DNA from: an uncultured Spirochaetaceae bacterium
GTDB lineage: Bacteria > Myxococcota_A > UBA9160 > UBA4427
NCBI GenBank assembly: GCA_964435795.1
Contig: CAYTAT010000002.1
Coordinates: forward strand, 143,898 to 207,897
DNA: 64,000 nucleotides
Direction: 5' to 3'
Positions within the stretch are counted from its first letter, which is position 1. The number at the start of each line of letters is the position of its first letter. Made by a program: the position numbers and the translations under genes. The notes beneath the pieces are model-generated. The model was not told where the DNA came from and ran no database searches. It saw only the letters and a list, made by a program, of their open reading frames with translations. Positions 1 through 64,000 of the stretch are shown in pieces.

Positions 1-311
1 TTGCCTTGGCTGATGCTCCGCGAAGTGCTGGGACTGACATTCGCCCTCGGTCTCTGGTGGTGGCCCTTCCGCCATCGCGAGGCCAGTTGGGAAGCCCACT
101 ATCGCCTGCAGGTGGGCTGGCTGCTGGCTCTTTTCTCGGGGGCGGTGGATTGGATACCAGACTGCGCGTCCAGTGTTGGCGGGTTGCCGCCGAATCGATT
201 CCCCGGGAATCCGAAGCGCGCGTCGAATGGCTCGAATCCGAGTGGCGGAAGGTGGGAGATTGGGTCCAGGCCCAAGCCCGCTTCGAGACGGGGGAGGAGT
301 ACGCCCCCTAG
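1..311 (+). CDS. 3' end of an unidentified gene entering from upstream; reading frame appears to change near 150-160
   Basis: Frame 1 (1 to about 153) reads LGLTFALGLWWWPF...LLALFSGAVDW, which is membrane-like with GC-rich third positions. Only frame 3 gives a plausible tail (..ESEARVEWLESEWRKVGDWVQAQARFETGEEYAP, stop 309-311). No family recognised. Confidence 0.2.
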   Translation, partial: ALADAPRSAGTDIRPRSLVVALPPSRGQLGSPLSPAGGLAAGSFLGGGGLDTRLRVQCWRVAAESIPRESEARVEWLESEWRKVGDWVQAQARFETGEEYAP

Positions 312-320
312 GTCTCTCCC

Positions 321-1817
321 TCAGCGGCTGGTGCCGATCGCCCGGGTACGAACGGTATAGACGGTGTCGCCACTGAGAACGCCACCGCGTCCGAAGAGCC
401 GGCCCCATTGCCAGTTGGAGAGTCCGAGTTCCGGCCGTTCCAGCGCCAATTGGCCGTCTACCCAGCGCGTATAGCCATCGCCGACGAAGGGGGCGTTCAC
501 GGTCGCGAAGAAATGCTCCTGTTCCGCCGCGTCGTCGCTCACCAGGCAGGCCACGAATTGGGGGCTATGGCGGTTGAAGAGTCCGATCGCTTCATCCATG
601 TCATCCACGATCTTGAGGCTGATTTCCGGAGTCTGCTCCCACTCCCATTCGATGCCGAGATCGTCCTCGGAAAGCTCGACCGCCTGTTTCTCCTCGACAT
701 CACCCTGGGCTCTTCGCACCGTGACGACTCGATCGAAGAGTTCTGCCGGCACGGAATCCCGATCGGATCGGGCCACATGCAATTTGAAGGATTGTCCGAG
801 CCGTTCGCCCGCGCGTTCCAGGGAGGCGAGGAGTACGGGCACGAGCTCGTCGGCTCGGCTGCGTTCGATGCAGCAGGTATTGAGCGTATTGCATACCTTG
901 CGGTCCAGGGAAGCGTAGACCGCCTTCGCGAAGGGCTCGGCCCGGGTCCGCTCCGAGGCGACGAGCCAGGCCCCTCCGGTGCCATGCAGGCTGACCGGAA
1001 TCCCGGCCTGCTGAGCCAACGCGCCCAGGGTTTCGACGGCTCGTCCGGATCCCCGCGCGACGGCCAGGGCGAGGCGGCGGTCGCCGAAGAGCGCCCAGCC
1101 GCACGCATGGGTACTGCTATCCACGAGGGAGACGCTGCCCTCGGGCAGGCCCGCTCCCCGCAGAGCCGGTTGCAGGGCCAATTCCATGATCGCCCGGGCC
1201 GTGTCCAGGGCATCGCTGCCGATGCGAAAGACGACGCTATTGCCCCCGCGCAGGACGCCGGTCGCATCCGCCAGGACATTGGGTCGTCCCTCGAAGATGA
1301 AGGCCACGACCCCCAGGGCCGCGCCGACCAATTCGGCCCGCCAGCCGTCGTGGTCGACCTGCTCGAGGATCTGTCCTCTGCGGCTCTCGGCGTCGATCCA
1401 GCCGCGCAGACCCTCGATCATATCCGCGCGCAATTTCTCGCTGGCGACCAGGCGAGTCGTCGAACGACCGCGTTCGCGAGCCCTCTCGACATCTGCATCG
1501 TTGACCTTCTGGATCCGGGCCCAGAGGTCGTCGTCCTCGAGGTTGTCGGCGAAGCGTCGGTAGAAATCGGAAATCCGCTCATCCGATGCCGAGGAAAGAA
1601 TCTGGAAGGCCGCCTCGGCGCGTTCGACGGCCGCTTCCGCGATACGTCTCTCCTCGGCGGGAATCAGCAGCATCTCCTCGGTGGCCTCGACGACCACGAC
1701 CGAGTCGCCGCTCCGGAAGCGCTCGGCGATTTCGGCTGGCACGCGCATGAGTCGATTGCCCCCGAAGAGGATCGGGGTACCACTTTCGAGTTGGGAGAGT
1801 TCGCTGACATCGGCCAT
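321..1817 (-). CDS. Gamma-glutamyl phosphate reductase (ProA)-like aldehyde dehydrogenase with an N-terminal extension of about 70 aa
   Basis: 498 aa. ProA-like blocks are FIFEGRPNVLADATGVLRGGNSVVFRIGSDAL, LAVARGSGRAVETL, KVCNTLNTCCIE (Cys loop) and VDDMDEAIGLFNRHSPQFVACLVSDD. ATG at 1815-1817. Confidence 0.7.
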   Translation of the reverse strand: MADVSELSQLESGTPILFGGNRLMRVPAEIAERFRSGDSVVVVEATEEMLLIPAEERRIAEAAVERAEAAFQILSSASDERISDFYRRFADNLEDDDLWARIQKVNDADVERARERGRSTTRLVASEKLRADMIEGLRGWIDAESRRGQILEQVDHDGWRAELVGAALGVVAFIFEGRPNVLADATGVLRGGNSVVFRIGSDALDTARAIMELALQPALRGAGLPEGSVSLVDSSTHACGWALFGDRRLALAVARGSGRAVETLGALAQQAGIPVSLHGTGGAWLVASERTRAEPFAKAVYASLDRKVCNTLNTCCIERSRADELVPVLLASLERAGERLGQSFKLHVARSDRDSVPAELFDRVVTVRRAQGDVEEKQAVELSEDDLGIEWEWEQTPEISLKIVDDMDEAIGLFNRHSPQFVACLVSDDAAEQEHFFATVNAPFVGDGYTRWVDGQLALERPELGLSNWQWGRLFGRGGVLSGDTVYTVRTRAIGTSR

Positions 1818-1880
1818 ATGGGAAATTTGCGAGTTTGGGGGCGCCCTGTCAAAGGGTTGGCCGGGAAATGCCCGGAGCGC

Positions 1881-3068
1881 TCAATCCGTCTCCTCGGGGC
1901 CGGGTGCCCGCTCGACGAGTTTCCGCAGGCTCTGCAATTTCGTCCAGATGTCGAGGGGCAGATCCGCTCCCGTCAGGCCCCCGTAGCCGATCAGAATGTA
2001 TTCTTCGAGCAGCGCGTAGGCGTTTTCCGCGAAGTCGGCCCGGGGAGCCAGTCGAATTGCGGCTTCCAGGTGGAACTCGGCCTGGGGCAGCCAATAGGAG
2101 TCGACACTGCGCGCCTCCACGACCCCCAGCAGGTAGTAGGCTTCGGCGAGTTCGGCCTCCGAAGCATCCCGGCGATCGATCAATCGCAGTAGCAGGCTCG
2201 ATGCGACGAGATCGTAGATCATCTGCTCGCGGCCGAGCGCCGGTGAGAGAGCCAGGCCCTCTCCTTTGACCAGTTTCCGGGCGCGGCCCAGCGATGGGCT
2301 CTGTCCGAGATCCCCCCCGACCGCGCCCAGCGCCCGCTGCCAGCTCGTGAGATGACGACCCAGATAGATGGGCATATCCGGCCGCCGGGCGAATTCTGCC
2401 AGGGTCCCGAGGACTCGATCGGGATCATTCTGGACGCGGATTGCGATCGTGAGGTAGTCGAGGAGGTGGCCGTCCATATCGAGTTGTCCGGGCGGAGCCG
2501 AGGCGTCGGCGAAGATCTCCTCCCAGGTCTCGAGGGCTGTGCCGAAGCGACGGGTCGCCACCAGGATCTGGGCCTTTTCATGGGCCGAGAGGGATTCGAA
2601 GAGATCGGGCGTCGCGCGGGCCATGGGAGTCGATGTCCGATCCGTCGCCGGAAGGCGCGAGTGGCATGCGACGCAATTGCCCGTGATTTCGACCAGGTTG
2701 AAGCGCGCTTCGGCCAGACGCTCCGATTCGAAGAGATCGCGGACTTCCTCGACGCTACTCGCCAGGGAACGGCTCAGATTTCGGAAGCCGAGATCCCGAA
2801 CTTCCGCGTGGCTCTCGAGCCCGCCCGCATGTCGGGCCAGGACGGCGAGTTGCCGCGAAATCTCATCCTGAAGGGGTGGGTCCTCCCACGCGACTTCGCT
2901 CAAGGCGATCGGCAGCAGCCAGGTCATCGCGGCGAGGATCTCCTGCATCTCCTCGCGCAGGGGCTGGGGGGCCTCTTCCTCCTCGGCAAGGGGTGGCGCT
3001 GGAGCCAGGAAGAGGCCGATCCCGCAGGCGATGGCAATTCTTCGGCCCCGTCTCGAATTTCGAAGCAT
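1881..3068 (-). CDS. Secreted hypothetical protein with a single CxxCH heme-c motif
   Basis: Start chosen at the internal ATG (3066-3068), giving a signal-like N-terminus MLRNSRRGRRIAIACGIGLFLAPAPP. CVACH is encoded at 2661-2675. The upstream part of the 500-aa ORF is low-complexity R/S/G. Confidence 0.55.
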   Translation of the reverse strand: MLRNSRRGRRIAIACGIGLFLAPAPPLAEEEEAPQPLREEMQEILAAMTWLLPIALSEVAWEDPPLQDEISRQLAVLARHAGGLESHAEVRDLGFRNLSRSLASSVEEVRDLFESERLAEARFNLVEITGNCVACHSRLPATDRTSTPMARATPDLFESLSAHEKAQILVATRRFGTALETWEEIFADASAPPGQLDMDGHLLDYLTIAIRVQNDPDRVLGTLAEFARRPDMPIYLGRHLTSWQRALGAVGGDLGQSPSLGRARKLVKGEGLALSPALGREQMIYDLVASSLLLRLIDRRDASEAELAEAYYLLGVVEARSVDSYWLPQAEFHLEAAIRLAPRADFAENAYALLEEYILIGYGGLTGADLPLDIWTKLQSLRKLVERAPGPEETD

Positions 3069-3246
3069 TGGCCCACTCCTGAAAAATCTGCCCCCGCCCG
3101 CTGACGCCGGGAAGGATCGGCTGCTGGCCTCAATACTCGCCGATTCGAGCCATCCGTCCAGAACCCCGAAGGCGAGAGGCCCGGAGATCGTCGTCGACGC
3201 CCGGCCCCGGCTCTCGCGAGAGCGCGATTCTCCTCGAGCGGTCATA

Positions 3247-4200
3247 ATGGTGCCCATGGGCGGGATGCTTCTGGTCAGCGAGGGGGTCGAGGCCCGATGG
3301 GCCCGGGAACTCGATGCCGCTGCGCCGGATCGGGAGCGTTGGGTCCAGCGCCCGGGTGGGGAGCCTCCGGATTCTTCTCCCATCGAGTTGATCTACTTCT
3401 CCTGGGACGTCTATCCCGAGCACTCCCGGGAGTTCGCCGTCGCGGCCCTGAAATCCGATGCCCTGCGCTGGCTTCATACTTTCAGCGCGGGTGTCGATGA
3501 TCCCTTCTTCCGCACGCTGATCGAGCGAGGAGTGCTGCTGACGAATTCCGCGGGCGCCCAGGCGGTGCCCATCGCCCAGACCGTGATCCTCTACCTGCTC
3601 GCCCTCTCCCGCGATCTCCCGGGCTGGTTGGAGGATCAGCGGTTGCAGCGCTGGAACCCACGGGAAATTCGCGATCTCCAGGGCCAGCATATGGTCATCC
3701 TCGGCCTCGGTCCCATCGGCCAGGCCGTGGCCCGCCTGGGATTGGCCCTGGGGATGCGAGTGACGGGCCTGCGAAGATCGCCCCGGGGCGATGAGATCTG
3801 CCCGACCCGGCCCGTCGGGGAACTCCTCAAGGTACTCCCCGACGCCGATGCCCTGGTGGTGGCCGTTCCCCTGACTCCGGAGACCCGTCATCTGATCGAT
3901 CGGCGAGCCCTCGACTGCATCAAAGCCGGTAGCCTGCTCGTCAACATTGCCCGGGGTGAAGTGGTAGACGAGGAGGCTCTCATCGATGCCCTTCGGGAGG
4001 GCCACCTCGCCGGCGCCGGCCTGGACGTTTTTCGCGAGGAACCCCTGCCCCGGGAGAGCCCGCTCTGGGGTCTTCGGAATGTGCTGATCACACCCCATAG
4101 TTCGGGCACGAATCCGGGAAATCATCTGCGAGCGACGGAGATCTTTCTGGATAATCTTCGTCGCTACGAGCGGGGAGAGTCCCTGCTGAATCAAGTATGA
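3247..4200 (+). CDS. D-isomer-specific 2-hydroxyacid dehydrogenase family, NAD-binding
   Basis: GLGPIGQAVARLGLALGMRV (GxGxxG Rossmann), LVNIARGEVVDEEALIDAL, GAGLDVFREEPLP, ITPHSSG. Internal ATG at 3247 gives the family-typical 317 aa. Confidence 0.85.
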   Translation: MVPMGGMLLVSEGVEARWARELDAAAPDRERWVQRPGGEPPDSSPIELIYFSWDVYPEHSREFAVAALKSDALRWLHTFSAGVDDPFFRTLIERGVLLTNSAGAQAVPIAQTVILYLLALSRDLPGWLEDQRLQRWNPREIRDLQGQHMVILGLGPIGQAVARLGLALGMRVTGLRRSPRGDEICPTRPVGELLKVLPDADALVVAVPLTPETRHLIDRRALDCIKAGSLLVNIARGEVVDEEALIDALREGHLAGAGLDVFREEPLPRESPLWGLRNVLITPHSSGTNPGNHLRATEIFLDNLRRYERGESLLNQV

Positions 4201-4255
4201 TTCGGGTAAGAGGAAAGGCCCCTGAGTTCGCGGCAAGCGGATTCGATGCGAATCT

Positions 4256-5104
4256 TTGGATGCATTCGGGGTGATCTGGCAGATGTTGGAGAAACATGCA
4301 CTGAATCGTGAATTCAGCTGGCGCGAGCTGGCGGGCCCCTTTCGTAGCATCAGCTCCGAACAGGCCGACCAATTCAATCGAGACGGTTACCTCCTCCTGG
4401 AAGATGTTTTCGATGCCGACCGCATCAAGGGGTTGCTGGCGGAGATCGATCCCCTGGAGGCAGAATTTGAGAAATTCCTGCGCGATCATCTGGGCGGCCA
4501 GGCCTTTATCACGCGGGCGGATGAGATCACCTTCAACGTGCATCTGGTAACCCGATCTCCGGCGGCCCGGGCCTTGACCCTCGATCCCGTTTTTCGCGAT
4601 CTGGTTTCAGACCTGATCGGTCCCGACGTTCGACTCTATTGGGATCAATCCGTCTACAAGAAACCCGGCACCGCGAAACCTTTCCCCTGGCATCAGGACA
4701 ATGGCTATACCTTCGTCGAGCCCCAGCAATATCTGACCTGCTGGATTGCGCTGACGGATGCCGATGAGGAAAACGGTTGCCCGGTGGTGGCGCCCGGCCT
4801 CCACCGCCAGGGGACGCTGGCGCATCACATCACCGAGCTCGGTTTCGAGTGTTTTTCCGATCCGCCGGTGCCCGCGGTCGTCGCCCCGGTGCGGGCCGGA
4901 AGCATGCTGATCTTCTCCTCGCTCACCCCGCATATGACGGGCCCCAATCTCAGTCGGGATCGGGATCGCAAGGCCTATATCGTACAGTTCGCGGCCGCCG
5001 ACGCGACCGTCACCCAGGGCGCGGGGGCGCAGCAGGAACGCGTCCCCTGTGACGCGGCGGAGCGCCAATATCCCGTCCTCGTGGCCGGGGCGGAGCCGGA
5101 CTGA
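4256..5104 (+). CDS. Phytanoyl-CoA dioxygenase (PhyH) family Fe(II)/2-oxoglutarate oxygenase
   Basis: FPWHQDNGY (HxD iron motif) with a downstream TPHMTGPN His. Start uncertain: TTG at 4256 or ATG at 4283. Confidence 0.75.
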   Translation: MDAFGVIWQMLEKHALNREFSWRELAGPFRSISSEQADQFNRDGYLLLEDVFDADRIKGLLAEIDPLEAEFEKFLRDHLGGQAFITRADEITFNVHLVTRSPAARALTLDPVFRDLVSDLIGPDVRLYWDQSVYKKPGTAKPFPWHQDNGYTFVEPQQYLTCWIALTDADEENGCPVVAPGLHRQGTLAHHITELGFECFSDPPVPAVVAPVRAGSMLIFSSLTPHMTGPNLSRDRDRKAYIVQFAAADATVTQGAGAQQERVPCDAAERQYPVLVAGAEPD

Positions 5105-5118
5105 ACTCCGACCCGGGC

Positions 5119-6417
5119 TCAGGCGCTCGCCCGTTCCTCCGGCTCCGGCCGATCTCCTCCGAGTTCGGATTCTTCGCCCGCCTGGGCCAGCGAGAGGCTC
5201 CATTGGAGAAAACGCCCGCTTGCCTGAATGGTTGCGCTGGTTCGCGTCGAGTGGAAGACCTCGAAGGCATGCTGTGCTCCCGGCAACTCTCCGTAGGCGA
5301 CTGGCTGATTCGAAATGCGGCTGAGGGATTGGGCGAAATGCCGTGCCTCTTCCACACAGGCCAGGCTGTCGTTCGTACCGTGGATGATGAAGAAGGGCGG
5401 CGCGTCGGCATGCATGCGATGCATCGGTGAGGCCCGGTGGAAGGCCTCCAACTCGGTTTCTGGATCCTTCTTCAGGACGGTCTCCCCGATCCATTTCGTC
5501 ATCTGACTCGTCGGCTGGAGTTTGAAGTGATTCGAGAAATCGTAGACACCATAGAAGGGGATGACGGCTTGCACCCCGGTTTCGACTTCCTCGAATCCGG
5601 GCTGGTATTCGGGATCGTTGGCCGTCAGCCCGACCAGCGCCGAAAGGTGTCCACCCGCCGAGCCTCCAGTCGCGGTGATGAAATCGGGATCGCCCCCGTA
5701 GGCGGAGATCTCCCGCTTGATCCAGGCAATTGCCCGCTTGAGGTCGACCAGATGATCGGGGAAGGTATTCGCCGGACTGAGGCGATAGTTGGCAGCGACA
5801 CAGACCCAGCCGAGACCCGCCATATAATTCATCAGCGGAAGGGCCTGCTCGTGCTTGTTTCCGATCGTCCAGCCCCCGCCGTGGATCTGCAACAGGACCG
5901 GGGCCCTCTCCACGCCGTCCCGCGCGACGTAGATATCCAGGCAATTGCGCTTGCCTCCACCGGGGAAGTACTCGATGTCCCGATGCCGGACCACACGCGG
6001 ATGCCTGAACCTGAAGGGGTTCGGGGGAGTGGCGGGGGGCGGCTTCGCCTCCGCAATCTTTCGCTGTAATTCGGGCCGGATTTCATCGCGGTACTCGGGG
6101 CCGAGAGCGGCGACGAGTGCGGACTCCAGGATCGCTTCCGAATCACGAGCCGAAACCAGCAGCATCAGCAGTCCGAGCCAGGAGACGAGCGTCAGTCCCA
6201 GACCGAGCCAGCCCGGCCAGGCGCCGAGGGCGCCCGAGTAGATGAAGATCCCGCTGGCCAGGAATTGCCAGGCAATATGGTGGAGTGGAAGCTCCGCCGT
6301 GAGCCAGCCCATGAAGAAACTCGGAATGACGAGGGGCCCCGTTCGCCGCTGGGCGAGATAGGCATTGAGGGTGAGGATTGCACCGATGATCGAGACGATG
6401 AGAAAAGCCCAGGGCAT
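5119..6417 (-). CDS. Membrane-anchored alpha/beta hydrolase (esterase/lipase fold)
   Basis: The N-terminal region of about 100 aa is hydrophobic (several predicted TM helices). Oxyanion HGGGW, nucleophile elbow GGSAGGHL and C-terminal HGTNDS are present. Confidence 0.8.
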   Translation of the reverse strand: MPWAFLIVSIIGAILTLNAYLAQRRTGPLVIPSFFMGWLTAELPLHHIAWQFLASGIFIYSGALGAWPGWLGLGLTLVSWLGLLMLLVSARDSEAILESALVAALGPEYRDEIRPELQRKIAEAKPPPATPPNPFRFRHPRVVRHRDIEYFPGGGKRNCLDIYVARDGVERAPVLLQIHGGGWTIGNKHEQALPLMNYMAGLGWVCVAANYRLSPANTFPDHLVDLKRAIAWIKREISAYGGDPDFITATGGSAGGHLSALVGLTANDPEYQPGFEEVETGVQAVIPFYGVYDFSNHFKLQPTSQMTKWIGETVLKKDPETELEAFHRASPMHRMHADAPPFFIIHGTNDSLACVEEARHFAQSLSRISNQPVAYGELPGAQHAFEVFHSTRTSATIQASGRFLQWSLSLAQAGEESELGGDRPEPEERASA

Positions 6418-6570
6418 TGCGCTCCACCTCCTTGGGGATCATGGGGAGGATACTCGGCCCGGACCCGGCGCGCCGCTACGGAGTTCTTGAAGCCGGTTTT
6501 TTCATGAGCGGGTATGCTCCTCGACAGCGATGGCCCCCGGCGTGCCCGATTGAATTGGGGGAAAAGGAAA

Positions 6571-7662
6571 ATGATGCGATTCGACCCACTGCATACGCGA
6601 CTCTGTGACGAATTGGCAGTCGCACTCCCAATCGTCTGCTTCACCCATTGCCGAGAAGTGGCGGTGGCCGCCACCCGCGCCGGCTGTTTTGCGGTTCTCG
6701 GAGAAGCGCTGAGGAGCATGGAAGAGATCGAAAGGGATATCGGCTGGCTGCGTGATCGCATCGGGAAGAATTTCGGAATCGACCTGGTACTGCCCGCCAG
6801 GGCGCCCCGCGACGCGACGCCCGACCAACTCTATTCGGAAATCCCAGAAGATCGGCGAGATTTTGCGGCTCGTATCGCAGAGGAATACGACGTGCCCCCG
6901 CCCGAGAATGAGGTCGTTCTGAATAAATGGGGCGGCAACAACCAGAAGATCGCCCGGGCCCAGATCGAAATGGTACTCGAGAACGAGGTGCCCGTGGTTG
7001 CGACCGGGCTGGGAGCGCCGGATTTCCTCTTTGAGGAAGCGCGCGAGCGAGGGGTGAAGATGATCTCCCTGGTGGGATCGGCCCGCCAGGCGCGCCGCCA
7101 GGCAGAGCGCGGCGCGGATATGATCGTCGCCCAGGGATACGATGCCGCCGGGCATACGGGCGGGGTGGGAACTTTTTCGATCGTTCCCGAGATCGTGGCC
7201 AGTCTGCCCGGAATTCCCGTGATCGCCGCCGGCGGGATCACGACGGGTCGCCATCTTGCCGCTTGCCTCTGTCTCGGTGCCGCCGGGGTCTGGACGGGGA
7301 CGGTCTGGCTCGCCAGCGAGGAGTCGGACGTCGACCCGATCTTGAAGGAGAGAATCCTGGCTTCGGGGGGAGAGTCCACGACGAGATCGGCATCGATTTC
7401 CGGCAAGACGATGCGCGTTCTTCGCTGCCCCTGGACCGAAGCCTGGGAGCGATCCGATGCGCCGGATCTGCTGAAGAGCCCCTACCAGATGCTGCTGACC
7501 TCCCGTTATCTCCAGGGGGCGAATGATGCCCGTCGCTCGGATCTCATGACCGAGGCCGTGGGGCAGGGCGTTCACTTCGTGGATCGGGAAGAGCCCGTGG
7601 CCGCGATCGCGGGGGAGTTGGCCGATGGAGCCAGGCGTGCTCTGCTGCGGTTTCGGTCCTGA
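6571..7662 (+). CDS. Nitronate monooxygenase (2-nitropropane dioxygenase-like, FMN)
   Basis: AQGYDAAGHTGGVGTF and PVIAAGGITTGRHLAACLCLGAAGVWTGT. ATG at 6571 is preceded by GAAAAGGAAA. Confidence 0.85.
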   Translation: MMRFDPLHTRLCDELAVALPIVCFTHCREVAVAATRAGCFAVLGEALRSMEEIERDIGWLRDRIGKNFGIDLVLPARAPRDATPDQLYSEIPEDRRDFAARIAEEYDVPPPENEVVLNKWGGNNQKIARAQIEMVLENEVPVVATGLGAPDFLFEEARERGVKMISLVGSARQARRQAERGADMIVAQGYDAAGHTGGVGTFSIVPEIVASLPGIPVIAAGGITTGRHLAACLCLGAAGVWTGTVWLASEESDVDPILKERILASGGESTTRSASISGKTMRVLRCPWTEAWERSDAPDLLKSPYQMLLTSRYLQGANDARRSDLMTEAVGQGVHFVDREEPVAAIAGELADGARRALLRFRS

Positions 7663-7850
7663 GGGCTCCAATGCGGGGGGAATCGTCAGCGGAAATCGCC
7701 GCCGAGCATTCGCGAGTCGGTCGCCGCGGGGGAGTCGCCACCACAGCGTTGAAGGGGATCTGTGGTAATTTGCATCCGATTCGGAGAATAGGGGCCGGGT
7801 CGGTTCCATCCGATGTCGGTCGGCCGTCAGATAGGTCAGGGTGGAGGTCC

Positions 7851-9407
7851 ATGCAGCGTCGGTGTGCCGCGTTCGCAGCGCTCTTTCTGACTCTTCTCCA
7901 GGGGGTGTTCGCGCCCGCACGGGCCGGGGAAAACGCGAGCCCCGAGCGGGCGACTTCCACCGGTATTTCGGTCGGGGCGATCTCGGATCTCGATCTCGAC
8001 GCCCTGCGCCGGGTCATCGATCGCCACGACGAAGTGGCCGTGCGCCCGACGCCGATGCGCCGCACGCTTTCCCTCGAAGAGGCCCTGAAGGTCGCCCTCG
8101 AGAATAATCTCGCGCTCCAGGTTTCCGCCCTGGATGTGAAGAGCAGTGATCTGGCGATCGATCAGGCGCGTTCGAAATTCCACCCCAGCGTTGGTTTCGA
8201 GGCCGACATGGTCGAGACCCGGCGCGCCCATTCGGATCGGGCGCGGCCCGATGAATTCACCGAGGTCCAGGATGCCCGGCTGATCGTTCGTCAGGAGGTC
8301 CCGACGGGCGGAGCGGTCTCCCTGGGGCTCGGTTATGGCCGCGAATTCAAGGATGAATACGTAGAGCCCTCGGACGGTCCCGGATTCATGTCCAAGAGCG
8401 TGAGCGAAATCGCCGGCCTGGGGATCGAGATCCACCAGCCCCTGCTGAGGGGGGGCAGGATCTATGTCGCCCGCAGGCAGATCCTCGACGCGCAATACGA
8501 CGATGAAATCAGTCGGGCCGAATTGCGCAGCCAGATCCTCCGGGTGACGGCCCAGACGAAGGCGGCCTATTACCGCGTCATCCAGACGCTGCGCCAGATC
8601 GAGGTTGTCGAGGCGGCCCTGCTTCGGGATGAGGAATTGGTCGAGGCCTCGACGGCCCTCTTCGACGCGGGCCGGGTGAGTCGGGTCGACGTCTATAGCG
8701 CCGAGATCAACCGATCCAAGGATGAGGCGCGCCTCGCCGACGCCCATGCGGATCTCGAATTGGCCCAAAATGAATTGCGCAAGGTGATCGGCCTGGGCAT
8801 CGATATCCAGATCGATGTCAGTGATCGGACGATTCCCTTCAAGCCACCGAGGGTCGATCTCCAGGGCTGGCTGGAGCGAGCCTTTGTGGATCGGCCCGAA
8901 ATGGTTCGGGCGCGCAGCGAAGTGGAGAAGAGCGAATTGGCGGTTCGCGTCGCCGGGAACTCGAAACTGCCCAGCCTGGATTTGAGGGGTGGCTTTCAAC
9001 CGGGTTTTGATTGGAAGAGTTGGAATTGGAATGCCGGCATCGGCATCGAATATCCGATCGGAAACGTGGCGGGGAAGTCGCGTTTCGAAAGGGCCCGGAT
9101 CGCCGAGGCCCGCAGCCGCCGAGCCTATTTGCATCAGAAGCGAGAGGTCGATCTGGAGGTTCGCGAAGTCGAGATCCGGCTGAGAGAGGGAATCGAACGC
9201 CTCAAGAGCCTGACCCTGCAGGTCGAAAACTCGCGCTCCAAGCGGGAGATCGCCCGGGGCCGCTTCGAGATGGGATTGGCGAATAATCTCGATATTCGAG
9301 AAGCGGATGAAGAATTGATTCGTTCGGAAAGCCTGCTGCTCGCGGCTCTCGTTGATTATGCGAGCAACCTGGCCCTGCTGGAAGCCAGGATCGGAGGGCC
9401 GCTCTAA
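7851..9407 (+). CDS. TolC-family outer membrane efflux protein
   Basis: Signal peptide MQRRCAAFAALFLTLLQGVFAPARAGE follows a GGTGGAGG RBS. Two OEP-type repeats carry long coiled helices (LSLEEALKVALENNLALQ..., RAELRSQILRVTAQTKAAYY..., ARSRRAYLHQKREVDLEVREVE...). Confidence 0.85.
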   Translation: MQRRCAAFAALFLTLLQGVFAPARAGENASPERATSTGISVGAISDLDLDALRRVIDRHDEVAVRPTPMRRTLSLEEALKVALENNLALQVSALDVKSSDLAIDQARSKFHPSVGFEADMVETRRAHSDRARPDEFTEVQDARLIVRQEVPTGGAVSLGLGYGREFKDEYVEPSDGPGFMSKSVSEIAGLGIEIHQPLLRGGRIYVARRQILDAQYDDEISRAELRSQILRVTAQTKAAYYRVIQTLRQIEVVEAALLRDEELVEASTALFDAGRVSRVDVYSAEINRSKDEARLADAHADLELAQNELRKVIGLGIDIQIDVSDRTIPFKPPRVDLQGWLERAFVDRPEMVRARSEVEKSELAVRVAGNSKLPSLDLRGGFQPGFDWKSWNWNAGIGIEYPIGNVAGKSRFERARIAEARSRRAYLHQKREVDLEVREVEIRLREGIERLKSLTLQVENSRSKREIARGRFEMGLANNLDIREADEELIRSESLLLAALVDYASNLALLEARIGGPL

Positions 9408-9426
9408 GGGGCCGGGGAAGTGTCGA

Positions 9427-10071
9427 TCATCGGTCGTCCTGCCCGGAAGATCCCCCGGCATCCAAGCGAGTCAATTCAGCCAGGCGCGCCCGGATGCGCT
9501 GGAAGCCCGTGATATGGGTCATGGCGGCGACGAAATAGAGGACCCACCACATCAACTCATGACCGAGAATCGCGGGGGTGAAGGGTGCGGCGACCAATCC
9601 GACGCAGAGGGTGGCCGTGCGTTCGAGGCGTTCGAAGAGATCGGGCAGTCCCCGGCGCCCCTCGCCCGTGGCTCCCAGCATCCCGGCCCTCGCGCTGGCA
9701 TAGCTGGTGATCAACGAGCCGGCGAGGGCCAGACTGGCGGGCAGCCAGAACCCGCTGACCTCGGCGATGGCGAGCAGGATGAAGGCGTCCTTATAACGAT
9801 CCGTCGTGGCGTCGAGGTAGGCCCCCCGTCGGCTGCTGAGCCCGGTCACCCGGGCCACGGCGCCGTCGACGTTGTCCAGCAATTCGATCAGTCCGGCCAG
9901 GAGTCCGAAGACCCAGAGATTCCGGTGTGCGGTGAAGGCGAGGGCATTGGCGGCGCAGAGGAAGAAACCCAGCCAGGTGATCGCATTCGGGGTGATTCCG
10001 GTACGTGCGACCCACTTCCCCACCCGATCCCAGAGTCCATCGAGGGTGGGCTTGTAGAGTTCATCGATCAT
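9427..10071 (-). CDS. CDP-alcohol phosphatidyltransferase family membrane protein
   Basis: Full DGx2ARx8Gx3Dx3D motif (DGAVARVTGLSSRRGAYLDATTD) at 9799-9867; hydrophobic throughout. Start taken at the ATG overlapping the upstream stop (TGATG, 10069-10073). Confidence 0.85.
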   Translation of the reverse strand: MIDELYKPTLDGLWDRVGKWVARTGITPNAITWLGFFLCAANALAFTAHRNLWVFGLLAGLIELLDNVDGAVARVTGLSSRRGAYLDATTDRYKDAFILLAIAEVSGFWLPASLALAGSLITSYASARAGMLGATGEGRRGLPDLFERLERTATLCVGLVAAPFTPAILGHELMWWVLYFVAAMTHITGFQRIRARLAELTRLDAGGSSGQDDR

Positions 10072-11264
10072 CAGTAGCGATCCGAATTCCACATGAAGGG
10101 ATGTCCGATGGGAAGGGCGACCTCGAGCAGGGCCAGGGAGCGCTCGTTCAGCCCCGACGGAATGCTGCCCCCATGCCCGCTGGTGAGGACGCTCCCGATC
10201 GATCGGTAACCGAAGACCAGTTGCAGCAGGTCCCCGGCCGTCAATTCGAGGTCGATCTTCGTACTGCTGCGGCCCTCCGGGTTGAGAAGCAGCCGGCAGT
10301 CGTCTTCGTCACAGCGAATCCCCAGATCGATCTGGGCATCGTGATGACGCGAATCCTGCAAGCGTTCCGTCATCTTTCCGACCAGGCGCCCGAAAAGGCG
10401 CAGGGGGGCAAAGGCGAAAGCGAGGCAGCCCGATTTCTTGTGGTAGATGCTCGAGACCGTGGCCCCGTAGGCGATCGCCGCCTGCGCGAGGGGATGGTCG
10501 GGTGGGAATTTTCCCCTGAGCCGACGCTGATCTCTTTCCCTCGCCAGCGCTGCGAGTTTGAGGAGGGCCATCTCATAGAAGGCGCTTCCCCTGCCCATCA
10601 CCTCGCGGATCTCGATCCCGTTCTCATGCTCGCTGACTCCGATATAGCCCTCGTCGCAGATATAGATGGAGGGGGGGCGGCGGACCAGCCAGGGCCAGAG
10701 GTCTTCGTTTCGGATCAGCGGACCGATGCGATTCCGATTGCCCCCATTGTAGAATTCGATGATCGCAGTGAGGTCGGTGCTCTCATCCCAGGCGCGGAAG
10801 GGATCGTCGTGCAGGAAGGGAATCCTGCGGGTGTCGAGATCGAGATCGTAATCCGCTGCGACGGGAACGGCCCCGATGCGGCGGTAGAAGGCCCCCCGCT
10901 GGCCGAAGCCCAGGGCAAAGTCGAAGGGGCCTTCCCGATTGGCGGCGATCATCTTCAGGGCCACCTCTTTCGCATAGCCCTTGTGGTTGACATCGGGTTC
11001 GGCGGCCACGCCCTGGACGCCGCAGAAGGGGACCTCCAGGCCCTCCATGCACATGCGAAAATTCAGCAGTTGCCACTTGGCCACGATACGCCCATCGAGG
11101 GCGCCGACGTAGCAGTCCTCGGGACGCATGAAGGGGCAATGGTGGTAACCGGCCCGCAGTATCTGGAACATGTCTTCGCGCTCATGGCCGCTGCCGAAGG
11201 TTCGGGCGGTCAGATCTGCGGCCTGGTCGATTTCGTCGTGGCGAAGGGTCCTTACGCTCAGCAT
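10071..11264 (-). CDS. Eis-like GNAT N-acyltransferase with C-terminal SCP2-like region
   Basis: 397 aa. The length and layout match the Eis/GNAT-GNAT-SCP2 architecture (MLSVRTLRHDEIDQAADLTARTFG..., GVQGVAAEPDVNHKGYAKEV). Assignment is by overall resemblance only. Confidence 0.6.
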   Translation of the reverse strand: MLSVRTLRHDEIDQAADLTARTFGSGHEREDMFQILRAGYHHCPFMRPEDCYVGALDGRIVAKWQLLNFRMCMEGLEVPFCGVQGVAAEPDVNHKGYAKEVALKMIAANREGPFDFALGFGQRGAFYRRIGAVPVAADYDLDLDTRRIPFLHDDPFRAWDESTDLTAIIEFYNGGNRNRIGPLIRNEDLWPWLVRRPPSIYICDEGYIGVSEHENGIEIREVMGRGSAFYEMALLKLAALARERDQRRLRGKFPPDHPLAQAAIAYGATVSSIYHKKSGCLAFAFAPLRLFGRLVGKMTERLQDSRHHDAQIDLGIRCDEDDCRLLLNPEGRSSTKIDLELTAGDLLQLVFGYRSIGSVLTSGHGGSIPSGLNERSLALLEVALPIGHPFMWNSDRY

Positions 11265-11600
11265 CGCCGAGAGGTTAACCCCGCAGGCTCAGCCACACCC
11301 GTCCCCAGCTCGGCCCGCGGATGTCGTCTCCAAGGCGCGGGAAGGCCAGTCGGGTTGGGCTGTGATAGCCTCTCGCCGGGTCATTTCTGGTCCATGGCAG
11401 CCTCGAGGGATTCGCCACCATTCGCTTCGAGGAGAAAACGTTCTCGCCGCCGATTGGAAGCTGGTTACAGAATGCGGGCAGGCCCGTGTCGATCTTTTCC
11501 GGTGGGGAAGGGGCCCGACCGAGGGGCATAGACCCCCTGGGCCGGGGGCTGACGGGCGGCTCCATGGGGCTGTGGCTCCCGAGGGAGAGAAGTCTCGAAA

Positions 11601-13226
11601 ATGCGTCAAAACAGTACCTTGGCAAGCAATTCGAAGAAACTCCGCGAGCTTCTGGAAAGCCCCCGAGTCGAGCAGATCCTGGAGGCCCATAACGCCCTCT
11701 CCGCCACGATCGCGGAAGAGGCCGGGATCTCCGGGCTCTGGGCCAGTTCGCTGACGCTCTCCTGTGCGGCGGGTCTGCGCGACAACAGCGAATTGACGAT
11801 GACCGAAGTGCTGGACCTGCTCGAGACGATTACCGCCCGAGTGGAGATTCCGATTCTTTTCGATGGCGATACGGGCTACGGCCAGTTCAGCCATTTCCAG
11901 CAGTTGGTACGGAAGCTCTGCCTGCGCCGGGTAGGGGGGGTGTGCATCGAGGATAAGGTCTTTCCGAAGACGAATTCCTTCCTGCGATCCGAGAGCCAGC
12001 AGTTGGCCTCGATCGAGGAATTCGCGGGCAAGATCCGGGCTGGAAAGGATGCCCAGACGGATCCCGATTTCGTGATCGCCGCCCGCACCGAGGCCCTGAT
12101 CGTCGGCCTCGATACGGCGGCGGCCATCGAGCGCGCCGAGCGCTATGTCGACGCGGGTGCGGATGCCGTCCTGATCCATTCGAAGGAACGCACCTTTTCC
12201 CAGGTGCAGGATTTCATGTCGAAATGGAGCGGGCGCGCTCCCGTCATCTGTGTGCCGACGACCTATTACAGTACGCCCATCGAGGTCTTCGAACAGGCGG
12301 GCATCTCCCTCCTCATCTGGGCCAACCATATGCTGCGCGCGGGAATTGGATCCATGCAGAATGTCGCCCGCGAGATCGTTCGAGCCGGCACCGCTCGCGA
12401 TCTCGAGGATTCGATCGCCCCCGTCAAGGAAGTTTTTCGACTCCAGGACGCCGATGGTCTGCTGCAGGGGGAGAGGGAATATCTCCATCGGGCGGCGAAT
12501 TGCTCGGCCGTCGTACTCGCCGCGTCCCGGGGCACGGGCATGGACGAATTGACCCTCGACCGCCCGAAGGCCATGGTTCCGATCGCGGGGACGCCCGCGA
12601 TCGAGAAGATGCTCCAGAGCATGCGAGCCGAGGGCATCAAGGATATTTCCATCGTCCGCGGCTACAAGCCCGAGGCCCTCGCTCCCGGGGGTGTGCGCTT
12701 CTTCGACCACGAGCGCTGGGAAGAAAACGGCCTGCTCGGTTCCCTGGAGGCGGCGCGGGAAGCCCTCGAGGGCGAGGTGGTGATCGCCTACGGAGACGTG
12801 GTCTTCAAGCGTTACCTGCTGCATCTGCTGCTCGCCTCGGACGCTTCGATCACCATCGTGGTGGATGCATCGCGTCGCTTCCTCGAGACGGGCCGCGGGG
12901 CGGATCGCGTCCGGGTTTCCGGCCCGCCGGCGAATGCCTTCGAGGAATCGGAGAATTATCTCGAGGCGATGGCCCCAGATCTGGCCGACGATGCCGCGGA
13001 TGGCGAGTGGATCGGGATGCTGAGGGTGCGGGGCGAGGGGATGGAGGCATTCCTGGAGGCCCTGGACGAGGTGCGCGCGCGCCCCGACGGCCGCGAACTC
13101 GATCTCTGTCTGGTATTGACTCGGCTGGCCGAGAGGGATCCCCGATCGGTGAGGGTGATCTACGTGCAGGGGGATTGGATCGATCTCAATAGTCTCACCG
13201 ACGTGGCCCGGAGCGGAGATGTCTGA
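11601..13226 (+). CDS. pepM: Phosphoenolpyruvate mutase fused to a C-terminal nucleotidyl(cytidylyl)transferase domain
   Basis: PepM signature EDKVFPKTNS (EDKX5NS) at 11949-11978, with ILFDGDTGYG upstream. The C-terminal half has NTP-transferase-like AVVLAASRGTGMDELTLDRPKAMVPIAG. 541 aa. Confidence 0.9.
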   Translation: MRQNSTLASNSKKLRELLESPRVEQILEAHNALSATIAEEAGISGLWASSLTLSCAAGLRDNSELTMTEVLDLLETITARVEIPILFDGDTGYGQFSHFQQLVRKLCLRRVGGVCIEDKVFPKTNSFLRSESQQLASIEEFAGKIRAGKDAQTDPDFVIAARTEALIVGLDTAAAIERAERYVDAGADAVLIHSKERTFSQVQDFMSKWSGRAPVICVPTTYYSTPIEVFEQAGISLLIWANHMLRAGIGSMQNVAREIVRAGTARDLEDSIAPVKEVFRLQDADGLLQGEREYLHRAANCSAVVLAASRGTGMDELTLDRPKAMVPIAGTPAIEKMLQSMRAEGIKDISIVRGYKPEALAPGGVRFFDHERWEENGLLGSLEAAREALEGEVVIAYGDVVFKRYLLHLLLASDASITIVVDASRRFLETGRGADRVRVSGPPANAFEESENYLEAMAPDLADDAADGEWIGMLRVRGEGMEAFLEALDEVRARPDGRELDLCLVLTRLAERDPRSVRVIYVQGDWIDLNSLTDVARSGDV

Positions 13227-13252
13227 TCGGGAGAGCGCCTTCCCGCCGCACG

Positions 13253-14443
13253 ATGCAGGAGGTTCCGGGCTTGCCCCTTGACGCGCAACTCTTCTTCGGA
13301 GCCTTGCGCGAGGCTGGGGTGAAGGGCTTCGCGGGCGTTCCCTGTTCGATCCTCACGGATCTGATTCTGGAGGCCGAGGGATCCGAGGAGGTCGACTACA
13401 TCCCGGCATCGGTGGAGGGGGAGGCCGTCTGTGCTGCGGCGGGGATGTGGCTGGCCGGAGGTCTCGGCGCCGCCTTGATGCAGAATTCCGGTCTGGGCAA
13501 TGCGATCAATCCCCTCGCCTCTCTCTGCATTCCCTACCAGGTGCCCGCCCTCGTGATCGTCTCCTGGCGCGGTGAGCCCGGAAGCCAGGACGCCGTTCAC
13601 CATCATCCGATGGGCGAGGCGACCCCTGGGCTCCTCGAATCCCTTGGGATCCCCGCCACGATTCTGAGGGAATCGACGGATCTCGAGGCGGCCGTGGCGG
13701 ATGCCGTGGCCCATCTCCGGAAGGAACGTCGGCCCTCGGCCCTGATCGTTCCCCGCGGCGTTTTCGCCAAGAGCGGGCGGGCGAGCGGGGGCAGAGTTCC
13801 GCCGGCGGTTTCGAATGCGGAAGGCGGACGGGCGGGCGTGCCTCGGCGCTTCAGGGGCGGCGAATTGCCTTCGCGTAGCGAATTCCTGGCCGCCTGGCTG
13901 GAGCGTTTTCCCGAGGTTGCGGCGGTGTCCACGACGGGCTTCATGTCCAGGGAATTGGCCGCCCGGGGTCTGCTCGATCGACACTTTCCCATGCAGGGAT
14001 CGATGGGATTCGCCGCGGCGATCGCCCTCGGAATTTCGCGAACGCTTCCCGAACGCTCGCTGCACGTTCTCGACGGCGACGGGGCCCTGATCATGCGCAT
14101 GGGCAGCCTGGCCACGATCGGTGCCCTGGCACCCCGACGCCTGGCGCATATCGTCGTGGACAACGGCACCTACGCTTCGACGGGTGGGCAGTTGACGGTT
14201 TCGCCCTGGGTTGATTTTGCCGAAGTCGCCCTGGCCTGTGGCTATGTGGGCGCGGCCCGTTGCTGCGGTCGCGAGGGCCTCGGAACGGCCCTCGATTGGC
14301 TGGCGGATCAGCGGGGCAGCGGTCCACTATTGCTGCACGTATCGGTCGATGAGCGCGAGAGCGAGGGTCTGGCGCGTCCCGAACTCTCGCCCCCGGAAAT
14401 TGCCCAGGTCTTTCGCGATGGGGTGGGCGGACTTTCGGAATGA
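13253..14443 (+). CDS. ppd: Phosphonopyruvate decarboxylase (ThDP-dependent)
   Basis: ThDP motif GDGALIMRMGSLATIG...VVDNG at 14075-14164. N-terminal pyrimidine-binding half is GVPCSILTDL..EGEAV. Lies directly after pepM. Confidence 0.85.
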   Translation: MQEVPGLPLDAQLFFGALREAGVKGFAGVPCSILTDLILEAEGSEEVDYIPASVEGEAVCAAAGMWLAGGLGAALMQNSGLGNAINPLASLCIPYQVPALVIVSWRGEPGSQDAVHHHPMGEATPGLLESLGIPATILRESTDLEAAVADAVAHLRKERRPSALIVPRGVFAKSGRASGGRVPPAVSNAEGGRAGVPRRFRGGELPSRSEFLAAWLERFPEVAAVSTTGFMSRELAARGLLDRHFPMQGSMGFAAAIALGISRTLPERSLHVLDGDGALIMRMGSLATIGALAPRRLAHIVVDNGTYASTGGQLTVSPWVDFAEVALACGYVGAARCCGREGLGTALDWLADQRGSGPLLLHVSVDERESEGLARPELSPPEIAQVFRDGVGGLSE

Positions 14444-15225
14444 GCTCGGGACCGACGCTGGCGGTCATTCTGGCCGCGGGAATGGGAACCCGCCTCGAAG
14501 GACTCTTCTCCGACCGACCCAAGGGCTTCATCGAGATCGAAGGGGAGTCGCTGATCGCACGTTCCATTCGCCTCCTGCAGCAGCGTGGGATTTCGCGTGT
14601 CCTGATCGTCGTCGGTCATCTCGCCGGGGTCTACGAGGCATGGGCGCAGGAAAGGACGGGGGTCGAGACGGTACTGAATCCCGCCTATGCGGAGACCGGG
14701 AGCATGGCTTCCCTGGCCTGCGCTCTCGAGTACGTCGAAGAGGATTTTCTGCTTCTCGAGAGCGATCTCTTCTACGAGGAGCGCGCCCTCGATGCCCTGC
14801 TCGCCGGAGACGCGCCCGATGTCCTATTGGCTTCGGCGCCGACCGGGGCCACGGATGAGGTCTGGATCGAAACGGATGAGCGTGGGCTCTGCGGGATGTC
14901 CAAGGAAGCCGAGGAACTGAATTCGGTCTTTGGCGAATTGGTGGGCATGGTGCGCATCTCGCATCCGCTGGCCCGGATCATGTCGCGCGCCTACGCGGAT
15001 TTCGTAGCCGAGCGGGGGCATGGAAGAATGGCTTACGAGATGGACGCCCTGGTGGAGGCGAGTCGTTCGCGTGTCGTGGAGGTACGCCTGGTTCCGGATC
15101 TGCTCTGGGGTGAGGTGGATTACGAGAGTCATTATCTGCGAGTGCGCGACAAGGTTGCTCCCCTATGCGCCCCGAATCCAGGGGCGGGTCGCGATCTGGC
15201 GACCTCCGATGAGTCGATGGAGTGA
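14440..15225 (+). CDS. LicC-like nucleotidyltransferase (phospho-alcohol/sugar-phosphate cytidylyl- or nucleotidyl-transferase)
   Basis: N-terminal AVILAAGMGTRL loop, 261 aa. ATGA overlap with the ppd stop (14440-14443). Confidence 0.75.
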   Translation: MSSGPTLAVILAAGMGTRLEGLFSDRPKGFIEIEGESLIARSIRLLQQRGISRVLIVVGHLAGVYEAWAQERTGVETVLNPAYAETGSMASLACALEYVEEDFLLLESDLFYEERALDALLAGDAPDVLLASAPTGATDEVWIETDERGLCGMSKEAEELNSVFGELVGMVRISHPLARIMSRAYADFVAERGHGRMAYEMDALVEASRSRVVEVRLVPDLLWGEVDYESHYLRVRDKVAPLCAPNPGAGRDLATSDESME

Positions 15226-15229
15226 TGAG

Positions 15230-16351
15230 ATGAAGTCGATCGAACGAAAGATCCTGCTGAACCCGGGGCCGGCCACCACGACGGATAGTGTCAAGGCGGC
15301 CCTGCTGATTCCGGATATCTGTCCCCGCGAGAAGAGCTTCTGCGAGTTGTACGCGGATGTGCGTCGGCGGCTGGCCCGGGCGGCGGGGGATCCCGAAGAA
15401 GTCGCTGCGATTCCCCTGGTGGGCAGTGGCACGACCATCCTCGAGGCCGGTCTGGTGAGCTTGATCCCGCCGATGGGTCGGGTCGTGATCCTGGATAACG
15501 GGGATTATGGTCGACGCCTGGCCGCGATCGCGGCGGCCCATCGGATCGACCATCGGGTCGTGGAGATGGACTGGGGTCGGCCGATCGATTTTGATCGCCT
15601 GGACACAATCCTGGCGGAAGAGGAGGGTCGCGCTTCCCACCTCTTTGCGATCCATCACGAAACGAGTTCCGGATTGCTGAACCCCCTGGATTCCCTGATC
15701 GAATCCGCGCATCGCCGGGGCCTCAAATTGATGCTCGACGCCATGTCGAGTTTCGCCGCATTGCCGATTCGGGTAGGCGCAGGGGCGGTGGACATCCTCT
15801 TCAGCAGTTCGAATAAATGCCTGCAGGGAATGGCGGGCCTAGGCATCGCGATTCTTCGCCGCTGCCTGATCGACGAATTGCGCGGGACGGATCGGCACTG
15901 CTATGTGCTGGATCTCGTCGCCGAGCACGACCATCTCGAGCAGACGGGGCAGAGTCGTTTCACCGTTCCGCCCCAGGTGGTTTCAGCACTCCATCAGGCG
16001 TTGCTCGAATTCGAGAGCGAGGGCCTCGAGGGTCGCCAGAAGCGCTACCAGGAGAGCATGCGGGTGCTGAGGAAGGGCCTGGCCGACCTCGGTTTCGACT
16101 CGCTACTCGAGGATGAGCATCAGAGCGGGATCCTGGTGGCGATCCGGGCACCGCAAGCCCCCTGGTACGACTTCGATCATATGCACGACGCCCTCGATCA
16201 GCAGGGCTTCACGATCTATCCCGGCAAACCCGGTGCGGAAGCCACCTTTCGGCTGGCGGTGCTCGGGGCGATCGATGCGGGGGATATCGAGGCCTTCCTG
16301 CTGGCCCTGGGTCGCTATCTTGAGAAGTTGAAGGGAAGCGCAGCATCTTGA
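15230..16351 (+). CDS. phnW: 2-aminoethylphosphonate:pyruvate aminotransferase (class V aminotransferase)
   Basis: LLNPGPATTTDSVKAAL N-terminus and SSSNKCLQGMAGLG (PLP lysine). Start is the ATG at 15230, 4 nt after the upstream stop. Context is pepM-ppd. Confidence 0.85.
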   Translation: MKSIERKILLNPGPATTTDSVKAALLIPDICPREKSFCELYADVRRRLARAAGDPEEVAAIPLVGSGTTILEAGLVSLIPPMGRVVILDNGDYGRRLAAIAAAHRIDHRVVEMDWGRPIDFDRLDTILAEEEGRASHLFAIHHETSSGLLNPLDSLIESAHRRGLKLMLDAMSSFAALPIRVGAGAVDILFSSSNKCLQGMAGLGIAILRRCLIDELRGTDRHCYVLDLVAEHDHLEQTGQSRFTVPPQVVSALHQALLEFESEGLEGRQKRYQESMRVLRKGLADLGFDSLLEDEHQSGILVAIRAPQAPWYDFDHMHDALDQQGFTIYPGKPGAEATFRLAVLGAIDAGDIEAFLLALGRYLEKLKGSAAS

Positions 16352-17256
16352 AGGAGGAGATCGCCGTCCGCCTCCTCTGGACCTTGGGAAGCCTCTTCGC
16401 CATCGCCGGGGCTGGGGTCGGGATTCATTGGGCCTGGCGCGGACGTCGCGCCGGCCAGTCGCGAATGGGAACGCGTTTCGGATTGGAGGTGCTCTTCCTC
16501 GCCGCCATCTGGTTGCCCGCCTATTGGGGCGGGCCCTGGCTGCTGGGGGCGGTGCTGGCGCTCGGCCTTCTCTGCGCCCGGGAACTCTACGGAACATTCG
16601 AGCGGGGAGGGGAGTCGCCGTGGCCGGGCTGGGGCGGCGCACTCGGGGTCCTGATTCTTCTGATCGTCTACCTGCGGCCGGGAGTGATCGGCTGGCTCTT
16701 TCCGCTGCTCGTGATCCTCTACCAGGGGCTCCGCTGGGGGGCTCTCGCACACCCTGAATCCATCCTGCCGCGAATGCGTTCGACTGCATTCGGACTTCTC
16801 TATCCCTTTGCCTGCCTGGCTTTCTTCCTGGAGTTGGGCCTGCGAGAGGACGGTTTCGGTTACGCGATTCTCTTCTACGGCATTTGCGAGGCCCAGGATT
16901 CCGCCGGTTACCTGGTGGGCAGCAGCATCGGCAGGCGCAGGATCTTCCCGCGACTCAGCCCCGGCAAGACCGCGGAGGGAGTCGCCGGGGGAATCCTCTT
17001 CGCGATCGCGGTGGCCTTCGCTTTTTCATTTGCCGTGCCGGAATTCGATTCCCTGCGCCTGGCAGCGGCGGCCATCCTGATCGCCTGCGCGGGGCTTGCG
17101 GGGGATCTCTTCGCCTCGCGGCTGAAGCGCAGGGCCGGAGTCAAGGATTACGGCGACCTGATTCCCACCCAGGGAGGGGTATTGGATGTTTACGACGCGT
17201 TCATCTTCGTCGCCCCCGTCTTCTACTACTTCCTCGAGTTGACGGGATCCGGCTGA
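16348..17256 (+). CDS. Phosphatidate cytidylyltransferase (CdsA / CTP-transferase-1) family membrane protein
   Basis: SPGKTAEG motif; polytopic hydrophobic protein. TTG start overlaps the phnW stop (TTGA, 16348-16351). Confidence 0.8.
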   Translation: MKEEIAVRLLWTLGSLFAIAGAGVGIHWAWRGRRAGQSRMGTRFGLEVLFLAAIWLPAYWGGPWLLGAVLALGLLCARELYGTFERGGESPWPGWGGALGVLILLIVYLRPGVIGWLFPLLVILYQGLRWGALAHPESILPRMRSTAFGLLYPFACLAFFLELGLREDGFGYAILFYGICEAQDSAGYLVGSSIGRRRIFPRLSPGKTAEGVAGGILFAIAVAFAFSFAVPEFDSLRLAAAAILIACAGLAGDLFASRLKRRAGVKDYGDLIPTQGGVLDVYDAFIFVAPVFYYFLELTGSG

Positions 17257-17331
17257 GATCACTCGGGGCCGACGGATCGACGCAGAAGGCTCGTCTCATG
17301 GGCCGAGCGAATCTTCAGGGATCGCTGGGCG

Positions 17332-18906
17332 TCATTCGCCCTCGTTGAGCTGTCGGAACCAGGAACGGGTGGTCTTGAAGTAGGAGACAAAGGCTTCGTA
17401 ACGCCGGGAATAGAGTTCACGATATTCCGCTTGAGGTTCGAAGTAGGCCTCGATCTCGACCAGATCGTGCATTTCGTCGAGAGAGTCGATTTCACCCAGG
17501 GCCCTCAGGGCGATCAGTGCCGCTCCGCGAACCCCCGTGAATTGCGGATTCGCGACCCTTTCGATCCGCTTGTCGAGAATATCGGCCATGATCTGGCACC
17601 AGGCATCGCTTTGGGCTCCACCCCCGGTGATTCGCAGTTTCGGCACCTTCTCACCGAGCAATTTTTCGACGACGTCCAGGGCCCAGCGATTGTTGAAGCC
17701 CACGCCTTCGAAGACGGCGCGCAGCAGATGGCGGCGGTCATGATCGAGTCCCAGATTGACGAATCCACCGCGCAGAGCCGATTCATCCACGGGTACGCGT
17801 TCCCCCATCAGCCAGGGGAAGAAGAAGACGCCGTCGGCCCCCGCTTCGCAATCCTCGACCAGGGCGTCGATCGCCTCATAATCGAGAGAGGAATCGAGTA
17901 GCTTTCGACGCACCCATTCGAGGGAAGCTCCGGCCGTCTCCTGGGTGGCGATCAGGATGTATTTGCCGGACTCGGCGGCGCAGAGGGTGCCCGTTGCCGC
18001 GAAGGGATTGACGGCCCGATTGTCGAGATGGGTCGCAACCCAGGAACTCGTGCCCAGGTAGAGGTGTACTTCGCCGTCGCGGACCGCTCCCGATCCCACC
18101 GCACACGAGGGCACATCCCCGGCCCCGCTGACCACGGCGATCCCGGCATGAATGCCGAGATCCTCCGCGGCATCGGCTCGCAGTTCACCCGCGACCGATG
18201 TCGAGGGAATGACCTCGGGCAAGCGCTCCGGATCCAGGCCGAGCATCTGGAGAATTTCCTCCGACCAGCCGAGATTTCCCTTGCGGGTCCTGAAGAGCCA
18301 GCCCCCGCTCGCCAGGTCGTAGCTGGTGGACATGCGGCCGGTACAGCGCATCACCAGGTAGTCCTTTACATCGAGGAGTTTGTAGGTCTGCTCCCAGATG
18401 TCTGGGCGCTGCTCCCGCAGCCAGACGAATTTCGAGGTCGTATCGCGGCCGGCGAGACTCGGCACTCCATTGGTCGTCCGCAGCCATTTGATCAGTCGCG
18501 GCAGGCCATAACCGCTGATCTTCGGATGGCCGTGGGTCATCCTTCGGGCCTGTTCCCGGGAGCGGGTATCCAGCCAGATCATCGCGTTCATCAGGGGTTT
18601 GCCGTCGCGGTCGACGGGCAGGACGCCGAACATCTGGCAGGAGAAGACGATGCTCCGGATCCCGGCCGGATGAAAATTCGGTCTATCGCGCAATTGGCGA
18701 ACCGCGGCACAGATCGCATTCCACCATGCATTCGGATCCTGCTCGGCCCAGCCGGGCTCGGGGTAGAGAACCTCGATCGGCTGGCTGGCGCAATCCCGCA
18801 CCTCGCCCGTGTAGGAGACCAGGGCCACCTTGATCGCCGAGGTGCCTACGTCGACCGCCAGGACATGGTCTTCGCGCGTTTCCGGAGCCAGTGCCAGCAC
18901 AGTCAT
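17332..18906 (-). CDS. FGGY-family carbohydrate/polyol kinase (xylulokinase/glycerol-kinase-like)
   Basis: LAVDVGTSAIKVALV phosphate-1 motif and C-terminal ITGGGAQSDAWCQIMADIL. Start is ATG at 18906; TTG at 18945 is also possible. Confidence 0.85.
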   Translation of the reverse strand: MTVLALAPETREDHVLAVDVGTSAIKVALVSYTGEVRDCASQPIEVLYPEPGWAEQDPNAWWNAICAAVRQLRDRPNFHPAGIRSIVFSCQMFGVLPVDRDGKPLMNAMIWLDTRSREQARRMTHGHPKISGYGLPRLIKWLRTTNGVPSLAGRDTTSKFVWLREQRPDIWEQTYKLLDVKDYLVMRCTGRMSTSYDLASGGWLFRTRKGNLGWSEEILQMLGLDPERLPEVIPSTSVAGELRADAAEDLGIHAGIAVVSGAGDVPSCAVGSGAVRDGEVHLYLGTSSWVATHLDNRAVNPFAATGTLCAAESGKYILIATQETAGASLEWVRRKLLDSSLDYEAIDALVEDCEAGADGVFFFPWLMGERVPVDESALRGGFVNLGLDHDRRHLLRAVFEGVGFNNRWALDVVEKLLGEKVPKLRITGGGAQSDAWCQIMADILDKRIERVANPQFTGVRGAALIALRALGEIDSLDEMHDLVEIEAYFEPQAEYRELYSRRYEAFVSYFKTTRSWFRQLNEGE

Positions 18907-19037
18907 GCGGAAAGGGTAAGGCCTGGGCCCGGAGTCAGCAATCAAGGGAGAAGGGGGTGGTGGTTTGGCGGCCGGGTTTGCAGATGCCGAGCCGAAGTGA
19001 GAGGCTTCTCGGGTGGCGTCATTCAGCGCCGATGGAT

Positions 19038-19772
19038 TCAGCTCGGATTGCTTCCCGGATTCGCGGGATTCCGAGGGCCTTCATCCCGGACGATCCGCCC
19101 GTCGACGAGATGGATCAGCCGATCTGCCTTTTTGAAGACCCGGGCATCCTGGGTGACCATGAGCACGGTGGTGCCTCTCTGGTGGGCGAGTTCCGCCAGG
19201 AGTTCGAGAACAATTTCGGTATTCCCGGCGTCGAGGGCTGCGGTGGGCTCGTCCGCGAGGACCAGTGCGGGGCGGTGGACCAATGCGCGGGCGATGGCCA
19301 CGCGTTGGCGTTGTCCACCCGAAAGCTGGCCCGGTTTGTAGTCGAGACGTTCGCCGAGGCCGAGTCGATCGAGCAATTGGGCGATGTATTTGCCGGGGTC
19401 GGGTCCGAGATCGCCGGCCAGGTCAGCGGCCATCTGCACGCTCTGGAAGGCCGTGAGGGCGGGGAAGAGGTTGTGCAATTGAAAGATGAAACCGAGTTGG
19501 CAGCGATAGCTCTCGAGCCCCGATTCGTCCAGGCGTTTGAGGTCGTGGCCGATGGCGATGAGTCGGCCCTCCTGGGGTCGCCGCAGGGCGCCCACCAGGC
19601 TCAGCAGTGTCGTCTTGCCGGAACCCGAGGGCCCGGTCATGATGGCGAATTCGCCCTCTTCAAGGCGCAGGTCGATTCCGAAGAGAACCTGCTTGCGGGC
19701 CTCCCCCGTGCCGAAGGCATAATTGACGCCCTCGATCTGGATTGCGTCGATGCCTTTGCTCATGCCCTCCAC
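19038..19772 (-). CDS. devA: ABC exporter ATP-binding subunit, DevA-like
   Basis: Walker A GPSGSGKTT, signature LSGGQRQRVAIARAL, Walker B LVLADEPT. Follows the two DevC-like permeases directly. Confidence 0.85.
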   Translation of the reverse strand: MEGMSKGIDAIQIEGVNYAFGTGEARKQVLFGIDLRLEEGEFAIMTGPSGSGKTTLLSLVGALRRPQEGRLIAIGHDLKRLDESGLESYRCQLGFIFQLHNLFPALTAFQSVQMAADLAGDLGPDPGKYIAQLLDRLGLGERLDYKPGQLSGGQRQRVAIARALVHRPALVLADEPTAALDAGNTEIVLELLAELAHQRGTTVLMVTQDARVFKKADRLIHLVDGRIVRDEGPRNPANPGSNPS

Positions 19773-20912
19773 CTAGAAGAGTTCCGCGGGTTCCAGCCGC
19801 TGGATGTTGCGCAGGGCCAGCATTCCCGCCAGGGTGCACATGCCGAAGGAGAGCAGCCCGACACCCAGGATGTCGCCCAGACTCAGGGAAGCGGGCAGGC
19901 CGCTGCTGATGCCCAGGCCCGCCAGCAACACGCCTCCCAGAACGATGGAGGGGATGAAGCCCAGCATCGAGAGCTGGGCCGCCTCGGCGATGACGACGAG
20001 TTTGATGTAGCGATCGCTATAGCCCATGGCCTTCAGCGTGGCGAACTCCACTAGATGATCGATGACTTCCGTATAGAGGATCTGATAACAGATCGCGATG
20101 CCTACCCCGAAGCCGAGGGCGACTCCGACGAGTAGGAAAATGCTGATGGGCGTGCCCTGCTCCCAGTAGCGAAGATTGTCTTCGATCAGACTCTCCTTCG
20201 CGTAGGCGCGAACATCCCCGGGCAAGATCTCGGAAAGCGTCGTCAGGACCTTCGCCGGATTCGCGCCCTTTTCGAGCTTGAGCAGGGCCGCTTCCACCTC
20301 TCGGCTGCCGTCATGGGTTAATTCGAAATAGGTTTCGTCGGAGACGAGCAGGCTGCCGTCGACCTCGAAATCCGTGCCGAGGGCAAAGGTTCCGACGATT
20401 TCGATCTGATGGCGACTGACCTGGGCGGGTCCCGCCTCGAGGCGGCCATAGGAATCCCGGGAGAGTTTGTCGATCAGGGCCGTTCCCTTACGCTTCAGTT
20501 TTTCCGCGTTTTCGTTCACGGCATCGATCAGGAAGGTGGGTTTTTCCGGGTCGAATCCGATTACTCGAATCGGGTGAAGCGTATTCTGCTCCAGATTCTT
20601 CCACTGTTCGAGGGACATCCAGACGGGTGCGGCAGAGGCCACGCCCGGAACCGAGAGCGCCTGGTAGAGCCTTTCGGCCGGCATCCTATCCCGCGCCAGG
20701 AAGGGATGCTTGCCCTTGTTGATCACGATGATGTCGGCGTCGAGGCGTCTCAGTTGCTCGACCGAACTGTCGAGGAGGGCATTGCGGAAGCCGAGTTGGA
20801 GCAGCATCAGCAGCAGGGCGAAGGTGATGCCCCCCGTAGAGGCCAACAGTCGACTCCGCTCATGGAGCAGGAGCCGACGCGAAAAGCGCAGGGCTTTCGA
20901 AATATTCTGCAT
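19773..20912 (-). CDS. devC: ABC exporter permease, DevC/FtsX-like (paralog 2)
   Basis: N-terminal TM, large periplasmic domain, then a C-terminal FtsX-type 3-TM bundle (ATLKAMGYSDRYI...). ATG overlaps the upstream stop (TGATG, 20910-20914). Confidence 0.8.
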   Translation of the reverse strand: MQNISKALRFSRRLLLHERSRLLASTGGITFALLLMLLQLGFRNALLDSSVEQLRRLDADIIVINKGKHPFLARDRMPAERLYQALSVPGVASAAPVWMSLEQWKNLEQNTLHPIRVIGFDPEKPTFLIDAVNENAEKLKRKGTALIDKLSRDSYGRLEAGPAQVSRHQIEIVGTFALGTDFEVDGSLLVSDETYFELTHDGSREVEAALLKLEKGANPAKVLTTLSEILPGDVRAYAKESLIEDNLRYWEQGTPISIFLLVGVALGFGVGIAICYQILYTEVIDHLVEFATLKAMGYSDRYIKLVVIAEAAQLSMLGFIPSIVLGGVLLAGLGISSGLPASLSLGDILGVGLLSFGMCTLAGMLALRNIQRLEPAELF

Positions 20913-22096
20913 CAGAAGAGTTCCGCGGGGTCGGCCCGTTGGAGCCTTCGCGCCGAGAGCAGCGCGGAAAGACTGCACATGAGCAAGCTCGCGATCAGAA
21001 CCCCTGCCGCGAGGCCGGGGCTGAGAAAAATCGGAAGGTGGGTCAAGCCCTCGATCACGGGGAAGGTAGCGAGGCCGACGAGCAGTGCCGGTCCATAGCC
21101 GAGCAGGGCGTAGATCCAGGCCTGCTCAAGGATGTAGCGCTTGAGCCGAAGCTGGGAATAACCCATCGCTCTCAGCGTCGCGTAGAGGGGCAGTTGATTG
21201 CGAATATCGGCCGAGAGAATCTGGAAGAGCACGACGACTCCAACGAAGAAGCCCGCGACGGCCCCCATGCCGAAGATGTCACCCACGGCCGTATTGTCCA
21301 CCCAATGCAGGGTCTGGTAGGCACTCAACTCCGAGCGCGTGACCACTCTCACATCGGGCGGGAGGATTTCGCCCAGGGCCTTCGCGGCGGCTTCGGGATC
21401 CCCGTCGGGATGCAGTTTGAGCAGGCCCAGGTGGGGACGGTCGAGGGGATGCCCCCGGAAGAAGTGGGCAAAACTATCATCGCTCACCACCATGGCGCCG
21501 TCGGCCAGGAAGCCCACCCCGAGGTCGAAATGGCCCACGACCCGGGCGGCGACGTCGCGGATTTCGGTCCGGCCCTCGGGGTCCACGGGGCCGCATTTCT
21601 CGTGGGTGGAGCGGTCGAGGAGCAGGGTATCCATCGCCTTCAATGCTTCGAGTTGATCCGTCAGTGCGGGCAATCGGAGGGGGAGGGCCACTTCGGCTTC
21701 GGCCAGGGGAAAGCCGATCGCGAAGAGGCGGCAGGAATTCCCGCTGCCGGGATCGCGCCAATTCGCATAGCGGAAGTAGATGGGGGTGGCGCTCGCGACG
21801 TCGGGGTGGGCCAGGGCCTGGTAGAGGCGGCTGCGGGGGATCGTTCCCGTTTCGCCCAGGTAGACGAAACTCGGCGAGATCAGCATCAATTCCGCGTCGA
21901 AACGCTCCGAGACGGCCAGGGCCGTGTTGAAGACGGCGCCATAGAATCCGAGTTGTATGAAGACGACCAGGATCGCAAAGCCCACGCCGACAGTGGCCAC
22001 GGCGGTACGCGTCTTCCGATGTGATAGGAGCTGACGCGCAAAGGGGACGGGCCGAAGGCGTCGCGAGGAGGGCTCATGGGTTGGCGATTCCGTCAA
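20912..22096 (-). CDS. devC: ABC exporter permease, DevC/FtsX-like (paralog 1)
   Basis: Same architecture (ATLRAMGYSQLRL...). TTG start overlaps the devB-like stop (TTGA, 22093-22096). Confidence 0.8.
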   Translation of the reverse strand: MTESPTHEPSSRRLRPVPFARQLLSHRKTRTAVATVGVGFAILVVFIQLGFYGAVFNTALAVSERFDAELMLISPSFVYLGETGTIPRSRLYQALAHPDVASATPIYFRYANWRDPGSGNSCRLFAIGFPLAEAEVALPLRLPALTDQLEALKAMDTLLLDRSTHEKCGPVDPEGRTEIRDVAARVVGHFDLGVGFLADGAMVVSDDSFAHFFRGHPLDRPHLGLLKLHPDGDPEAAAKALGEILPPDVRVVTRSELSAYQTLHWVDNTAVGDIFGMGAVAGFFVGVVVLFQILSADIRNQLPLYATLRAMGYSQLRLKRYILEQAWIYALLGYGPALLVGLATFPVIEGLTHLPIFLSPGLAAGVLIASLLMCSLSALLSARRLQRADPAELF

Positions 22097-23088
22097 GGTT
22101 GTTCGCGGTCCTCGAGGTGAATTCGCAGTTGGCCCTCGAGGTGGGTCATCTTCCGGGCCAACTCGTTTGGTTCCAGGCGCACGCGAACTTCGACCACGCG
22201 CAGGCCCCGGGGTGCCGTGGGATCCTCACCGATCACATTGTTGCTGAAGATCATCTGTCCGACCGAGTCCACCTGGCCCGAAAGCGCATCGGGCAGGGCG
22301 GGGCTGCTGAAGACCGCCCGCTGTCCCACCCGAACCAATCGAATTTCATTGGCGTGCACTTCGGCCACGGCCATCATGGTCTGGGTGGCCGCGATGCTGA
22401 CGACGGGGTTCTGATCGACGCGCTCCCCCTCGCGAATCCTCACTCGCAGTACACGTCCGTTCAGCGGGGAACGAATCATGGTCTGCTCCAAGCGGGCTTC
22501 GGCCTGCTGGACCCTATTCTCCGCTTCGCGTCGGGCGAGGTCGAGGTTCGCGATGCGTCTTTCGAGCAGCGCGTTGCTCTCATTCAACTGCTCCTCGGCC
22601 CGGAGAACCTGCAGTTGCGCCTCGCGAAATTCCTTGCCGGCGCTGAAGCCCTTCTCACTCAGCCCCTCCTGGCTGCTGACCTCATCCTTCGCGTAGTCGA
22701 GTTCGGCCTGAACCGCCCGAATTCGCGCCTTCTGGGCCTCGATCTCGAGTGGCCCGAGGTCGGCGCGCTCCAACTCGATCCGGGCGGCATCGAGTTCCGC
22801 GGCCCGCAACTCGTAGCTCTCGAGCAGGACCAGGACCTGGCTTTCCGTCACCTCGCTTCCATCCTGGACGAGGACCTGCCGGACCACGTCGCTGGCCCCG
22901 GCGGCGACGTTGACGACACCGCTCGCGGGCTCAAGTCGGGCCAGGGAAACGAGGCTCTCGCGCTCTGCGGCTTCTTTGGCGCGTGCCTCGCTGGCCACCA
23001 GGGGGCCCTCGCCGCCAGGCACGAGGGCGTGGAGGGCGATTCCGATGAGCAGGAGCCATCCGATCCAGCGGGCCCGGATGCGGGGCAT
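22093..23088 (-). CDS. devB: HlyD/DevB-family membrane fusion (periplasmic adaptor) protein
   Basis: TM anchor MPRIRARWIGWLLLIGIALHAL, long coiled coil (AAELDAARIELERADLG...EAQLQVLRAEEQL) and the RSPLNGRVLRVRIREGERV lipoyl/barrel motif. Start uncertain: 23088 or 23169. Confidence 0.8.
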   Translation of the reverse strand: MPRIRARWIGWLLLIGIALHALVPGGEGPLVASEARAKEAAERESLVSLARLEPASGVVNVAAGASDVVRQVLVQDGSEVTESQVLVLLESYELRAAELDAARIELERADLGPLEIEAQKARIRAVQAELDYAKDEVSSQEGLSEKGFSAGKEFREAQLQVLRAEEQLNESNALLERRIANLDLARREAENRVQQAEARLEQTMIRSPLNGRVLRVRIREGERVDQNPVVSIAATQTMMAVAEVHANEIRLVRVGQRAVFSSPALPDALSGQVDSVGQMIFSNNVIGEDPTAPRGLRVVEVRVRLEPNELARKMTHLEGQLRIHLEDREQP

Positions 23089-23624
23089 GGCCCCGAGGGA
23101 TCGACGGGCCTGCCTCGGTGTGGGGAGCGAGTCTGTATCCCCCGGGCGAGGGGAACTTCCGGTGGCCATACATCTCCAGCGGCTGAGCTTTTTCAGAGGC
23201 TGGGCGAGCCAGCGAGAGCGGCGGGCGTGTGGGGGGCAGTATAGGGGGCGGGTCCTCGGAGTCGCTAGCAACTCGCCAGAAGAAGCCCCGCCGCCGGATT
23301 CTCCTCGAGATCAGCGCCGCCCCGGGGTGCGAGTGCAGCGAGGGGCAGGGCCCGCCAGCCAGCCCTGGAGCGCCGCGATCACGGGCGTTTTCGGAAGATT
23401 CGGGTGTAATTGCCCTCGTCTGAGTCCCCCTGAGGTGCGGATCGGGTCGTGGAACTCCCGGATGGGAGTCGCGTGGTCCCAGGGGAACTTGCTGCAAGGG
23501 CGGAATCCGGTCGCCCGGGCTGCGCGGGATCTCGTTGCGGCGCCGCTCGCGGGGTCTCGCCGCGATGCCGGAAAGCGAATCCTCGATGCCGCGGCCGATC
23601 CCGCGATTCGCCGCGGTAGATTCG

Positions 23625-25085
23625 CTAGGCCGCAGGGGTGTCCGGGGATCCATTTCGCCGCCACACCGTTCGCCCCCCCACCAGGGTTGCACGGACGTCG
23701 TCGCCATCGAGTCGCTCCCGGGCCCGACTCCAGGGTCGATCGAGAAGCAGCAGGTCCGCCGGGGCGCCCCGGGTCAGGACTGCCAGGCTCTGACCCGGAT
23801 GCTCGAGGGGAGAGGTGAAGAGTGCCAGCGCCTCTTCGGCGGTCAATGCCTCTGCGGGATCCATCTCGGCGCCTCCTGCGGAGCGACGCTCGACGGCTGC
23901 TCGCATGGCTGCCCAGGGGTCGCAGTTCCCGAAGGGCGCATCCGTGCCGCCCGCGAGCGGAAGTCCGGCGCTGAGGAATGCCCGGCCCCGATAGAGCCAG
24001 GGGTGATCGCGAGGTTCGACCTCCCGGAGGTAGGCATCTCCGCGCTCGTGCAGGAAATTGGGCTGGGTGACGACGGTCGCTCGCAGTCTGGCCAGGCATT
24101 CGATCAGGTCCGGGGGTGCCAGGCTGGCATGTTCGATGCGATCCCGCCCGAGGCTGCCGGCTCGCTCCAGCGCGCTCGCCGCGACGAGGAGTTCGGCGCG
24201 CGTAACGCAATGAAAGGCCACACCACGCCCGGCGCCATGCGCCCGGCGAATCTGCGCGACCAGATGTTCTTCCTCGGGCAATGAATTCTCATCCAGCAGG
24301 ATCTTCAGGGCTCCGCGTTTGATGCGAGGATGTCGGGGCCGAGGCAGATCGAGGCCTCCCATCAGCAGCAGCCGCTGGCGCAGGCGGTCGTCGGCCACGG
24401 CTGCGGTGAAAATATCGAGGGTCTCGGCTCCATTTCCCGGCGTCGCGTCGCAGACTCCCGTCACCCCCAGGGCCGAAAGGCTGCGCCCCACCTCTTTCAG
24501 GTCGGGAATGCGACTCTCGCCCCGGCTCGCCAACCGATCCCGCAACCAGCTGTCCAGCCGGTAGAGACGGCCCGTGGGTCTTCCGGCGGCGTCGCATTCC
24601 ATTCCGGATGGCCTCGCCTCTCCGGGCTCGAGGCCGAGTCTTTCGAGGCCGGCGGAGTTCAGCATCCACAGGGCCCCGCTGCGATGTTGAACGCGCAGGG
24701 GCAGCTGGCCCACGGAGCGGTCGAGGATGTGGCGATCCAGGCTGCCGGCCACGCTTTCATGATATCCGACGCCCCGCAGCCAGGGCCGCTGCTCGCCCGA
24801 GCGATCCATCTCGGCGGCCGCTCGGGCCAGGAGATTCCGAAATTCCGGGGCGTCTCGGACCTGCGGCGGTCCACAGCGAAGGGATCGGCGGGCGGCCGCC
24901 AGGGCCAGCAGGTGCAGATGGTGATCTCTCAGTCCCGGCAGCAGTGCTCCGCCACCGGCGTCCAGTAGATCCTCCCCGGCCTCGGGCGCCAGGGGCCAGC
25001 CCCATTCCTGGATGCGCCCGTCTCGAATGCGGACGTCGAGTTTCTGTCCTCCCACGTCGGCTGACGCGATGCGAAGGAGTTTCAA
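23625..25085 (-). CDS. Metal-dependent amidohydrolase (amidohydrolase_3-like)
   Basis: LLPGLRDHHLHLL (HxH metal site) and C-terminal GGTDAPFGNCDPW. Only the C-terminal 486 aa of the 937-aa ORF look real. TTG start overlaps the upstream stop (TTGA, 25082-25085). Confidence 0.75.
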   Translation of the reverse strand: MKLLRIASADVGGQKLDVRIRDGRIQEWGWPLAPEAGEDLLDAGGGALLPGLRDHHLHLLALAAARRSLRCGPPQVRDAPEFRNLLARAAAEMDRSGEQRPWLRGVGYHESVAGSLDRHILDRSVGQLPLRVQHRSGALWMLNSAGLERLGLEPGEARPSGMECDAAGRPTGRLYRLDSWLRDRLASRGESRIPDLKEVGRSLSALGVTGVCDATPGNGAETLDIFTAAVADDRLRQRLLLMGGLDLPRPRHPRIKRGALKILLDENSLPEEEHLVAQIRRAHGAGRGVAFHCVTRAELLVAASALERAGSLGRDRIEHASLAPPDLIECLARLRATVVTQPNFLHERGDAYLREVEPRDHPWLYRGRAFLSAGLPLAGGTDAPFGNCDPWAAMRAAVERRSAGGAEMDPAEALTAEEALALFTSPLEHPGQSLAVLTRGAPADLLLLDRPWSRARERLDGDDVRATLVGGRTVWRRNGSPDTPAA

Positions 25086-26515
25086 CTCCGTTCCCCCGGC
25101 ATTCCATTCCGCTCGTCTCTGCCGAGCAGAGCGGCGTTGTCGGCGCCGAAGGGACGCGCGCGCCCCCGGGCCCTGCGAGCGCGCGGGGCCGCCACGGCCT
25201 CCCGTCGCCCGGCGGAGACGAGCCAGCCCTCTCCCCCCGCTCCGCCCCGTTCCGCTGGCCCGTATTCGACGACCCCGGCCGGAGAATTTCCGGGGCATTG
25301 CAGCGCATGGGCGGTCACGCCGAGCAGGGAGACATCGAGGAGTCCCCCGACGCCACTCCGATGCCGGGCGAGCGCGGCCACCGCGGCGTGCAGGCCGGTC
25401 AGGGGATCCGCGATGGCATCGCCGCAGAAAAGCGGAGGGGAAGCTTTCGCATCCGGGGCGATCGCGGCGCCCGCCGCGACGGCGACATCGTCTCCGAAGC
25501 CCACCCAATGGTCCCGGGGAGTGTGACGTCCGTAGGCGGTGATCGAGAGCCAGGTCAGCCCGGGCCGCTTCCGCACCCAGGCCGCGGCGTCGATCCCCAA
25601 TTGTTCCAACGCCCGGGGGCGCGAACTCTCGACGACGATGTCGGCTCCCTCGATCAGTTCCCGGAGTCTTCGCAGCCCGTCGTCTTGTGCGAAGTCGAGA
25701 ACGACGCTGGCCTTCTCCCCATTCAGGAGATCGAAGAATTCGGCTGGGCCGCGGCGCGCGCCGTCGGGTCGCTGTCGACTTTCGAGCTTCACGACTCGGG
25801 CGCCGGCGAGGCCGAGGAGTTGGGCGCAGAGCGGGCCCGCCCAGAGGGAGGAGAGATCCAGCACCCGGGGTTCGTTCGCGAGCGGATGCCCTGCGCGGCG
25901 CCCCTGTGACTGGACTTCGAGCCAGGGCCGAGACGAGGCGAGTGGTGCTGAGCCCGCGGGTGCTACGGCCAGCCCCAGGCAATGGGCCCGTTCGAGCCAG
26001 GCTTCGCCGCGTCGAGCAGGCAGGCAGCGCGAGATCAGATGCCAGGCTTCCTCGTCGGGCCGGGGCTCCGCCTCCAGCCAGGCCGGCAGCAATTCGCGAT
26101 CCGCGCTTCGCGGGAGATTGACCGCGAGCCAGCCGTCGCGACTCGCCAGGAAACGACAGCCGCCTCCCGGGGAGATGGATCCCCTTCGCTCGAGGCCCGA
26201 GAGGGCGGCTCGCTCTCCCAGCAGTGCCGGCCCGTCGAGATTGGCGAGGGCCCGGCTCTCCGGGGCCAGCCGGGCCAGCGCCCTGGCCGCTCCCCGGGCG
26301 GAGAGGGCGAGGGGCCCCGGGGCCGTTTTCGGGGCCTCTCCGGGCCTGCCCGTCAGGGCCATGGCCCCGGATCGCGCCCATTCGAGCGCGGAATCGGCGT
26401 CGAGAAGGGTGGGGATTTCGAGTCCCGGCAGCCCGCAATCCGCCAGCAGTCGGCGCGCGTACTCAGTCGCTGGAGCGATTTCGAGATCCGGGGGGGCTGG
26501 GATCGTCTGCTGCAA
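25082..26515 (-). CDS. Family III (CaiB/BaiF) CoA-transferase with unusual domain order
   Basis: The Rossmann entry motif VLDLSSLWAGPLCAQLLGLAGARVVKLESRQRPDG appears only at about aa 218. It is followed by ADIVVESSRPRALEQLG, ITAYG and GDAIADPLTGLHAAVAAL. The N-terminal 200 aa resemble the family's small domain. Confidence 0.75.
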   Translation of the reverse strand: MQQTIPAPPDLEIAPATEYARRLLADCGLPGLEIPTLLDADSALEWARSGAMALTGRPGEAPKTAPGPLALSARGAARALARLAPESRALANLDGPALLGERAALSGLERRGSISPGGGCRFLASRDGWLAVNLPRSADRELLPAWLEAEPRPDEEAWHLISRCLPARRGEAWLERAHCLGLAVAPAGSAPLASSRPWLEVQSQGRRAGHPLANEPRVLDLSSLWAGPLCAQLLGLAGARVVKLESRQRPDGARRGPAEFFDLLNGEKASVVLDFAQDDGLRRLRELIEGADIVVESSRPRALEQLGIDAAAWVRKRPGLTWLSITAYGRHTPRDHWVGFGDDVAVAAGAAIAPDAKASPPLFCGDAIADPLTGLHAAVAALARHRSGVGGLLDVSLLGVTAHALQCPGNSPAGVVEYGPAERGGAGGEGWLVSAGRREAVAAPRARRARGRARPFGADNAALLGRDERNGMPGERS

Positions 26516-26562
26516 GGGGGAACTCCCTGAAGTCCATCGGGGTCGGCATGGAATCGCGCAAT

Positions 26563-26577
26563 TTCAGTCCGACTGAA
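26563..26577. promoter_or_regulatory. Perfect 7-1-7 inverted repeat TTCAGTC-C-GACTGAA in a divergent promoter region (candidate operator)
   Basis: Read directly. It lies in the AT-richer 320-bp gap between the divergent CoA-transferase (-) and small-protein/ligase operon (+). Confidence 0.35.
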
Positions 26578-26835
26578 TAGAGCTATACGATGGATTCTCA
26601 AGGCTAACATCGGAGGCTGATTACAGCTATTTTCCGGCCCCCGGCCGGGGATCGAGTGGCGAATTTTACAATAGAGTCTCATCGGCCTCGTATTCAGCTA
26701 CTCGTCGAGGGGCCGAAGCGAGCCCGAGCCGGCGCTGCAAATTTTGAACTCGGGATTGGGCGGCGGGCTTCCTCGGCTCGCAGGGAAAATGGACGAGAGA
26801 TCAACCTGATCAATCAGGAGAAAGGAAGAGCGAGT

Positions 26836-27147
26836 ATGGCGGACTTGAAAGCGGGAACCCGTCTCAAGAGCGCGGTCTGCAGCACCGAGGTCATGGTGGT
26901 GGCGGCGCCCAAGGAGGCAGTAGAAGTGACGTGTGGCGGAGCCCCGCTCGTCGCGCTCGGGACCGACGCGCCGGAGGGCGTATCGATTTCCGCGGATGCC
27001 TCGGAGGGTACACAGATTGGCAAGCGCTACGTCAATGAAGCCGGGGATCTCGAGATCCTCTGCACCAAGCCCGGCGATGGGTCCCTGGGAGCGAATGGAG
27101 TGGCCCTGACGATCAAGGCCGCCAAGCCCCTTCCCTCATCGGATTGA
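26836..27147 (+). CDS. Small hypothetical protein (103 aa), first gene of the ligase-crotonase-CoA-transferase operon
   Basis: ATG at 26836 follows AGGAGAAAGGAAGAG. Balanced composition (MADLKAGTRLKSAVCSTEVMVVAAPKEAVEVTCGGAPLV...). 15 nt before the next gene. No family recognised. Confidence 0.6.
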   Translation: MADLKAGTRLKSAVCSTEVMVVAAPKEAVEVTCGGAPLVALGTDAPEGVSISADASEGTQIGKRYVNEAGDLEILCTKPGDGSLGANGVALTIKAAKPLPSSD

Positions 27148-27162
27148 TTTGAGAGTCGACCT

Positions 27163-28668
27163 ATGAACCTGATGATGCTTCTCGAAATGGCCTCCCAGGG
27201 CATGGGGGATCGGATCGCCATGGTCAACGGCGAGGATCGCCTCACCTATGCTGAACTCTTCGAGGCGGCCGGCCGGATCGCTGCGCGGCTTCGCGACAGC
27301 GATGTCGAACACCTCGCCGTGCTCGATGTCAGCAGTCTCGCATTGCCGATCGGCGTATTCGCGGCCGCCTGGGCGGGCAAGCCCTTCGTGCCCCTCAACT
27401 ATCGCCTCACCGGGACCGAACTCGACGACCTGGTTGGACAGATTGCGCCCTCGCAACTGGTCACCGATCCGGATCGGGTGGAATCCCTCCGCGATCTCGA
27501 GCGGATCGAGGTAATCGGCCGCGATGAATGCCTGCAGGTGGCCCGGGATCCGGCGAATCAATGCCTGGAGTCCGAGTGGTCGATGGATCCCGACGAGATC
27601 GCGATCCTGCTCTTTACCAGCGGGACCACGGGCCCTCCCAAGGCCGCGGTGATTCGGCATAAGCATCTGGTCAGCTACATCATCACCTCCGTGGAGTTCA
27701 TGTCCGCTGAGGAATCGGATGCGGCCCTGGTCTGCGTGCCCCCTTACCATATTGCGGGCATGGCGGCGATCGCGAGTTCCGTCTACTCCGGCCGTCGGAT
27801 CATCCAGCTGCCCAATTTCACCGCCGAGACCTGGCTCGAGTTGGCTCGCAAGGAGCAGGTCTCTCATGCCTTTGTCGTGCCGACGATGTTGGCCCGGATC
27901 GTCGAATCCCTCGAGGGGCAGCCGGATGCGGGGCTGCCGCATCTGCGCGCTCTCTCCTACGGGGGCGGTAAGATGCCCCAGAGCGTCATCGAAAGGGCCC
28001 TCGAACTCTTTCCGGGAACGGATTTCGCCAATGCCTACGGGCTGACGGAAACCAGTTCGACGATCTCGATCCTCGGCGCGGAGGATCATCGGGCCGCGCT
28101 CGGAAGTGACGATGCCGCCGTGCGCCGCCGCCTCGTATCCGTCGGACAACCCCTGCCGAGCGTCGAGGTCGAAATCCGCGACGAAGAGGGTCGCACGCTG
28201 GGTCCGAATGAACGCGGTGAGATCCATGTTCGGGGAGAGCAGGTCTCCGGGGAATATCTCGGTCGGGGCAGCCGATTGCTCGAGGACGGTTTCTTCCCGA
28301 CCCGGGACGGCGGATCGATGGATGAGGAGGGCTATCTCTTCATCGAGGGGCGTATCGACGACATCATTGTTCGCGGCGGCGAGAATATTTCGCCGGGCGA
28401 GATCGAGGATGTATTGCTCGAGCACGAGGCCATCTCCGACGCCGCCGTGGTGGGATTGCCCGACGAACAATGGGGCGAGAAGGTGGTGGCGAGCGTGACG
28501 TGCAAGGGCGGTGCGGAGACGAGCGAAGCCGAACTCCAGCAGTGGGTAAAGGATCGCCTGCGCTCCTCTCGCACCCCGGAAAGCATCCACTTCTGGACGG
28601 AACTCCCCTATAACGAGACGGGCAAATTGCTGCGCCGCAAGGTTCGCGCCCGGCTGCTCTCGGGCTGA
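27163..28668 (+). CDS. AMP-dependent synthetase/ligase (acyl-CoA synthetase)
   Basis: LLFTSGTTGPPKAAV (AMP motif I), YGLTETS, GEIHVRGEQV, TRDGGSMDEEGYLFIEGRIDDIIVRGGENISP. Confidence 0.9.
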   Translation: MNLMMLLEMASQGMGDRIAMVNGEDRLTYAELFEAAGRIAARLRDSDVEHLAVLDVSSLALPIGVFAAAWAGKPFVPLNYRLTGTELDDLVGQIAPSQLVTDPDRVESLRDLERIEVIGRDECLQVARDPANQCLESEWSMDPDEIAILLFTSGTTGPPKAAVIRHKHLVSYIITSVEFMSAEESDAALVCVPPYHIAGMAAIASSVYSGRRIIQLPNFTAETWLELARKEQVSHAFVVPTMLARIVESLEGQPDAGLPHLRALSYGGGKMPQSVIERALELFPGTDFANAYGLTETSSTISILGAEDHRAALGSDDAAVRRRLVSVGQPLPSVEVEIRDEEGRTLGPNERGEIHVRGEQVSGEYLGRGSRLLEDGFFPTRDGGSMDEEGYLFIEGRIDDIIVRGGENISPGEIEDVLLEHEAISDAAVVGLPDEQWGEKVVASVTCKGGAETSEAELQQWVKDRLRSSRTPESIHFWTELPYNETGKLLRRKVRARLLSG

Positions 28669-29729
28669 TGGAGGCGGGGGGGGAGATGTCGATCTGCTCT
28701 CTTCGCGAAGCGATCGATCGCCTCCGCTCTCCCTATGGCCGAGAGGAATTCGCGACCCTGACGGGATGCGGGGTTCTCATCGTCGACCTGCCCATCGAGG
28801 AAGCCCCGTCGTCGCTCCATGCCGAGGTCGAAGTCGCGCGCCGGGCGCTGAGGGAATTGGCCTGCCCGACGATCGCCCTGCGGGCCCCCGAGATTTCCTC
28901 CCTGGGAGCCGCCCTGGTCGATGCCTTCGACGTCGTATTGGAAGCGGGCGATGGGGGACGGCTGAATGCCCTGCTTCAGTGTGTCGAGGCGCATCCCCGG
29001 GCCTCCCTCGGGCTCGTGCAATTGCTCCGCCACGGCGAGGGTCTCTCCATTCACGAGGGGCTGATCGCGGAATCCCTCGTCTATTCCATGCTCCAGTCGG
29101 GGGCGGAATTTCAGTCCTGGTTGGAGACCCGGAGCCCGGGTCGGCCCCAGGCATCCGATGCGTCGGCCGTCCTCATCGAACGCGAGGGGGATCGACTCGA
29201 TCTGATCCTGAATCGCCCGGAACGCCACAACGCTTTCGGATTGGCGCTGCGGGACGGATTGGTCGAGGGCCTGCAACTCGCGGCAAGCGATTCGAAGATC
29301 GCGGAAATCGTTCTGCGGGGAGCGGGGCCATCCTTCTGTAGCGGTGGCGATCTCGATGAATTCGGAGACTTCCCCGACCCCGCGACGGCCCATGCCGTGC
29401 GCAGCGTGAGAAATCCGGCCCGCCTGCTCTCCGCCCTGGCTCCGCGTACCCGGGCCCGGGTGCATGGGGCATGCATCGGGGCCGGCGTGGAACTGCCCGC
29501 TTTCGTATCCCGGGTGGTCGCGGCCGAGAGTGCCTTTTTTCAGTTGCCGGAAGTCGGCATGGGATTGGTTCCGGGAGCGGGGGGAACGGTGAGCCTGCCG
29601 CGCCGCATCGGGCGCCAACGCAGCGCCTGGCTGGCGCTGACCGGCGAGAGGATCGATGCGCAGCAGGCCCTGGCTTGGGGCCTGGTGGATGCCGTCGTGT
29701 CCGATGGCGAATTTTTCGAGCCGCGATAG
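28668..29729 (+). CDS. Enoyl-CoA hydratase/isomerase (crotonase) family with an extra N-terminal region of about 160 aa
   Basis: LILNRPERHNAFG...VLRGAGPSFCSGGDLDEFG...GACIGAGVELPA in the C-terminal two thirds. ATG overlaps the ligase stop (TGATG, 28666-28670). Confidence 0.8.
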   Translation: MEAGGEMSICSLREAIDRLRSPYGREEFATLTGCGVLIVDLPIEEAPSSLHAEVEVARRALRELACPTIALRAPEISSLGAALVDAFDVVLEAGDGGRLNALLQCVEAHPRASLGLVQLLRHGEGLSIHEGLIAESLVYSMLQSGAEFQSWLETRSPGRPQASDASAVLIEREGDRLDLILNRPERHNAFGLALRDGLVEGLQLAASDSKIAEIVLRGAGPSFCSGGDLDEFGDFPDPATAHAVRSVRNPARLLSALAPRTRARVHGACIGAGVELPAFVSRVVAAESAFFQLPEVGMGLVPGAGGTVSLPRRIGRQRSAWLALTGERIDAQQALAWGLVDAVVSDGEFFEPR

Positions 29730-29788
29730 TTTCGGTGCTTTGCGGGCAGTCGAAAGTCCAGAGGCTGCGAGGGGAGGGGAGAAGATCC

Positions 29789-30994
29789 ATGTCGGGACCC
29801 ATGGAGGGAGTCAAGGTCATCGAACTCGGGGTTTGGGTGGCGGGCCCCGCGGCCGGCTGCATCCTGGGAGATTGGGGAGCGGACGTCGTGAAGATCGAGC
29901 CGCCGGGGGTGGGAGATCCCTCGCGACTCTTCGACCGGCTCCTGGGCGGGGATCTGCCCTTCAACCCGATTTTCGAGATGGACAATCGCAACAAGCGCAG
30001 CGTCGTCCTCGATCTGAGGCAGGATGCCGGACGGGAGATCGCCTACGAGTTGATCGACGACGCGGACGTCTTTCTCAGCAACGTACGCCCCGCCGCCCTC
30101 GAGCGCCTCGGGCTGGATCCGGAGCGCCTGAGGGCTCGCAACCCTCGTCTCATCTATGCGTCGATCACGGGCTATGGCCGCGAGGGCCCGGACGCGGATC
30201 GGGCGGCCTTCGATATCGCGGCATTTTGGGCTCGTTCCGGGATCGCGGCCTCGCTGATGTCGCCCGGGCAGCCGCCCCCCTTCCAGCGGGGAGGTATGGG
30301 AGATCATAATACGGGGCTCGCGGCCGCAGGCGCGATTTCCGCGGCCCTCTTCGAGCGGGAGAGGACCGGTGAGGGCCAGCTGATTGCGACTTCCCTATTG
30401 CGCCAGGGGATGTACACCCTGAGCTTCGATATGTCGGTGAGCCTGCGCTTCGGAGTCGACGTGTTGCCGGGGAATCGCAAGACCATGGGCAATCCCGCCA
30501 TCAACAACTACCAGGATAGCGAGGGCCAATGGTTCTGGATGGTGGGCCTCGACCCCGAGCGCCACTGGCCGGCCCTGGCCCGGGCCGTGGGTCATCCCGA
30601 GTGGATCGAGGATCCTCGCTACAAGGAAAGCGCGGAGCGCGCCATCCATGCGCCGGGGCTGATCGAGGAATTGGATGAGATTTTTGCAACCCGGACCCGA
30701 GAGGAATGGGGTGAGATCTTCGACGCCGAGGAGGATCTCTGGTGGGCGCCCGTGCAGACCCTGCAGGAGTTGATCCAGGATCCCCAGGCCCATGCAGCGG
30801 GGGGGTTCGTCGAGGTGCCCGATGGGGAAACGACGACCGTGCTGCCCGCCACCCCGGTGGATTTTCATGGGCGTGCCTGCGAACAACGAAATATGGCCCC
30901 CGAACACGGCGCCGATAGCGAGGCGATCCTGAAGGAAATCGGACGCAGTCCCGAAGAAATTTCCGCGCTACGCGACGCGGGTATCCTGGGCTAG
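29789..30994 (+). CDS. Family III (CaiB/BaiF) CoA-transferase, canonical layout
   Basis: VKVIELGVWVAGPAAGCILGDWGADVVKIEPPGVGDP, DVFLSNVRPAALERLG, ITGYG, MGDHNTG. ATG at 29789 follows GAGGGGAGGGGAG. Confidence 0.9.
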   Translation: MSGPMEGVKVIELGVWVAGPAAGCILGDWGADVVKIEPPGVGDPSRLFDRLLGGDLPFNPIFEMDNRNKRSVVLDLRQDAGREIAYELIDDADVFLSNVRPAALERLGLDPERLRARNPRLIYASITGYGREGPDADRAAFDIAAFWARSGIAASLMSPGQPPPFQRGGMGDHNTGLAAAGAISAALFERERTGEGQLIATSLLRQGMYTLSFDMSVSLRFGVDVLPGNRKTMGNPAINNYQDSEGQWFWMVGLDPERHWPALARAVGHPEWIEDPRYKESAERAIHAPGLIEELDEIFATRTREEWGEIFDAEEDLWWAPVQTLQELIQDPQAHAAGGFVEVPDGETTTVLPATPVDFHGRACEQRNMAPEHGADSEAILKEIGRSPEEISALRDAGILG

Positions 30995-31014
30995 GCATTC
31001 CGGCCGGGTCTTCA

Positions 31015-31059
31015 AGCATGGAGTGTCGGCGCATGGAGTGTCGGCACATGAAGTCTCGG
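31015..31059. repeat. 15-bp tandem repeat x3 (GCATGGAGTGTCGGC, GCATGGAGTGTCGGC, ACATGAAGTCTCGGC)
   Basis: Read directly in the 85-bp gap between convergent genes. Confidence 0.9.
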
Positions 31060-31079
31060 CGCCGAATTGCGAGCCCGAC

Positions 31080-34000
31080 CTACCAGCGCAGGTAGAGTTG
31101 TGCGGAGAGTACGTGGCGCGTAACGGTATCTCCGATGAAGACGTCGTAGTTGAGTCCCACGAGGGGCACCTTCGAGACGCTCATCACGTAGCCCGTACCC
31201 ACGTGGAAATCGTTCGCATCGGCCGCCACGCCCCGGGTCGTAAAAGCGACCGCCCCCGGCACGGCGTGAAAACGGGCTCGAATGGGGCGTTCGAGGTCGC
31301 CGAATTCCCGTCGCCAGCCCCCGCGGATTTCGGCTTCCAGACCGAATTCTCCCCCCAGCGTGTAGAGGGTGGACAGGCTGAGGCCGAGATCCGCTGTCAG
31401 CATGGAGAAGTTGGCGCCCTCCGCCGTGAGGGAGAGGTCGCCCGCCCCGCTTTCGACGATTTCCCCCCGCGTCATATAGTTGTATTCGAAACGGGCCAGG
31501 GGCCGAAGGGCGAGTCGCTTGGGGTCTCCGAGGCGAAAGAGAATTTCCACCATCCCCCCCGCTTCGTGGCCGCTTGTGTCGCCCCGGGCCCGTCGATCGA
31601 GGGCCCCGAAGGTGATGCGTCGCGTGGTCTCCAACTCGCTATACGCATAGCGTCCCGCCCAGCCGAGGTGTGCTCCCCCATGTTGCCAGCTTCCGTAGAG
31701 CGCGGTCTGGAAGCTATTGGCCTCGCCTCGCATCCCGTGATCTCCCTGGGGCGAATGTCGCGTATATCCGAGACCCATCCCGACTCGGATCTGCTCGGAG
31801 CCGGGCCAGCTGCGGGGCCAGCGGGCATCGATGCCTCCCGAAACCCCATAGGAGCGGCCCTGGATTCGGGAGGGATTGGGGCCCCCATCCTGGCTGCCGA
31901 AGATGCCGAAGCTCTCGAACCAACTGCCCCGCTCGCCCCTACCGCTCCTCGGATCGGAGTCGAGTTCCGGGCTCGAATCCCGGCGAGTGGCCCGCTCGTC
32001 GATGGGGCCGCTCTCGTATTCGTTGGCCCTGAATCGCCGCGATAGCGCTCGCATGAAGGTCTGGGCATTCGCCTGGCGTATATTCGCGAAGGCCGTCAGG
32101 CTTTCGCCCGCTATTTCATCGAGACTCTGGCGCACCTGCTCGGGCGAGAGCACGCTCCAACTGCTTTCGATCACTTCGGAGTCCGCGGAACCCGACGCCA
32201 GCAAATCGTCGAAAGCGGCAGCCGTGGCCGCCTGATTGGGGGTATTCGCGAAACTCGCGGTGCTATTGGTGTTCTTCGCGATTGAGAGGGTGAGCAGTTG
32301 GCCCCCGCCGCTGCCATTTTCGATCTCGGCACTTCCCACGTCGAGAAAAGCGGAATCCGAAGTGACGGTCCCAATGGAGACGCCACTCGCCTCGCAGGCG
32401 GCCGGGGCCGGGGGGCAGATCTGCGCGGCCGTCAGCAATACGTATTCGAATGCCCCTTCGGATGCCAGGGGGTATAGCCCCGGCAGGATCGTCAGCTCCA
32501 CGTCCATTTCGTCGATGAAGACGCTGCCGTCCGCTTCGATCCTCGAGGCCTGATGCAATTGCGGGTTCGTCCCGGCCCTCGGCTGATCGCCCAATGTCAT
32601 GACGAGGGTCGAGGTCGAGTTGAATTCGGCATCTCCGACCAGGTGGATCGTATCGTTCTCGCCGCCGGCCGCGAGTTGTCCATGATTTTCGAGCATCCCG
32701 CCGATTTCCAATGAGGAGAGGCCGTTTTCGAGTCGCGCCCCCTCGGCGATCCGCACTGAAGTCGTATTCTCCAGATTGGCTTCCAGTCGCAGGGTTCCGG
32801 TATCGACCCGCGTCGTTCCCGTATAGTCCTGGGCGCTCCCCAGGGTGAGGGTGCCGCCCCCGGATTTGGCGAAGTTGCCTGCTCCCGTGATCGTTCCCGA
32901 GAATCGTTGGGCGGAAGCGGATGCGAATTCGACGCTGGCCCCGGCCTCGACTTCGATCTGGCCGATGAGACTCTCGGCGTCGCCTCGCAGGATTCCCTCC
33001 GTGATCAGGGTGCCCCCGCTATGCTGGCTCGACCCCAGGAGGGTGAGCGTCCCCGTCCCCCTTTTTTCGAGGCTTCCCGTGCCGCTGATCAGGCCGGAAT
33101 GTTCACCATCGACCGCTTCCTGATCGAAGATGATGCGGGTCGTAGCGTCCTCGAGGCTGATATTGCCCGGGATGCTCAAATGGTTGCCCTGGAGGTCGCC
33201 GCTCTCGATGAAGAGGCCCCCGCTGAAGGAGTTCTGCCCGCTCAATTCGAGCAGTTCGGTACCGGATTTGACCAGCATGCCCTCGCCGCTGATGTCCTCG
33301 GCGTAGACCCCGTCGGCGCCCTGGCTGAGTTCAAGGCGGGCGGCTCCGCCCACGCTGATATTGCCACTGATGGTGTCGGTATCTCCCAGCAGTCGACTGC
33401 CGTCGCCTCCGCGGATTTCGATACCTCCGTCGTGTTCCAGGCCTCCGCTCGAACTGATCTGCAGCGTATGGCTGCCCTCCTTGACGACCTTCCCCTCTCC
33501 GCTCACGAAATTGCTGAAGAGGTGAAAGGTATGGTCGTCCGTGTCTTCGAAACTGAGGACGGCATCCTTCTCGACCACGATATCTCCCGCCGACGAGAGG
33601 GAGTCCAGATCTCCAAGGAGTTTTCCGCTCTTGATTTCGGTGCCGCCGCTATAGGAATTCGTTCCGGCGAGTCTGAGGTCGAAATCCCCTTTTTTGACGA
33701 GTCTTCCCTCCCCCTCGATGGGCGCGGAAATGGTGTGGTCGGATTCGTAGTCGAGGCCGAGGGTTGCGCCGCTATCGATGAGGTAGCGCCCCTCCGAACT
33801 CGAGATGTCGAGGTCGACCAGGTTGGCCTCCCCGGACTTCACGTGTAGCAGGACGAAGTCTTCGGGAACGTCGTCTCCCACCGAGATCAGGAAATTTGTC
33901 GTGCTGCTGGCAGTCAGGTCGACGCTGCGGCTCACGTCCGGATCCGCGGCCTGGAGATCGATCGCCGGAAGTTCCGAATCCAATACCAGGGATAGATTGT

Positions 34001-34211
34001 TGAGTTCATTCGGTTCGAAGACGATCGAGTTGGCGCTATTGGAGCCCGCATTGGCGTCGAGGATCGCCTTGTCGAGGCTGCCGCTGACGAGATCTCCCCG
34101 CGAATTGGTCTCCACCGAAAAGATGTCGGGATCCTCCTGGCCATTGGCCGCCACGGGAAAGTAGAGCAGGCCCGCAGCGAGGAGATGGATCCCGAATTTC
34201 TTCACTCGCAT
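31080..34211 (-). CDS. Autotransporter outer-membrane protein with PATR-type passenger repeats
   Basis: Signal peptide MRVKKFGIHLLAAGLLYFPVAANGQ. At least 5 autotransporter-associated beta-strand repeats (e.g. GGGTLTLGSAQDYTGTTRVDTGTLRL, GTGTLTLLGSSQHSGGTLITEGILRGD). C-terminal beta-barrel ends ..SAQLYLRW. Confidence 0.85.
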   Translation of the reverse strand: MRVKKFGIHLLAAGLLYFPVAANGQEDPDIFSVETNSRGDLVSGSLDKAILDANAGSNSANSIVFEPNELNNLSLVLDSELPAIDLQAADPDVSRSVDLTASSTTNFLISVGDDVPEDFVLLHVKSGEANLVDLDISSSEGRYLIDSGATLGLDYESDHTISAPIEGEGRLVKKGDFDLRLAGTNSYSGGTEIKSGKLLGDLDSLSSAGDIVVEKDAVLSFEDTDDHTFHLFSNFVSGEGKVVKEGSHTLQISSSGGLEHDGGIEIRGGDGSRLLGDTDTISGNISVGGAARLELSQGADGVYAEDISGEGMLVKSGTELLELSGQNSFSGGLFIESGDLQGNHLSIPGNISLEDATTRIIFDQEAVDGEHSGLISGTGSLEKRGTGTLTLLGSSQHSGGTLITEGILRGDAESLIGQIEVEAGASVEFASASAQRFSGTITGAGNFAKSGGGTLTLGSAQDYTGTTRVDTGTLRLEANLENTTSVRIAEGARLENGLSSLEIGGMLENHGQLAAGGENDTIHLVGDAEFNSTSTLVMTLGDQPRAGTNPQLHQASRIEADGSVFIDEMDVELTILPGLYPLASEGAFEYVLLTAAQICPPAPAACEASGVSIGTVTSDSAFLDVGSAEIENGSGGGQLLTLSIAKNTNSTASFANTPNQAATAAAFDDLLASGSADSEVIESSWSVLSPEQVRQSLDEIAGESLTAFANIRQANAQTFMRALSRRFRANEYESGPIDERATRRDSSPELDSDPRSGRGERGSWFESFGIFGSQDGGPNPSRIQGRSYGVSGGIDARWPRSWPGSEQIRVGMGLGYTRHSPQGDHGMRGEANSFQTALYGSWQHGGAHLGWAGRYAYSELETTRRITFGALDRRARGDTSGHEAGGMVEILFRLGDPKRLALRPLARFEYNYMTRGEIVESGAGDLSLTAEGANFSMLTADLGLSLSTLYTLGGEFGLEAEIRGGWRREFGDLERPIRARFHAVPGAVAFTTRGVAADANDFHVGTGYVMSVSKVPLVGLNYDVFIGDTVTRHVLSAQLYLRW

Positions 34212-34245
34212 GGAAGACTCCCCGGGCTGTTGTCGGGTCTCTGCG

Positions 34246-35085
34246 TCAAGGCTCGAATTCCTGGAATTTGCGGCGAAGCGCTCGAGCCGACTTGGTCCTG
34301 CCCAATTGTTCGTAGGCACCCGCAGCGAATCGGTAGAACTCCTTCAATTCCCTGTCGTCGGCCGGGAGTTCGGCTTCGAAGATTTCGAGGGCCCAGCCGA
34401 GGTGCCGATTGGCCTCTCCGGCGTCACCGAGCATCATCGCCGAGGCCGCGAGATTCACGTGTATTTCGCCGACCTCCAATTTCTTGCGGGTGGGAGTCTG
34501 GCCGAGGATGTGAAGAGCCCGGAGACCGTAGGTGCGGACTCTCTTTGGTTCTTCGAGGGTGCGGGCGAGGGGCATCAGGTGCAGCAGGATTTCGGCGATC
34601 TCCGGGTTGTTGCGTCCTCGATGCTTCTCGAGGATTTCCATGGTCCGTACGTAATGGCGTTCCGCTTCCGGCAGGTTCCCCAGAGCGAGTTGGGCCATGG
34701 CCAGCTTGCGAACGGGCAGCAGATTCTTCTCCGCCCATTTCCCATGGTTCTCCCGATAGATCTTGACGGCCTGCTCGAGGGGGCTCACGGAGTCGCGGTA
34801 GCGCTTCAACTGGTAGTTGAGTGCACCGAGGTTGTAGGCCAGGACGCCCGTTTCTTCGTGGCTCCCCCCCAATTCCTCGCTGGCCAGCCGATGGGCCCTG
34901 CGCGCGTAGATCAGCGCCGTGTCGAGGTCCCGCTCCGCGACGGCTGCTCGATAGGATCCATAGGCCTGCTCGTATTCCAGCGCCGATCCGGTTTCCGGGA
35001 GGATGAATAAGAGCCAGGCGGCCGATAGAAGGGCGATCGTGAAGGAGGATCGGAGGGGAGTCAGATCGGGCACGCCGGCGATCAT
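34246..35085 (-). CDS. TPR-repeat protein with N-terminal signal/anchor
   Basis: Hydrophobic N-terminus (FTIALLSAAWLLFILP) followed by repeated TPR-like A..Y..LG...Y....Y..A helices (GVLAYNLGALNYQLKRYRDSVSPLEQAVKIY...). Confidence 0.7.
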   Translation of the reverse strand: MIAGVPDLTPLRSSFTIALLSAAWLLFILPETGSALEYEQAYGSYRAAVAERDLDTALIYARRAHRLASEELGGSHEETGVLAYNLGALNYQLKRYRDSVSPLEQAVKIYRENHGKWAEKNLLPVRKLAMAQLALGNLPEAERHYVRTMEILEKHRGRNNPEIAEILLHLMPLARTLEEPKRVRTYGLRALHILGQTPTRKKLEVGEIHVNLAASAMMLGDAGEANRHLGWALEIFEAELPADDRELKEFYRFAAGAYEQLGRTKSARALRRKFQEFEP

Positions 35086-35123
35086 AGCTTATGCTGAGGG
35101 CGGCTCAGGCCCGCTCTTTCGTC

Positions 35124-37541
35124 TCACATGAACGAGGGACGCTCGCCGATGACTTTATCTTTTCGCAGCCGGTCGAGCGTTTCCCCATCCAGGCCGAGGA
35201 TGGTTCCGAGCACTTCGTCGTTGTGTTGACCCAACGTCGGGGGAGGTCGCTGATGCAATGCCCGGGGAAGTCCCGAGAAAGCCATCGGCCATCCCGGGTA
35301 GCGGGCTTTGCCAACGTGGGAATGTTCCATGATCTGGAAGAAGGCGCGGGCCTCCAATTGTGGATTGGGCATCAGGGAATGCGGGTTGATGAGGGAGGCG
35401 GCCGGAATTCCCGCCTCCAGTAGTTGGAGCAGAACGGCCTCCCGAGAGTGCTGGGAAAGCCAGGCCTCGATCGCCTCATCGATGCGGTCGTGGTGGGTCC
35501 GACGTCCGGCCGCGCTCGCGTAGCTTTCCGATTGAAGCCACTCCCCGCGACCCATCAATTCGCAGAGGGCCGCCCAGGACTCGTCGTCGGGAATCGCCAG
35601 GGCGATAAGATCCTCGGGGTTGGCTGTGCGGTAGACGCCCTGGGGAGCGGCGACGGGTCCACGATTTTCATCGCGCTCGAGAAGTTGCTCGTAGGCGGAA
35701 AATTCGATCACCTGTTCGGCCGCCATATTGATGGCGACCTCGACCAGCGGGATTTCCACCAACTGCCCCTCGCCCGTTCGCTTCTTATGTTCGAGGGCCA
35801 TCAGCAGGGCGAAGACCGCGTGCATTCCGCCGATGGGATCGCAGGCGCCGCGGATGACGAGGGGGAGATCCCGGTAGCCGGTGAGCCAGGCCAGTCCGCT
35901 CACCTGCTCGACCGTCATTGCGAAGCCCGGGCGATCCCTCCAGGGCCCGTCGAGTCCAAAAGCGGGCATACGAGCCATGATGATGCCCGGATTGATTGCC
36001 CGGATCTCTTCCCAGCCCAGGCCAAAATTTTCCAGCACCCGCGCCGAGTAGTTTTCGATCAGGATCTCCGAGCGTTCGATCAATCGGTGCAGGAGGGCCA
36101 TGCCCTCGTCGCTGTCGAGTTGCAGGGTGATGGCCCGCTTGCCGGGATTCGCCCCGTGGAAGACGGGCGACCACTCCCAGAGGCTCTCGTTGGGAATCGC
36201 GCCGGCGAAGCGCATTCCGTCGGGGCGTTGGATGGACTCGACCTTGATCACATCGGCGCCCATATCCGCCAGATAACAAGTGGCGACCGGTCCCGCCCAG
36301 AAGGCCGTCAGGTCGAGTACCCGCAGGCCGTCGAGGGGCAGGGGGTTGGCATCGGGGTCGACCTTTTTTTCGATGCGTCCGCCGCCCCGACCGGACTCGG
36401 CATTTTCCCGCCGGATCGCGTCGCCGTGCTCATCCAGGCGGGGGGCGCGGGTCGGCGGACGCATGGGGGTCCGCCCGAGCAGGTAGGGGGGGCGGGGCTG
36501 CAGGAATTGATGCGGGCCGGGCCTGAAGACACCCCGCTCCTTCATCTGCTCCATCTCGGGCAGACTCCGGCCATGGCCGACCTGGGCGGCGGGAATCCGC
36601 AGCAGGCTACAGAGCTCGATGATCTCCTCGGTCGTTCGCTCCTGGGTCCAGGATTGGATCATCTCGCGCATCAGATCGAGATGCTGCATTCGGGCCCGGC
36701 CGTCGAGGTAGCGCGGATCCTTGCCGATTTCCGGTCGCTCCAGCAGGGAGCAGAAGTCGGTCCATTGCTGTCCCGTGATGGCGCAGATTCCCACGTATCC
36801 ATCCTTCGTGGGTTCGATCGAGGGAACTTCGATACTGCGGGCCAGGGGGCCGTCGACCCATTGGCCGTTCAGGTCGTGGTAGACCGTGAGGCAGAGAAGC
36901 ATGGTCTCGAAGATCGAAAGATCGACGTGCTGCCCGCGGCCGGTCGTCCGCGCCGAGAGCAGGGCGCTCATGGCTCCGACGGCCGCATAGGAGCCCGCGG
37001 CCCACTCGCCGATCCGCCCCCCGGCGGCCACCGGCTTTCGGTCGGGCAAGCCCCGGTAGGCGATGGATCCGGTCGCCGCCTGCAGGGTGAATTCCGTGGC
37101 GGGGCGGCTCGCTTCGGGGCCCTCGAGCCCCCAGGGCGAGATCGAGACGATCGAGAGGCCCGGATTCTTTTGCCAGAGGGCCGCTTTGGAAATCTGGCGC
37201 TCCGCCAGGCCCCCGGGCCCGAAACTCTCCACCAGGACATCGGCCCGGCCGACCAATTCGAAGAGGTCCCCGCGCCCCGCGGATTGTTCGAGATCCAGGG
37301 CGATGCCGCGCTTCGAAGCATTCAGGAATTGAAAGAGGGCGCCGTCCTCGCCTTCGGGCAGGGGAGTATTCGAGGCGACCCAACGCCGCAGGGGGTCCCC
37401 CGCGATGGGATCCTCCACCTTGATGACGTCTGCGCCGGCATCGGCCAGGAGTTTGCTGCAATAGGGTCCGGCGATCTCCGTTGAGAGGTCGACGACCAGG
37501 CAATTGGCCAGGGCCCACTCGTCGGGTCGATTCGCTTCCAT
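35124..37541 (-). CDS. Tandem double family III CoA-transferase (two CaiB/BaiF modules in one 805-aa chain)
   Basis: Module 1 entry motif is LVVDLSTEIAGPYCSKLLADAGADVIKVEDP (aa about 15). Module 2 is LRVLDLTAFWAGPVATCYLADMGADVIKVESIQRPDG (aa about 406, boundary near 36338). Each is followed by ENxxPG/ESFGPG and aspartate-loop regions. Confidence 0.85.
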   Translation of the reverse strand: MEANRPDEWALANCLVVDLSTEIAGPYCSKLLADAGADVIKVEDPIAGDPLRRWVASNTPLPEGEDGALFQFLNASKRGIALDLEQSAGRGDLFELVGRADVLVESFGPGGLAERQISKAALWQKNPGLSIVSISPWGLEGPEASRPATEFTLQAATGSIAYRGLPDRKPVAAGGRIGEWAAGSYAAVGAMSALLSARTTGRGQHVDLSIFETMLLCLTVYHDLNGQWVDGPLARSIEVPSIEPTKDGYVGICAITGQQWTDFCSLLERPEIGKDPRYLDGRARMQHLDLMREMIQSWTQERTTEEIIELCSLLRIPAAQVGHGRSLPEMEQMKERGVFRPGPHQFLQPRPPYLLGRTPMRPPTRAPRLDEHGDAIRRENAESGRGGGRIEKKVDPDANPLPLDGLRVLDLTAFWAGPVATCYLADMGADVIKVESIQRPDGMRFAGAIPNESLWEWSPVFHGANPGKRAITLQLDSDEGMALLHRLIERSEILIENYSARVLENFGLGWEEIRAINPGIIMARMPAFGLDGPWRDRPGFAMTVEQVSGLAWLTGYRDLPLVIRGACDPIGGMHAVFALLMALEHKKRTGEGQLVEIPLVEVAINMAAEQVIEFSAYEQLLERDENRGPVAAPQGVYRTANPEDLIALAIPDDESWAALCELMGRGEWLQSESYASAAGRRTHHDRIDEAIEAWLSQHSREAVLLQLLEAGIPAASLINPHSLMPNPQLEARAFFQIMEHSHVGKARYPGWPMAFSGLPRALHQRPPPTLGQHNDEVLGTILGLDGETLDRLRKDKVIGERPSFM

Positions 37542-37604
37542 TCATGTTCTCCAGAAAAACGGGGTCCAGGAGGGCCGGGTCGCTGGGTCGAAACGAAAGA
37601 GCCG

Positions 37605-39317
37605 CTAGGCGATATCGGGGGGGGGCGCGGCCTCGCCCGTCAGGACCTTCTTGAGTACTTTGCCCGCCGCATTTCTCGGCAGGGGCTCTCTGCGAATCTC
37701 CCACTCGCTCGGCACTTTGTAGCCCGCCAGTGTTTCACCCACCCAGGTTGTCAGTTCGGGGGCATCGACTTCGGCCTCGGGCGACAGGACCACGACGGCC
37801 TTGACGGCCTGACCGAGTTCCGGATGATCGACTCCGATCACCGCCGACTCTGAAACCCCGGGATGGGCATCGATTCGGTGTTCGATTTCGACCGGATATA
37901 CATTCTCGCCCGAGCGCAGGATCATATCCCGGGCCCGGGAATTGATGAAGAGGTAACCCTCTTCATCGAGGCATCCGATGTCGCCGGTCGCGAGCCAGAG
38001 GTGGGGCTTCAGGACTTCGGCGGTCGCCTCGGGATCGCGCCAATAGCCCAGCATCAGGTAGGGACTGCGAATGTGGATTTCGCCGTATTCACCCGTGGGC
38101 AGGCGCTTTCCGTCGGGATCCCATATTTCGATCTGATGTGCCAGCGCCCCTCGGCCGGCCGACGCTGGACGCTCCTCCAACGCCCGGCCACCGATGGTCG
38201 TGCCCATGCCGCCGGATTCCGAGAGTCCGTAGCCCAGCCCGATATTGCCCCGCGCATTGGGAAAGGCCTCCACCATTCGCTGTTGCAGATCCGGACTCGT
38301 CGGCGCTCCGCCGAATCCGATATTGCGCAGGCTCGAGAGATCGTAGCGACCGAGAGCGGGATGGTTGAGCAGTTGTGGTCCGGCACTGCCCAGGGCGCTC
38401 CAGGCCGTCACCTTCTCCTTCTCGATCAGGCGCATGACGTCTTCGGGATCGAAGCGTGCGTCGCGGTAGACCGTCTTTGCACCCTGGGCGAGCATCATGA
38501 TGGCCGCCGCGTAGAGTCCCGAGAGGTGGAAGAGGGGGACGGTGACGAGGCTACAGGGTTGCTGGGGCGGCGCTTCGTCTCCAGTCGGGGCGGCCGGGGC
38601 AGCCTGGGCGGCGAGCATGAAGCGCTCGAGGCCATGAAGCGATTGGGTCTTGACGAATCCCACCAGCGCGCGGTGACTCACCACCGCTCCCTTGGGTCGT
38701 CCCGTCGTGCCGCTGGTGTAGAGAATCAGGCAGGGATCATCCTCGGCGATCGGCTGCGTGGGCATTTCGGCCGTCTCGATTCCCGCGAGCAGGGCGGGGA
38801 AGCCCGATTCGATTTCCAGTGTCGGGATGTCCAGGTCGAGTTCCCGGATTCGATCCAACCGCTTTCGGTCTCCGATCAGGAGTCGAGGCTCGCTATGATC
38901 GAGCCCGTAGCGGATTTCGTCGGGGGTCCAGAGACCGTTCAGGGCGCTGAGGATTCCGCCGAGGCTGGCCACGGCCCACCAGGTGATGACCCAATCCGCA
39001 CTATTTGCGGCGAGAAGGGCCACGCGATCCCCGGGGCCGATTCCGTATTCCCCGGAGAGTCCCCGGGCGAGACGGGCCACGCACTCGAGGTGCTCGCGAT
39101 AGCGAATCCGGCGCTCGCCGTGGACGATATATTCGTTTTCACCGTGGATCGCCGACTCCAATAAAAGATCCCGCATGGAGCGGGGTCGGTTCTTGAAGAC
39201 GTTCATGCGCTCACCGCGCACTTCCTCTTCGCAGATCTCGAAGGGGCCGCCCGGCCCGATCAACTGCTGGCGAATCTCTTCCGTCGTACTCAAATTGCGC
39301 TCTGCCTTCATCGTCAT
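37605..39317 (-). CDS. AMP-dependent synthetase/ligase (acyl-CoA synthetase)
   Basis: LILYTSGTTGRPKGAV, YGLSESG, GEIHIRSPYLMLGYW, TGDIGCLDEEGYLFINSRARDMILRSGENVYP. Confidence 0.9.
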   Translation of the reverse strand: MTMKAERNLSTTEEIRQQLIGPGGPFEICEEEVRGERMNVFKNRPRSMRDLLLESAIHGENEYIVHGERRIRYREHLECVARLARGLSGEYGIGPGDRVALLAANSADWVITWWAVASLGGILSALNGLWTPDEIRYGLDHSEPRLLIGDRKRLDRIRELDLDIPTLEIESGFPALLAGIETAEMPTQPIAEDDPCLILYTSGTTGRPKGAVVSHRALVGFVKTQSLHGLERFMLAAQAAPAAPTGDEAPPQQPCSLVTVPLFHLSGLYAAAIMMLAQGAKTVYRDARFDPEDVMRLIEKEKVTAWSALGSAGPQLLNHPALGRYDLSSLRNIGFGGAPTSPDLQQRMVEAFPNARGNIGLGYGLSESGGMGTTIGGRALEERPASAGRGALAHQIEIWDPDGKRLPTGEYGEIHIRSPYLMLGYWRDPEATAEVLKPHLWLATGDIGCLDEEGYLFINSRARDMILRSGENVYPVEIEHRIDAHPGVSESAVIGVDHPELGQAVKAVVVLSPEAEVDAPELTTWVGETLAGYKVPSEWEIRREPLPRNAAGKVLKKVLTGEAAPPPDIA

Positions 39318-39470
39318 CGGGCTGGGGGATCCCGGAGCCGCGCCCGGGGCTGGCTTCCATTCGAGAGTTTAACCCTCCCGACTGCGCTTCCACAGTCCGG
39401 GGAGGAGGCCAATGCATGCCGATCGCGTTAGCCTCTGGACGCGCCGCGACGGGCGCAGTGGAGGTCGCGT

Positions 39471-40328
39471 ATGCGAGAATTCGAGGGCAGGGTGGGGGTG
39501 GTCACCGGGGCGGCGAGCGGGATCGGTCGCGCATTATCCAGGCGACTCGGCGATCTCGGAATGAGGGTCGTGATGGCGGATGTGGAAGCCGCCCCCCTGG
39601 CCGAGGTCGCGAAGGAATTTCGCGAGGCGGGATATCGCGTTCTAGACCTCCCCACGGATGTCAGCCAGGCCGATTCCGTCGATGCCCTGGCGCAGCGGGT
39701 GGATGAGGAGTTCGGAAATGTTCATGTCCTCTGCAATAATGCGGGGGTTTTTGCGGCGGGTCGCAGTTGGGAGGCACCCCAATCGGATTACGATTGGGTT
39801 TTCGGCGTGAATGTATGGGGCGTCATCAACGGCCTGAGGAGTTTCCTTCCCCGGATGCTGGAGCACGGTGAGGAAGGGCATATCCTCAACACCGCCTCGA
39901 TGGCCGCCGTGACGACGGCCCCGTTCACCGCACCCTATTATATGAGCAAGGCCGCGGTCTTCTCACTCTCCGAAACCCTCTACTTCGAGATGCAGGCGCT
40001 GAATTCGGCGATCGGCGTCTCGGTCGTTTGCCCGGAACTGGTGGATACCGCCATCGCCAGGGGGGATCGCAACCGTCCTCCGCACCTGGGTCGCAAGCCC
40101 GGAGAGGGCGAATCGGCCGAGCGAGATCTGGTCGAGGACGCGATCGAGGCCGCCACTCCCACGGGTATCGATCCATTGGTATTGGCGGATCGAGCCGTAC
40201 AGGCGATTCGCGACAATCAATTCTACGTATTGGCCGCCGAGGGAGATCCCTGGAGGCGTGCCTGTGATATCCGACTCGAGGATATTCGCCGGGCTCGGAA
40301 TCCGAGTCCGGCCGTGCCCGAGCCCTGA
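39471..40328 (+). CDS. Short-chain dehydrogenase/reductase (SDR)
   Basis: VTGAASGIGRAL, NNAGV, YYMSKAAV (YxxxK). GGAGG RBS lies 6 nt upstream of the ATG. Confidence 0.85.
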   Translation: MREFEGRVGVVTGAASGIGRALSRRLGDLGMRVVMADVEAAPLAEVAKEFREAGYRVLDLPTDVSQADSVDALAQRVDEEFGNVHVLCNNAGVFAAGRSWEAPQSDYDWVFGVNVWGVINGLRSFLPRMLEHGEEGHILNTASMAAVTTAPFTAPYYMSKAAVFSLSETLYFEMQALNSAIGVSVVCPELVDTAIARGDRNRPPHLGRKPGEGESAERDLVEDAIEAATPTGIDPLVLADRAVQAIRDNQFYVLAAEGDPWRRACDIRLEDIRRARNPSPAVPEP

Positions 40329-40386
40329 GCGCGAATTCGCGTCCCGACTGCAGTCGAAACGGGCAAGTGAATTAGGAGGAGAGAAT

Positions 40387-41181
40387 ATGTCCCGGTTGGC
40401 GGGAAAGACGGCGTTGATCACCGGAGCGGCTTCTGGCATCGGGGCCGCAATCGCCCTGCGCTTTGCCCAGGAGGGAGCCCGCATCGCCGGTCTCGATGTG
40501 CAGGAGTTGTCGGATGGCGATTGGGGAGAGGCTGCGCGCCTGGCGGGGGGGGCGCCTCTCAGCAAAGTGGATGTGCGCGACAAAGCGGCCGTTTTGGCGG
40601 CCGTCGCCCAATTGGAATCCGAATGGGGCCGCATCGACATTCTCGTCAACTCGGCGGGGGTTGCCGGGGGAGGGCCAATCCATCTGATTCCGGATGAGGA
40701 ATGGGATCGGGTGATGGACGTGAACCTGAAGGGGACACTGCACGCCTGTCAGGCCGCGATTCCCGGCATGCTCGAACGCGGGGGCGGAAGCATCGTGAAT
40801 CTCGCCAGCATCGAGGGCATCGAGGGCTTCGAAGGGGGCAGTGCGTACAACGCCTCCAAGGGCGCGGTGATTCTGCTGACGCGCAATATGGCGATTGATT
40901 ACGGGCGCCGCGGGATTCGCGTCAATGCCGTCTGTCCGGGCTTCATCGAGACGCCCCTCTTCAGTACCACCCTCGAGTCGGAGGGGATGTCCGAGGTGCG
41001 CGAGAGAATTCGCGAAGCCCATCAACTCGGTCGTTTCGGAAGACCCGAGGAGATCGCCCACGCGGCCCTCTTCCTGGCCTCCGAGGAATCCTCCTTCGTG
41101 ACCGGGCACGCCCTCGCCGTGGACGGGGGATTCACCGCGGGCCATCGCTTCGGAGTGGCGAAGATGATGGGACTCGATTAG
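40387..41181 (+). CDS. Short-chain dehydrogenase/reductase (SDR, classical FabG-like)
   Basis: ITGAASGIGAAIA, NSAGV, YNASKGAV, PGFIETP. ATG at 40387 follows AGGAGGAGAG. Confidence 0.85.
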   Translation: MSRLAGKTALITGAASGIGAAIALRFAQEGARIAGLDVQELSDGDWGEAARLAGGAPLSKVDVRDKAAVLAAVAQLESEWGRIDILVNSAGVAGGGPIHLIPDEEWDRVMDVNLKGTLHACQAAIPGMLERGGGSIVNLASIEGIEGFEGGSAYNASKGAVILLTRNMAIDYGRRGIRVNAVCPGFIETPLFSTTLESEGMSEVRERIREAHQLGRFGRPEEIAHAALFLASEESSFVTGHALAVDGGFTAGHRFGVAKMMGLD

Positions 41182-44100
41182 AAGCTGAAGCGCATCCGGG
41201 CCATGAAATCGTGCTCGACGCTGCGCGCCGCGGATTCGCGGCTGAGAAAGCCGTCGTAGTGCAGGCCGAAGGTCAGCCGGTTGGCGGCCCGGGGTGTCCA
41301 GTCGAGGCCGGCAGAAAATTCGAGGCCCTGTCCGGCTCCGTCGGCTTGGACGCGAAAGGCCTGGCCCGGGGCCTGGCTGAAACGAGCCTCGATGGCGCGA
41401 TCTTCACCCGCGACGATCTGTCTCCAGTCCAGGGCGAGAGTCGGTCGCCAGATGCCGTCGAGATTTTCGAGCAGGTCCGTCCAATATTGATCCTTGTTGA
41501 GAATCGCCGAGAATTCGAAACCGGCGCGCAGGGTGACGACCTGATCGACTTCGTCATCGACGGAGAGTTGCGCCGATGAGTTTCCGGATTCGCTGAAGGC
41601 CGATCTCGTCAGCAACGTATAATCGACCGAGGCCCGGGGCGTGACGAGCCAGAGCCCCGCGTCGTATTCGTATTCGGCCCGCGCATGCACGCCCATGCGA
41701 TCGCCCCCGTATTTCCCCTGGACACTCGCCAGCGAACTGGTGGCTTCGATGCTGCGGGTCTGCTGATGCCAGGCGTGGCCATAACTCGCGATTCCCGCGA
41801 TTTGCAGGGGGCCGCGCCGGTAGCCCGCATAGAGTCCGAGATCGAAACCGTTGAAGTGTCCACGGCCCACGCCAGCCACGTCGATCTCGCCGTGGCTGCT
41901 CCCGATGGCCGCACTGAGCATGAGGTCGGAAGTGATGGGGAAGTCGAAACCGAAGACCAGGCCCGCAGCCGAGTCGTCGTAGGAAGTATGCCCGGCGGCT
42001 CCCTCTCGATCGCCCGTGCGCCCATAGGGACTGAGCCAGAGGTCGAGGTGTCGCTCGCGACAGGGGGGCGCGGTAGACCCGTCCCGGCCGCTTCGCGTCG
42101 AGGCCGGTTCGCAATAGCGGGGGTGCTCCAGGAGCAACTCGATGAATTGATGGCCCAGGTTCAGCACGGCGGTGGCGTGGGCGTCGTAGGCCTCGGGGGA
42201 GAGTTCGTCCATGGCGGCCTTGTAGTCGGGGATGTTGAGGGTCTCCAATTCGGCGAGGAAGGCCTCGAAATCCGCATCCGTGCTCGGGGCGGACGAGAGG
42301 GCCACCAGGGCCTGGGAGATGGACCATTGGATCTCCGAATAGCCCGCGACGATGACGGTGAGCGAAAGAGCATCGGATCCGTACGCGAGATTTTCGATCT
42401 GGACATCCGGATCTTCGGGCAGCGTGATCGTGTCGAATTCCCGGATGATTCCGCCGTCGGCGCGAATCAGGGTGGCGTCCAGGCTGCCCTGGAAGCCGCC
42501 GCCGACCGCGACTTCGAGATCCCCGTCCCCGAGATCGGCGGATCCCGTCACCTGGAGTATCGGCCCGGCGCTCGTCGCGGGGCTGACCAGTGCGCGTACC
42601 CGGGGCTGCGGATCCCCCGGTTGCGGAACCAGGGAGGGGCTCGCGTGGGAATAATCGCCGCCGATCGAAAGCGGAGAATCGAGGCTGAGCGTGCTCTCTC
42701 GGCCCAGCACCAGGTCGACGGCCTCGCGATCCAATACTTCCGCCTGATCGACGATTCGCCACGTCCCCGATTCGACGCGAAGCATTTCGAAGTTCTGGAT
42801 GCGGCTGGCATCGAAGCTCCCGCTCTCGTCGGATTCCCCCACGAGCCAGATCTCGTCCCGCCCCGCCCCGCCATCGAGGGGAGGCTGCGCGCCGACCGCC
42901 TCCAACTCGGCCCCGGCTGCGGTCTCGTAGCGGTCGTCGCCGCCGGCGAGCAGAATCTTTCCCCGGATGAGTCCGGCATTGATGACGACGTCTACGCCGT
43001 CCGAGCCCTGGACCGCGATGCCTCGCCCCGACTCGTCGCCGCGGCTGATGTCGGCGAGGATGCGCCCGCCCACGGCATTATTCAGCCGGCTTTCGGCACC
43101 GTTGCTGCTCGCCTCGATGAATACCAGTGGACCGCTCTCGGCATCGCTGCTCGTCAGCAGGCCTTCGCCATCGCCGCCGGAATTTGGCCCGTTGAAGAAA
43201 TTGCGAAATTCATCGCTCTGGTCAATATCGCTCGAGCCGTCGATATGGATGCCGACGCTATCGAGGCCGCCTACCCGGACTTCTCCAAAATTGCTGAAAG
43301 AGCTATCCGCCCCGGCCCGGATCGCCGTGCTGCGGGCCCCCGAGACTTCGAGAAGGGCGCCGACATCGTTGATCAGGAAGGTATTCGTCCCCGCTTCGAT
43401 TCCGATCGAGTCCGCACCGTTGGAAGTGATGGTTCCGAGGTTGCCGCTGGCATCCCCGTCGTTGCCCATCCTCATTGCCGTGCTGCCGGCCGCCTCGGAG
43501 ATCAGTTCGCCCAGGTTCGCGACCTCCCCGTGGTTATCGCCGGCGGAAATTCCCACGGATCCGGTCGCGGAGGCATCGATCAGGATTCGCCCTTCATCGA
43601 TGTTGTTAAGGGAAGTATTCGCAGTGCCCTCGAAGCCGAGGCTGTTGGCACTCTGCAGGCGGATCGTGCCTTGGTTGACGAGCGTGGCGCCGATATCTCC
43701 CGATGCTCCCCGGGCCTCGACTCCCGAGACCGTGAGTTCTCCCGAATTCTCGAAGTGCGCACCCCGGCCCACACTCGCCCCGATCCCGCGCTCCCCGGCT
43801 ACGTCCAGGCCGCCCTCCTGGAAGACTCCGGCGGAGTTGCCCGTGGCGATTCCGATGCTCCCGGTTCCGAGTACATCGATCTGACCGGCGTTGGTGACTC
43901 GCCCCTGCTGGCCGATCCGGAAGCCGAAGGCATCGGGGCTGTGGACGCTGAGCGTTCCCCCGGCGGCATTCTCGTAGACCGCCGCATCCCCGTCGCCCCC
44001 GGCGATCCCCGCACTCCCCGGCCCGTTGACTTCGATTTCACCCCGATTCGTGATCGCGCTCTGATCGTTGACCCGAACGCCATCTCCGATCGAATCGAAA

Positions 44101-44306
44101 AGGGCTCCCTCTTCGACCACGACGCTCACTTCGTCGATCCCCTCGGGCACCGCGTAGCCCGCGGCATTCTCGCCGCTGCAGCTCACGGCATCCCCAGCGG
44201 CGACCTGGCCGGAAGCGGGCAGACAGGCCCCGTGGGCGGGGACATCGGCGCCGAGGAGACCGGCGGCCAGGGCCAATAGCGCGCAGCCATTGCCCCTCCG
44301 GCGCAT
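41178..44306 (-). CDS. Autotransporter outer-membrane protein (beta-helical G/S/A-rich passenger)
   Basis: Signal-like MRRRGNGCALLALAAGLLGADVPAHG. Long degenerate passenger repeats (..GSIGIATGNSAG.., ..GSVGISAGDNHG.., ..ADSIGIEAGTNT..). C-terminal barrel ends ..MARMRFSF. Confidence 0.8.
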   Translation of the reverse strand: MRRRGNGCALLALAAGLLGADVPAHGACLPASGQVAAGDAVSCSGENAAGYAVPEGIDEVSVVVEEGALFDSIGDGVRVNDQSAITNRGEIEVNGPGSAGIAGGDGDAAVYENAAGGTLSVHSPDAFGFRIGQQGRVTNAGQIDVLGTGSIGIATGNSAGVFQEGGLDVAGERGIGASVGRGAHFENSGELTVSGVEARGASGDIGATLVNQGTIRLQSANSLGFEGTANTSLNNIDEGRILIDASATGSVGISAGDNHGEVANLGELISEAAGSTAMRMGNDGDASGNLGTITSNGADSIGIEAGTNTFLINDVGALLEVSGARSTAIRAGADSSFSNFGEVRVGGLDSVGIHIDGSSDIDQSDEFRNFFNGPNSGGDGEGLLTSSDAESGPLVFIEASSNGAESRLNNAVGGRILADISRGDESGRGIAVQGSDGVDVVINAGLIRGKILLAGGDDRYETAAGAELEAVGAQPPLDGGAGRDEIWLVGESDESGSFDASRIQNFEMLRVESGTWRIVDQAEVLDREAVDLVLGRESTLSLDSPLSIGGDYSHASPSLVPQPGDPQPRVRALVSPATSAGPILQVTGSADLGDGDLEVAVGGGFQGSLDATLIRADGGIIREFDTITLPEDPDVQIENLAYGSDALSLTVIVAGYSEIQWSISQALVALSSAPSTDADFEAFLAELETLNIPDYKAAMDELSPEAYDAHATAVLNLGHQFIELLLEHPRYCEPASTRSGRDGSTAPPCRERHLDLWLSPYGRTGDREGAAGHTSYDDSAAGLVFGFDFPITSDLMLSAAIGSSHGEIDVAGVGRGHFNGFDLGLYAGYRRGPLQIAGIASYGHAWHQQTRSIEATSSLASVQGKYGGDRMGVHARAEYEYDAGLWLVTPRASVDYTLLTRSAFSESGNSSAQLSVDDEVDQVVTLRAGFEFSAILNKDQYWTDLLENLDGIWRPTLALDWRQIVAGEDRAIEARFSQAPGQAFRVQADGAGQGLEFSAGLDWTPRAANRLTFGLHYDGFLSRESAARSVEHDFMARMRFSF

Positions 44307-44638
44307 GCGCGCCGTCGATGCAAGACAAGAATCGCCGGGCGAAGTCACGCTTTTCTCTTCCGCTCGGTGCTGGCCGCGCAGATCGAGGGGGGAGCCATGC
44401 CGGGCCTATTCGTCTCGCCGTGGATCATGGGATCCTTCCCCCTGCGGATCTCCGCCATGGATTCGGCATGAATCCGGCCGCCCGACCGTCGCGATTTCCG
44501 GTCGCCCCCGAAACGGGGAGATCGGCTATCCGAATAGCATGGGCGGCCCGGGCCCGCGAGCGGGCGGCTGCAGGGCGCCGCCCGCGGGTCCGGGCGGGGC
44601 GGTTCTTTCATGGTAATTTCTGGGGGCCCGATTTCGGC

Positions 44639-44678
44639 CTATCCGGCTATCCACCTATCCGGCTATCCACCTATCCGG
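44639..44678. repeat. Five tandem 8-bp units CTATCC(GG/AC), equivalent to a 16-bp unit x2.5
   Basis: Read directly, 20 nt upstream of the LLM start codon. A further GGCTATCCG copy lies near 44524-44532. Confidence 0.9.
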
Positions 44679-44698
44679 CGTCCATATCGGGGGCGAGC

Positions 44699-45484
44699 AT
44701 GAAATTCGGAGTCATCGAAACGCTCGATGCGGGCCCGGCCCGGGGTCCCGGAGACCGTCTGCGCCGGCTGGCTCGCGCCGAGGAACAGGGCTACCGGGCC
44801 GCCTGGATTCGCGCGGCTGGGGATTCGACCCGGGCCTCGGATGCCGGGCGCTCCCTCTTTGCAGCATCCTGGCTCGCCGCCCGCACGGAATCGATTTCCG
44901 TCGGACTCTGGGCCCCCCTGCCCCCCGACCTCCACCCCCTGCGCCTGGCCGAGGATCTCGCGGTCCTCGACCTGCTCTCCGGGGGACGCCTCGAGTGGGC
45001 ACCCGGGGGCGAGGCTTTCTCCGAGTCCCTCGAAATCGTCTTGCGGGCCTGGTCGGGCGAGGCCTTTTCCCATGCGGGGGAGCGCTTCGAATTCCCCGAA
45101 CTCCAATGCACTCCCCGCCCGGCCCAGCGCCCCCATCCGCGGCTCTGGTTGGCCCCGGGAGTCGCGCCTCCCCCCCTCGCCCACGCGGATCATTGGGGCC
45201 GGATCGAAGAGTTCACCGCGGAGCGCGAGCGGGCGAATCCGCTCGGCGAGGAGTCGGCTTCCCATCGCCCGCGTGTCCTCGTCTACCCCGCTCTCGAGGG
45301 AGATGGACCGCAGTCGTCGCGTTGGATCGAAGAACTCGCGCAGTTGCGAAGGCGATTCGATCCCGATTGGGTACTCGTATGGCCCGGGGGCGGGCTCGCC
45401 GACGAAGAGGGGGCCGCCCGTATTCAGCAGCTTTTTGTGAGCGAAGTGGCCCCCGCCTGCCAGGGTTCCTCCATCAGCGCCTGA
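44699..45484 (+). CDS. Luciferase-like monooxygenase (LLM) family protein, short form
   Basis: MKFGVIETL..., LRLAEDLAVLDLLSGGRLEW. 261 aa from the internal ATG at 44699; the upstream part of the ORF is R/P-rich. Confidence 0.6.
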   Translation: MKFGVIETLDAGPARGPGDRLRRLARAEEQGYRAAWIRAAGDSTRASDAGRSLFAASWLAARTESISVGLWAPLPPDLHPLRLAEDLAVLDLLSGGRLEWAPGGEAFSESLEIVLRAWSGEAFSHAGERFEFPELQCTPRPAQRPHPRLWLAPGVAPPPLAHADHWGRIEEFTAERERANPLGEESASHRPRVLVYPALEGDGPQSSRWIEELAQLRRRFDPDWVLVWPGGGLADEEGAARIQQLFVSEVAPACQGSSISA

Positions 45485-46481
45485 AGGTATCGAGGATCCG
45501 ATCCAGATTCGCTCCCACCCGCTCCGGGGGGACTCCGACCTGGGGCGCGTAGAGCATGACTTCCCCGGCCAGATCCTTCCACTGCTCGAGTCTTTCCCGG
45601 GCTTCGTCCGGGGGGCAGGCGATTGCGATCTCGTCGACCAGCGCATCGGGAATGGCCTCCGCCATGGCGCGCACGTCGAAACTCGCCAGGGCCTTGCGAC
45701 AGGCATCCGCGACCTCTGGAAGACCGTGGTATTCGAGAATCGAGCGGTAGACCGAGACCGTGTAGTAGAAACCGATCTGGCCCTTGGCGTCGCGAATGGC
45801 CACGTCCCGATCTTCGTTGAGGGAGGTCAGGACGTAGGGGATGAGCTGGCAGGCCCCGGATTTGCGTCCGGCTTTTGCCTCGGCCTCGCGCAGGCCCGGC
45901 AGGGTGACTTCGCGATGCCAGCGGCGGGTCGCAATGGGGTGGCCGACCAGGCCGTCGGCCGCGTAGCCCGCGCTGTGGATCATGCCGCGATTCACTGCGG
46001 CGACCCAGAGGGGAATCGTCTCCCGGGCCACGCCGGGGCGGCTGTAGACGGGAATCGCGAGTTTCCAGAACTCGCCCTCGAAAGCGAAACCGATACCGCT
46101 GGCCGCGGCGAAGAGTTCGCGCAGGAGGACGACCAACTCCCGCATGCGCGCGGCGGGGCGCGAGAAGGGTGTGCCGAACCACTCCTCATTCATGCGTGAG
46201 GTGCCACTGCCGAGGCCGAGGATCATGCGCCCGCCCGAGAGTTCATCGAGATCCATGGCGGCGGTGGCATGGGTGAGGGGCGAGCGGACGAACGCGCTGG
46301 CGATGGCCGTTCCGATGCGGATGCGCTCGCTCGCCTGGGCCAGGGCCCCCAGGATCGGGAAGGTCTGTTGGTTGAAGAATTCACACGCATAGGCGGCGTC
46401 GAAACCGGCGGCTTCGGCGCGCAGGCCGAGTTCGACGTTGCCGCGCGCGCTGCCTCCGGTCAGTACGAGACCGAGATCCAT
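45474..46481 (-). CDS. LLM-class flavin/F420-dependent oxidoreductase
   Basis: MDLGLVL..GFDAAYACEFF.., DELSGGRMILGLGSGT. ATG at 46481 follows AGGAGG. Only the C-terminal 335 aa of the 632-aa ORF look real. Confidence 0.8.
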   Translation of the reverse strand: MDLGLVLTGGSARGNVELGLRAEAAGFDAAYACEFFNQQTFPILGALAQASERIRIGTAIASAFVRSPLTHATAAMDLDELSGGRMILGLGSGTSRMNEEWFGTPFSRPAARMRELVVLLRELFAAASGIGFAFEGEFWKLAIPVYSRPGVARETIPLWVAAVNRGMIHSAGYAADGLVGHPIATRRWHREVTLPGLREAEAKAGRKSGACQLIPYVLTSLNEDRDVAIRDAKGQIGFYYTVSVYRSILEYHGLPEVADACRKALASFDVRAMAEAIPDALVDEIAIACPPDEARERLEQWKDLAGEVMLYAPQVGVPPERVGANLDRILDTFRR

Positions 46482-46707
46482 CAGGAATCCTCCTATGAGG
46501 CCATGCGCCCCCTGGGCGATCAGTGTAGTCGTCGGGCCGACGAAAGACACGAGTTGCGGTGGGTCGCCCCGTGCGACGCGATCCGATCGGGGCCAATTTC
46601 CGGGCCGGGAACCGTACTTGACGTTGCGTGTCATTCCCATCAACATTGTCAGGTCCACGTGGGGCGATCCGAAAAGTGTCGCTCGCCGGATGCGGAGAGG
46701 AAGGGAT

Positions 46708-46845
46708 ATGCCGAGAAAGGCCGAGCGACCATGGCCCCGACCCCAGAGGCTTGTCATAGCCGGGCGCCCGGGTTCGCGTGCCGACTTCATCGGCTTGCGG
46801 TTTGCGGCACTCGCGAAGCTCTTCGCCGGGGCGGAGCGGCCATGA
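46708..46845 (+). CDS. Possible 45-aa basic small ORF coupled to the downstream gene
   Basis: GGAGAGGAAGGGAT lies directly before the ATG at 46708. Its TGA overlaps the next ATG (ATGA, 46842-46845). Third-position GC is coding-like. No homology recognised. Confidence 0.3.
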   Translation: MPRKAERPWPRPQRLVIAGRPGSRADFIGLRFAALAKLFAGAERP

Positions 46846-47375
46846 AGCGGCCGGAAGATCCGGAAGTCGCCCGCGCGGATGGTCGCTGGTGGACCCTGGG
46901 CGGGGCCGAATTGCTGGATCTGATGGCGACGGTCGAACAGTTGATGCGCCAGGGGCAGGTCGTCCACATCGGGACCGACGCCCAGAAGACCGTCAGAAGG
47001 ATGGAATTCGTTACGGTCGTCTGCGTGCTGAATCCCGGCAAGGGGGGGCGGGTTTTCTATACCCGCATCTTCGATCGCAAGGAGATGTCCCTCTTCGACA
47101 AGCTCTCGATGGAGACCTGGTTGAGCCTCGAATTGGCCCTGAAGATGAATCTCGAATTCGATCTTCCGGTCGAGAAGAAGCAGATCTGGGTTCACGTGGA
47201 TGCGAATCCCGACACCCGCTACGACTCCAGCAATTACGTCAAACAACTCGCCGGCATGGTCGCGGGGAGTGGCTTTCCCGTGCTCGTCAAGCCCGATGCC
47301 TGGTGTGCTTCCCACGTCGCCGACTTTGCGGTGAAGCATAAGCATCGGCGGATTCAACTCGCCGAGGAACACTGA
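46842..47375 (+). CDS. YkuK-like (DUF458) RNase H-fold protein
   Basis: 177 aa: HIGTDAQKTVRRMEFVTVVCVLNPGKGGRVFYTR...IWVHVDANPD...ASHVADFAVKH, resembling the YkuK family. Confidence 0.6.
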   Translation: MKRPEDPEVARADGRWWTLGGAELLDLMATVEQLMRQGQVVHIGTDAQKTVRRMEFVTVVCVLNPGKGGRVFYTRIFDRKEMSLFDKLSMETWLSLELALKMNLEFDLPVEKKQIWVHVDANPDTRYDSSNYVKQLAGMVAGSGFPVLVKPDAWCASHVADFAVKHKHRRIQLAEEH

Positions 47376-47384
47376 AGCGGCTCG

Positions 47385-49811
47385 TCAGCCCCGGCGAAGT
47401 TCTGCGCCGACTTCGGCGAGCAGTTTTTCGAATCGCTTCAGGAATTTCTGTTCGTCCTTCTCGGTCAGGGTCTTCTTCCCGGACTGAAGCAGGACGTGGT
47501 AGGCGAGGGATTTGCGTCCCGGGCCGACGCTCTCGCCCCGATAGACATCGAAGATTTCGATATCGGCGACATCGGATCGTCCCGCCCGGGCGATGGCCGC
47601 TTCGACGCTCGCGGACGGGGTCTCGTCCGGGACGGATACCGCCACATCGAGTTTGATTCCGGGATAGCGGGGCAGGGGGCGGTAGCGGGAGCCGCGACGG
47701 GGGGCTTCGAGCAGCGCATCCAGGGAAATTTCCGCCGCGGCCACTTCGCTGGCCAGATCTCCGCTGAGCCCGAGATCCGCGGTCAGGCCCGGATCGAGTT
47801 CGGCGACCAGGCCCAGGCGGGCTCCGCCGTCTGCCAGGCGCGCCTCCAGGGTCTTCGCGGGATGCGCCCAGGACGGGGGAGCGTCGCAGGGTTCCCATCG
47901 GATGGGGGCGATCTCCAGGGAATCGATGAGGTCGGTCACGGCCCCATGCAATTGGTTGAAGATATGGGCATCGAAGCGGGTTCCGGAAGCCGGGGGCAGC
48001 GAGGCCCAGACGAGGCCCGCGAGGTGTCGCTCGAGGGGTTCGCCCGCCGCATTGGCGGCTTCGGGATGATATCCCTTGCCGATTTCAAAGAGGCGCACGT
48101 CCTCGCGTATGCGCCGGCCGGCTTCGAGGCCCGCCAGCAGGCTGGGGATCAGCCCGCGCCTGACCCGCTCCTCTCCCTGGGCGACCGGATTCGCGATGGC
48201 CACATGGGGCAGATCCAGCATCCCCAATTTCTTCAGCAGCGCATCGCCGATGAACGAATAGGAGAGGGTCTCGTGGAATCCGCCGGCGCCGGCCAGGCGG
48301 TCCTGGATTTTGCGCACCAGGATGCGCCGGGGATCGGCGGCGGGCGGCGCGACCACCGCGTGCATACTCTTCTCTTCGATCTCCCCGTAGCGGTGGATTC
48401 GTCCCACCTCTTCGATGAGGTCGCATTCCTCGCCGATATCCTTGGTGGCTCGGGCGGAGGGGACCGAGATCTCGAAGCCATCCGCGAGGCTGGAGACTCC
48501 GAATCCCAGGCGCGTCAGGATCGATGCGATCTCCGAATCCGGGATTTCCTTGCCGAGGGCTCGCCTCACGCGATCCCCGCGCAAGTTCAGCTTCCGGGCG
48601 GGATCCGACCAGTCTCCGACATCGGTCGGGGGCGCGGGGAAGCGCACCTGGGGCTGCATCTCGGCCAGCAGTCGCGCGAAGTGCGCGCCCGCCCGGGCGG
48701 GTAGGGTCGGGTCCAGACTCTTTTCGAAACGAGCCGAGGAATCCGTTCGCAATCCGAGGCGTGCCGAGGTGCGCCGGACGATGACCGGATCGAAGGTGGC
48801 GATTTCGAGCAGCAGGGAACTCGTATCGTCACCTACCTTGCTCTCTTCGCCCCCGATGATTCCCGCCAGCGCCACGGATTCGCCGCCGGAGCAGATCAGG
48901 AGGTCGCTCGTCTTCAGCAGTCTCTCTTCCCCGTCGAGGGTCTGCAGCACTTCGTCTTCCCGCGCCATGCGGACCTCGACGCCGTCGGGGTGTAGCCGTT
49001 GGCGGTCGAAGGTGTGGTTGGGTTGACCGAGGTCGAGCATCACGAAATTCGAGAGATCGACCAGACAATCGATCGGGCGCTGTCCGACGGCCAATAGCAG
49101 GAAACGCATCCAATCCGGGGCGGGAAGGGCCCGGGCGCCATCGATCTGCAGCCCGATATAGCGCGAGCAGGCCGGGGTTTCGATGCGAATCGGATAGGCG
49201 TCTCCAGTCCCGAATTCCGGCCAGTCGAAGACCATCTCCTCGAGGGGGCGGTCGTAGATGGCCGAAATCTCTCCGGCGATTCCCCGATGTCCCCAGAGAT
49301 CGGGTCGGTGGGTCAGGGATTTATTGTCGATTTCGATGACCCAATCGTCGATCCCCAATGCCTCGGCCACGGGAAGTCCCGTTTCGGCTTCGTCGGGCAG
49401 GACCCAGATGCCATCGTGTTCGTCGCCGAGTTCGAGTTCGCGCACCGAGCAGATCATGCCGCGGCTCTCGACGCCGCGAATCTTGGACTTCTTGATCTTG
49501 AAATCGCCCGGCAGCACGCAGCCGACCTCGGCGACGGCGACCTTCTGGCCGGCCGCCACATTCGGCGCGCCGCAGACGATCTGCAGCCGCTCCTCGGATG
49601 CGAGATCGACGCTGCAAACGCTCAATTTATCGGCGTCGGGATGGGGGCCGCATTCCACGACGTGGCCTACGCGGACGTCGCTGAGTTGCGGTGCGAATTT
49701 TTCGAGTCCCTCCACCTCGGCGGTCGAGAGGGTGAGATCCTCGCAGAGTTGCTCGGGAGAAATCCCCTCGAGATCGACGTGACGGCCGAGCCAGCGATAG
49801 GATACGTACAT
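47385..49811 (-). CDS. pheT: Phenylalanine--tRNA ligase beta subunit
   Basis: 808 aa. N-terminal tRNA-binding domain (MYVSYRWLGRHV...CGAPNVAAGQKVAVA), B3/4 and B5 regions, and C-terminal FDX-ACB (IEIFDVYRGESVGPGRKSLAYHV). Confidence 0.95.
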   Translation of the reverse strand: MYVSYRWLGRHVDLEGISPEQLCEDLTLSTAEVEGLEKFAPQLSDVRVGHVVECGPHPDADKLSVCSVDLASEERLQIVCGAPNVAAGQKVAVAEVGCVLPGDFKIKKSKIRGVESRGMICSVRELELGDEHDGIWVLPDEAETGLPVAEALGIDDWVIEIDNKSLTHRPDLWGHRGIAGEISAIYDRPLEEMVFDWPEFGTGDAYPIRIETPACSRYIGLQIDGARALPAPDWMRFLLLAVGQRPIDCLVDLSNFVMLDLGQPNHTFDRQRLHPDGVEVRMAREDEVLQTLDGEERLLKTSDLLICSGGESVALAGIIGGEESKVGDDTSSLLLEIATFDPVIVRRTSARLGLRTDSSARFEKSLDPTLPARAGAHFARLLAEMQPQVRFPAPPTDVGDWSDPARKLNLRGDRVRRALGKEIPDSEIASILTRLGFGVSSLADGFEISVPSARATKDIGEECDLIEEVGRIHRYGEIEEKSMHAVVAPPAADPRRILVRKIQDRLAGAGGFHETLSYSFIGDALLKKLGMLDLPHVAIANPVAQGEERVRRGLIPSLLAGLEAGRRIREDVRLFEIGKGYHPEAANAAGEPLERHLAGLVWASLPPASGTRFDAHIFNQLHGAVTDLIDSLEIAPIRWEPCDAPPSWAHPAKTLEARLADGGARLGLVAELDPGLTADLGLSGDLASEVAAAEISLDALLEAPRRGSRYRPLPRYPGIKLDVAVSVPDETPSASVEAAIARAGRSDVADIEIFDVYRGESVGPGRKSLAYHVLLQSGKKTLTEKDEQKFLKRFEKLLAEVGAELRRG

Positions 49812-50830
49812 CAGAACTGCTCCAGGAAGCGCACGTCTCCGGCGAGAAGATGGCGCACGTCATCGATGCCGTGGCGCAGCATCACGAGGCGGGAGAGGCC
49901 GAGTCCGAAGGCGAAGCCCGACCATTCGTCGGGATCGATTCCCCCGGCCCGCAATACGTTGGGATGCACCAGGCCGCAGGGCAGGAGTTCGATCCAGCGC
50001 GTCCTCTTGCAGACCCGGCAACCCTGCTCGCAGAAGGGGCAGCGCGCGTCGAGTTCGAAGCCCGGCTCGACGAAGGGGAAGAATCCCGGCCGCAGTCTTA
50101 CCTCGAGATCGCGGCCGAAGATGCCCTGGAGCAGGGTCTTCATCGCTCCGATGAGGTGGGCCACGGAGATGTCGCGGTCGACCACCAATCCCTCCATCTG
50201 GTGGAAGGTATGGTCATGGCTGGCATCCGTGGATTCGTGGCGGAAACATTTCCCGGGTACGACGATCCGGAAGGGCGGTTCGAATTTTTCCATTGCCCGG
50301 ACCTGCACGGGGGAGGTATGGGTGCGCATGACGAGGTGGCCCGTGCCCTCGCAGAAAAAAGTATCGTGGCTATCCCTCGCGGGATGGTCGGCGGGAATGT
50401 TCAGGGCTTCGAAATTATAGTGATCGGTCTCGATTTCGGGTCCATCAAGGACCTGATAACCCATGGATTGAAAGAGATCTTCGAGTTCTCGCGTGACCTG
50501 GGTGACGGGGTGGAGGGAACCCCGCTGCAGACGGGGAGGGGGCAGACTCGCATCGAAGCCCTGCCCGCGGCGTTCGGATTCGATGTGGGCGTTGGAGAGG
50601 TCGCGCCGACGCGACTCGAGGGATTCCTGAACCGCCTGCTTGAGTTCATTGGCGCGTTTGCCCACCTGGGGTCGTTCTTCGGGGGAGGCCTTGGAGATCG
50701 AAGCCAGCAGTTGTGCGACCAGGCCCCCCTTGCCCAGGTATTCGCGCTCGACCTCCTTCAGCGCCTCGAGGTCCGCGCAGGCGCGAATTCGCTCCTGGGC
50801 CTCTGCGTGGGTCGTGGCGTGATCGGACAA
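49811..50830 (-). CDS. pheS: Phenylalanine--tRNA ligase alpha subunit
   Basis: HPVTQV, ADHPARDSHDTFF, PGKCFRHES, FPFVEPGFELD, GFAFGLGLSRLVML. TTG start at 50830 follows AGGAG. Its stop overlaps the pheT start (TGATG). Confidence 0.9.
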   Translation of the reverse strand: MSDHATTHAEAQERIRACADLEALKEVEREYLGKGGLVAQLLASISKASPEERPQVGKRANELKQAVQESLESRRRDLSNAHIESERRGQGFDASLPPPRLQRGSLHPVTQVTRELEDLFQSMGYQVLDGPEIETDHYNFEALNIPADHPARDSHDTFFCEGTGHLVMRTHTSPVQVRAMEKFEPPFRIVVPGKCFRHESTDASHDHTFHQMEGLVVDRDISVAHLIGAMKTLLQGIFGRDLEVRLRPGFFPFVEPGFELDARCPFCEQGCRVCKRTRWIELLPCGLVHPNVLRAGGIDPDEWSGFAFGLGLSRLVMLRHGIDDVRHLLAGDVRFLEQF

Positions 50831-50990
50831 GGGAATCTCCTGCTGCGATTGCACGCGGGCAGCCCGCGCCGGGCCGGATCTTAACGAATCGAGGGGTCCG
50901 CAGCCCAGCAGCGGGATGTTTCCAGGCACGCAGCGACGTCGGGAGCCCTATCTGCCGTCGCTTCCGGGCCCGGCTGCGCGCCGGATCGGC

Positions 50991-51728
50991 TCATGGCGCC
51001 GGGTTTTCCTTGAGTTTCGAGAGTTCGCGCCGGACGCGGTCGTTGGTCCGGGTCGCTTCTTCGAGCAGGGCGTCGAGGTCGGCCGCTTTCGGGTCGGCCT
51101 CGTCTCGCCGCCTCCGCCCCTTCTTCCTCTTGCGGCGCGGTTTCTCCGGCGACCCCGCGGCCTCTGCTCTCGCTTTGGATCTTTGCCCCCGGGCCGTACG
51201 GGAATTCGCCTCGACTTCGGGCGCCCCGGCCTCGCATCGGTCTGTCGAGTTTTCCCGGGTGCAGCTTTCCCGCCCGGGCGCCACTTCTCTTTTCGCTCTT
51301 TCCCGCGCCTCGCGGGTCGTCTTTTGCTTATGGCAGGGTGTGCAGAGGGTCTGGAGGTTCTCGATCTCGTGGCCACCGCCATCGATCAGGGGGACGATAT
51401 GATCGAGTTCCCAGAGGGAGCGGCGGGGCACGAAGCCCCGTTCGCGAAGCCGCTGCGCCGATCCCCGTCCGCGCAGCTCGCGCTTCAGCGCGCGGGTGTC
51501 GAGGTGGCATTCGGCGCAGATGCAGCGGTCGCGTTTTCGCACCAGGCGCCGCGCTTCCCGGGGATCGCTGCGGTTGTAGATCTCGACGCAACGCTCGTGC
51601 CAGCGCCGCCGTCGATTCACTTCCCCCTTTTGCGCTCCACTCCGGTGGAGAATCTCCTCGCCGCACCAGCGGCATCGGCCCCGAGGAGCGTCGCTGAAGG
51701 CGATCGTCGGTCTTCGGTGCTCGCTCAT
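50991..51728 (-). CDS. HNH endonuclease with Lys/Arg-rich C-terminal tail
   Basis: CRWCGE..., CAECH..., WELDHIVPLIDGGGHEIENLQTLCTPCHKQKT (HNH core), then PEKPRRKRKKGRRRRDE. Confidence 0.8.
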   Translation of the reverse strand: MSEHRRPTIAFSDAPRGRCRWCGEEILHRSGAQKGEVNRRRRWHERCVEIYNRSDPREARRLVRKRDRCICAECHLDTRALKRELRGRGSAQRLRERGFVPRRSLWELDHIVPLIDGGGHEIENLQTLCTPCHKQKTTREARERAKREVAPGRESCTRENSTDRCEAGAPEVEANSRTARGQRSKARAEAAGSPEKPRRKRKKGRRRRDEADPKAADLDALLEEATRTNDRVRRELSKLKENPAP

Positions 51729-51945
51729 GCTCGCACCTCATGAGTCGCATCCCGGGGCCGATCCAAGTCCGAGCGGGATCGACCCGAACGATGAAGCTCG
51801 CGTTCGTCTGCGCGCAGCAGGGCCAGGCCCATGCTTCCCCATTCCCCCCGCAAGCAGTCTATCGGCCCCCACGGGCCGCGCAAATGCATGGCTTCGAGTC
51901 TGGGATTCGCGCCGGAATTCGCGAGAGAAGCGGCTCTTCCGCGTC

Positions 51946-53178
51946 TCAGGCTGGCTTCGGCGCGTCCACGTCCCGCAGGCCCATGGCCAGCAGGGCACCG
52001 ATTGCGAAGAGAGCGCCCGCCAGATAGAAGGGTGCGCCCAGCGTGAAATCGTAGAGCAGGCCGGCGACCACGGGCCCGAGGATCCGCGCCAATGCGGCAC
52101 TGGATTGGAAGACTCCGAGCAGAGCTCCACGATCCGAAGCGTCGCCCCGCATCGAGACCATGCTGCTCATCGGGGGCTGTGTGATCGCGCGGCCGATGGC
52201 GGCGATCGCGAGGGGCAGAAGCAACCATCCCACCCCGGATGCGAGGGGCAGGGTGGGGAAGGCCAGGGCCATCAGGAAGAGTCCGCTGAGCAATAGCTTC
52301 CTTTCGCCCGCACGGGCGGCCAGGGTTCGCATGGCTCCACCCTGGATGCTCGCCATCAGCACCGCCATGGCGACGAGGATGAAGGCCACCTGGCGCACGT
52401 CATAGCCGAAACGATCGTTCATCATGTAGAAGAAAGTGGATTCCAGCTGGGCTACGCCGAGCGTGAAGATCGAGTTCATGGCGCAGAGGCGAAAGGTCAC
52501 GGGATCGCTCAGGGCCCTGGAAAAGGCGCCGCGTTCGACGATCCGATTTTCGTGCTCCGGGCTCTCCTTCAGGGCGAAAGCCGCCCAGACGAAGTTTCCC
52601 GCCCCCATCGCGGCGGCGACGAACATGGGCAGACCGTGGCCGTAGGGGGCCAGGAATCCACCCAGGGCGGGGCCCAGGGCGAAGCCCACCCCGAAGGAGG
52701 CTCCCACCATGCCCATCCAGCGGGTGCGTTCGGATTCTTTGGTGCTGTCGGCCAGGTATGCGGTCGCCACACTGATGTTGGCGCTGAAGAGTCCCGAGAG
52801 AATGCGGGCGATGAAGAGCCCCGTGATATCGTCGGCCAGGCCCAGCAATAGCAGCGACGCGGAGGTTCCCGCGATCGTGATGAGCATCACGGGGCGTCGT
52901 CCGATGCGATCCGAGAGGCGACCCCAGAGCGGGGAAAAAAGGAATTGCAGCGCCGCGTGAGTCGCCAGCAGAAGACCGAGTGTGCTGGCGGAGGCCTCGA
53001 ATTGCTTGGCGTAGGCCGGCAGGATCGGAATCACGATTCCAAAACCGATCAGGTCGAGGATAATGACGCTGAAGAGGATCGGGAGTGTGGACGGAGGCCG
53101 TTTCTTCACGGGCTCCTGCGAGAAGCGCGTTGCATCCGGATTTCCGTCTTTGGGGGTCGCTTGGTCAGGCGGTGCCAT
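51946..53178 (-). CDS. MFS transporter (12-TM, Tet/drug-H+ antiporter-like)
   Basis: Motif A GRLSDRIGRRPV; hydrophobic throughout. Its start overlaps the upstream ACAD stop by 14 nt. Confidence 0.85.
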   Translation of the reverse strand: MAPPDQATPKDGNPDATRFSQEPVKKRPPSTLPILFSVIILDLIGFGIVIPILPAYAKQFEASASTLGLLLATHAALQFLFSPLWGRLSDRIGRRPVMLITIAGTSASLLLLGLADDITGLFIARILSGLFSANISVATAYLADSTKESERTRWMGMVGASFGVGFALGPALGGFLAPYGHGLPMFVAAAMGAGNFVWAAFALKESPEHENRIVERGAFSRALSDPVTFRLCAMNSIFTLGVAQLESTFFYMMNDRFGYDVRQVAFILVAMAVLMASIQGGAMRTLAARAGERKLLLSGLFLMALAFPTLPLASGVGWLLLPLAIAAIGRAITQPPMSSMVSMRGDASDRGALLGVFQSSAALARILGPVVAGLLYDFTLGAPFYLAGALFAIGALLAMGLRDVDAPKPA

Positions 53179-54289
53179 CTGCCAACATCTTGCCCAGGGT
53201 TCTCAACTGGAAGCTGGAGCCTCCGAGACTGAGCTCCAATTGCTTGGCGTATAGGAAATAGCGGTGCAGCGGGTAGTCGCGATCGACCCCCATGCCGCCG
53301 TGCAGATGCGCCGCTGTATGAACTACGCGCTGGCCCGCAGCGGCGGCCCAATACTTCGCGACCGCGACGGTTTCCGCCGCGGGGAGTCCGGCACCGATTC
53401 GCCAGCAGGCCTGCCAACTCGTCAGACGAATCGCCTCGGTGTCCACGTAGGCGTCGGCCTGGCGTTGGCCGACGGCTTGAAAAGTCGCGATGGGTTGCGT
53501 GAATTGTTTGCGTTCCTTCGTGTAGTCGGCCGTGAGGCGCAGGGCCTCCTCGCAGACTCCGAGGGCCATGACGCAGAGGGCCGCGGTCGCCCGTTCCCGC
53601 AGCCAGGCGAGCATCTCGCTCCCCGACTGCGAGGCTCCGAGCCGATCTCCCTCGGCAATGCTCACGTCCACCAGTTCGAGACTCGCCTCGGGCTGGCCGC
53701 TGGTGGTGCGCAGGGGCTGCAACTTCACGCCCTCGGCTTGTGGATCCAGCAGGAATAAGCCGATCCCATCCTCCTCGAGGGTCGCCGCCAGCAGGATGCG
53801 ATCGGCGATCGATCCGGCGGGCACGCAGGTCTTCCGCCCGTTGAGGCGATAGCCCCCGTCTCGCTTTTCGGCGCGGGTCGCGGGTCGTTCGGGATCGCCT
53901 CGATCCTCGATCAGGGCGGCGGTCAGCACCACTTCCCCCTCGACCACGCGGGGAAGCCAACTCGCCTTCTGCTCCTCGCTGCCGAATTGCGCGATGGGCA
54001 GCGCCCCGAGGACGGTGGTTTCGAGCAGGGGAACGGCTGCCGTTCGGCGGCCGGCCTCTTCCAGGATCAGGGCGAGTTCGAAGAATCCCTGTTCCGAGCC
54101 GCCGTAGACCTCCGGAATTGCAATGCCCAGCAGCCCCGCCCGGCTGAGTTCCGCCCATAACGCGCGATCGAATCGCGGCCCGGGCTTGTTCTCGATCTCG
54201 CGCAATTTTTCATGGCTGGCGCCGTCGGCCAGGATACGGGCCGCGAGGCCCGCGAAGGCGAGTTGATCCTCGGAGATGACAAAGTCCAT
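53165..54289 (-). CDS. Acyl-CoA dehydrogenase family protein (second of an adjacent pair)
   Basis: 374 aa with ACAD N/M/C layout (GLLGIAIPEVYGGSE.., AAHLHGGMGVDRDYPLHRYFLYAK). Confidence 0.85.
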   Translation of the reverse strand: MDFVISEDQLAFAGLAARILADGASHEKLREIENKPGPRFDRALWAELSRAGLLGIAIPEVYGGSEQGFFELALILEEAGRRTAAVPLLETTVLGALPIAQFGSEEQKASWLPRVVEGEVVLTAALIEDRGDPERPATRAEKRDGGYRLNGRKTCVPAGSIADRILLAATLEEDGIGLFLLDPQAEGVKLQPLRTTSGQPEASLELVDVSIAEGDRLGASQSGSEMLAWLRERATAALCVMALGVCEEALRLTADYTKERKQFTQPIATFQAVGQRQADAYVDTEAIRLTSWQACWRIGAGLPAAETVAVAKYWAAAAGQRVVHTAAHLHGGMGVDRDYPLHRYFLYAKQLELSLGGSSFQLRTLGKMLADGTA

Positions 54290-54306
54290 TATCTACCCTC
54301 GAATTT

Positions 54307-55485
54307 CTACATGCGCGGAACGCGCGGAAGTCCCAGGCCGAAGAGGCCGATCAGGTCTCGTTGCACTTCGTTGGTTCCTCCTCCGAAGGTGAGAATCAGG
54401 AGACTCCGATAGAGCGATTCGATGTCTCCGCCTACGAGTTCATCCGGGGATCCCCTCTGCAGGTACGCGCGCTCGCCCATGATCTCCATCAGCAGTCGAA
54501 ATGCCTCGAGAAAGAATTCGGTGCCGAAGACCTTGATGCTCGAGGCGTCGGCGACGTCGAGTTGTCCCTGGGTGCCCGCCCAGGCCACTTTCCAGTTGAG
54601 CAGGCGCAGGTAGTGGAGGCCCGCGTGGATGCGTGCGAGGTTCATCTGCACCCACTCCTGGTCGATGATCCTGCGGCCGTCCGCCAGGCGGGTTTCTCGC
54701 GTCCAGGCGAGGGCACGGCTGTAGGCGTTCTCGAGCATGCCCGGCGAGCAGATCGTGACCCGTTCGTGGTTGAGTTGGCTCGTGATCAGCTTCCAGCCGG
54801 TATTCTCCGCACCGACGAGCGCCGAGGCGGGCACCCGGACAGAATCGAAATAGGTCGTGCAGATATTGTGATCCGAGAGCAGGGACATGGGTTCGGCGCG
54901 AATCCCCGGGCTCTTCATGTCGACGAGGAAAATCGAAATTCCCGCATGCTTGGGGGCGTCCTGATCCGTGCGTGTGGCCAGCCAGATATAGTCGGCATCG
55001 CTGGCGAGGCTTGTGAAGACCTTCTGCCCGTTGATGATGTAGTCATCGCCATCCCGATCGGCGCGGGTCGTGAGGGCGGCCAGATCCGTTCCCGCGGCCG
55101 GTTCGGTGTAGCCGATGCAGAAGTGGACTTCCCCCTTCAGGATCTTGGGCAGGAAGAACTCCTTCTGCTCGGGGCTGCCGTTGCGATAGAGGGTGGGGCC
55201 GACGGTGTTGATGGTCAGCATCGGCACCGGGGCGCCCGAACGCATCGATTCATCGAAGAAGATGAATTGCTCGATGTCGGAGCGGCCCTGGCCGCCGTAT
55301 TCCTCGGGCCAGCCGATTCCCAGCCATCCGTCCTTACCCATCTGCCGCACGACCGCGCGCATGGTCTCGCCCGTTCCCTGCCCAGCGTGAAGTGCTCGGC
55401 GAATCTCCGGCGTGAGCAACTCGGCATAATACGCCCGAAGCTCCTGGCGCAGATCCTCCTGCTGATCCGTATAGGCGATGTGCAT
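54307..55485 (-). CDS. Acyl-CoA dehydrogenase family protein (first of an adjacent pair)
   Basis: GWLGIGWPEEYGGQG, FCIGYTEPAAGTDLA, INGQKVFTS. ATG at 55485 follows GGAGAAAGC. Confidence 0.85.
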   Translation of the reverse strand: MHIAYTDQQEDLRQELRAYYAELLTPEIRRALHAGQGTGETMRAVVRQMGKDGWLGIGWPEEYGGQGRSDIEQFIFFDESMRSGAPVPMLTINTVGPTLYRNGSPEQKEFFLPKILKGEVHFCIGYTEPAAGTDLAALTTRADRDGDDYIINGQKVFTSLASDADYIWLATRTDQDAPKHAGISIFLVDMKSPGIRAEPMSLLSDHNICTTYFDSVRVPASALVGAENTGWKLITSQLNHERVTICSPGMLENAYSRALAWTRETRLADGRRIIDQEWVQMNLARIHAGLHYLRLLNWKVAWAGTQGQLDVADASSIKVFGTEFFLEAFRLLMEIMGERAYLQRGSPDELVGGDIESLYRSLLILTFGGGTNEVQRDLIGLFGLGLPRVPRM

Positions 55486-55980
55486 GCTTTCTCCGATTCC
55501 GGCTCGAAAATTCTCGCGCCCGGGCGCGATGAGGCCCCGGTATTGCTTTCTGCCCCGCACTTCGTGCTGCCCACTTGGCGGGGTGGCCGGGATGATTTCA
55601 TCCCCGGCCCGAATGATCCGGAGGATTCTGCCGCGTTGCCCGAGCGAAGTCGACCCGGCCCGGAGATTGCCCGCAGGCGGGGATTGCCTCGCTCGCCGCC
55701 GCCGGCCCTCCTGCGGGGCTGCATCAAATCGATGCCCGTGCCCTGCGGGTAGAGATTATTCTGGCGTAAGTGTCCGGTTCTGTTAGCTTGGCCTGAAGTC
55801 GGCCGGGTCTCTATCCGCTTTCTCGAAGCCCGATCGGCAAACGCATATCAGGAGTCGGAATCGACCCTCTTCCCGCCGGGTCGGTTCGGCCGCAACGGTG
55901 CCTGGGATGGCGCCCCGCTCGGCCGAAGGAAGTGCGTCGGCGCGAGAATCTGGATCAGAAGTCAGCGAGGAATAGGACGC

Positions 55981-57447
55981 ATGAGTGAGCGGATGGATCG
56001 ACACCTGACCGAGTGGACGAGCTTGTCGCGTCTCGCCGAGGATATGGTTCCCCTGATCGGTCGTCTCTATCGCGACCGGGGCGTGATCATCACGATCTTC
56101 AGCCATTCCCTCGTCAATAAATCGCCGATCGAAATCATTCAATTGCACGAGAAGACCGCAGAGATCGCGGAGCAGGCCGTGACCCTGGAGGAGAGTTTTC
56201 CGATTCTCGCCGCCATCTCGGAACTCGATCTTTCTCCGGCCCGCATCGATGTCGGAAATCTCGTTACCCATTTGCGGAGCCAGCAGGGGGAGGGAAGCGT
56301 TGCGGACTTCGTCAACCGGGAACTGGCGGAGAATTGCAATGGGCGGGGATCGATTCGTACCGAGCCCCAGGATGTCGTTCTCTACGGTTTCGGTCGTATC
56401 GGTCGCCTCATTACACGCATCCTGGTGGGCAAGACCGGCGGCGGCGATGCCCTGCGACTGCGTGCCATTGTCGTGCGCAAGGGCAAGGCGAAGGACGATC
56501 TCGCCAAGCGGGCCAGCCTCCTGCGCCGGGATTCGGTGCACGGGCATTTCACGGGAACGATTCGCGTCGATGAGGGCGAGCAGGCCCTGATCGTGAATGG
56601 CAACCTGATTCGAGTCATCTACTCCGACGGGCCGGACCAGGTGGACTATACGGCGCATGGCATTCGCGACGCGCTGATCATAGACAATACGGGGAATTGG
56701 CGGACGCGGGAAGAACTCGGCCTCCACCTGAAGTCACCCGGAGCGGCCCGGGTCGTATTGACCGCGCCGGGCAAGGGGGATGTTCCCAATTTTGTCTACG
56801 GGGTGAATCACGAGGGGCTGAGGGATGCGGGTTCGCTGATCTCCGCCGCCAGTTGTACCACCAATGCCATCGTCCCGGTGCTCAAGACCGTCTGCGATGA
56901 ATTCGGCATTGCCTCCGGCCACGTCGAAAGCTGCCATTCGTTCACGAATGACCAGAATCTGATCGACAACTACCATAAGAAGGAGCGCCGGGGACGAGCG
57001 GCCACCCTCAATATGGTGATTACCGAGACCGGTGCCGCCAAGGCGGTCTCGAAGTCGATTCCCGAACTCGAGGGAAAGCTCACGGGCAATGCCATTCGAG
57101 TTCCCACGCCGAACGTTTCCCTGGCAATCCTGAATCTTCATCTCGGTCGTAAAACGACGGTCGATGAACTTAATAGTTATCTGCGGATGGTCTCGCTGCA
57201 GGGCGATCTGCAGAATCAGATTGATTACGTGAACTCCAGCGAAGTGGTTTCGAGCGATTTCGTGGGCAATCGCTTCGCGGGTATCGTCGATGCCCAGGCG
57301 ACCATCGTGAATGGGGAGTATTGCGTGCTCTACGTCTGGTATGACAACGAATTCGGCTATAGCCGTCAGGTCGTCCGCTGCCTCGAGGAACTCGCCGGCG
57401 TCGTGATGCCCAATGTTCCCCAGCGGGCCGATGCGGGGCTGGAATAG
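55981..57447 (+). CDS. gap: Glyceraldehyde-3-phosphate dehydrogenase, long form with an N-terminal extension of about 130 aa
   Basis: LYGFGRIGRL (NAD), SAASCTTNAIVPVLK (catalytic Cys), WYDNEFGYS. 488 aa. Confidence 0.9.
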   Translation: MSERMDRHLTEWTSLSRLAEDMVPLIGRLYRDRGVIITIFSHSLVNKSPIEIIQLHEKTAEIAEQAVTLEESFPILAAISELDLSPARIDVGNLVTHLRSQQGEGSVADFVNRELAENCNGRGSIRTEPQDVVLYGFGRIGRLITRILVGKTGGGDALRLRAIVVRKGKAKDDLAKRASLLRRDSVHGHFTGTIRVDEGEQALIVNGNLIRVIYSDGPDQVDYTAHGIRDALIIDNTGNWRTREELGLHLKSPGAARVVLTAPGKGDVPNFVYGVNHEGLRDAGSLISAASCTTNAIVPVLKTVCDEFGIASGHVESCHSFTNDQNLIDNYHKKERRGRAATLNMVITETGAAKAVSKSIPELEGKLTGNAIRVPTPNVSLAILNLHLGRKTTVDELNSYLRMVSLQGDLQNQIDYVNSSEVVSSDFVGNRFAGIVDAQATIVNGEYCVLYVWYDNEFGYSRQVVRCLEELAGVVMPNVPQRADAGLE

Positions 57448-57506
57448 CGCGTGGGAATAGCGTTTCTCAACGGCACTTCGGAAACTGCGGGCGCGGGGTG
57501 GGTCGC

Positions 57507-58448
57507 TCAGAAGTAGAGGCGACAACTGCCGCGGATGATCCCCGCGCTATCGAAGTCCTCGCGGCTGAGTCGGTTGCCCCTGGCGTCGTCGATCCGGAGT
57601 TGCCCCGCTACCGCGACGCCTCCCTCCACGAAGAAATGGAGTTGGGGATTCATGGCGAGATCCATGCGGACCAATAGGGGGGCCGAGGTCGACTCTCCGA
57701 CGCCCTTGATATTCGGGGAGCGATTGTCGAGTCGGAAGCGCGAGCGTTCGTAGCCGCCCGAGAGGCTGCCCTGGAAGACATCGCTGGGAGTCCAGAGCAG
57801 GGCGACTTCTCCTCCCTGGTAGGGGCCTCCCCGGGTGATCAATCTCAGCTGATCGCTCATCTGCCAATCGAGGGAAAGCGCCGGAAAGATGCTGAGATCC
57901 TCTTCCAACTCATTCTGGACGCCGAGCCCGATCCCCGCCGTCAGGCGGTCCGTCGATCGCCACTGCAGCAGGGCGACGGCGCCCGCCGTCATGGCGTTTT
58001 TTTCCGAGTGGGTCTCGGCGTTCCAGCGCATGGGTGCCAGCAACTGGACTTCGAAGGACTCGTTGATCGTCAGCCCGGCGCCGATCACGAGGTCGAGGCG
58101 ATGGACATCCCGCCAGGGATCGTTGCGAAAGCAGGCCGCGGGATTCGAGCAGGCGGCCGTTGTCGCGCTGCCAAAGTCATATTCGCGATGGCGATAACTC
58201 GCATCCAGGAAGACTCGCAGATCCTCGCTCATCGGGCCGCCGCCCCGGATTCCGAGTTCGTATTCGAGGGTGTCGAAGGAACCTCCGCCCGAGATGGCGG
58301 TGCGGGTCTGGTAGCGGGTGGAGAAATCGGCTCGGTATTCCCATACATGGGTATCCTCGCCAGTATTCATGAGCGTGATCTGTGCCCCGGCCGACCCCGA
58401 TAGCAGCAGGCCGATCCCTAGCGCTGAGAGGATGGCAAGTCTCATCAT
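57507..58448 (-). CDS. Putative outer-membrane beta-barrel protein
   Basis: Signal peptide MMRLAILSALGIGLLLSGSAGAQ, alternating-hydrophobicity strands and a terminal ..CRLYF. ATG overlaps the upstream stop (TGATG). Confidence 0.6.
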   Translation of the reverse strand: MMRLAILSALGIGLLLSGSAGAQITLMNTGEDTHVWEYRADFSTRYQTRTAISGGGSFDTLEYELGIRGGGPMSEDLRVFLDASYRHREYDFGSATTAACSNPAACFRNDPWRDVHRLDLVIGAGLTINESFEVQLLAPMRWNAETHSEKNAMTAGAVALLQWRSTDRLTAGIGLGVQNELEEDLSIFPALSLDWQMSDQLRLITRGGPYQGGEVALLWTPSDVFQGSLSGGYERSRFRLDNRSPNIKGVGESTSAPLLVRMDLAMNPQLHFFVEGGVAVAGQLRIDDARGNRLSREDFDSAGIIRGSCRLYF

Positions 58449-58912
58449 CAGTAGATGCCTGCGAGCTTGGCGTGATTCCAGCTGATGACCCGATCCGGTC
58501 TGATCAGGATCGCGGTCTTCTTGGGAGCCATGGCCCGGGTCGCTTTCTCGAGGGTTTCGACGGGAATCTCCGGGGTATTGCGTTGCAGCACTCGCATGTG
58601 GAGGTCGTGGACCCTCTCGACATCGCGCACCAGTTCCGCCCGGGCGTAGATCGAGGCGCCCCGCAGTCTGGCGTATTCATCCCCATCCTCGAAGAGCAAG
58701 GTGATGCGGGCGTCGCGTTCGAGATTTCGAATCTTCTGGGACTTGCTGAAGGTTTCAAGAATCACGCAACCCTCGTCGAGAGCGAACCAGAGGGGCATGA
58801 GGTGGGGGCTGCCATCGGGGTTCAGGGTCGCGACCTGGACGGTCTTCTGTTCCGCGATGAAGTCCCAGAGTTCGCCTTTCTCCATCCTGACCTGATCTCT
58901 GCGCTTGGGCAT
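58448..58912 (-). CDS. Pyridoxamine 5'-phosphate oxidase (PPOX) family protein, FMN/F420-type
   Basis: 154 aa from the ATG at 58912: ELWDFIAEQKTVQVATLNPDGSPHLMPLWFAL...ARITLLFEDG..., a split-barrel pattern. Confidence 0.7.
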   Translation of the reverse strand: MPKRRDQVRMEKGELWDFIAEQKTVQVATLNPDGSPHLMPLWFALDEGCVILETFSKSQKIRNLERDARITLLFEDGDEYARLRGASIYARAELVRDVERVHDLHMRVLQRNTPEIPVETLEKATRAMAPKKTAILIRPDRVISWNHAKLAGIY

Positions 58913-59160
58913 GCTGCCGACTGCACTCCTAGCCTCGAAACGGCGGGGGGGGGCTCGCCACGTCGTGAGGTGGCGGCATCCTATCAGACGTCCCACCCCC
59001 GGCGAAATAGCAGTTCGGAAATTCCCGCGGGGGGAAAGGTTTATCCGGCCGCGGATGCATGAGAGGTCGACCGGAGCAGGTACGGGTAGAGGGGTTGGGG
59101 GGGGCTGTGGTAGTCTGCCCGCCGGTTCGGGCCTCTTGGGAGGCTGGGGAGGAAGAAAAT

Positions 59161-59376
59161 ATGGGCAAAAGAAGCAAAACCGGCGTCTTGAAGCGATTGC
59201 GCGAGGTCAAGAAGGCCGAAAAGGCCGCCCACAAGCGCGAGGAAATGCGTGAGCGCAAGGAAGCCGGGCCGGAGGCTCCCAGCCGGAGCAGCGGTGGGGC
59301 CGCATTGGCGACCGAAGAAGATCTGGCGGGCTACGGGTTTCCGGTTGAGGGCGACGAAGAAGCGGAAGAGCAGTAG
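59161..59376 (+). CDS. Small charged hypothetical protein (71 aa; basic N-terminus, acidic C-terminus)
   Basis: ATG follows GGAGGAAGAAAAT. MGKRSKTGVLKRLREVKKAEKAAHKREEMRERKEAG...EGDEEAEEQ. Confidence 0.45.
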   Translation: MGKRSKTGVLKRLREVKKAEKAAHKREEMRERKEAGPEAPSRSSGGAALATEEDLAGYGFPVEGDEEAEEQ

Positions 59377-59397
59377 GGAGGCTCCCCTCGCGGGTGC

Positions 59398-60381
59398 CTA
59401 GGAGAACTCCTCTCGCCGCCAATGGGCGGCATCGTCGGGCAGGATCTCCTTGAGTCTTTTCGTCTGCTCGGGGCTGAGAACTCCGGGCACCTTGATGCGC
59501 AGCGTGACGTAGAGGTCTCCCGTTGGCTTGTTCGCGCTCTTTGGGACCCCCTTGCCCCGCAGCCTCAGTCGGGTTCCGCTATCGCTGCCGGGGGGCACCC
59601 TGAGCGTGACCGGATCGTCGAGGGTCGGGATCTCGATCTCGGCACCCTGGATGGCCTCGAGAACCGATATGGGGGCCTCGAGGGAGAGGTCCCGACTCGC
59701 GCGCTTGAAGAAGCGATGCGGGCGAATTCGAATGCGGGCCATCAGATCCCCCGCCGGACCTCCGTGGGCACCCGGAGCGCCTTTGCCCGCCAGCCGAATG
59801 CGGCCGTTTTCCTCGACACCTGGGGGAATGCGGATGCTGAGGGTTTCGCGCCGGGTCTGGCCGTCGCCGGTGGGCCGGTCGAGATCTACGCGTTTCTCGC
59901 AGCCCCGGACGGCCTCCTCGAAATCGAGTTGTAGCGTGGTTTCGAGATCGGCCCCCTTCTCTTTTCGGGGTGCTCGCCGTGGGTTCTGGCCACCCCCCGC
60001 GCCGAAGAGGTCGCCGAAGAGATCCGAGAATCCGCCGGCGTCCTGGAAGCCGCCGCCCCCGGAGAAGGATTGGGAGAAGTCCCCTTGCCGGAATCCCCCG
60101 CCGAAGCCGCGCGAGGCCCCTCGGACCTTTTCGCCGTCGAAGTTGGGATCGATCGCCGCCTCTCCGAATTCGTCGTAATCCCTGCGTCTCTTATCGTCCG
60201 AGAGAACCGTGTAGGCGGCCGACACCTCCTTGAAGCGCTCCTCGGCCCGGGCATCTCCCTTGTTGCGGTCGGGATGGAATTCCCGCGCCAGGCGGCGGTA
60301 ACTCTTCTTGATCGCTTCGGAGTCGGCATTCCGGGCCACTCCCAGGATCGCGTACAGGTCTTTTCCGCCAGGCTGATTCAC
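59398..60381 (-). CDS. DnaJ-class co-chaperone lacking the Zn-finger region (CbpA-like)
   Basis: J domain DLYAILGV...HPDRNKGD, G/F-rich linker, C-terminal DnaJ_C repeats and no CxxCxGxG. GTG start at 60381. Confidence 0.85.
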   Translation of the reverse strand: MNQPGGKDLYAILGVARNADSEAIKKSYRRLAREFHPDRNKGDARAEERFKEVSAAYTVLSDDKRRRDYDEFGEAAIDPNFDGEKVRGASRGFGGGFRQGDFSQSFSGGGGFQDAGGFSDLFGDLFGAGGGQNPRRAPRKEKGADLETTLQLDFEEAVRGCEKRVDLDRPTGDGQTRRETLSIRIPPGVEENGRIRLAGKGAPGAHGGPAGDLMARIRIRPHRFFKRASRDLSLEAPISVLEAIQGAEIEIPTLDDPVTLRVPPGSDSGTRLRLRGKGVPKSANKPTGDLYVTLRIKVPGVLSPEQTKRLKEILPDDAAHWRREEFS

Positions 60382-60658
60382 GAATTCCTTCTCATCCCCA
60401 GGTCATCCCCGGGCCACCCCCGGGATTGTGCCGGGGTTCTGCCGGGATTGCGGCCGACTCCGATGCCGTTGAAGGGGCATCCTAGTCGCCCCGGGGCGGG
60501 GCACAAGAGCGGGCGCGAGAGAAGAGAAAAGAGGGATGGAAGGGATGAAATCGCAGCGGCGGAAGTGCCCACTTCGGCCCGGTGCCTCAGCGTGCCGGCA
60601 GAACGGGGCGGACCTGATACCCTGAGGGCCGGAGCTACTTTCAGAAGGGGGAAATGAG

Positions 60659-61060
60659 TTGTCAGACCGGGAGGCCTTCGATCAGATTCTGGCCAGGGTT
60701 TGCGGCGAACAGGGGTGGAAGGAGGGCGAATCGGAATTCGAGCTCGATGTCGCCCTGGCCGATGGGCGGCGTCAGAAGGTGCAACTCGAGTTTTTCGAGC
60801 ACGAGGGCTCCGAGATGCTCAGGCTTCATACCACCATCGGCAGTACCTTGCGGATCCGCCAGGATCGCCTCGCCTTTGCGCTCGAACTCAACTTTGCGCT
60901 GCCCCACGGCTCGATGGCCGTCAAGGATGATATGCTCGTCATGGTCGATACCCTGATTCTCTCCGAGGCCGATCCCCTTGAGGTTCGCGCGACGATCGCC
61001 TATCTGGCCGAGACCGCCGACCGCTACGAGGCCTCGATGTTCGGCTCCGATACCCACTGA
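60659..61060 (+). CDS. YbjN/T3SS-chaperone-like small acidic protein
   Basis: 133 aa with a TTG start. The pattern (..EFELDVALADGRRQKVQLEFFEHEG..MLRLHTTIG...LNFALPHGSMAV.DDMLVMVDTL) resembles the YbjN fold family. By eye only. Confidence 0.45.
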   Translation: MSDREAFDQILARVCGEQGWKEGESEFELDVALADGRRQKVQLEFFEHEGSEMLRLHTTIGSTLRIRQDRLAFALELNFALPHGSMAVKDDMLVMVDTLILSEADPLEVRATIAYLAETADRYEASMFGSDTH

Positions 61061-61160
61061 TCCCCTGGGGTGGAACGAGTTCCTGGAGGGTTGCGGGAGC
61101 CCGCATTCCTCCTCGCTCGCTCCCGCGGAGTCGATGCGATCGCGCGTGCGTCGTCCGCCT

Positions 61161-63992
61161 TCAGGCCGACTCGAGCAGCATCAGCAGATCCTCGCGGGAC
61201 AGTCGGTCCCCTCCCATCTCCCCGCCCCCGAGCGCCGCTTCAGAGAGCGCTCGCTTGTGGGCGTGGAGTTCGAGGATCTTCTCCTCCACCGTTTCCCGAG
61301 CCACCAGGCGGTGGACGACGACGGGCCGCGTCTGGCCGATGCGATGGGCGCGGTCCGCGGCCTGATCCTCCACGGCCGGATTCCACCAGGGGTCGAGGAG
61401 GAATACGTGATCGGCGGCCGTCAGGTTCAGCCCCGTTCCCCCCGCCCGGAGAGAGACGAGCATCACCGAAGTGTCCGCTTCGTTCGTGAAGCGCGAAATC
61501 ACGCCGGGGCGATCGCGGGTCGATCCATCCAGCCGCAGGAAGTCGATCCCCACGTCGCGCAGTGGGCTTTCGACGCGGTCGAGGAGGGAGGTCCACTGGG
61601 AGAAGACCAAAGCCTTATGCCCGTCGTCGACCGCCTGCCCGAGCCGATCGACCAGCAGATCCACTTTCGTCGAGCGCTGGGCCTCGTGGCCGGGAACGAG
61701 TCCGGGATGGCAGGCCGCCTGGCGCAGGCGCAGGAGTGCTTCGAGGGCCGCCATGACATTGCCGCCCTCCCGGAGTTCTTTGACGACCCGGCGCAGGCTC
61801 GCCGCTCGCACGCTGTCGTAGATTTCGCGTTCTTCGGAATCGAGTTCGCAATGCAGCACGATCTCGCTGCGCGGGGGCAACTCCGGGGCGACGTCGCGTT
61901 TGAGGCGTCGTAGCACAAAGGGTCGAACTCGTTCGCGCAGGCGCCCGGCGCTCTCCGCATCGCCCTGGGCAATGGGGTTCGCATAATGCTCCTGGAAGCC
62001 GCTGCGTCCGCCGAGCAGTCCGCGATTCAGAAAGTGGAGTTGGCTCCACAATTCTTCGAGGCGGTTTTCGACGGGAGTGCCCGTCAGGGCGATCCGGAAG
62101 TCGGCCTGCAATCGGAAGGCCGCCTGGGCGACCTGGCTCTCCGGGTTCTTGATGTTCTGGGCCTCGTCGAGAATGACCGTCCGCCAATGTCGATCGGCGA
62201 GCGCATCGATATCCAGGCGCAGGATCGCATAGCTGGTGAGCAGGACGTCGGTTTCGGGCTCCAGGCTGCGGTTTGGGCCGTGGTAGACGCGGACGCCCAG
62301 GGGCGGGCGAAAGCGCGTCAATTCTTCCTGCCAGTTGTGGAGCAGGCTGGTGGGCATGACGATGAGGCAGGGCGCTTCCAGGCTGCAGATGGCTTGCAGG
62401 GTCTTGCCGAGTCCCATGTCGTCCGCGAGCAGTGCACCGAGCCCCGCCCGGCGCAGGAAGATCAGCCAGTCGACGCCCCTCTGCTGGTAGGAGCGCAACT
62501 CTCCGACGAGATCCGGGGGCGTGGGGGTCTCGGGAATTCCCGAAAATCCATCGAGCAGGGGGCGCAGGCCTTCGAGCGCGGCCGGCGGAGCCTCGTCGAG
62601 ATCTTCGCAGAGCGCTCCCAGATCCGGCAGTGCGCAGGTGGGAACCCGCTGGCGGTCATCCCGGGCGGCCAGCAGGTCGCTCACGCGATGACCGAAGCGT
62701 TCCAGCCAATCGGCGGGCAGGGGGGCGAAGCCGCTCTCGCCGAGGGAGACCAGGGATTCGCCGCGGCGCCAGGCGTTCAGAACCGAAGACGCGGAGGCCG
62801 AGGTCGCCTCCGAAGCCCGATGTTCTGCGCCGTTCGAAGCGGGGCGCGCGGGCAGCGCAAAGGAAAGATCGATCCGGTCGTCATCGATCTGGAGCCGAGG
62901 GATCAGGGTCTCGGAACGTCGGAAGTCCTGATGGGCGTCGCCCCGCACTTCCCCCCGCCAGGCGCGGATGCGCTCGGCGACCGCGATGGCATCCTCCGCC
63001 GCCAGATTGACTCGGCGGCTGGGGGAGAGGCCGAGTTCGCGCTCCAGGTCGCGAATGGCCTGACGCTCGGCAACCTGATCGCGCACCGGGATCGGGCCCT
63101 CGAGATGAACCAGGCGGCCGGCATCGATCCGCGCCGAAGGGGGTTTGCCGTAGACGAGGGTCGGCAGGATCGAGAGTTGGTCTTCGCGCCGTTCGACTTC
63201 GAGTTGGATGCGGGGTTGCTCGGCCCGAGTGGTCTCGGGCAGGATGCTGGTCTGCACATCCACGGGCAGTCGCGCGGCGAGGGAGGGCAGAATCTCGGTC
63301 GTGAATTCCGGCAGTTGATCGTGGGAGTAGAAGCGGCCCTTCGGCAACTCCTCGCGCTCGCGTCCGCTGAGACGCGGATCCCCGACGGCCCTCAGGGTTT
63401 CGCCGCAGAGGACGGCTCCCGCGCCGACGGATCGGCTCACCGCTGGATCCTGTTCTACGAAGAGGCGGACGCCCCCCGGAGCGTCCACGACCCGGGCGAT
63501 TGGGAACACGATTTCCCCCGAGACCTGCACGGGTCGGCCGTCGAGCACGACCCGTTCGCAACCCTCGAGGGTGGCGAATAGCGCCGGGAGCTTTTCCGGA
63601 GGCGGGATCGCCGTACCCCGGGAGCCCAGGATCTGTTCGACCTTCATGTCTCGTGCGTTGGCGTCGAATCGGGGTCCCCGGGTCTTGCTCGCCGCCAGGG
63701 CTGTCAGACCGTATTTGAGTTCTTCCACTCGTTCACCGCTGACGACTTCGCGACGCAGCGCGAGTCCCGGGCGCGCGCTGGAATCGAAGTGGTAACGCAA
63801 GCGCCCGATACCGGTCGCTCCCGACGGCAGGGGCTTGCCTTCCACCCGCGCCTTGCGAAGCGCGATCACGGCGGCGGCGACGTGTTCGCAGGGGTCCTCC
63901 TCCCCGCGGCAGTTGCACTCCCAATCCTCGTCCTCCGGATAGAGGGTGACGAGAGGCGCCTGCAGGCCCTGGCTCGGACTGATCCGCAGCAC
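61161..63992 (-). CDS. SWIM zinc-finger SNF2-family helicase (N-terminus may extend past the window edge)
   Basis: SWIM CNCRGEEDPCEHV. SNF2 motifs LADDMGLGKTLQ (I) and VILDEAQNIKN (II). Helicase-C motifs LVFSQWTSLLD, VMLVSLRAGGTGLNLTAADHV, DPWWNPAVEDQAADRAHRIGQ. Confidence 0.9.
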   Translation of the reverse strand: MLRISPSQGLQAPLVTLYPEDEDWECNCRGEEDPCEHVAAAVIALRKARVEGKPLPSGATGIGRLRYHFDSSARPGLALRREVVSGERVEELKYGLTALAASKTRGPRFDANARDMKVEQILGSRGTAIPPPEKLPALFATLEGCERVVLDGRPVQVSGEIVFPIARVVDAPGGVRLFVEQDPAVSRSVGAGAVLCGETLRAVGDPRLSGREREELPKGRFYSHDQLPEFTTEILPSLAARLPVDVQTSILPETTRAEQPRIQLEVERREDQLSILPTLVYGKPPSARIDAGRLVHLEGPIPVRDQVAERQAIRDLERELGLSPSRRVNLAAEDAIAVAERIRAWRGEVRGDAHQDFRRSETLIPRLQIDDDRIDLSFALPARPASNGAEHRASEATSASASSVLNAWRRGESLVSLGESGFAPLPADWLERFGHRVSDLLAARDDRQRVPTCALPDLGALCEDLDEAPPAALEGLRPLLDGFSGIPETPTPPDLVGELRSYQQRGVDWLIFLRRAGLGALLADDMGLGKTLQAICSLEAPCLIVMPTSLLHNWQEELTRFRPPLGVRVYHGPNRSLEPETDVLLTSYAILRLDIDALADRHWRTVILDEAQNIKNPESQVAQAAFRLQADFRIALTGTPVENRLEELWSQLHFLNRGLLGGRSGFQEHYANPIAQGDAESAGRLRERVRPFVLRRLKRDVAPELPPRSEIVLHCELDSEEREIYDSVRAASLRRVVKELREGGNVMAALEALLRLRQAACHPGLVPGHEAQRSTKVDLLVDRLGQAVDDGHKALVFSQWTSLLDRVESPLRDVGIDFLRLDGSTRDRPGVISRFTNEADTSVMLVSLRAGGTGLNLTAADHVFLLDPWWNPAVEDQAADRAHRIGQTRPVVVHRLVARETVEEKILELHAHKRALSEAALGGGEMGGDRLSREDLLMLLESA

Positions 63993-64000
63993 GATCTCCT

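Follow-up and report, generated by a model that had tools for sequence, protein, structure and literature searches.

What does a bacterium make from a locus that joins the synthesis of 2-aminoethylphosphonate (AEP) to genes for membrane-lipid enzymes? We addressed this question for a cluster from an uncultured marine Myxococcota bacterium, and refer to the whole stretch of DNA analysed, 64 kb in length, as the window. Our answer is that genes for the synthesis and activation of AEP are inserted into an older membrane-lipid head-group operon, and that the product is probably a phosphonate-bearing membrane lipid, formed by a route other than the simple one first proposed. From the initial annotation, AEP synthesis, CMP activation and the coupling to lipid genes are retained, whereas the type of transferase and the history of the gene set have to be revised.

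Organisation of the locus

The AEP synthesis and activation genes (11601-16351) are called module A:

11601..13226, forward strand: PEP mutase (PepM) fused to an NTP_transf_3 domain, NT1 (TIGR02320, PF12804)
13253..14443, forward strand: ThDP-dependent phosphonopyruvate decarboxylase, Ppd (TIGR03297)
14440..15225, forward strand: NT2, free-standing PntC-type AEP cytidylyltransferase (match to Tde1415 PntC)
15230..16351, forward strand: AEP aminotransferase, AEPT, of the biosynthetic AepZ type (TIGR03301)

The following genes would make up the head-group part, module B:

16348..17256, forward strand: CdsA-like (CdsL) CTP_transf_1 membrane protein (PF01148)
9427..10071, reverse strand: CDP1, a 214-aa CDP-alcohol phosphotransferase of the PIP-synthase/archaetidylinositol-phosphate-synthase type (PF01066)
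10071..11264, reverse strand: Eis-family three-domain GNAT acyl/acetyltransferase, 397 aa (Pfam Acetyltransf_9)
17332..18945, reverse strand: FGGY-family sugar/polyol kinase (XylB model)

Between the two divergent units lies a spacer:

11265..11600, no strand: divergent intergenic region, 336 nt

The five forward genes (PepM-NT1, Ppd, NT2, AEPT and CdsA-like) are tightly coupled: 26 nt separate the first two, the next pair overlaps by ATGA, a gap of 4 nt follows, and the AEPT and CdsA-like genes overlap by the 4 nt TTGA. This bears out the earlier call of a single operon. The FGGY kinase gene is convergent with this operon. On the other side, the GNAT gene is found between CDP1 and pepM and its stop codon overlaps the ATG of CDP1 by 1 nt, so that the divergent unit consists of GNAT followed by CDP1; this co-transcribed GNAT had been overlooked in the earlier reading. 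The promoters are presumably located within the spacer. An ORF of 96-116 aa called there is probably spurious: the relatives share neither this ORF nor the spacer, and an Rfam search of the spacer gave zero matches. In the sister loci a GT4 gene occupies this position.

Synthesis and probable activation of AEP

Profile searches of the ORFs matched PepM (TIGR02320, 343 bits), Ppd (TIGR03297, 335.7 bits) and AEPT (TIGR03301 PhnW-AepZ, 368.3 bits) above the NCBIfam trusted cut-offs of 319.6, 312.5 and 360.8, respectively, and AEPT scores under the cut-off of the catabolic PhnW model TIGR02326. With E-values of 1e-100 or lower, chance is ruled out for the profile matches. The motifs quoted in the initial annotation were all recovered exactly, position for position: EDKVFPKTNS in PepM (11949-11978), GDG...N in Ppd (14075-14164) and SSSNKC in AEPT (15803-15820), as well as those of the lipid enzymes given below. 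These enzymes would convert PEP via phosphonopyruvate and phosphonoacetaldehyde to AEP, as had been claimed.

The operon encodes two cytidylyltransferase-like units, NT1 and NT2. In the PepM fusion the PEP mutase covers about 11601-12485 and NT1 about 12486-13226, with PF12804 spanning residues 303-426 of the fusion; by sequence comparison NT1 lacks both of the PntC glutamates that bind the AEP amine, and its best match of solved structure is LicC, at 37 bits. NT2 aligns over residues 8-238 with the Tde1415 PntC structure 6pd1 (142.9 bits, E 1e-40) and keeps both of the amine-contacting residues, Glu104 ('LLLESD') and Glu196 ('YE'), whose roles are known from PntC (PMC6697681). As NT2 is a close homologue of this characterised enzyme, the formation of CMP-AEP is a sound inference, and the cytidylyl activation of AEP expected earlier is likely to be catalysed by NT2. 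The predicted functions in module A draw on equivalog models scoring above cut-off and on close homology to a characterised enzyme.

The CDP-alcohol phosphotransferase CDP1

The CDP1 gene starts with ATG at 10071, with an alternative GTG at 10092. Its protein matches CDP-OH_P_transf (PF01066) at 42 bits (cut-off 22), with the motif DGAVARVTGLSSRRGAYLDATTD at 9799-9867 and the full D-x2-DG-x2-AR-x8-G-x3-D-x3-D motif at 9799-9876. Among the NCBIfam models it agrees best with AIPS (128.6 bits, cut-off 180) and PIPS (88.6 bits, cut-off 170), and these scores, both under the equivalog cut-offs, count against our preferred explanation. The residues R94, S132, Y133, R137, R152, R155 and R195 of MtPIPS are kept in CDP1, and K135 is replaced by Ser, a further point against that explanation; the roles of these PIPS residues have been described (PMC4634129, PMC6506517). 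R151 and R192 of CDP1 correspond to R155 and R195, the PIPS phosphate site, and together with S123, Y124, R128, R148 and R92 they are invariant across 23 family members. The AF2 model (pLDDT 93) has one juxtamembrane helix and 6 TM helices, and its Foldseek top match is M. tuberculosis PgsA1 with CDP-DAG bound (E 2e-7, TM 0.71-0.76). Matches to CEPT1/CHPT1 are about five orders of magnitude weaker (E 0.05-0.17). Sequence, key residues and predicted fold all indicate that CDP1 is of the phosphatidylinositol-phosphate-synthase type and not Kennedy-like.

This bears on the route that had been put forward first, in which CDP1 moves CMP-AEP directly to diacylglycerol in a Kennedy-type reaction, giving AEP-diacylglycerol, the phosphono-analogue of phosphatidylethanolamine. 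Some CDP-alcohol phosphotransferases with 6 TM helices take lipid acceptors, for example the CAP-type cardiolipin synthases, and hence the size of CDP1 alone does not exclude a diacylglycerol acceptor. CDP1 is also the sole CDP-alcohol-family transferase in the window, CMP-AEP is probably at hand given the PntC-like NT2, and the same chemistry has been proposed in the Burkholderia/Nostoc model (PMC5987646). Nevertheless, we find this reaction unlikely. The fold of CDP1 is far nearer to PIPS, AF2299 and DIPPS than to CEPT1/CHPT1, the extra C-terminal TM helices of enzymes that accept diacylglycerol (PMC4634129) are missing, and the family also occurs where pepM is lacking, its invariant residues unchanged, among them the acceptor-phosphate Arg pair. 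No role would be left for the most constant partners, the FGGY kinase and the CdsA-like gene, and the reaction fits better to a separate, CEPT-like CDP-alcohol transferase (CDP2) of the sister loci. The second route suggested initially, a reaction of AEP with CDP-DAG, cannot proceed chemically in the form given, as AEP lacks a hydroxyl.

Comparison with related loci

The physical and translational coupling of AEP genes with lipid genes, which was part of the first interpretation, is genuine. Of 13 loci from this Myxococcota clade, 9 show it again, among them a Polyangiaceae locus with 46% identity. The order PepM-Ppd-NT2-(AEPT)-CdsL is found again in L011 and L093-L097, and in the distant Polyangiaceae locus L009 the AEP genes are beside CdsL-CDP1. 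In each of the sister loci the pepM operon ends with CdsL or has it one gene before the end, and 4-nt overlaps join CdsL to the operon in all members of the clade. L010 retains 78 aa of AEPT as a remnant that separates NT2 from CdsL, so the linkage of the two modules is ancestral in the clade. The operons of L011, L093 and L095 lack AEPT, so the phosphonate used may differ among the relatives.

Module B is also found without pepM, in L007, L010 and at least 31 alphaproteobacterial-type loci. In these 31 loci the FGGY kinase is directly upstream of CDP1, accompanied by GT4 (28 loci), NT2-like (20), inositol-1-phosphate synthase (MIPS; 18), CdsA-like (16), Stealth (16) and CDP2-like (13) genes. 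Alphaproteobacterial neighbourhoods also include LptFG-like and MsbA-like genes. In the Myxococcota relatives the kinase, a conserved component of the head-group module, is beside CdsL or CDP1. No MIPS gene was found in the window, nor at a distance of up to 10 kb in any of the Myxococcota relatives, and this counts against our preferred explanation. Judged from these neighbourhoods, the module formed by CDP1, the FGGY kinase and the CdsA-like gene is older and does not depend on pepM; its genes are not accessories of the phosphonate pathway, as had been assumed.

The initial annotation had also stressed the lack of glycosyltransferases. This is correct for the window, in which a search of all 64 kb found no glycosyltransferase or LicD gene, but does not extend to the orthologous loci, where such genes had been named at the outset as evidence against lipid decoration: GT4 is present in L010, L011 and L094-L097 and, L010 aside, opens the pepM operon in each of them. 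Sister Myxococcota loci carry GT4 and CDP2 within the pepM operon, whereas a search of the entire window found neither of them, nor Stealth. These observations raise the question whether AEP goes to a glycan or glycoprotein, as in most Pnt clusters, while the lipid genes build a phosphonate-free lipid or anchor and are co-located through shared envelope biogenesis or CTP use. GT4 also heads the pepM operon of the Vicinamibacteria locus L099, where CdsL and CDP genes are lacking. PepM-NT1 relatives at greater distance are found in polysaccharide-export contexts, Stealth and PMT_2 genes are present in L095 and L009, and glycan assembly is the general link of marine pepM clusters (PMC8931226, PMC6697681). 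We consider a phosphonoglycan improbable here, since the AEP genes of the window are intact and translationally coupled although glycosyltransferase, LicD and Stealth genes are absent, and since the CdsA-like gene shares their operon by 4-nt overlaps throughout the clade. GT4 enzymes build glycolipids too, such as PIMs and GPI, and the presence of GT4 is therefore no argument against a lipid product.

Proposed pathway and product

The CdsA-like protein is presumed from its sequence to be a paralogue of CDP-diacylglycerol synthase. It matches PF01148 over its full length (157 bits) and contains the motif SPGKTAEG (16957-16980). Two findings count against our preferred explanation: a score of 82.6 bits with the E. 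coli CdsA equivalog model, far under the cut-off of 385, and two deviations (H to Q and R/K to V) in the C-terminal CdsA-type signature at 17116-17196. Some CTP_transf_1 members are CTP-dependent lipid kinases. The FGGY kinase reaches 352.7 bits with the XylB model, slightly under the cut-off of 380. For the GNAT, the AF2 model (pLDDT 89) has Eis-type enzymes as Foldseek top matches (E 3e-21 to 1e-16); its family is small, with 62 proteins at 40% identity or more, from Myxococcota/'Delta' MAGs only, and it adjoins CDP1 in L011, L012, L093, L095 and L096.

Based on fold, conserved residues and gene neighbourhoods, we propose that the CdsA-like enzyme makes CDP-diacylglycerol, which CDP1 would condense with a soluble alcohol phosphate (inositol-1-phosphate or the product of the FGGY kinase) to a PIP-like anionic phospholipid. 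AEP may replace a phosphoethanolamine-type substituent that the PntC-like/CEPT-like pair of the pepM-less relatives would add, and the GNAT may N-acylate a head-group amine. Given that translational coupling ties the AEP genes to CdsL across the Myxococcota clade, the end product is most likely an anionic membrane (glyco)phospholipid with AEP in phosphonodiester linkage in its head group. In the sister loci CDP2 is the best candidate for the transfer of AEP from CMP-AEP; within the 64-kb window we could not name a candidate for this step. Taken as a whole, this explanation of the locus as a mosaic of modules A and B that are expressed together has, in our judgement, an even chance of being right.

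The matches of CDP1 to AF2299 and IPCT-DIPPS, in sequence and predicted fold, point to enzymes with soluble CDP-alcohol donors, and the constant neighbours of CDP1 are the FGGY kinase and a cytidylyltransferase. CDP1 might accordingly be a DIPP synthase that joins CMP-AEP to a soluble alcohol phosphate (inositol-1-phosphate or the FGGY product), giving a soluble phosphonodiester that serves as compatible solute or as a precursor lipidated later. This seems very unlikely to us: the operon has a CdsA-like gene of its own, which favours CDP-DAG as donor, CDP-DAG-bound PIPS is the best structural match, and MacB/TolC-type exporters, along with the alphaproteobacterial LptFG-like and MsbA-like genes, indicate a membrane product.

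An oxygenase gene raises one further possibility:

4283-5104: PhyH-family 2OG/Fe(II) oxygenase, five genes from the cluster, in a separate transcription unit

If a hydroxylated phosphonate such as 1-hydroxy-AEP or 2-hydroxyethylphosphonate (HEP) were available, its phosphonate could mimic the acceptor phosphate of inositol-1-phosphate or glycerol-3-phosphate, and reaction with CDP-DAG would give a phosphatidyl-hydroxyalkylphosphonate. The anion-binding arginines are retained in the acceptor pocket of CDP1, PhyH is syntenic in L094 with another copy inside the L009 cluster, the three sister operons without AEPT would be left with phosphonoacetaldehyde or HEP as phosphonate, and 1-hydroxy-AEP is predicted for Burkholderiales-type clusters (PMC8942020). 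But PhyH, distant and separately transcribed as it is, was not found in L095 and L096, and its closest structural relatives are the sugar/polyketide oxygenases EvdO2 and SnoK, not phosphonate hydroxylases. Neither of the two cytidylyltransferases would have a role, and the operon has no alcohol dehydrogenase for HEP. We regard this as the least probable of the readings.

Our preferred product, the AEP-bearing phospholipid, is not the first of its kind to be predicted, and the earlier suggestion of a gene set lacking precedent was too strong. Clusters of pepM, PntC and a CDP-alcohol transferase have been published as predicted phosphonolipid loci in Burkholderia and Nostoc (PMC8942020, PMC5987646), and no phosphonolipid has been demonstrated for any of them (PMC8942020). 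The locus is a new variant among them, with a product that is likewise predicted from sequence.

Flanking genes

Two sets of genes next to the cluster may be involved in export:

19038..22998, reverse strand: MacB/LolCDE-like ABC exporter, with ATPase, two FtsX permeases and membrane-fusion protein (Pfam domains)
7851..9407, forward strand: TolC-like outer-membrane factor with two PF02321 repeats, adjoining CDP1

It is possible that the ABC system exports the product and that the TolC-like factor is its partner. In L007, L094 and L095 the cluster is bordered by the MacB-type exporter genes, which in L097 are inside it, and the TolC-like gene is syntenic beside CDP1 in L007, L010, L012 and L094-L096.

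Gene content and predicted synthesis of CMP-AEP

All the genes named in the initial annotation were found in the window, its motif coordinates reproduce exactly, and the junctions between the forward genes are as it gave them (26-nt gap, ATGA overlap, 4-nt gap, TTGA overlap). It omitted the acetyltransferase gene (GNAT) at 10071-11264. Its idea of a phosphonate-bearing lipid holds, but the proposed chemistry, in which 2-aminoethylphosphonate (AEP) is activated to CMP-AEP and transferred directly to diacylglycerol by the 214-aa enzyme, needs revising, as does its claim of novelty.

Genes of the cluster in the window
9427-10071, minus: CDP1, CDP-alcohol phosphotransferase, 214 aa from ATG (alternative GTG at 10092)
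10071-11264, minus: GNAT, 397 aa; its stop codon shares one base with the CDP1 ATG
11601-13226, plus: PEP mutase fused to an NTP_transf_3 domain, NT1 (PepM_NT1)
13253-14443, plus: phosphonopyruvate decarboxylase (Ppd)
14440-15225, plus: NT2, second NTP_transf_3 protein
15230-16351, plus: AEP aminotransferase (AEPT)
16348-17256, plus: CdsL, CTP_transf_1 (CdsA-family) protein

By strong homology, the window is predicted to encode the route from PEP through phosphonopyruvate and phosphonoacetaldehyde to AEP. The PEP mutase carries the EDKxxxxxNS motif (11949-11978) and exceeds its NCBIfam trusted cut-off (TIGR02320, 343.2 bits against 319.55); the decarboxylase (TIGR03297, 335.7 bits against 312.5) and the biosynthetic AepZ-type transaminase (TIGR03301, 368.3 bits against 360.8) score above their NCBIfam cut-offs as well. 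The window is from an uncultured marine bacterium; the proteins closest to those of the window come from MAGs labelled Myxococcota, and an identical PepM protein is found on at least 24 metagenome contigs.

NT2 can likewise be assigned by strong homology as a PntC-type enzyme. Its whole length can be aligned to the Tde1415 crystal structure (PDB 6pd1; 142.9 bits, E 1e-40), the PntC AEP cytidylyltransferase of Treponema denticola characterised by Rice et al. (PMC6697681), compared with 51 bits for LicC and 36 bits for inositol-1-P cytidylyltransferase. Because NT2 also retains both glutamates that contact the AEP amine in Tde1415 (Glu104 in 'LLLESD' and Glu196 in 'YE'), the formation of CMP-AEP by this enzyme is a well-founded prediction. 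The NT1 domain (12486-13226) lacks both glutamates, reads 'AASRGTG' where PntC and LicC have 'AAGxGxR' and has LicC as its best solved relative (37 bits), and its substrate may be something other than AEP. None of the enzymes characterised in PMC6697681 is a Ppm-fused PF12804 domain. Everything beyond the synthesis of AEP and CMP-AEP is what we infer.

A probable PIP-synthase-type transferase

CDP1 is best read as a putative CDP-DAG:alcohol-phosphate phosphatidyltransferase, on the basis of profile matches, retained residues, predicted fold and the number of transmembrane (TM) helices. Its best profile matches are archaetidylinositol-phosphate synthase (AIPS; 128.6 bits, cut-off 180) and PIP synthase (PIPS; 88.6 bits, cut-off 170), both under the equivalog cut-offs. 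The CDP-AP signature D1xxD2G1xxAR...G2xxxD3xxxD4 is complete at residues 66-91 and the P(D/N)xx(T/S) motif is present as P28-N29-x-x-T32. In the alignment, residues R94, S132, Y133, R137, R152, R155 and R195 of M. tuberculosis PgsA1 (MtPIPS) are kept, and the equivalents of R155, R195 and S132 (R151, R192 and S123 in CDP1) are invariant in a 23-member family alignment. The sole change among the aligned PgsA1 residues compared is Ser126 in place of K135. MtPIPS contacts inositol phosphate through R155 and R195, which bind the phosphate, and through K135 at the inositol ring (PMC4634129, PMC6506517).

In the AlphaFold (AF2) model of CDP1 (pLDDT 93), a single juxtamembrane helix accompanies six TM helices, and the top Foldseek matches of the model are 6h59, 6wm5 and 5d92. 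CDP-DAG-bound PgsA1 is matched with E 2e-7 and a TM score of 0.71-0.76, and the M. kansasii and Renibacterium PIPS, AF2299 and DIPPS are further best matches. PGP synthase is a weaker match (E 7e-4) and the Kennedy-type CEPT1/CHPT1 a far weaker one (E 0.05-0.17). The likeness to DIPPS would suit a DIPPS-like soluble chemistry; the match to PgsA1 with bound CDP-DAG, and the CdsA-family gene in the same cluster, point to CDP-DAG as the donor.

As regards a direct Kennedy-type transfer of AEP to diacylglycerol, CDP1 and CEPT1/CHPT1 belong to a common superfamily with a common catalytic motif, and choline/ethanolamine phosphotransferases of the CEPT1/CHPT1 type accept CMP-AEP in eukaryotes that make AEP lipids. 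However, CDP1 has six TM helices against about ten in CEPT1, and the model of this 214-aa protein has no extra C-terminal TM helices of the lipid-acceptor type. Its size alone is no proof, because CAP-type cardiolipin synthases are small and yet use a lipid acceptor. DAG-accepting enzymes normally possess another three or four TM helices (PMC4634129).

If CDP1 is a phosphatidyltransferase, its acceptor may be other than inositol phosphate, since an FGGY sugar/polyol kinase is its constant partner. No myo-inositol-1-phosphate synthase (MIPS) gene is present in the 64-kb window or within 10 kb in the Myxococcota relatives, compared with 18 of 31 orthologous loci of Alphaproteobacteria.

The companion protein CdsL matches PF01148 with 157 bits over profile positions 3-263 of 264 and has the SPGKTxEG motif at 16957-16980. 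It scores 82.6 bits with the CdsA equivalog NF008635 (cut-off 385), and it deviates from what we take to be the C-terminal CdsA-type signature, with Q for H and V for R/K.

The lipid module without phosphonate genes

Searching genome contigs with the CDP1 family alignment gave 80 loci, which were screened, together with other fetched loci, by tblastn with the window proteins; a search of metagenome contigs with CDP1 gave two short loci only. In 31 loci, mostly from Rhodobacteraceae, Stappia, Aestuariivirga and other Alphaproteobacteria, the distance from the end of an upstream FGGY kinase gene to the CDP1 orthologue is less than 200 nt. By tblastn, pepM, ppd, AEPT or GNAT genes are found in none of the 31.

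Genes accompanying the FGGY-CDP1 pair, in number of loci out of 31
GT4 glycosyltransferase: 28
NT2-like gene: 20
MIPS: 18
SDR: 17
CdsA-like gene: 16
Stealth: 16
CDP2-like second CDP-alcohol transferase: 13

The locus of Shimia thalassica CECT 7735 (L045, 1-13061) reads aminotransferase, DUF4833, MIPS, SDR, CdsA-like, LptF-like, LptG-like, NT2-like, GT4, FGGY, CDP1, Frag1/PGAP2-like and MsbA-like. The alphaproteobacterial NT2 homologues have PntC as best match (109 bits) and keep both glutamates, which suggests a small primary-amine substrate, for example phosphoethanolamine. The adjacency of CDP1 orthologues to MIPS, CdsA-like and GT4 genes in Alphaproteobacteria parallels PIM biosynthesis, and the cluster looks like an undescribed PIM/GPI-like inositol glycolipid pathway. 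As far as we found in the literature, a MIPS/FGGY/PIPS-like cluster is undescribed for Alphaproteobacteria or Myxococcota. The comparison also brings to light a MIPS/PIPS-like/FGGY/GT4 cluster that is widespread in marine Rhodobacteraceae and their relatives and apparently undescribed. The pepM-less cluster is conserved in marine Alphaproteobacteria (L045, also L008 and L017-L061), with a CEPT-like CDP2 and Stealth among its parts.

Within the Myxococcota, one complete genome of 6.2 Mb (L007) has CdsL, CDP1 and FGGY only, with the phosphonate genes absent and with the same synteny as the window (MacB-type ABC, TolC-like, esterase). The lipid genes are an older module independent of pepM.

Phosphonate genes joined to the module in one clade

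Phosphonate genes are stably joined to the lipid module in one Myxococcota clade. Nine of the 13 loci in which CDP1 shares 45% identity or more with that of the window carry a pepM gene. In the fullest of these (L094-L097) the pepM operon runs GT4 - PepM_NT1 - Ppd - NT2 - (AEPT) - CdsL - CDP2; it is convergent with FGGY and a MacB-type exporter, and a divergent unit holds (GNAT) - CDP1 - (Stealth) - TolC-like. CdsL and CDP genes are missing where PepM_NT1 is more distantly related (52-61% identical); the linkage of AEP and lipid genes is specific to this clade.

CDP2, second CDP-alcohol transferase, last gene of the pepM operon in the sister loci
L094: 1794-2543, minus
L095: 1733-2518, minus
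L096: 737-1528, minus

CDP2 (249-263 aa) has the complete CDP-AP motif and its best PDB match, a weak one, is human CEPT1 (E 0.0065); it is the natural candidate for the enzyme of CMP-AEP transfer in the sister loci. In a Polyangiaceae locus (L009), whose CDP1 is 46% identical, AEPT-Ppd-PepM_NT1 is located next to PhyH, GT4, CdsL and CDP1, together with a DAGK_cat kinase, Stealth and a CDP2-like gene. The GT4 genes in these loci would favour a glycan as the destination of AEP, for which the window itself offers little: no GT4, CDP2 or Stealth gene is found anywhere in its 64 kb.

The locus L010 lacks pepM and ppd. A 78-aa AEPT remnant (52% identical; 7340-7573, minus) persists between its NT2 and CdsL genes, and the AEP genes therefore appear to have been secondarily lost in L010 rather than gained in the window. 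AEPT is present in the window and missing from the operons of L011, L093 and L095 (PepM_NT1-Ppd-NT2-CdsL). These relatives either encode AEPT elsewhere or use another phosphonate such as phosphonoacetaldehyde or HEP. The latter case would agree with a hydroxy-phosphonate as acceptor. The relatives serve as natural 'knock-outs', as they differ in the presence or absence of individual genes (AEPT, GT4, CDP2 or pepM itself). In L095, a PI-PLC-C1 (phosphatidylinositol-specific phospholipase C-like) gene is located about 7 kb from the cluster (17483-18529, minus).

The family of the GNAT next to CDP1 was resolved by fold search alone, as a sequence search of the PDB gave no match. Its fold is the three-domain GNAT-GNAT-SCP2-like arrangement of the Eis family (AlphaFold pLDDT 89; Foldseek matches to Eis-type structures spanning about 420 columns, E 3e-21 to 1e-16), and the family is small and confined to Myxococcota. 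A role like that of bacterial ceramide synthases was a further possibility considered for it. The locus L012, considered as a pepM-less locus with GNAT, was rejected: it shares one contig with L097, whose pepM operon is about 15 kb away, so an independence of GNAT from pepM is unsupported.

Proposed pathway

In the model that we propose, NT2 would convert AEP to CMP-AEP and CdsL would make CDP-DAG, which CDP1 would condense with a phosphorylated soluble alcohol to give a PIP-like lipid. For the alcohol phosphate there would be two candidates, the product of the FGGY kinase, whose gene is invariably linked, and inositol-1-P supplied from elsewhere in the genome. AEP would then be moved from CMP-AEP onto a hydroxyl of the head group or its glycan, a step for which no enzyme is assigned in the window. 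The GNAT would modify an amine and the MacB/TolC-type system would export the product. We consider this composite model, with AEP put on the PIP-like lipid of the CdsL-CDP1 module, evenly balanced between right and wrong, and we think it rather probable that the product is, more broadly, an AEP-containing membrane lipid or glycolipid.

A wider reading seems unlikely to us. Marine Alphaproteobacteria and Myxococcota would share an undescribed PIM/GPI-like pathway to an anionic polyol/inositol-phosphate glycolipid of the outer membrane, composed of a CdsA paralogue, a PIPS-like synthase, the FGGY kinase, GT4 and Stealth, with a PntC-like/CEPT-like 'mini-Kennedy' pair and dedicated exporters. One Myxococcota clade would have swapped a phosphoethanolamine-type substituent for AEP by insertion of pepM-ppd-(aepZ) into the operon, the C-P analogue being resistant to phosphatases and phospholipases. 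The window would then represent a pared-down form that leaves the phosphonate to the PIPS-like enzyme or to an unlinked gene. If this holds, a genetic route to a bacterial glycerophosphonolipid or phosphono-glycolipid would be defined for the first time.

Lipids or glycans are the presumed targets of about half of the bacterial pepM clusters, yet there is no gene-to-structure link for a bacterial glycerophosphonolipid (PMC8942020). The locus provides a compact, testable set of 7-9 genes and an experimental entry to bacterial phosphonolipids. If abundant marine Myxococcota do have an AEP-bearing membrane lipid, it would supply phosphonate in particulate and dissolved form, and be an example of the substitution of a P-ester head group by a C-P one.

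Comparison with known systems

The commonest pepM neighbourhood in RefSeq (318 of 882) is that of the 'Burkholderiales_CDP-OH' clusters, which combine a Ppm-PntC fusion and AEPT with a second PntC and a CDP-alcohol phosphotransferase; these are predicted phosphonolipid loci whose product was never characterised, and they are listed there, after Yu et al. 2013, as Group 1 phosphonolipids (PMC8942020). A phosphonolipid pathway scheme has been drawn for Nostoc and Burkholderia (PMC5987646). The window shares with Group 1 the Ppm-NTP_transf_3 fusion, Ppd, AEPT, a free-standing second PntC-like enzyme and a CDP-alcohol phosphotransferase, and both are predicted to place an AEP-type head group on a lipid. 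However, the two annotated Group 1 examples examined, from Mycetohabitans (L090) and Roseomonas (L091), include an LPG_synthase_TM/HpnL protein and a neighbouring 2OG-Fe(II) oxygenase, and lack the CdsA-like gene, FGGY kinase and Eis-type GNAT. No LPG_synthase_TM/HpnL-type protein is among the genes of the window cluster, and its core has no 2OG-Fe(II) oxygenase, the only candidate being a PhyH gene at 4283-5104. PepM identity between the two is about 53%, and the Mycetohabitans and Roseomonas transferases match CDP1 with 33-43 bits only. With about 35 bits to CDP1, the Burkholderiales transferase is of a separate subfamily and resembles CDP1 or CDP2 at motif level alone; we rejected it as an orthologue of either. 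Because gene content differs and the transferase is similar only in its motif, the window lies outside the Burkholderiales_CDP-OH family. It is of a similar general kind, but built on a PIPS-type head-group module.

The pepM/PntC/CDP-OH transferase/HpnL clusters of the Roseomonas marmotae plasmid p1318-3 (L091) and the Mycetohabitans megaplasmid (L090) are located amid hopanoid and isoprenoid genes (hpnH, shc, a hopanoid-associated phosphorylase, ispH, dxs, a polyprenyl synthetase and MMPL). This hints that the acceptor of the Burkholderiales type could be a hopanoid instead of diacylglycerol.

In the bacterial PIP pathway of mycobacteria and Bacteroides, MIPS is followed by PIPS/PgsA1 with CDP-DAG and then by a PIP phosphatase (PMC4634129, PMC6506517, PMC9246714), and Myxococcus as well as Bacteroides has known inositol lipids (PMC9246714). 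CDP1 agrees with PIPS/AIPS in fold, signature motif, P(D/N)xx(T/S) motif and the phosphate-binding Arg pair. The window differs from this pathway in the AEP genes embedded in the operon, the absence of MIPS and the change of K135 to Ser. Like the window, the Pnt clusters have both a Ppm-fused NT domain and a free-standing PntC. However, Tde-PntC is fused to AEPT where NT2 and AEPT are separate genes, and the characterised Pnt clusters have LicD-type phosphotransferases or glycosyltransferases where the window has CdsA- and PIPS-type genes.

The sole bacterial phosphonolipid of known structure is the sphingophosphonolipid (1-hydroxy-AEP ceramide) of Bacteriovorax stolpii, a predatory 'delta'-type bacterium with the pepM cluster GCF 761 (PMC8942020). 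By the description in that paper, this cluster resembles the window in having AEPT and a Ppm-PF12804 fusion, but its lipid is a sphingolipid with hydroxylated AEP, and the window has no sphingolipid genes.

Neighbouring genes and other features

Two further features in or near the cluster were considered.

4283-5104, plus: PhyH-family 2OG/Fe(II) oxygenase, adjoining 2-hydroxyacid dehydrogenase and aldehyde dehydrogenase genes
11275-11625, minus: putative ORF of 96-116 aa in the pepM/GNAT spacer, from metagenome annotations

The PhyH gene was rejected as a core counterpart of the Burkholderiales 2OG oxygenase. It is five genes off in another transcription unit, is syntenic in L094 and not in L095 or L096, and has the sugar/polyketide oxygenases EvdO2 and SnoK as best structural relatives. 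The spacer ORF is probably spurious, because it has no Pfam match and no conservation in the relatives. Neither the 96-aa ORF nor the 336-nt spacer could be retained as a GT4 remnant or a regulatory RNA, as there is no GT4 similarity, conservation or Rfam match; no Rfam family matches anywhere in the window. In a scan for promoters and terminators, matches were no more numerous than in shuffled sequence.

Elsewhere in the window, three CoA-transferase family III genes, one of which encodes a double-domain protein of 805 aa, are found together with two acyl-CoA ligase genes at 25082-39317. This run is interrupted by an autotransporter gene (31080-34319), with a second autotransporter at 41178-44348. 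An HNH endonuclease gene (50991-51728, minus) is located directly downstream of pheS-pheT (47385-50929).
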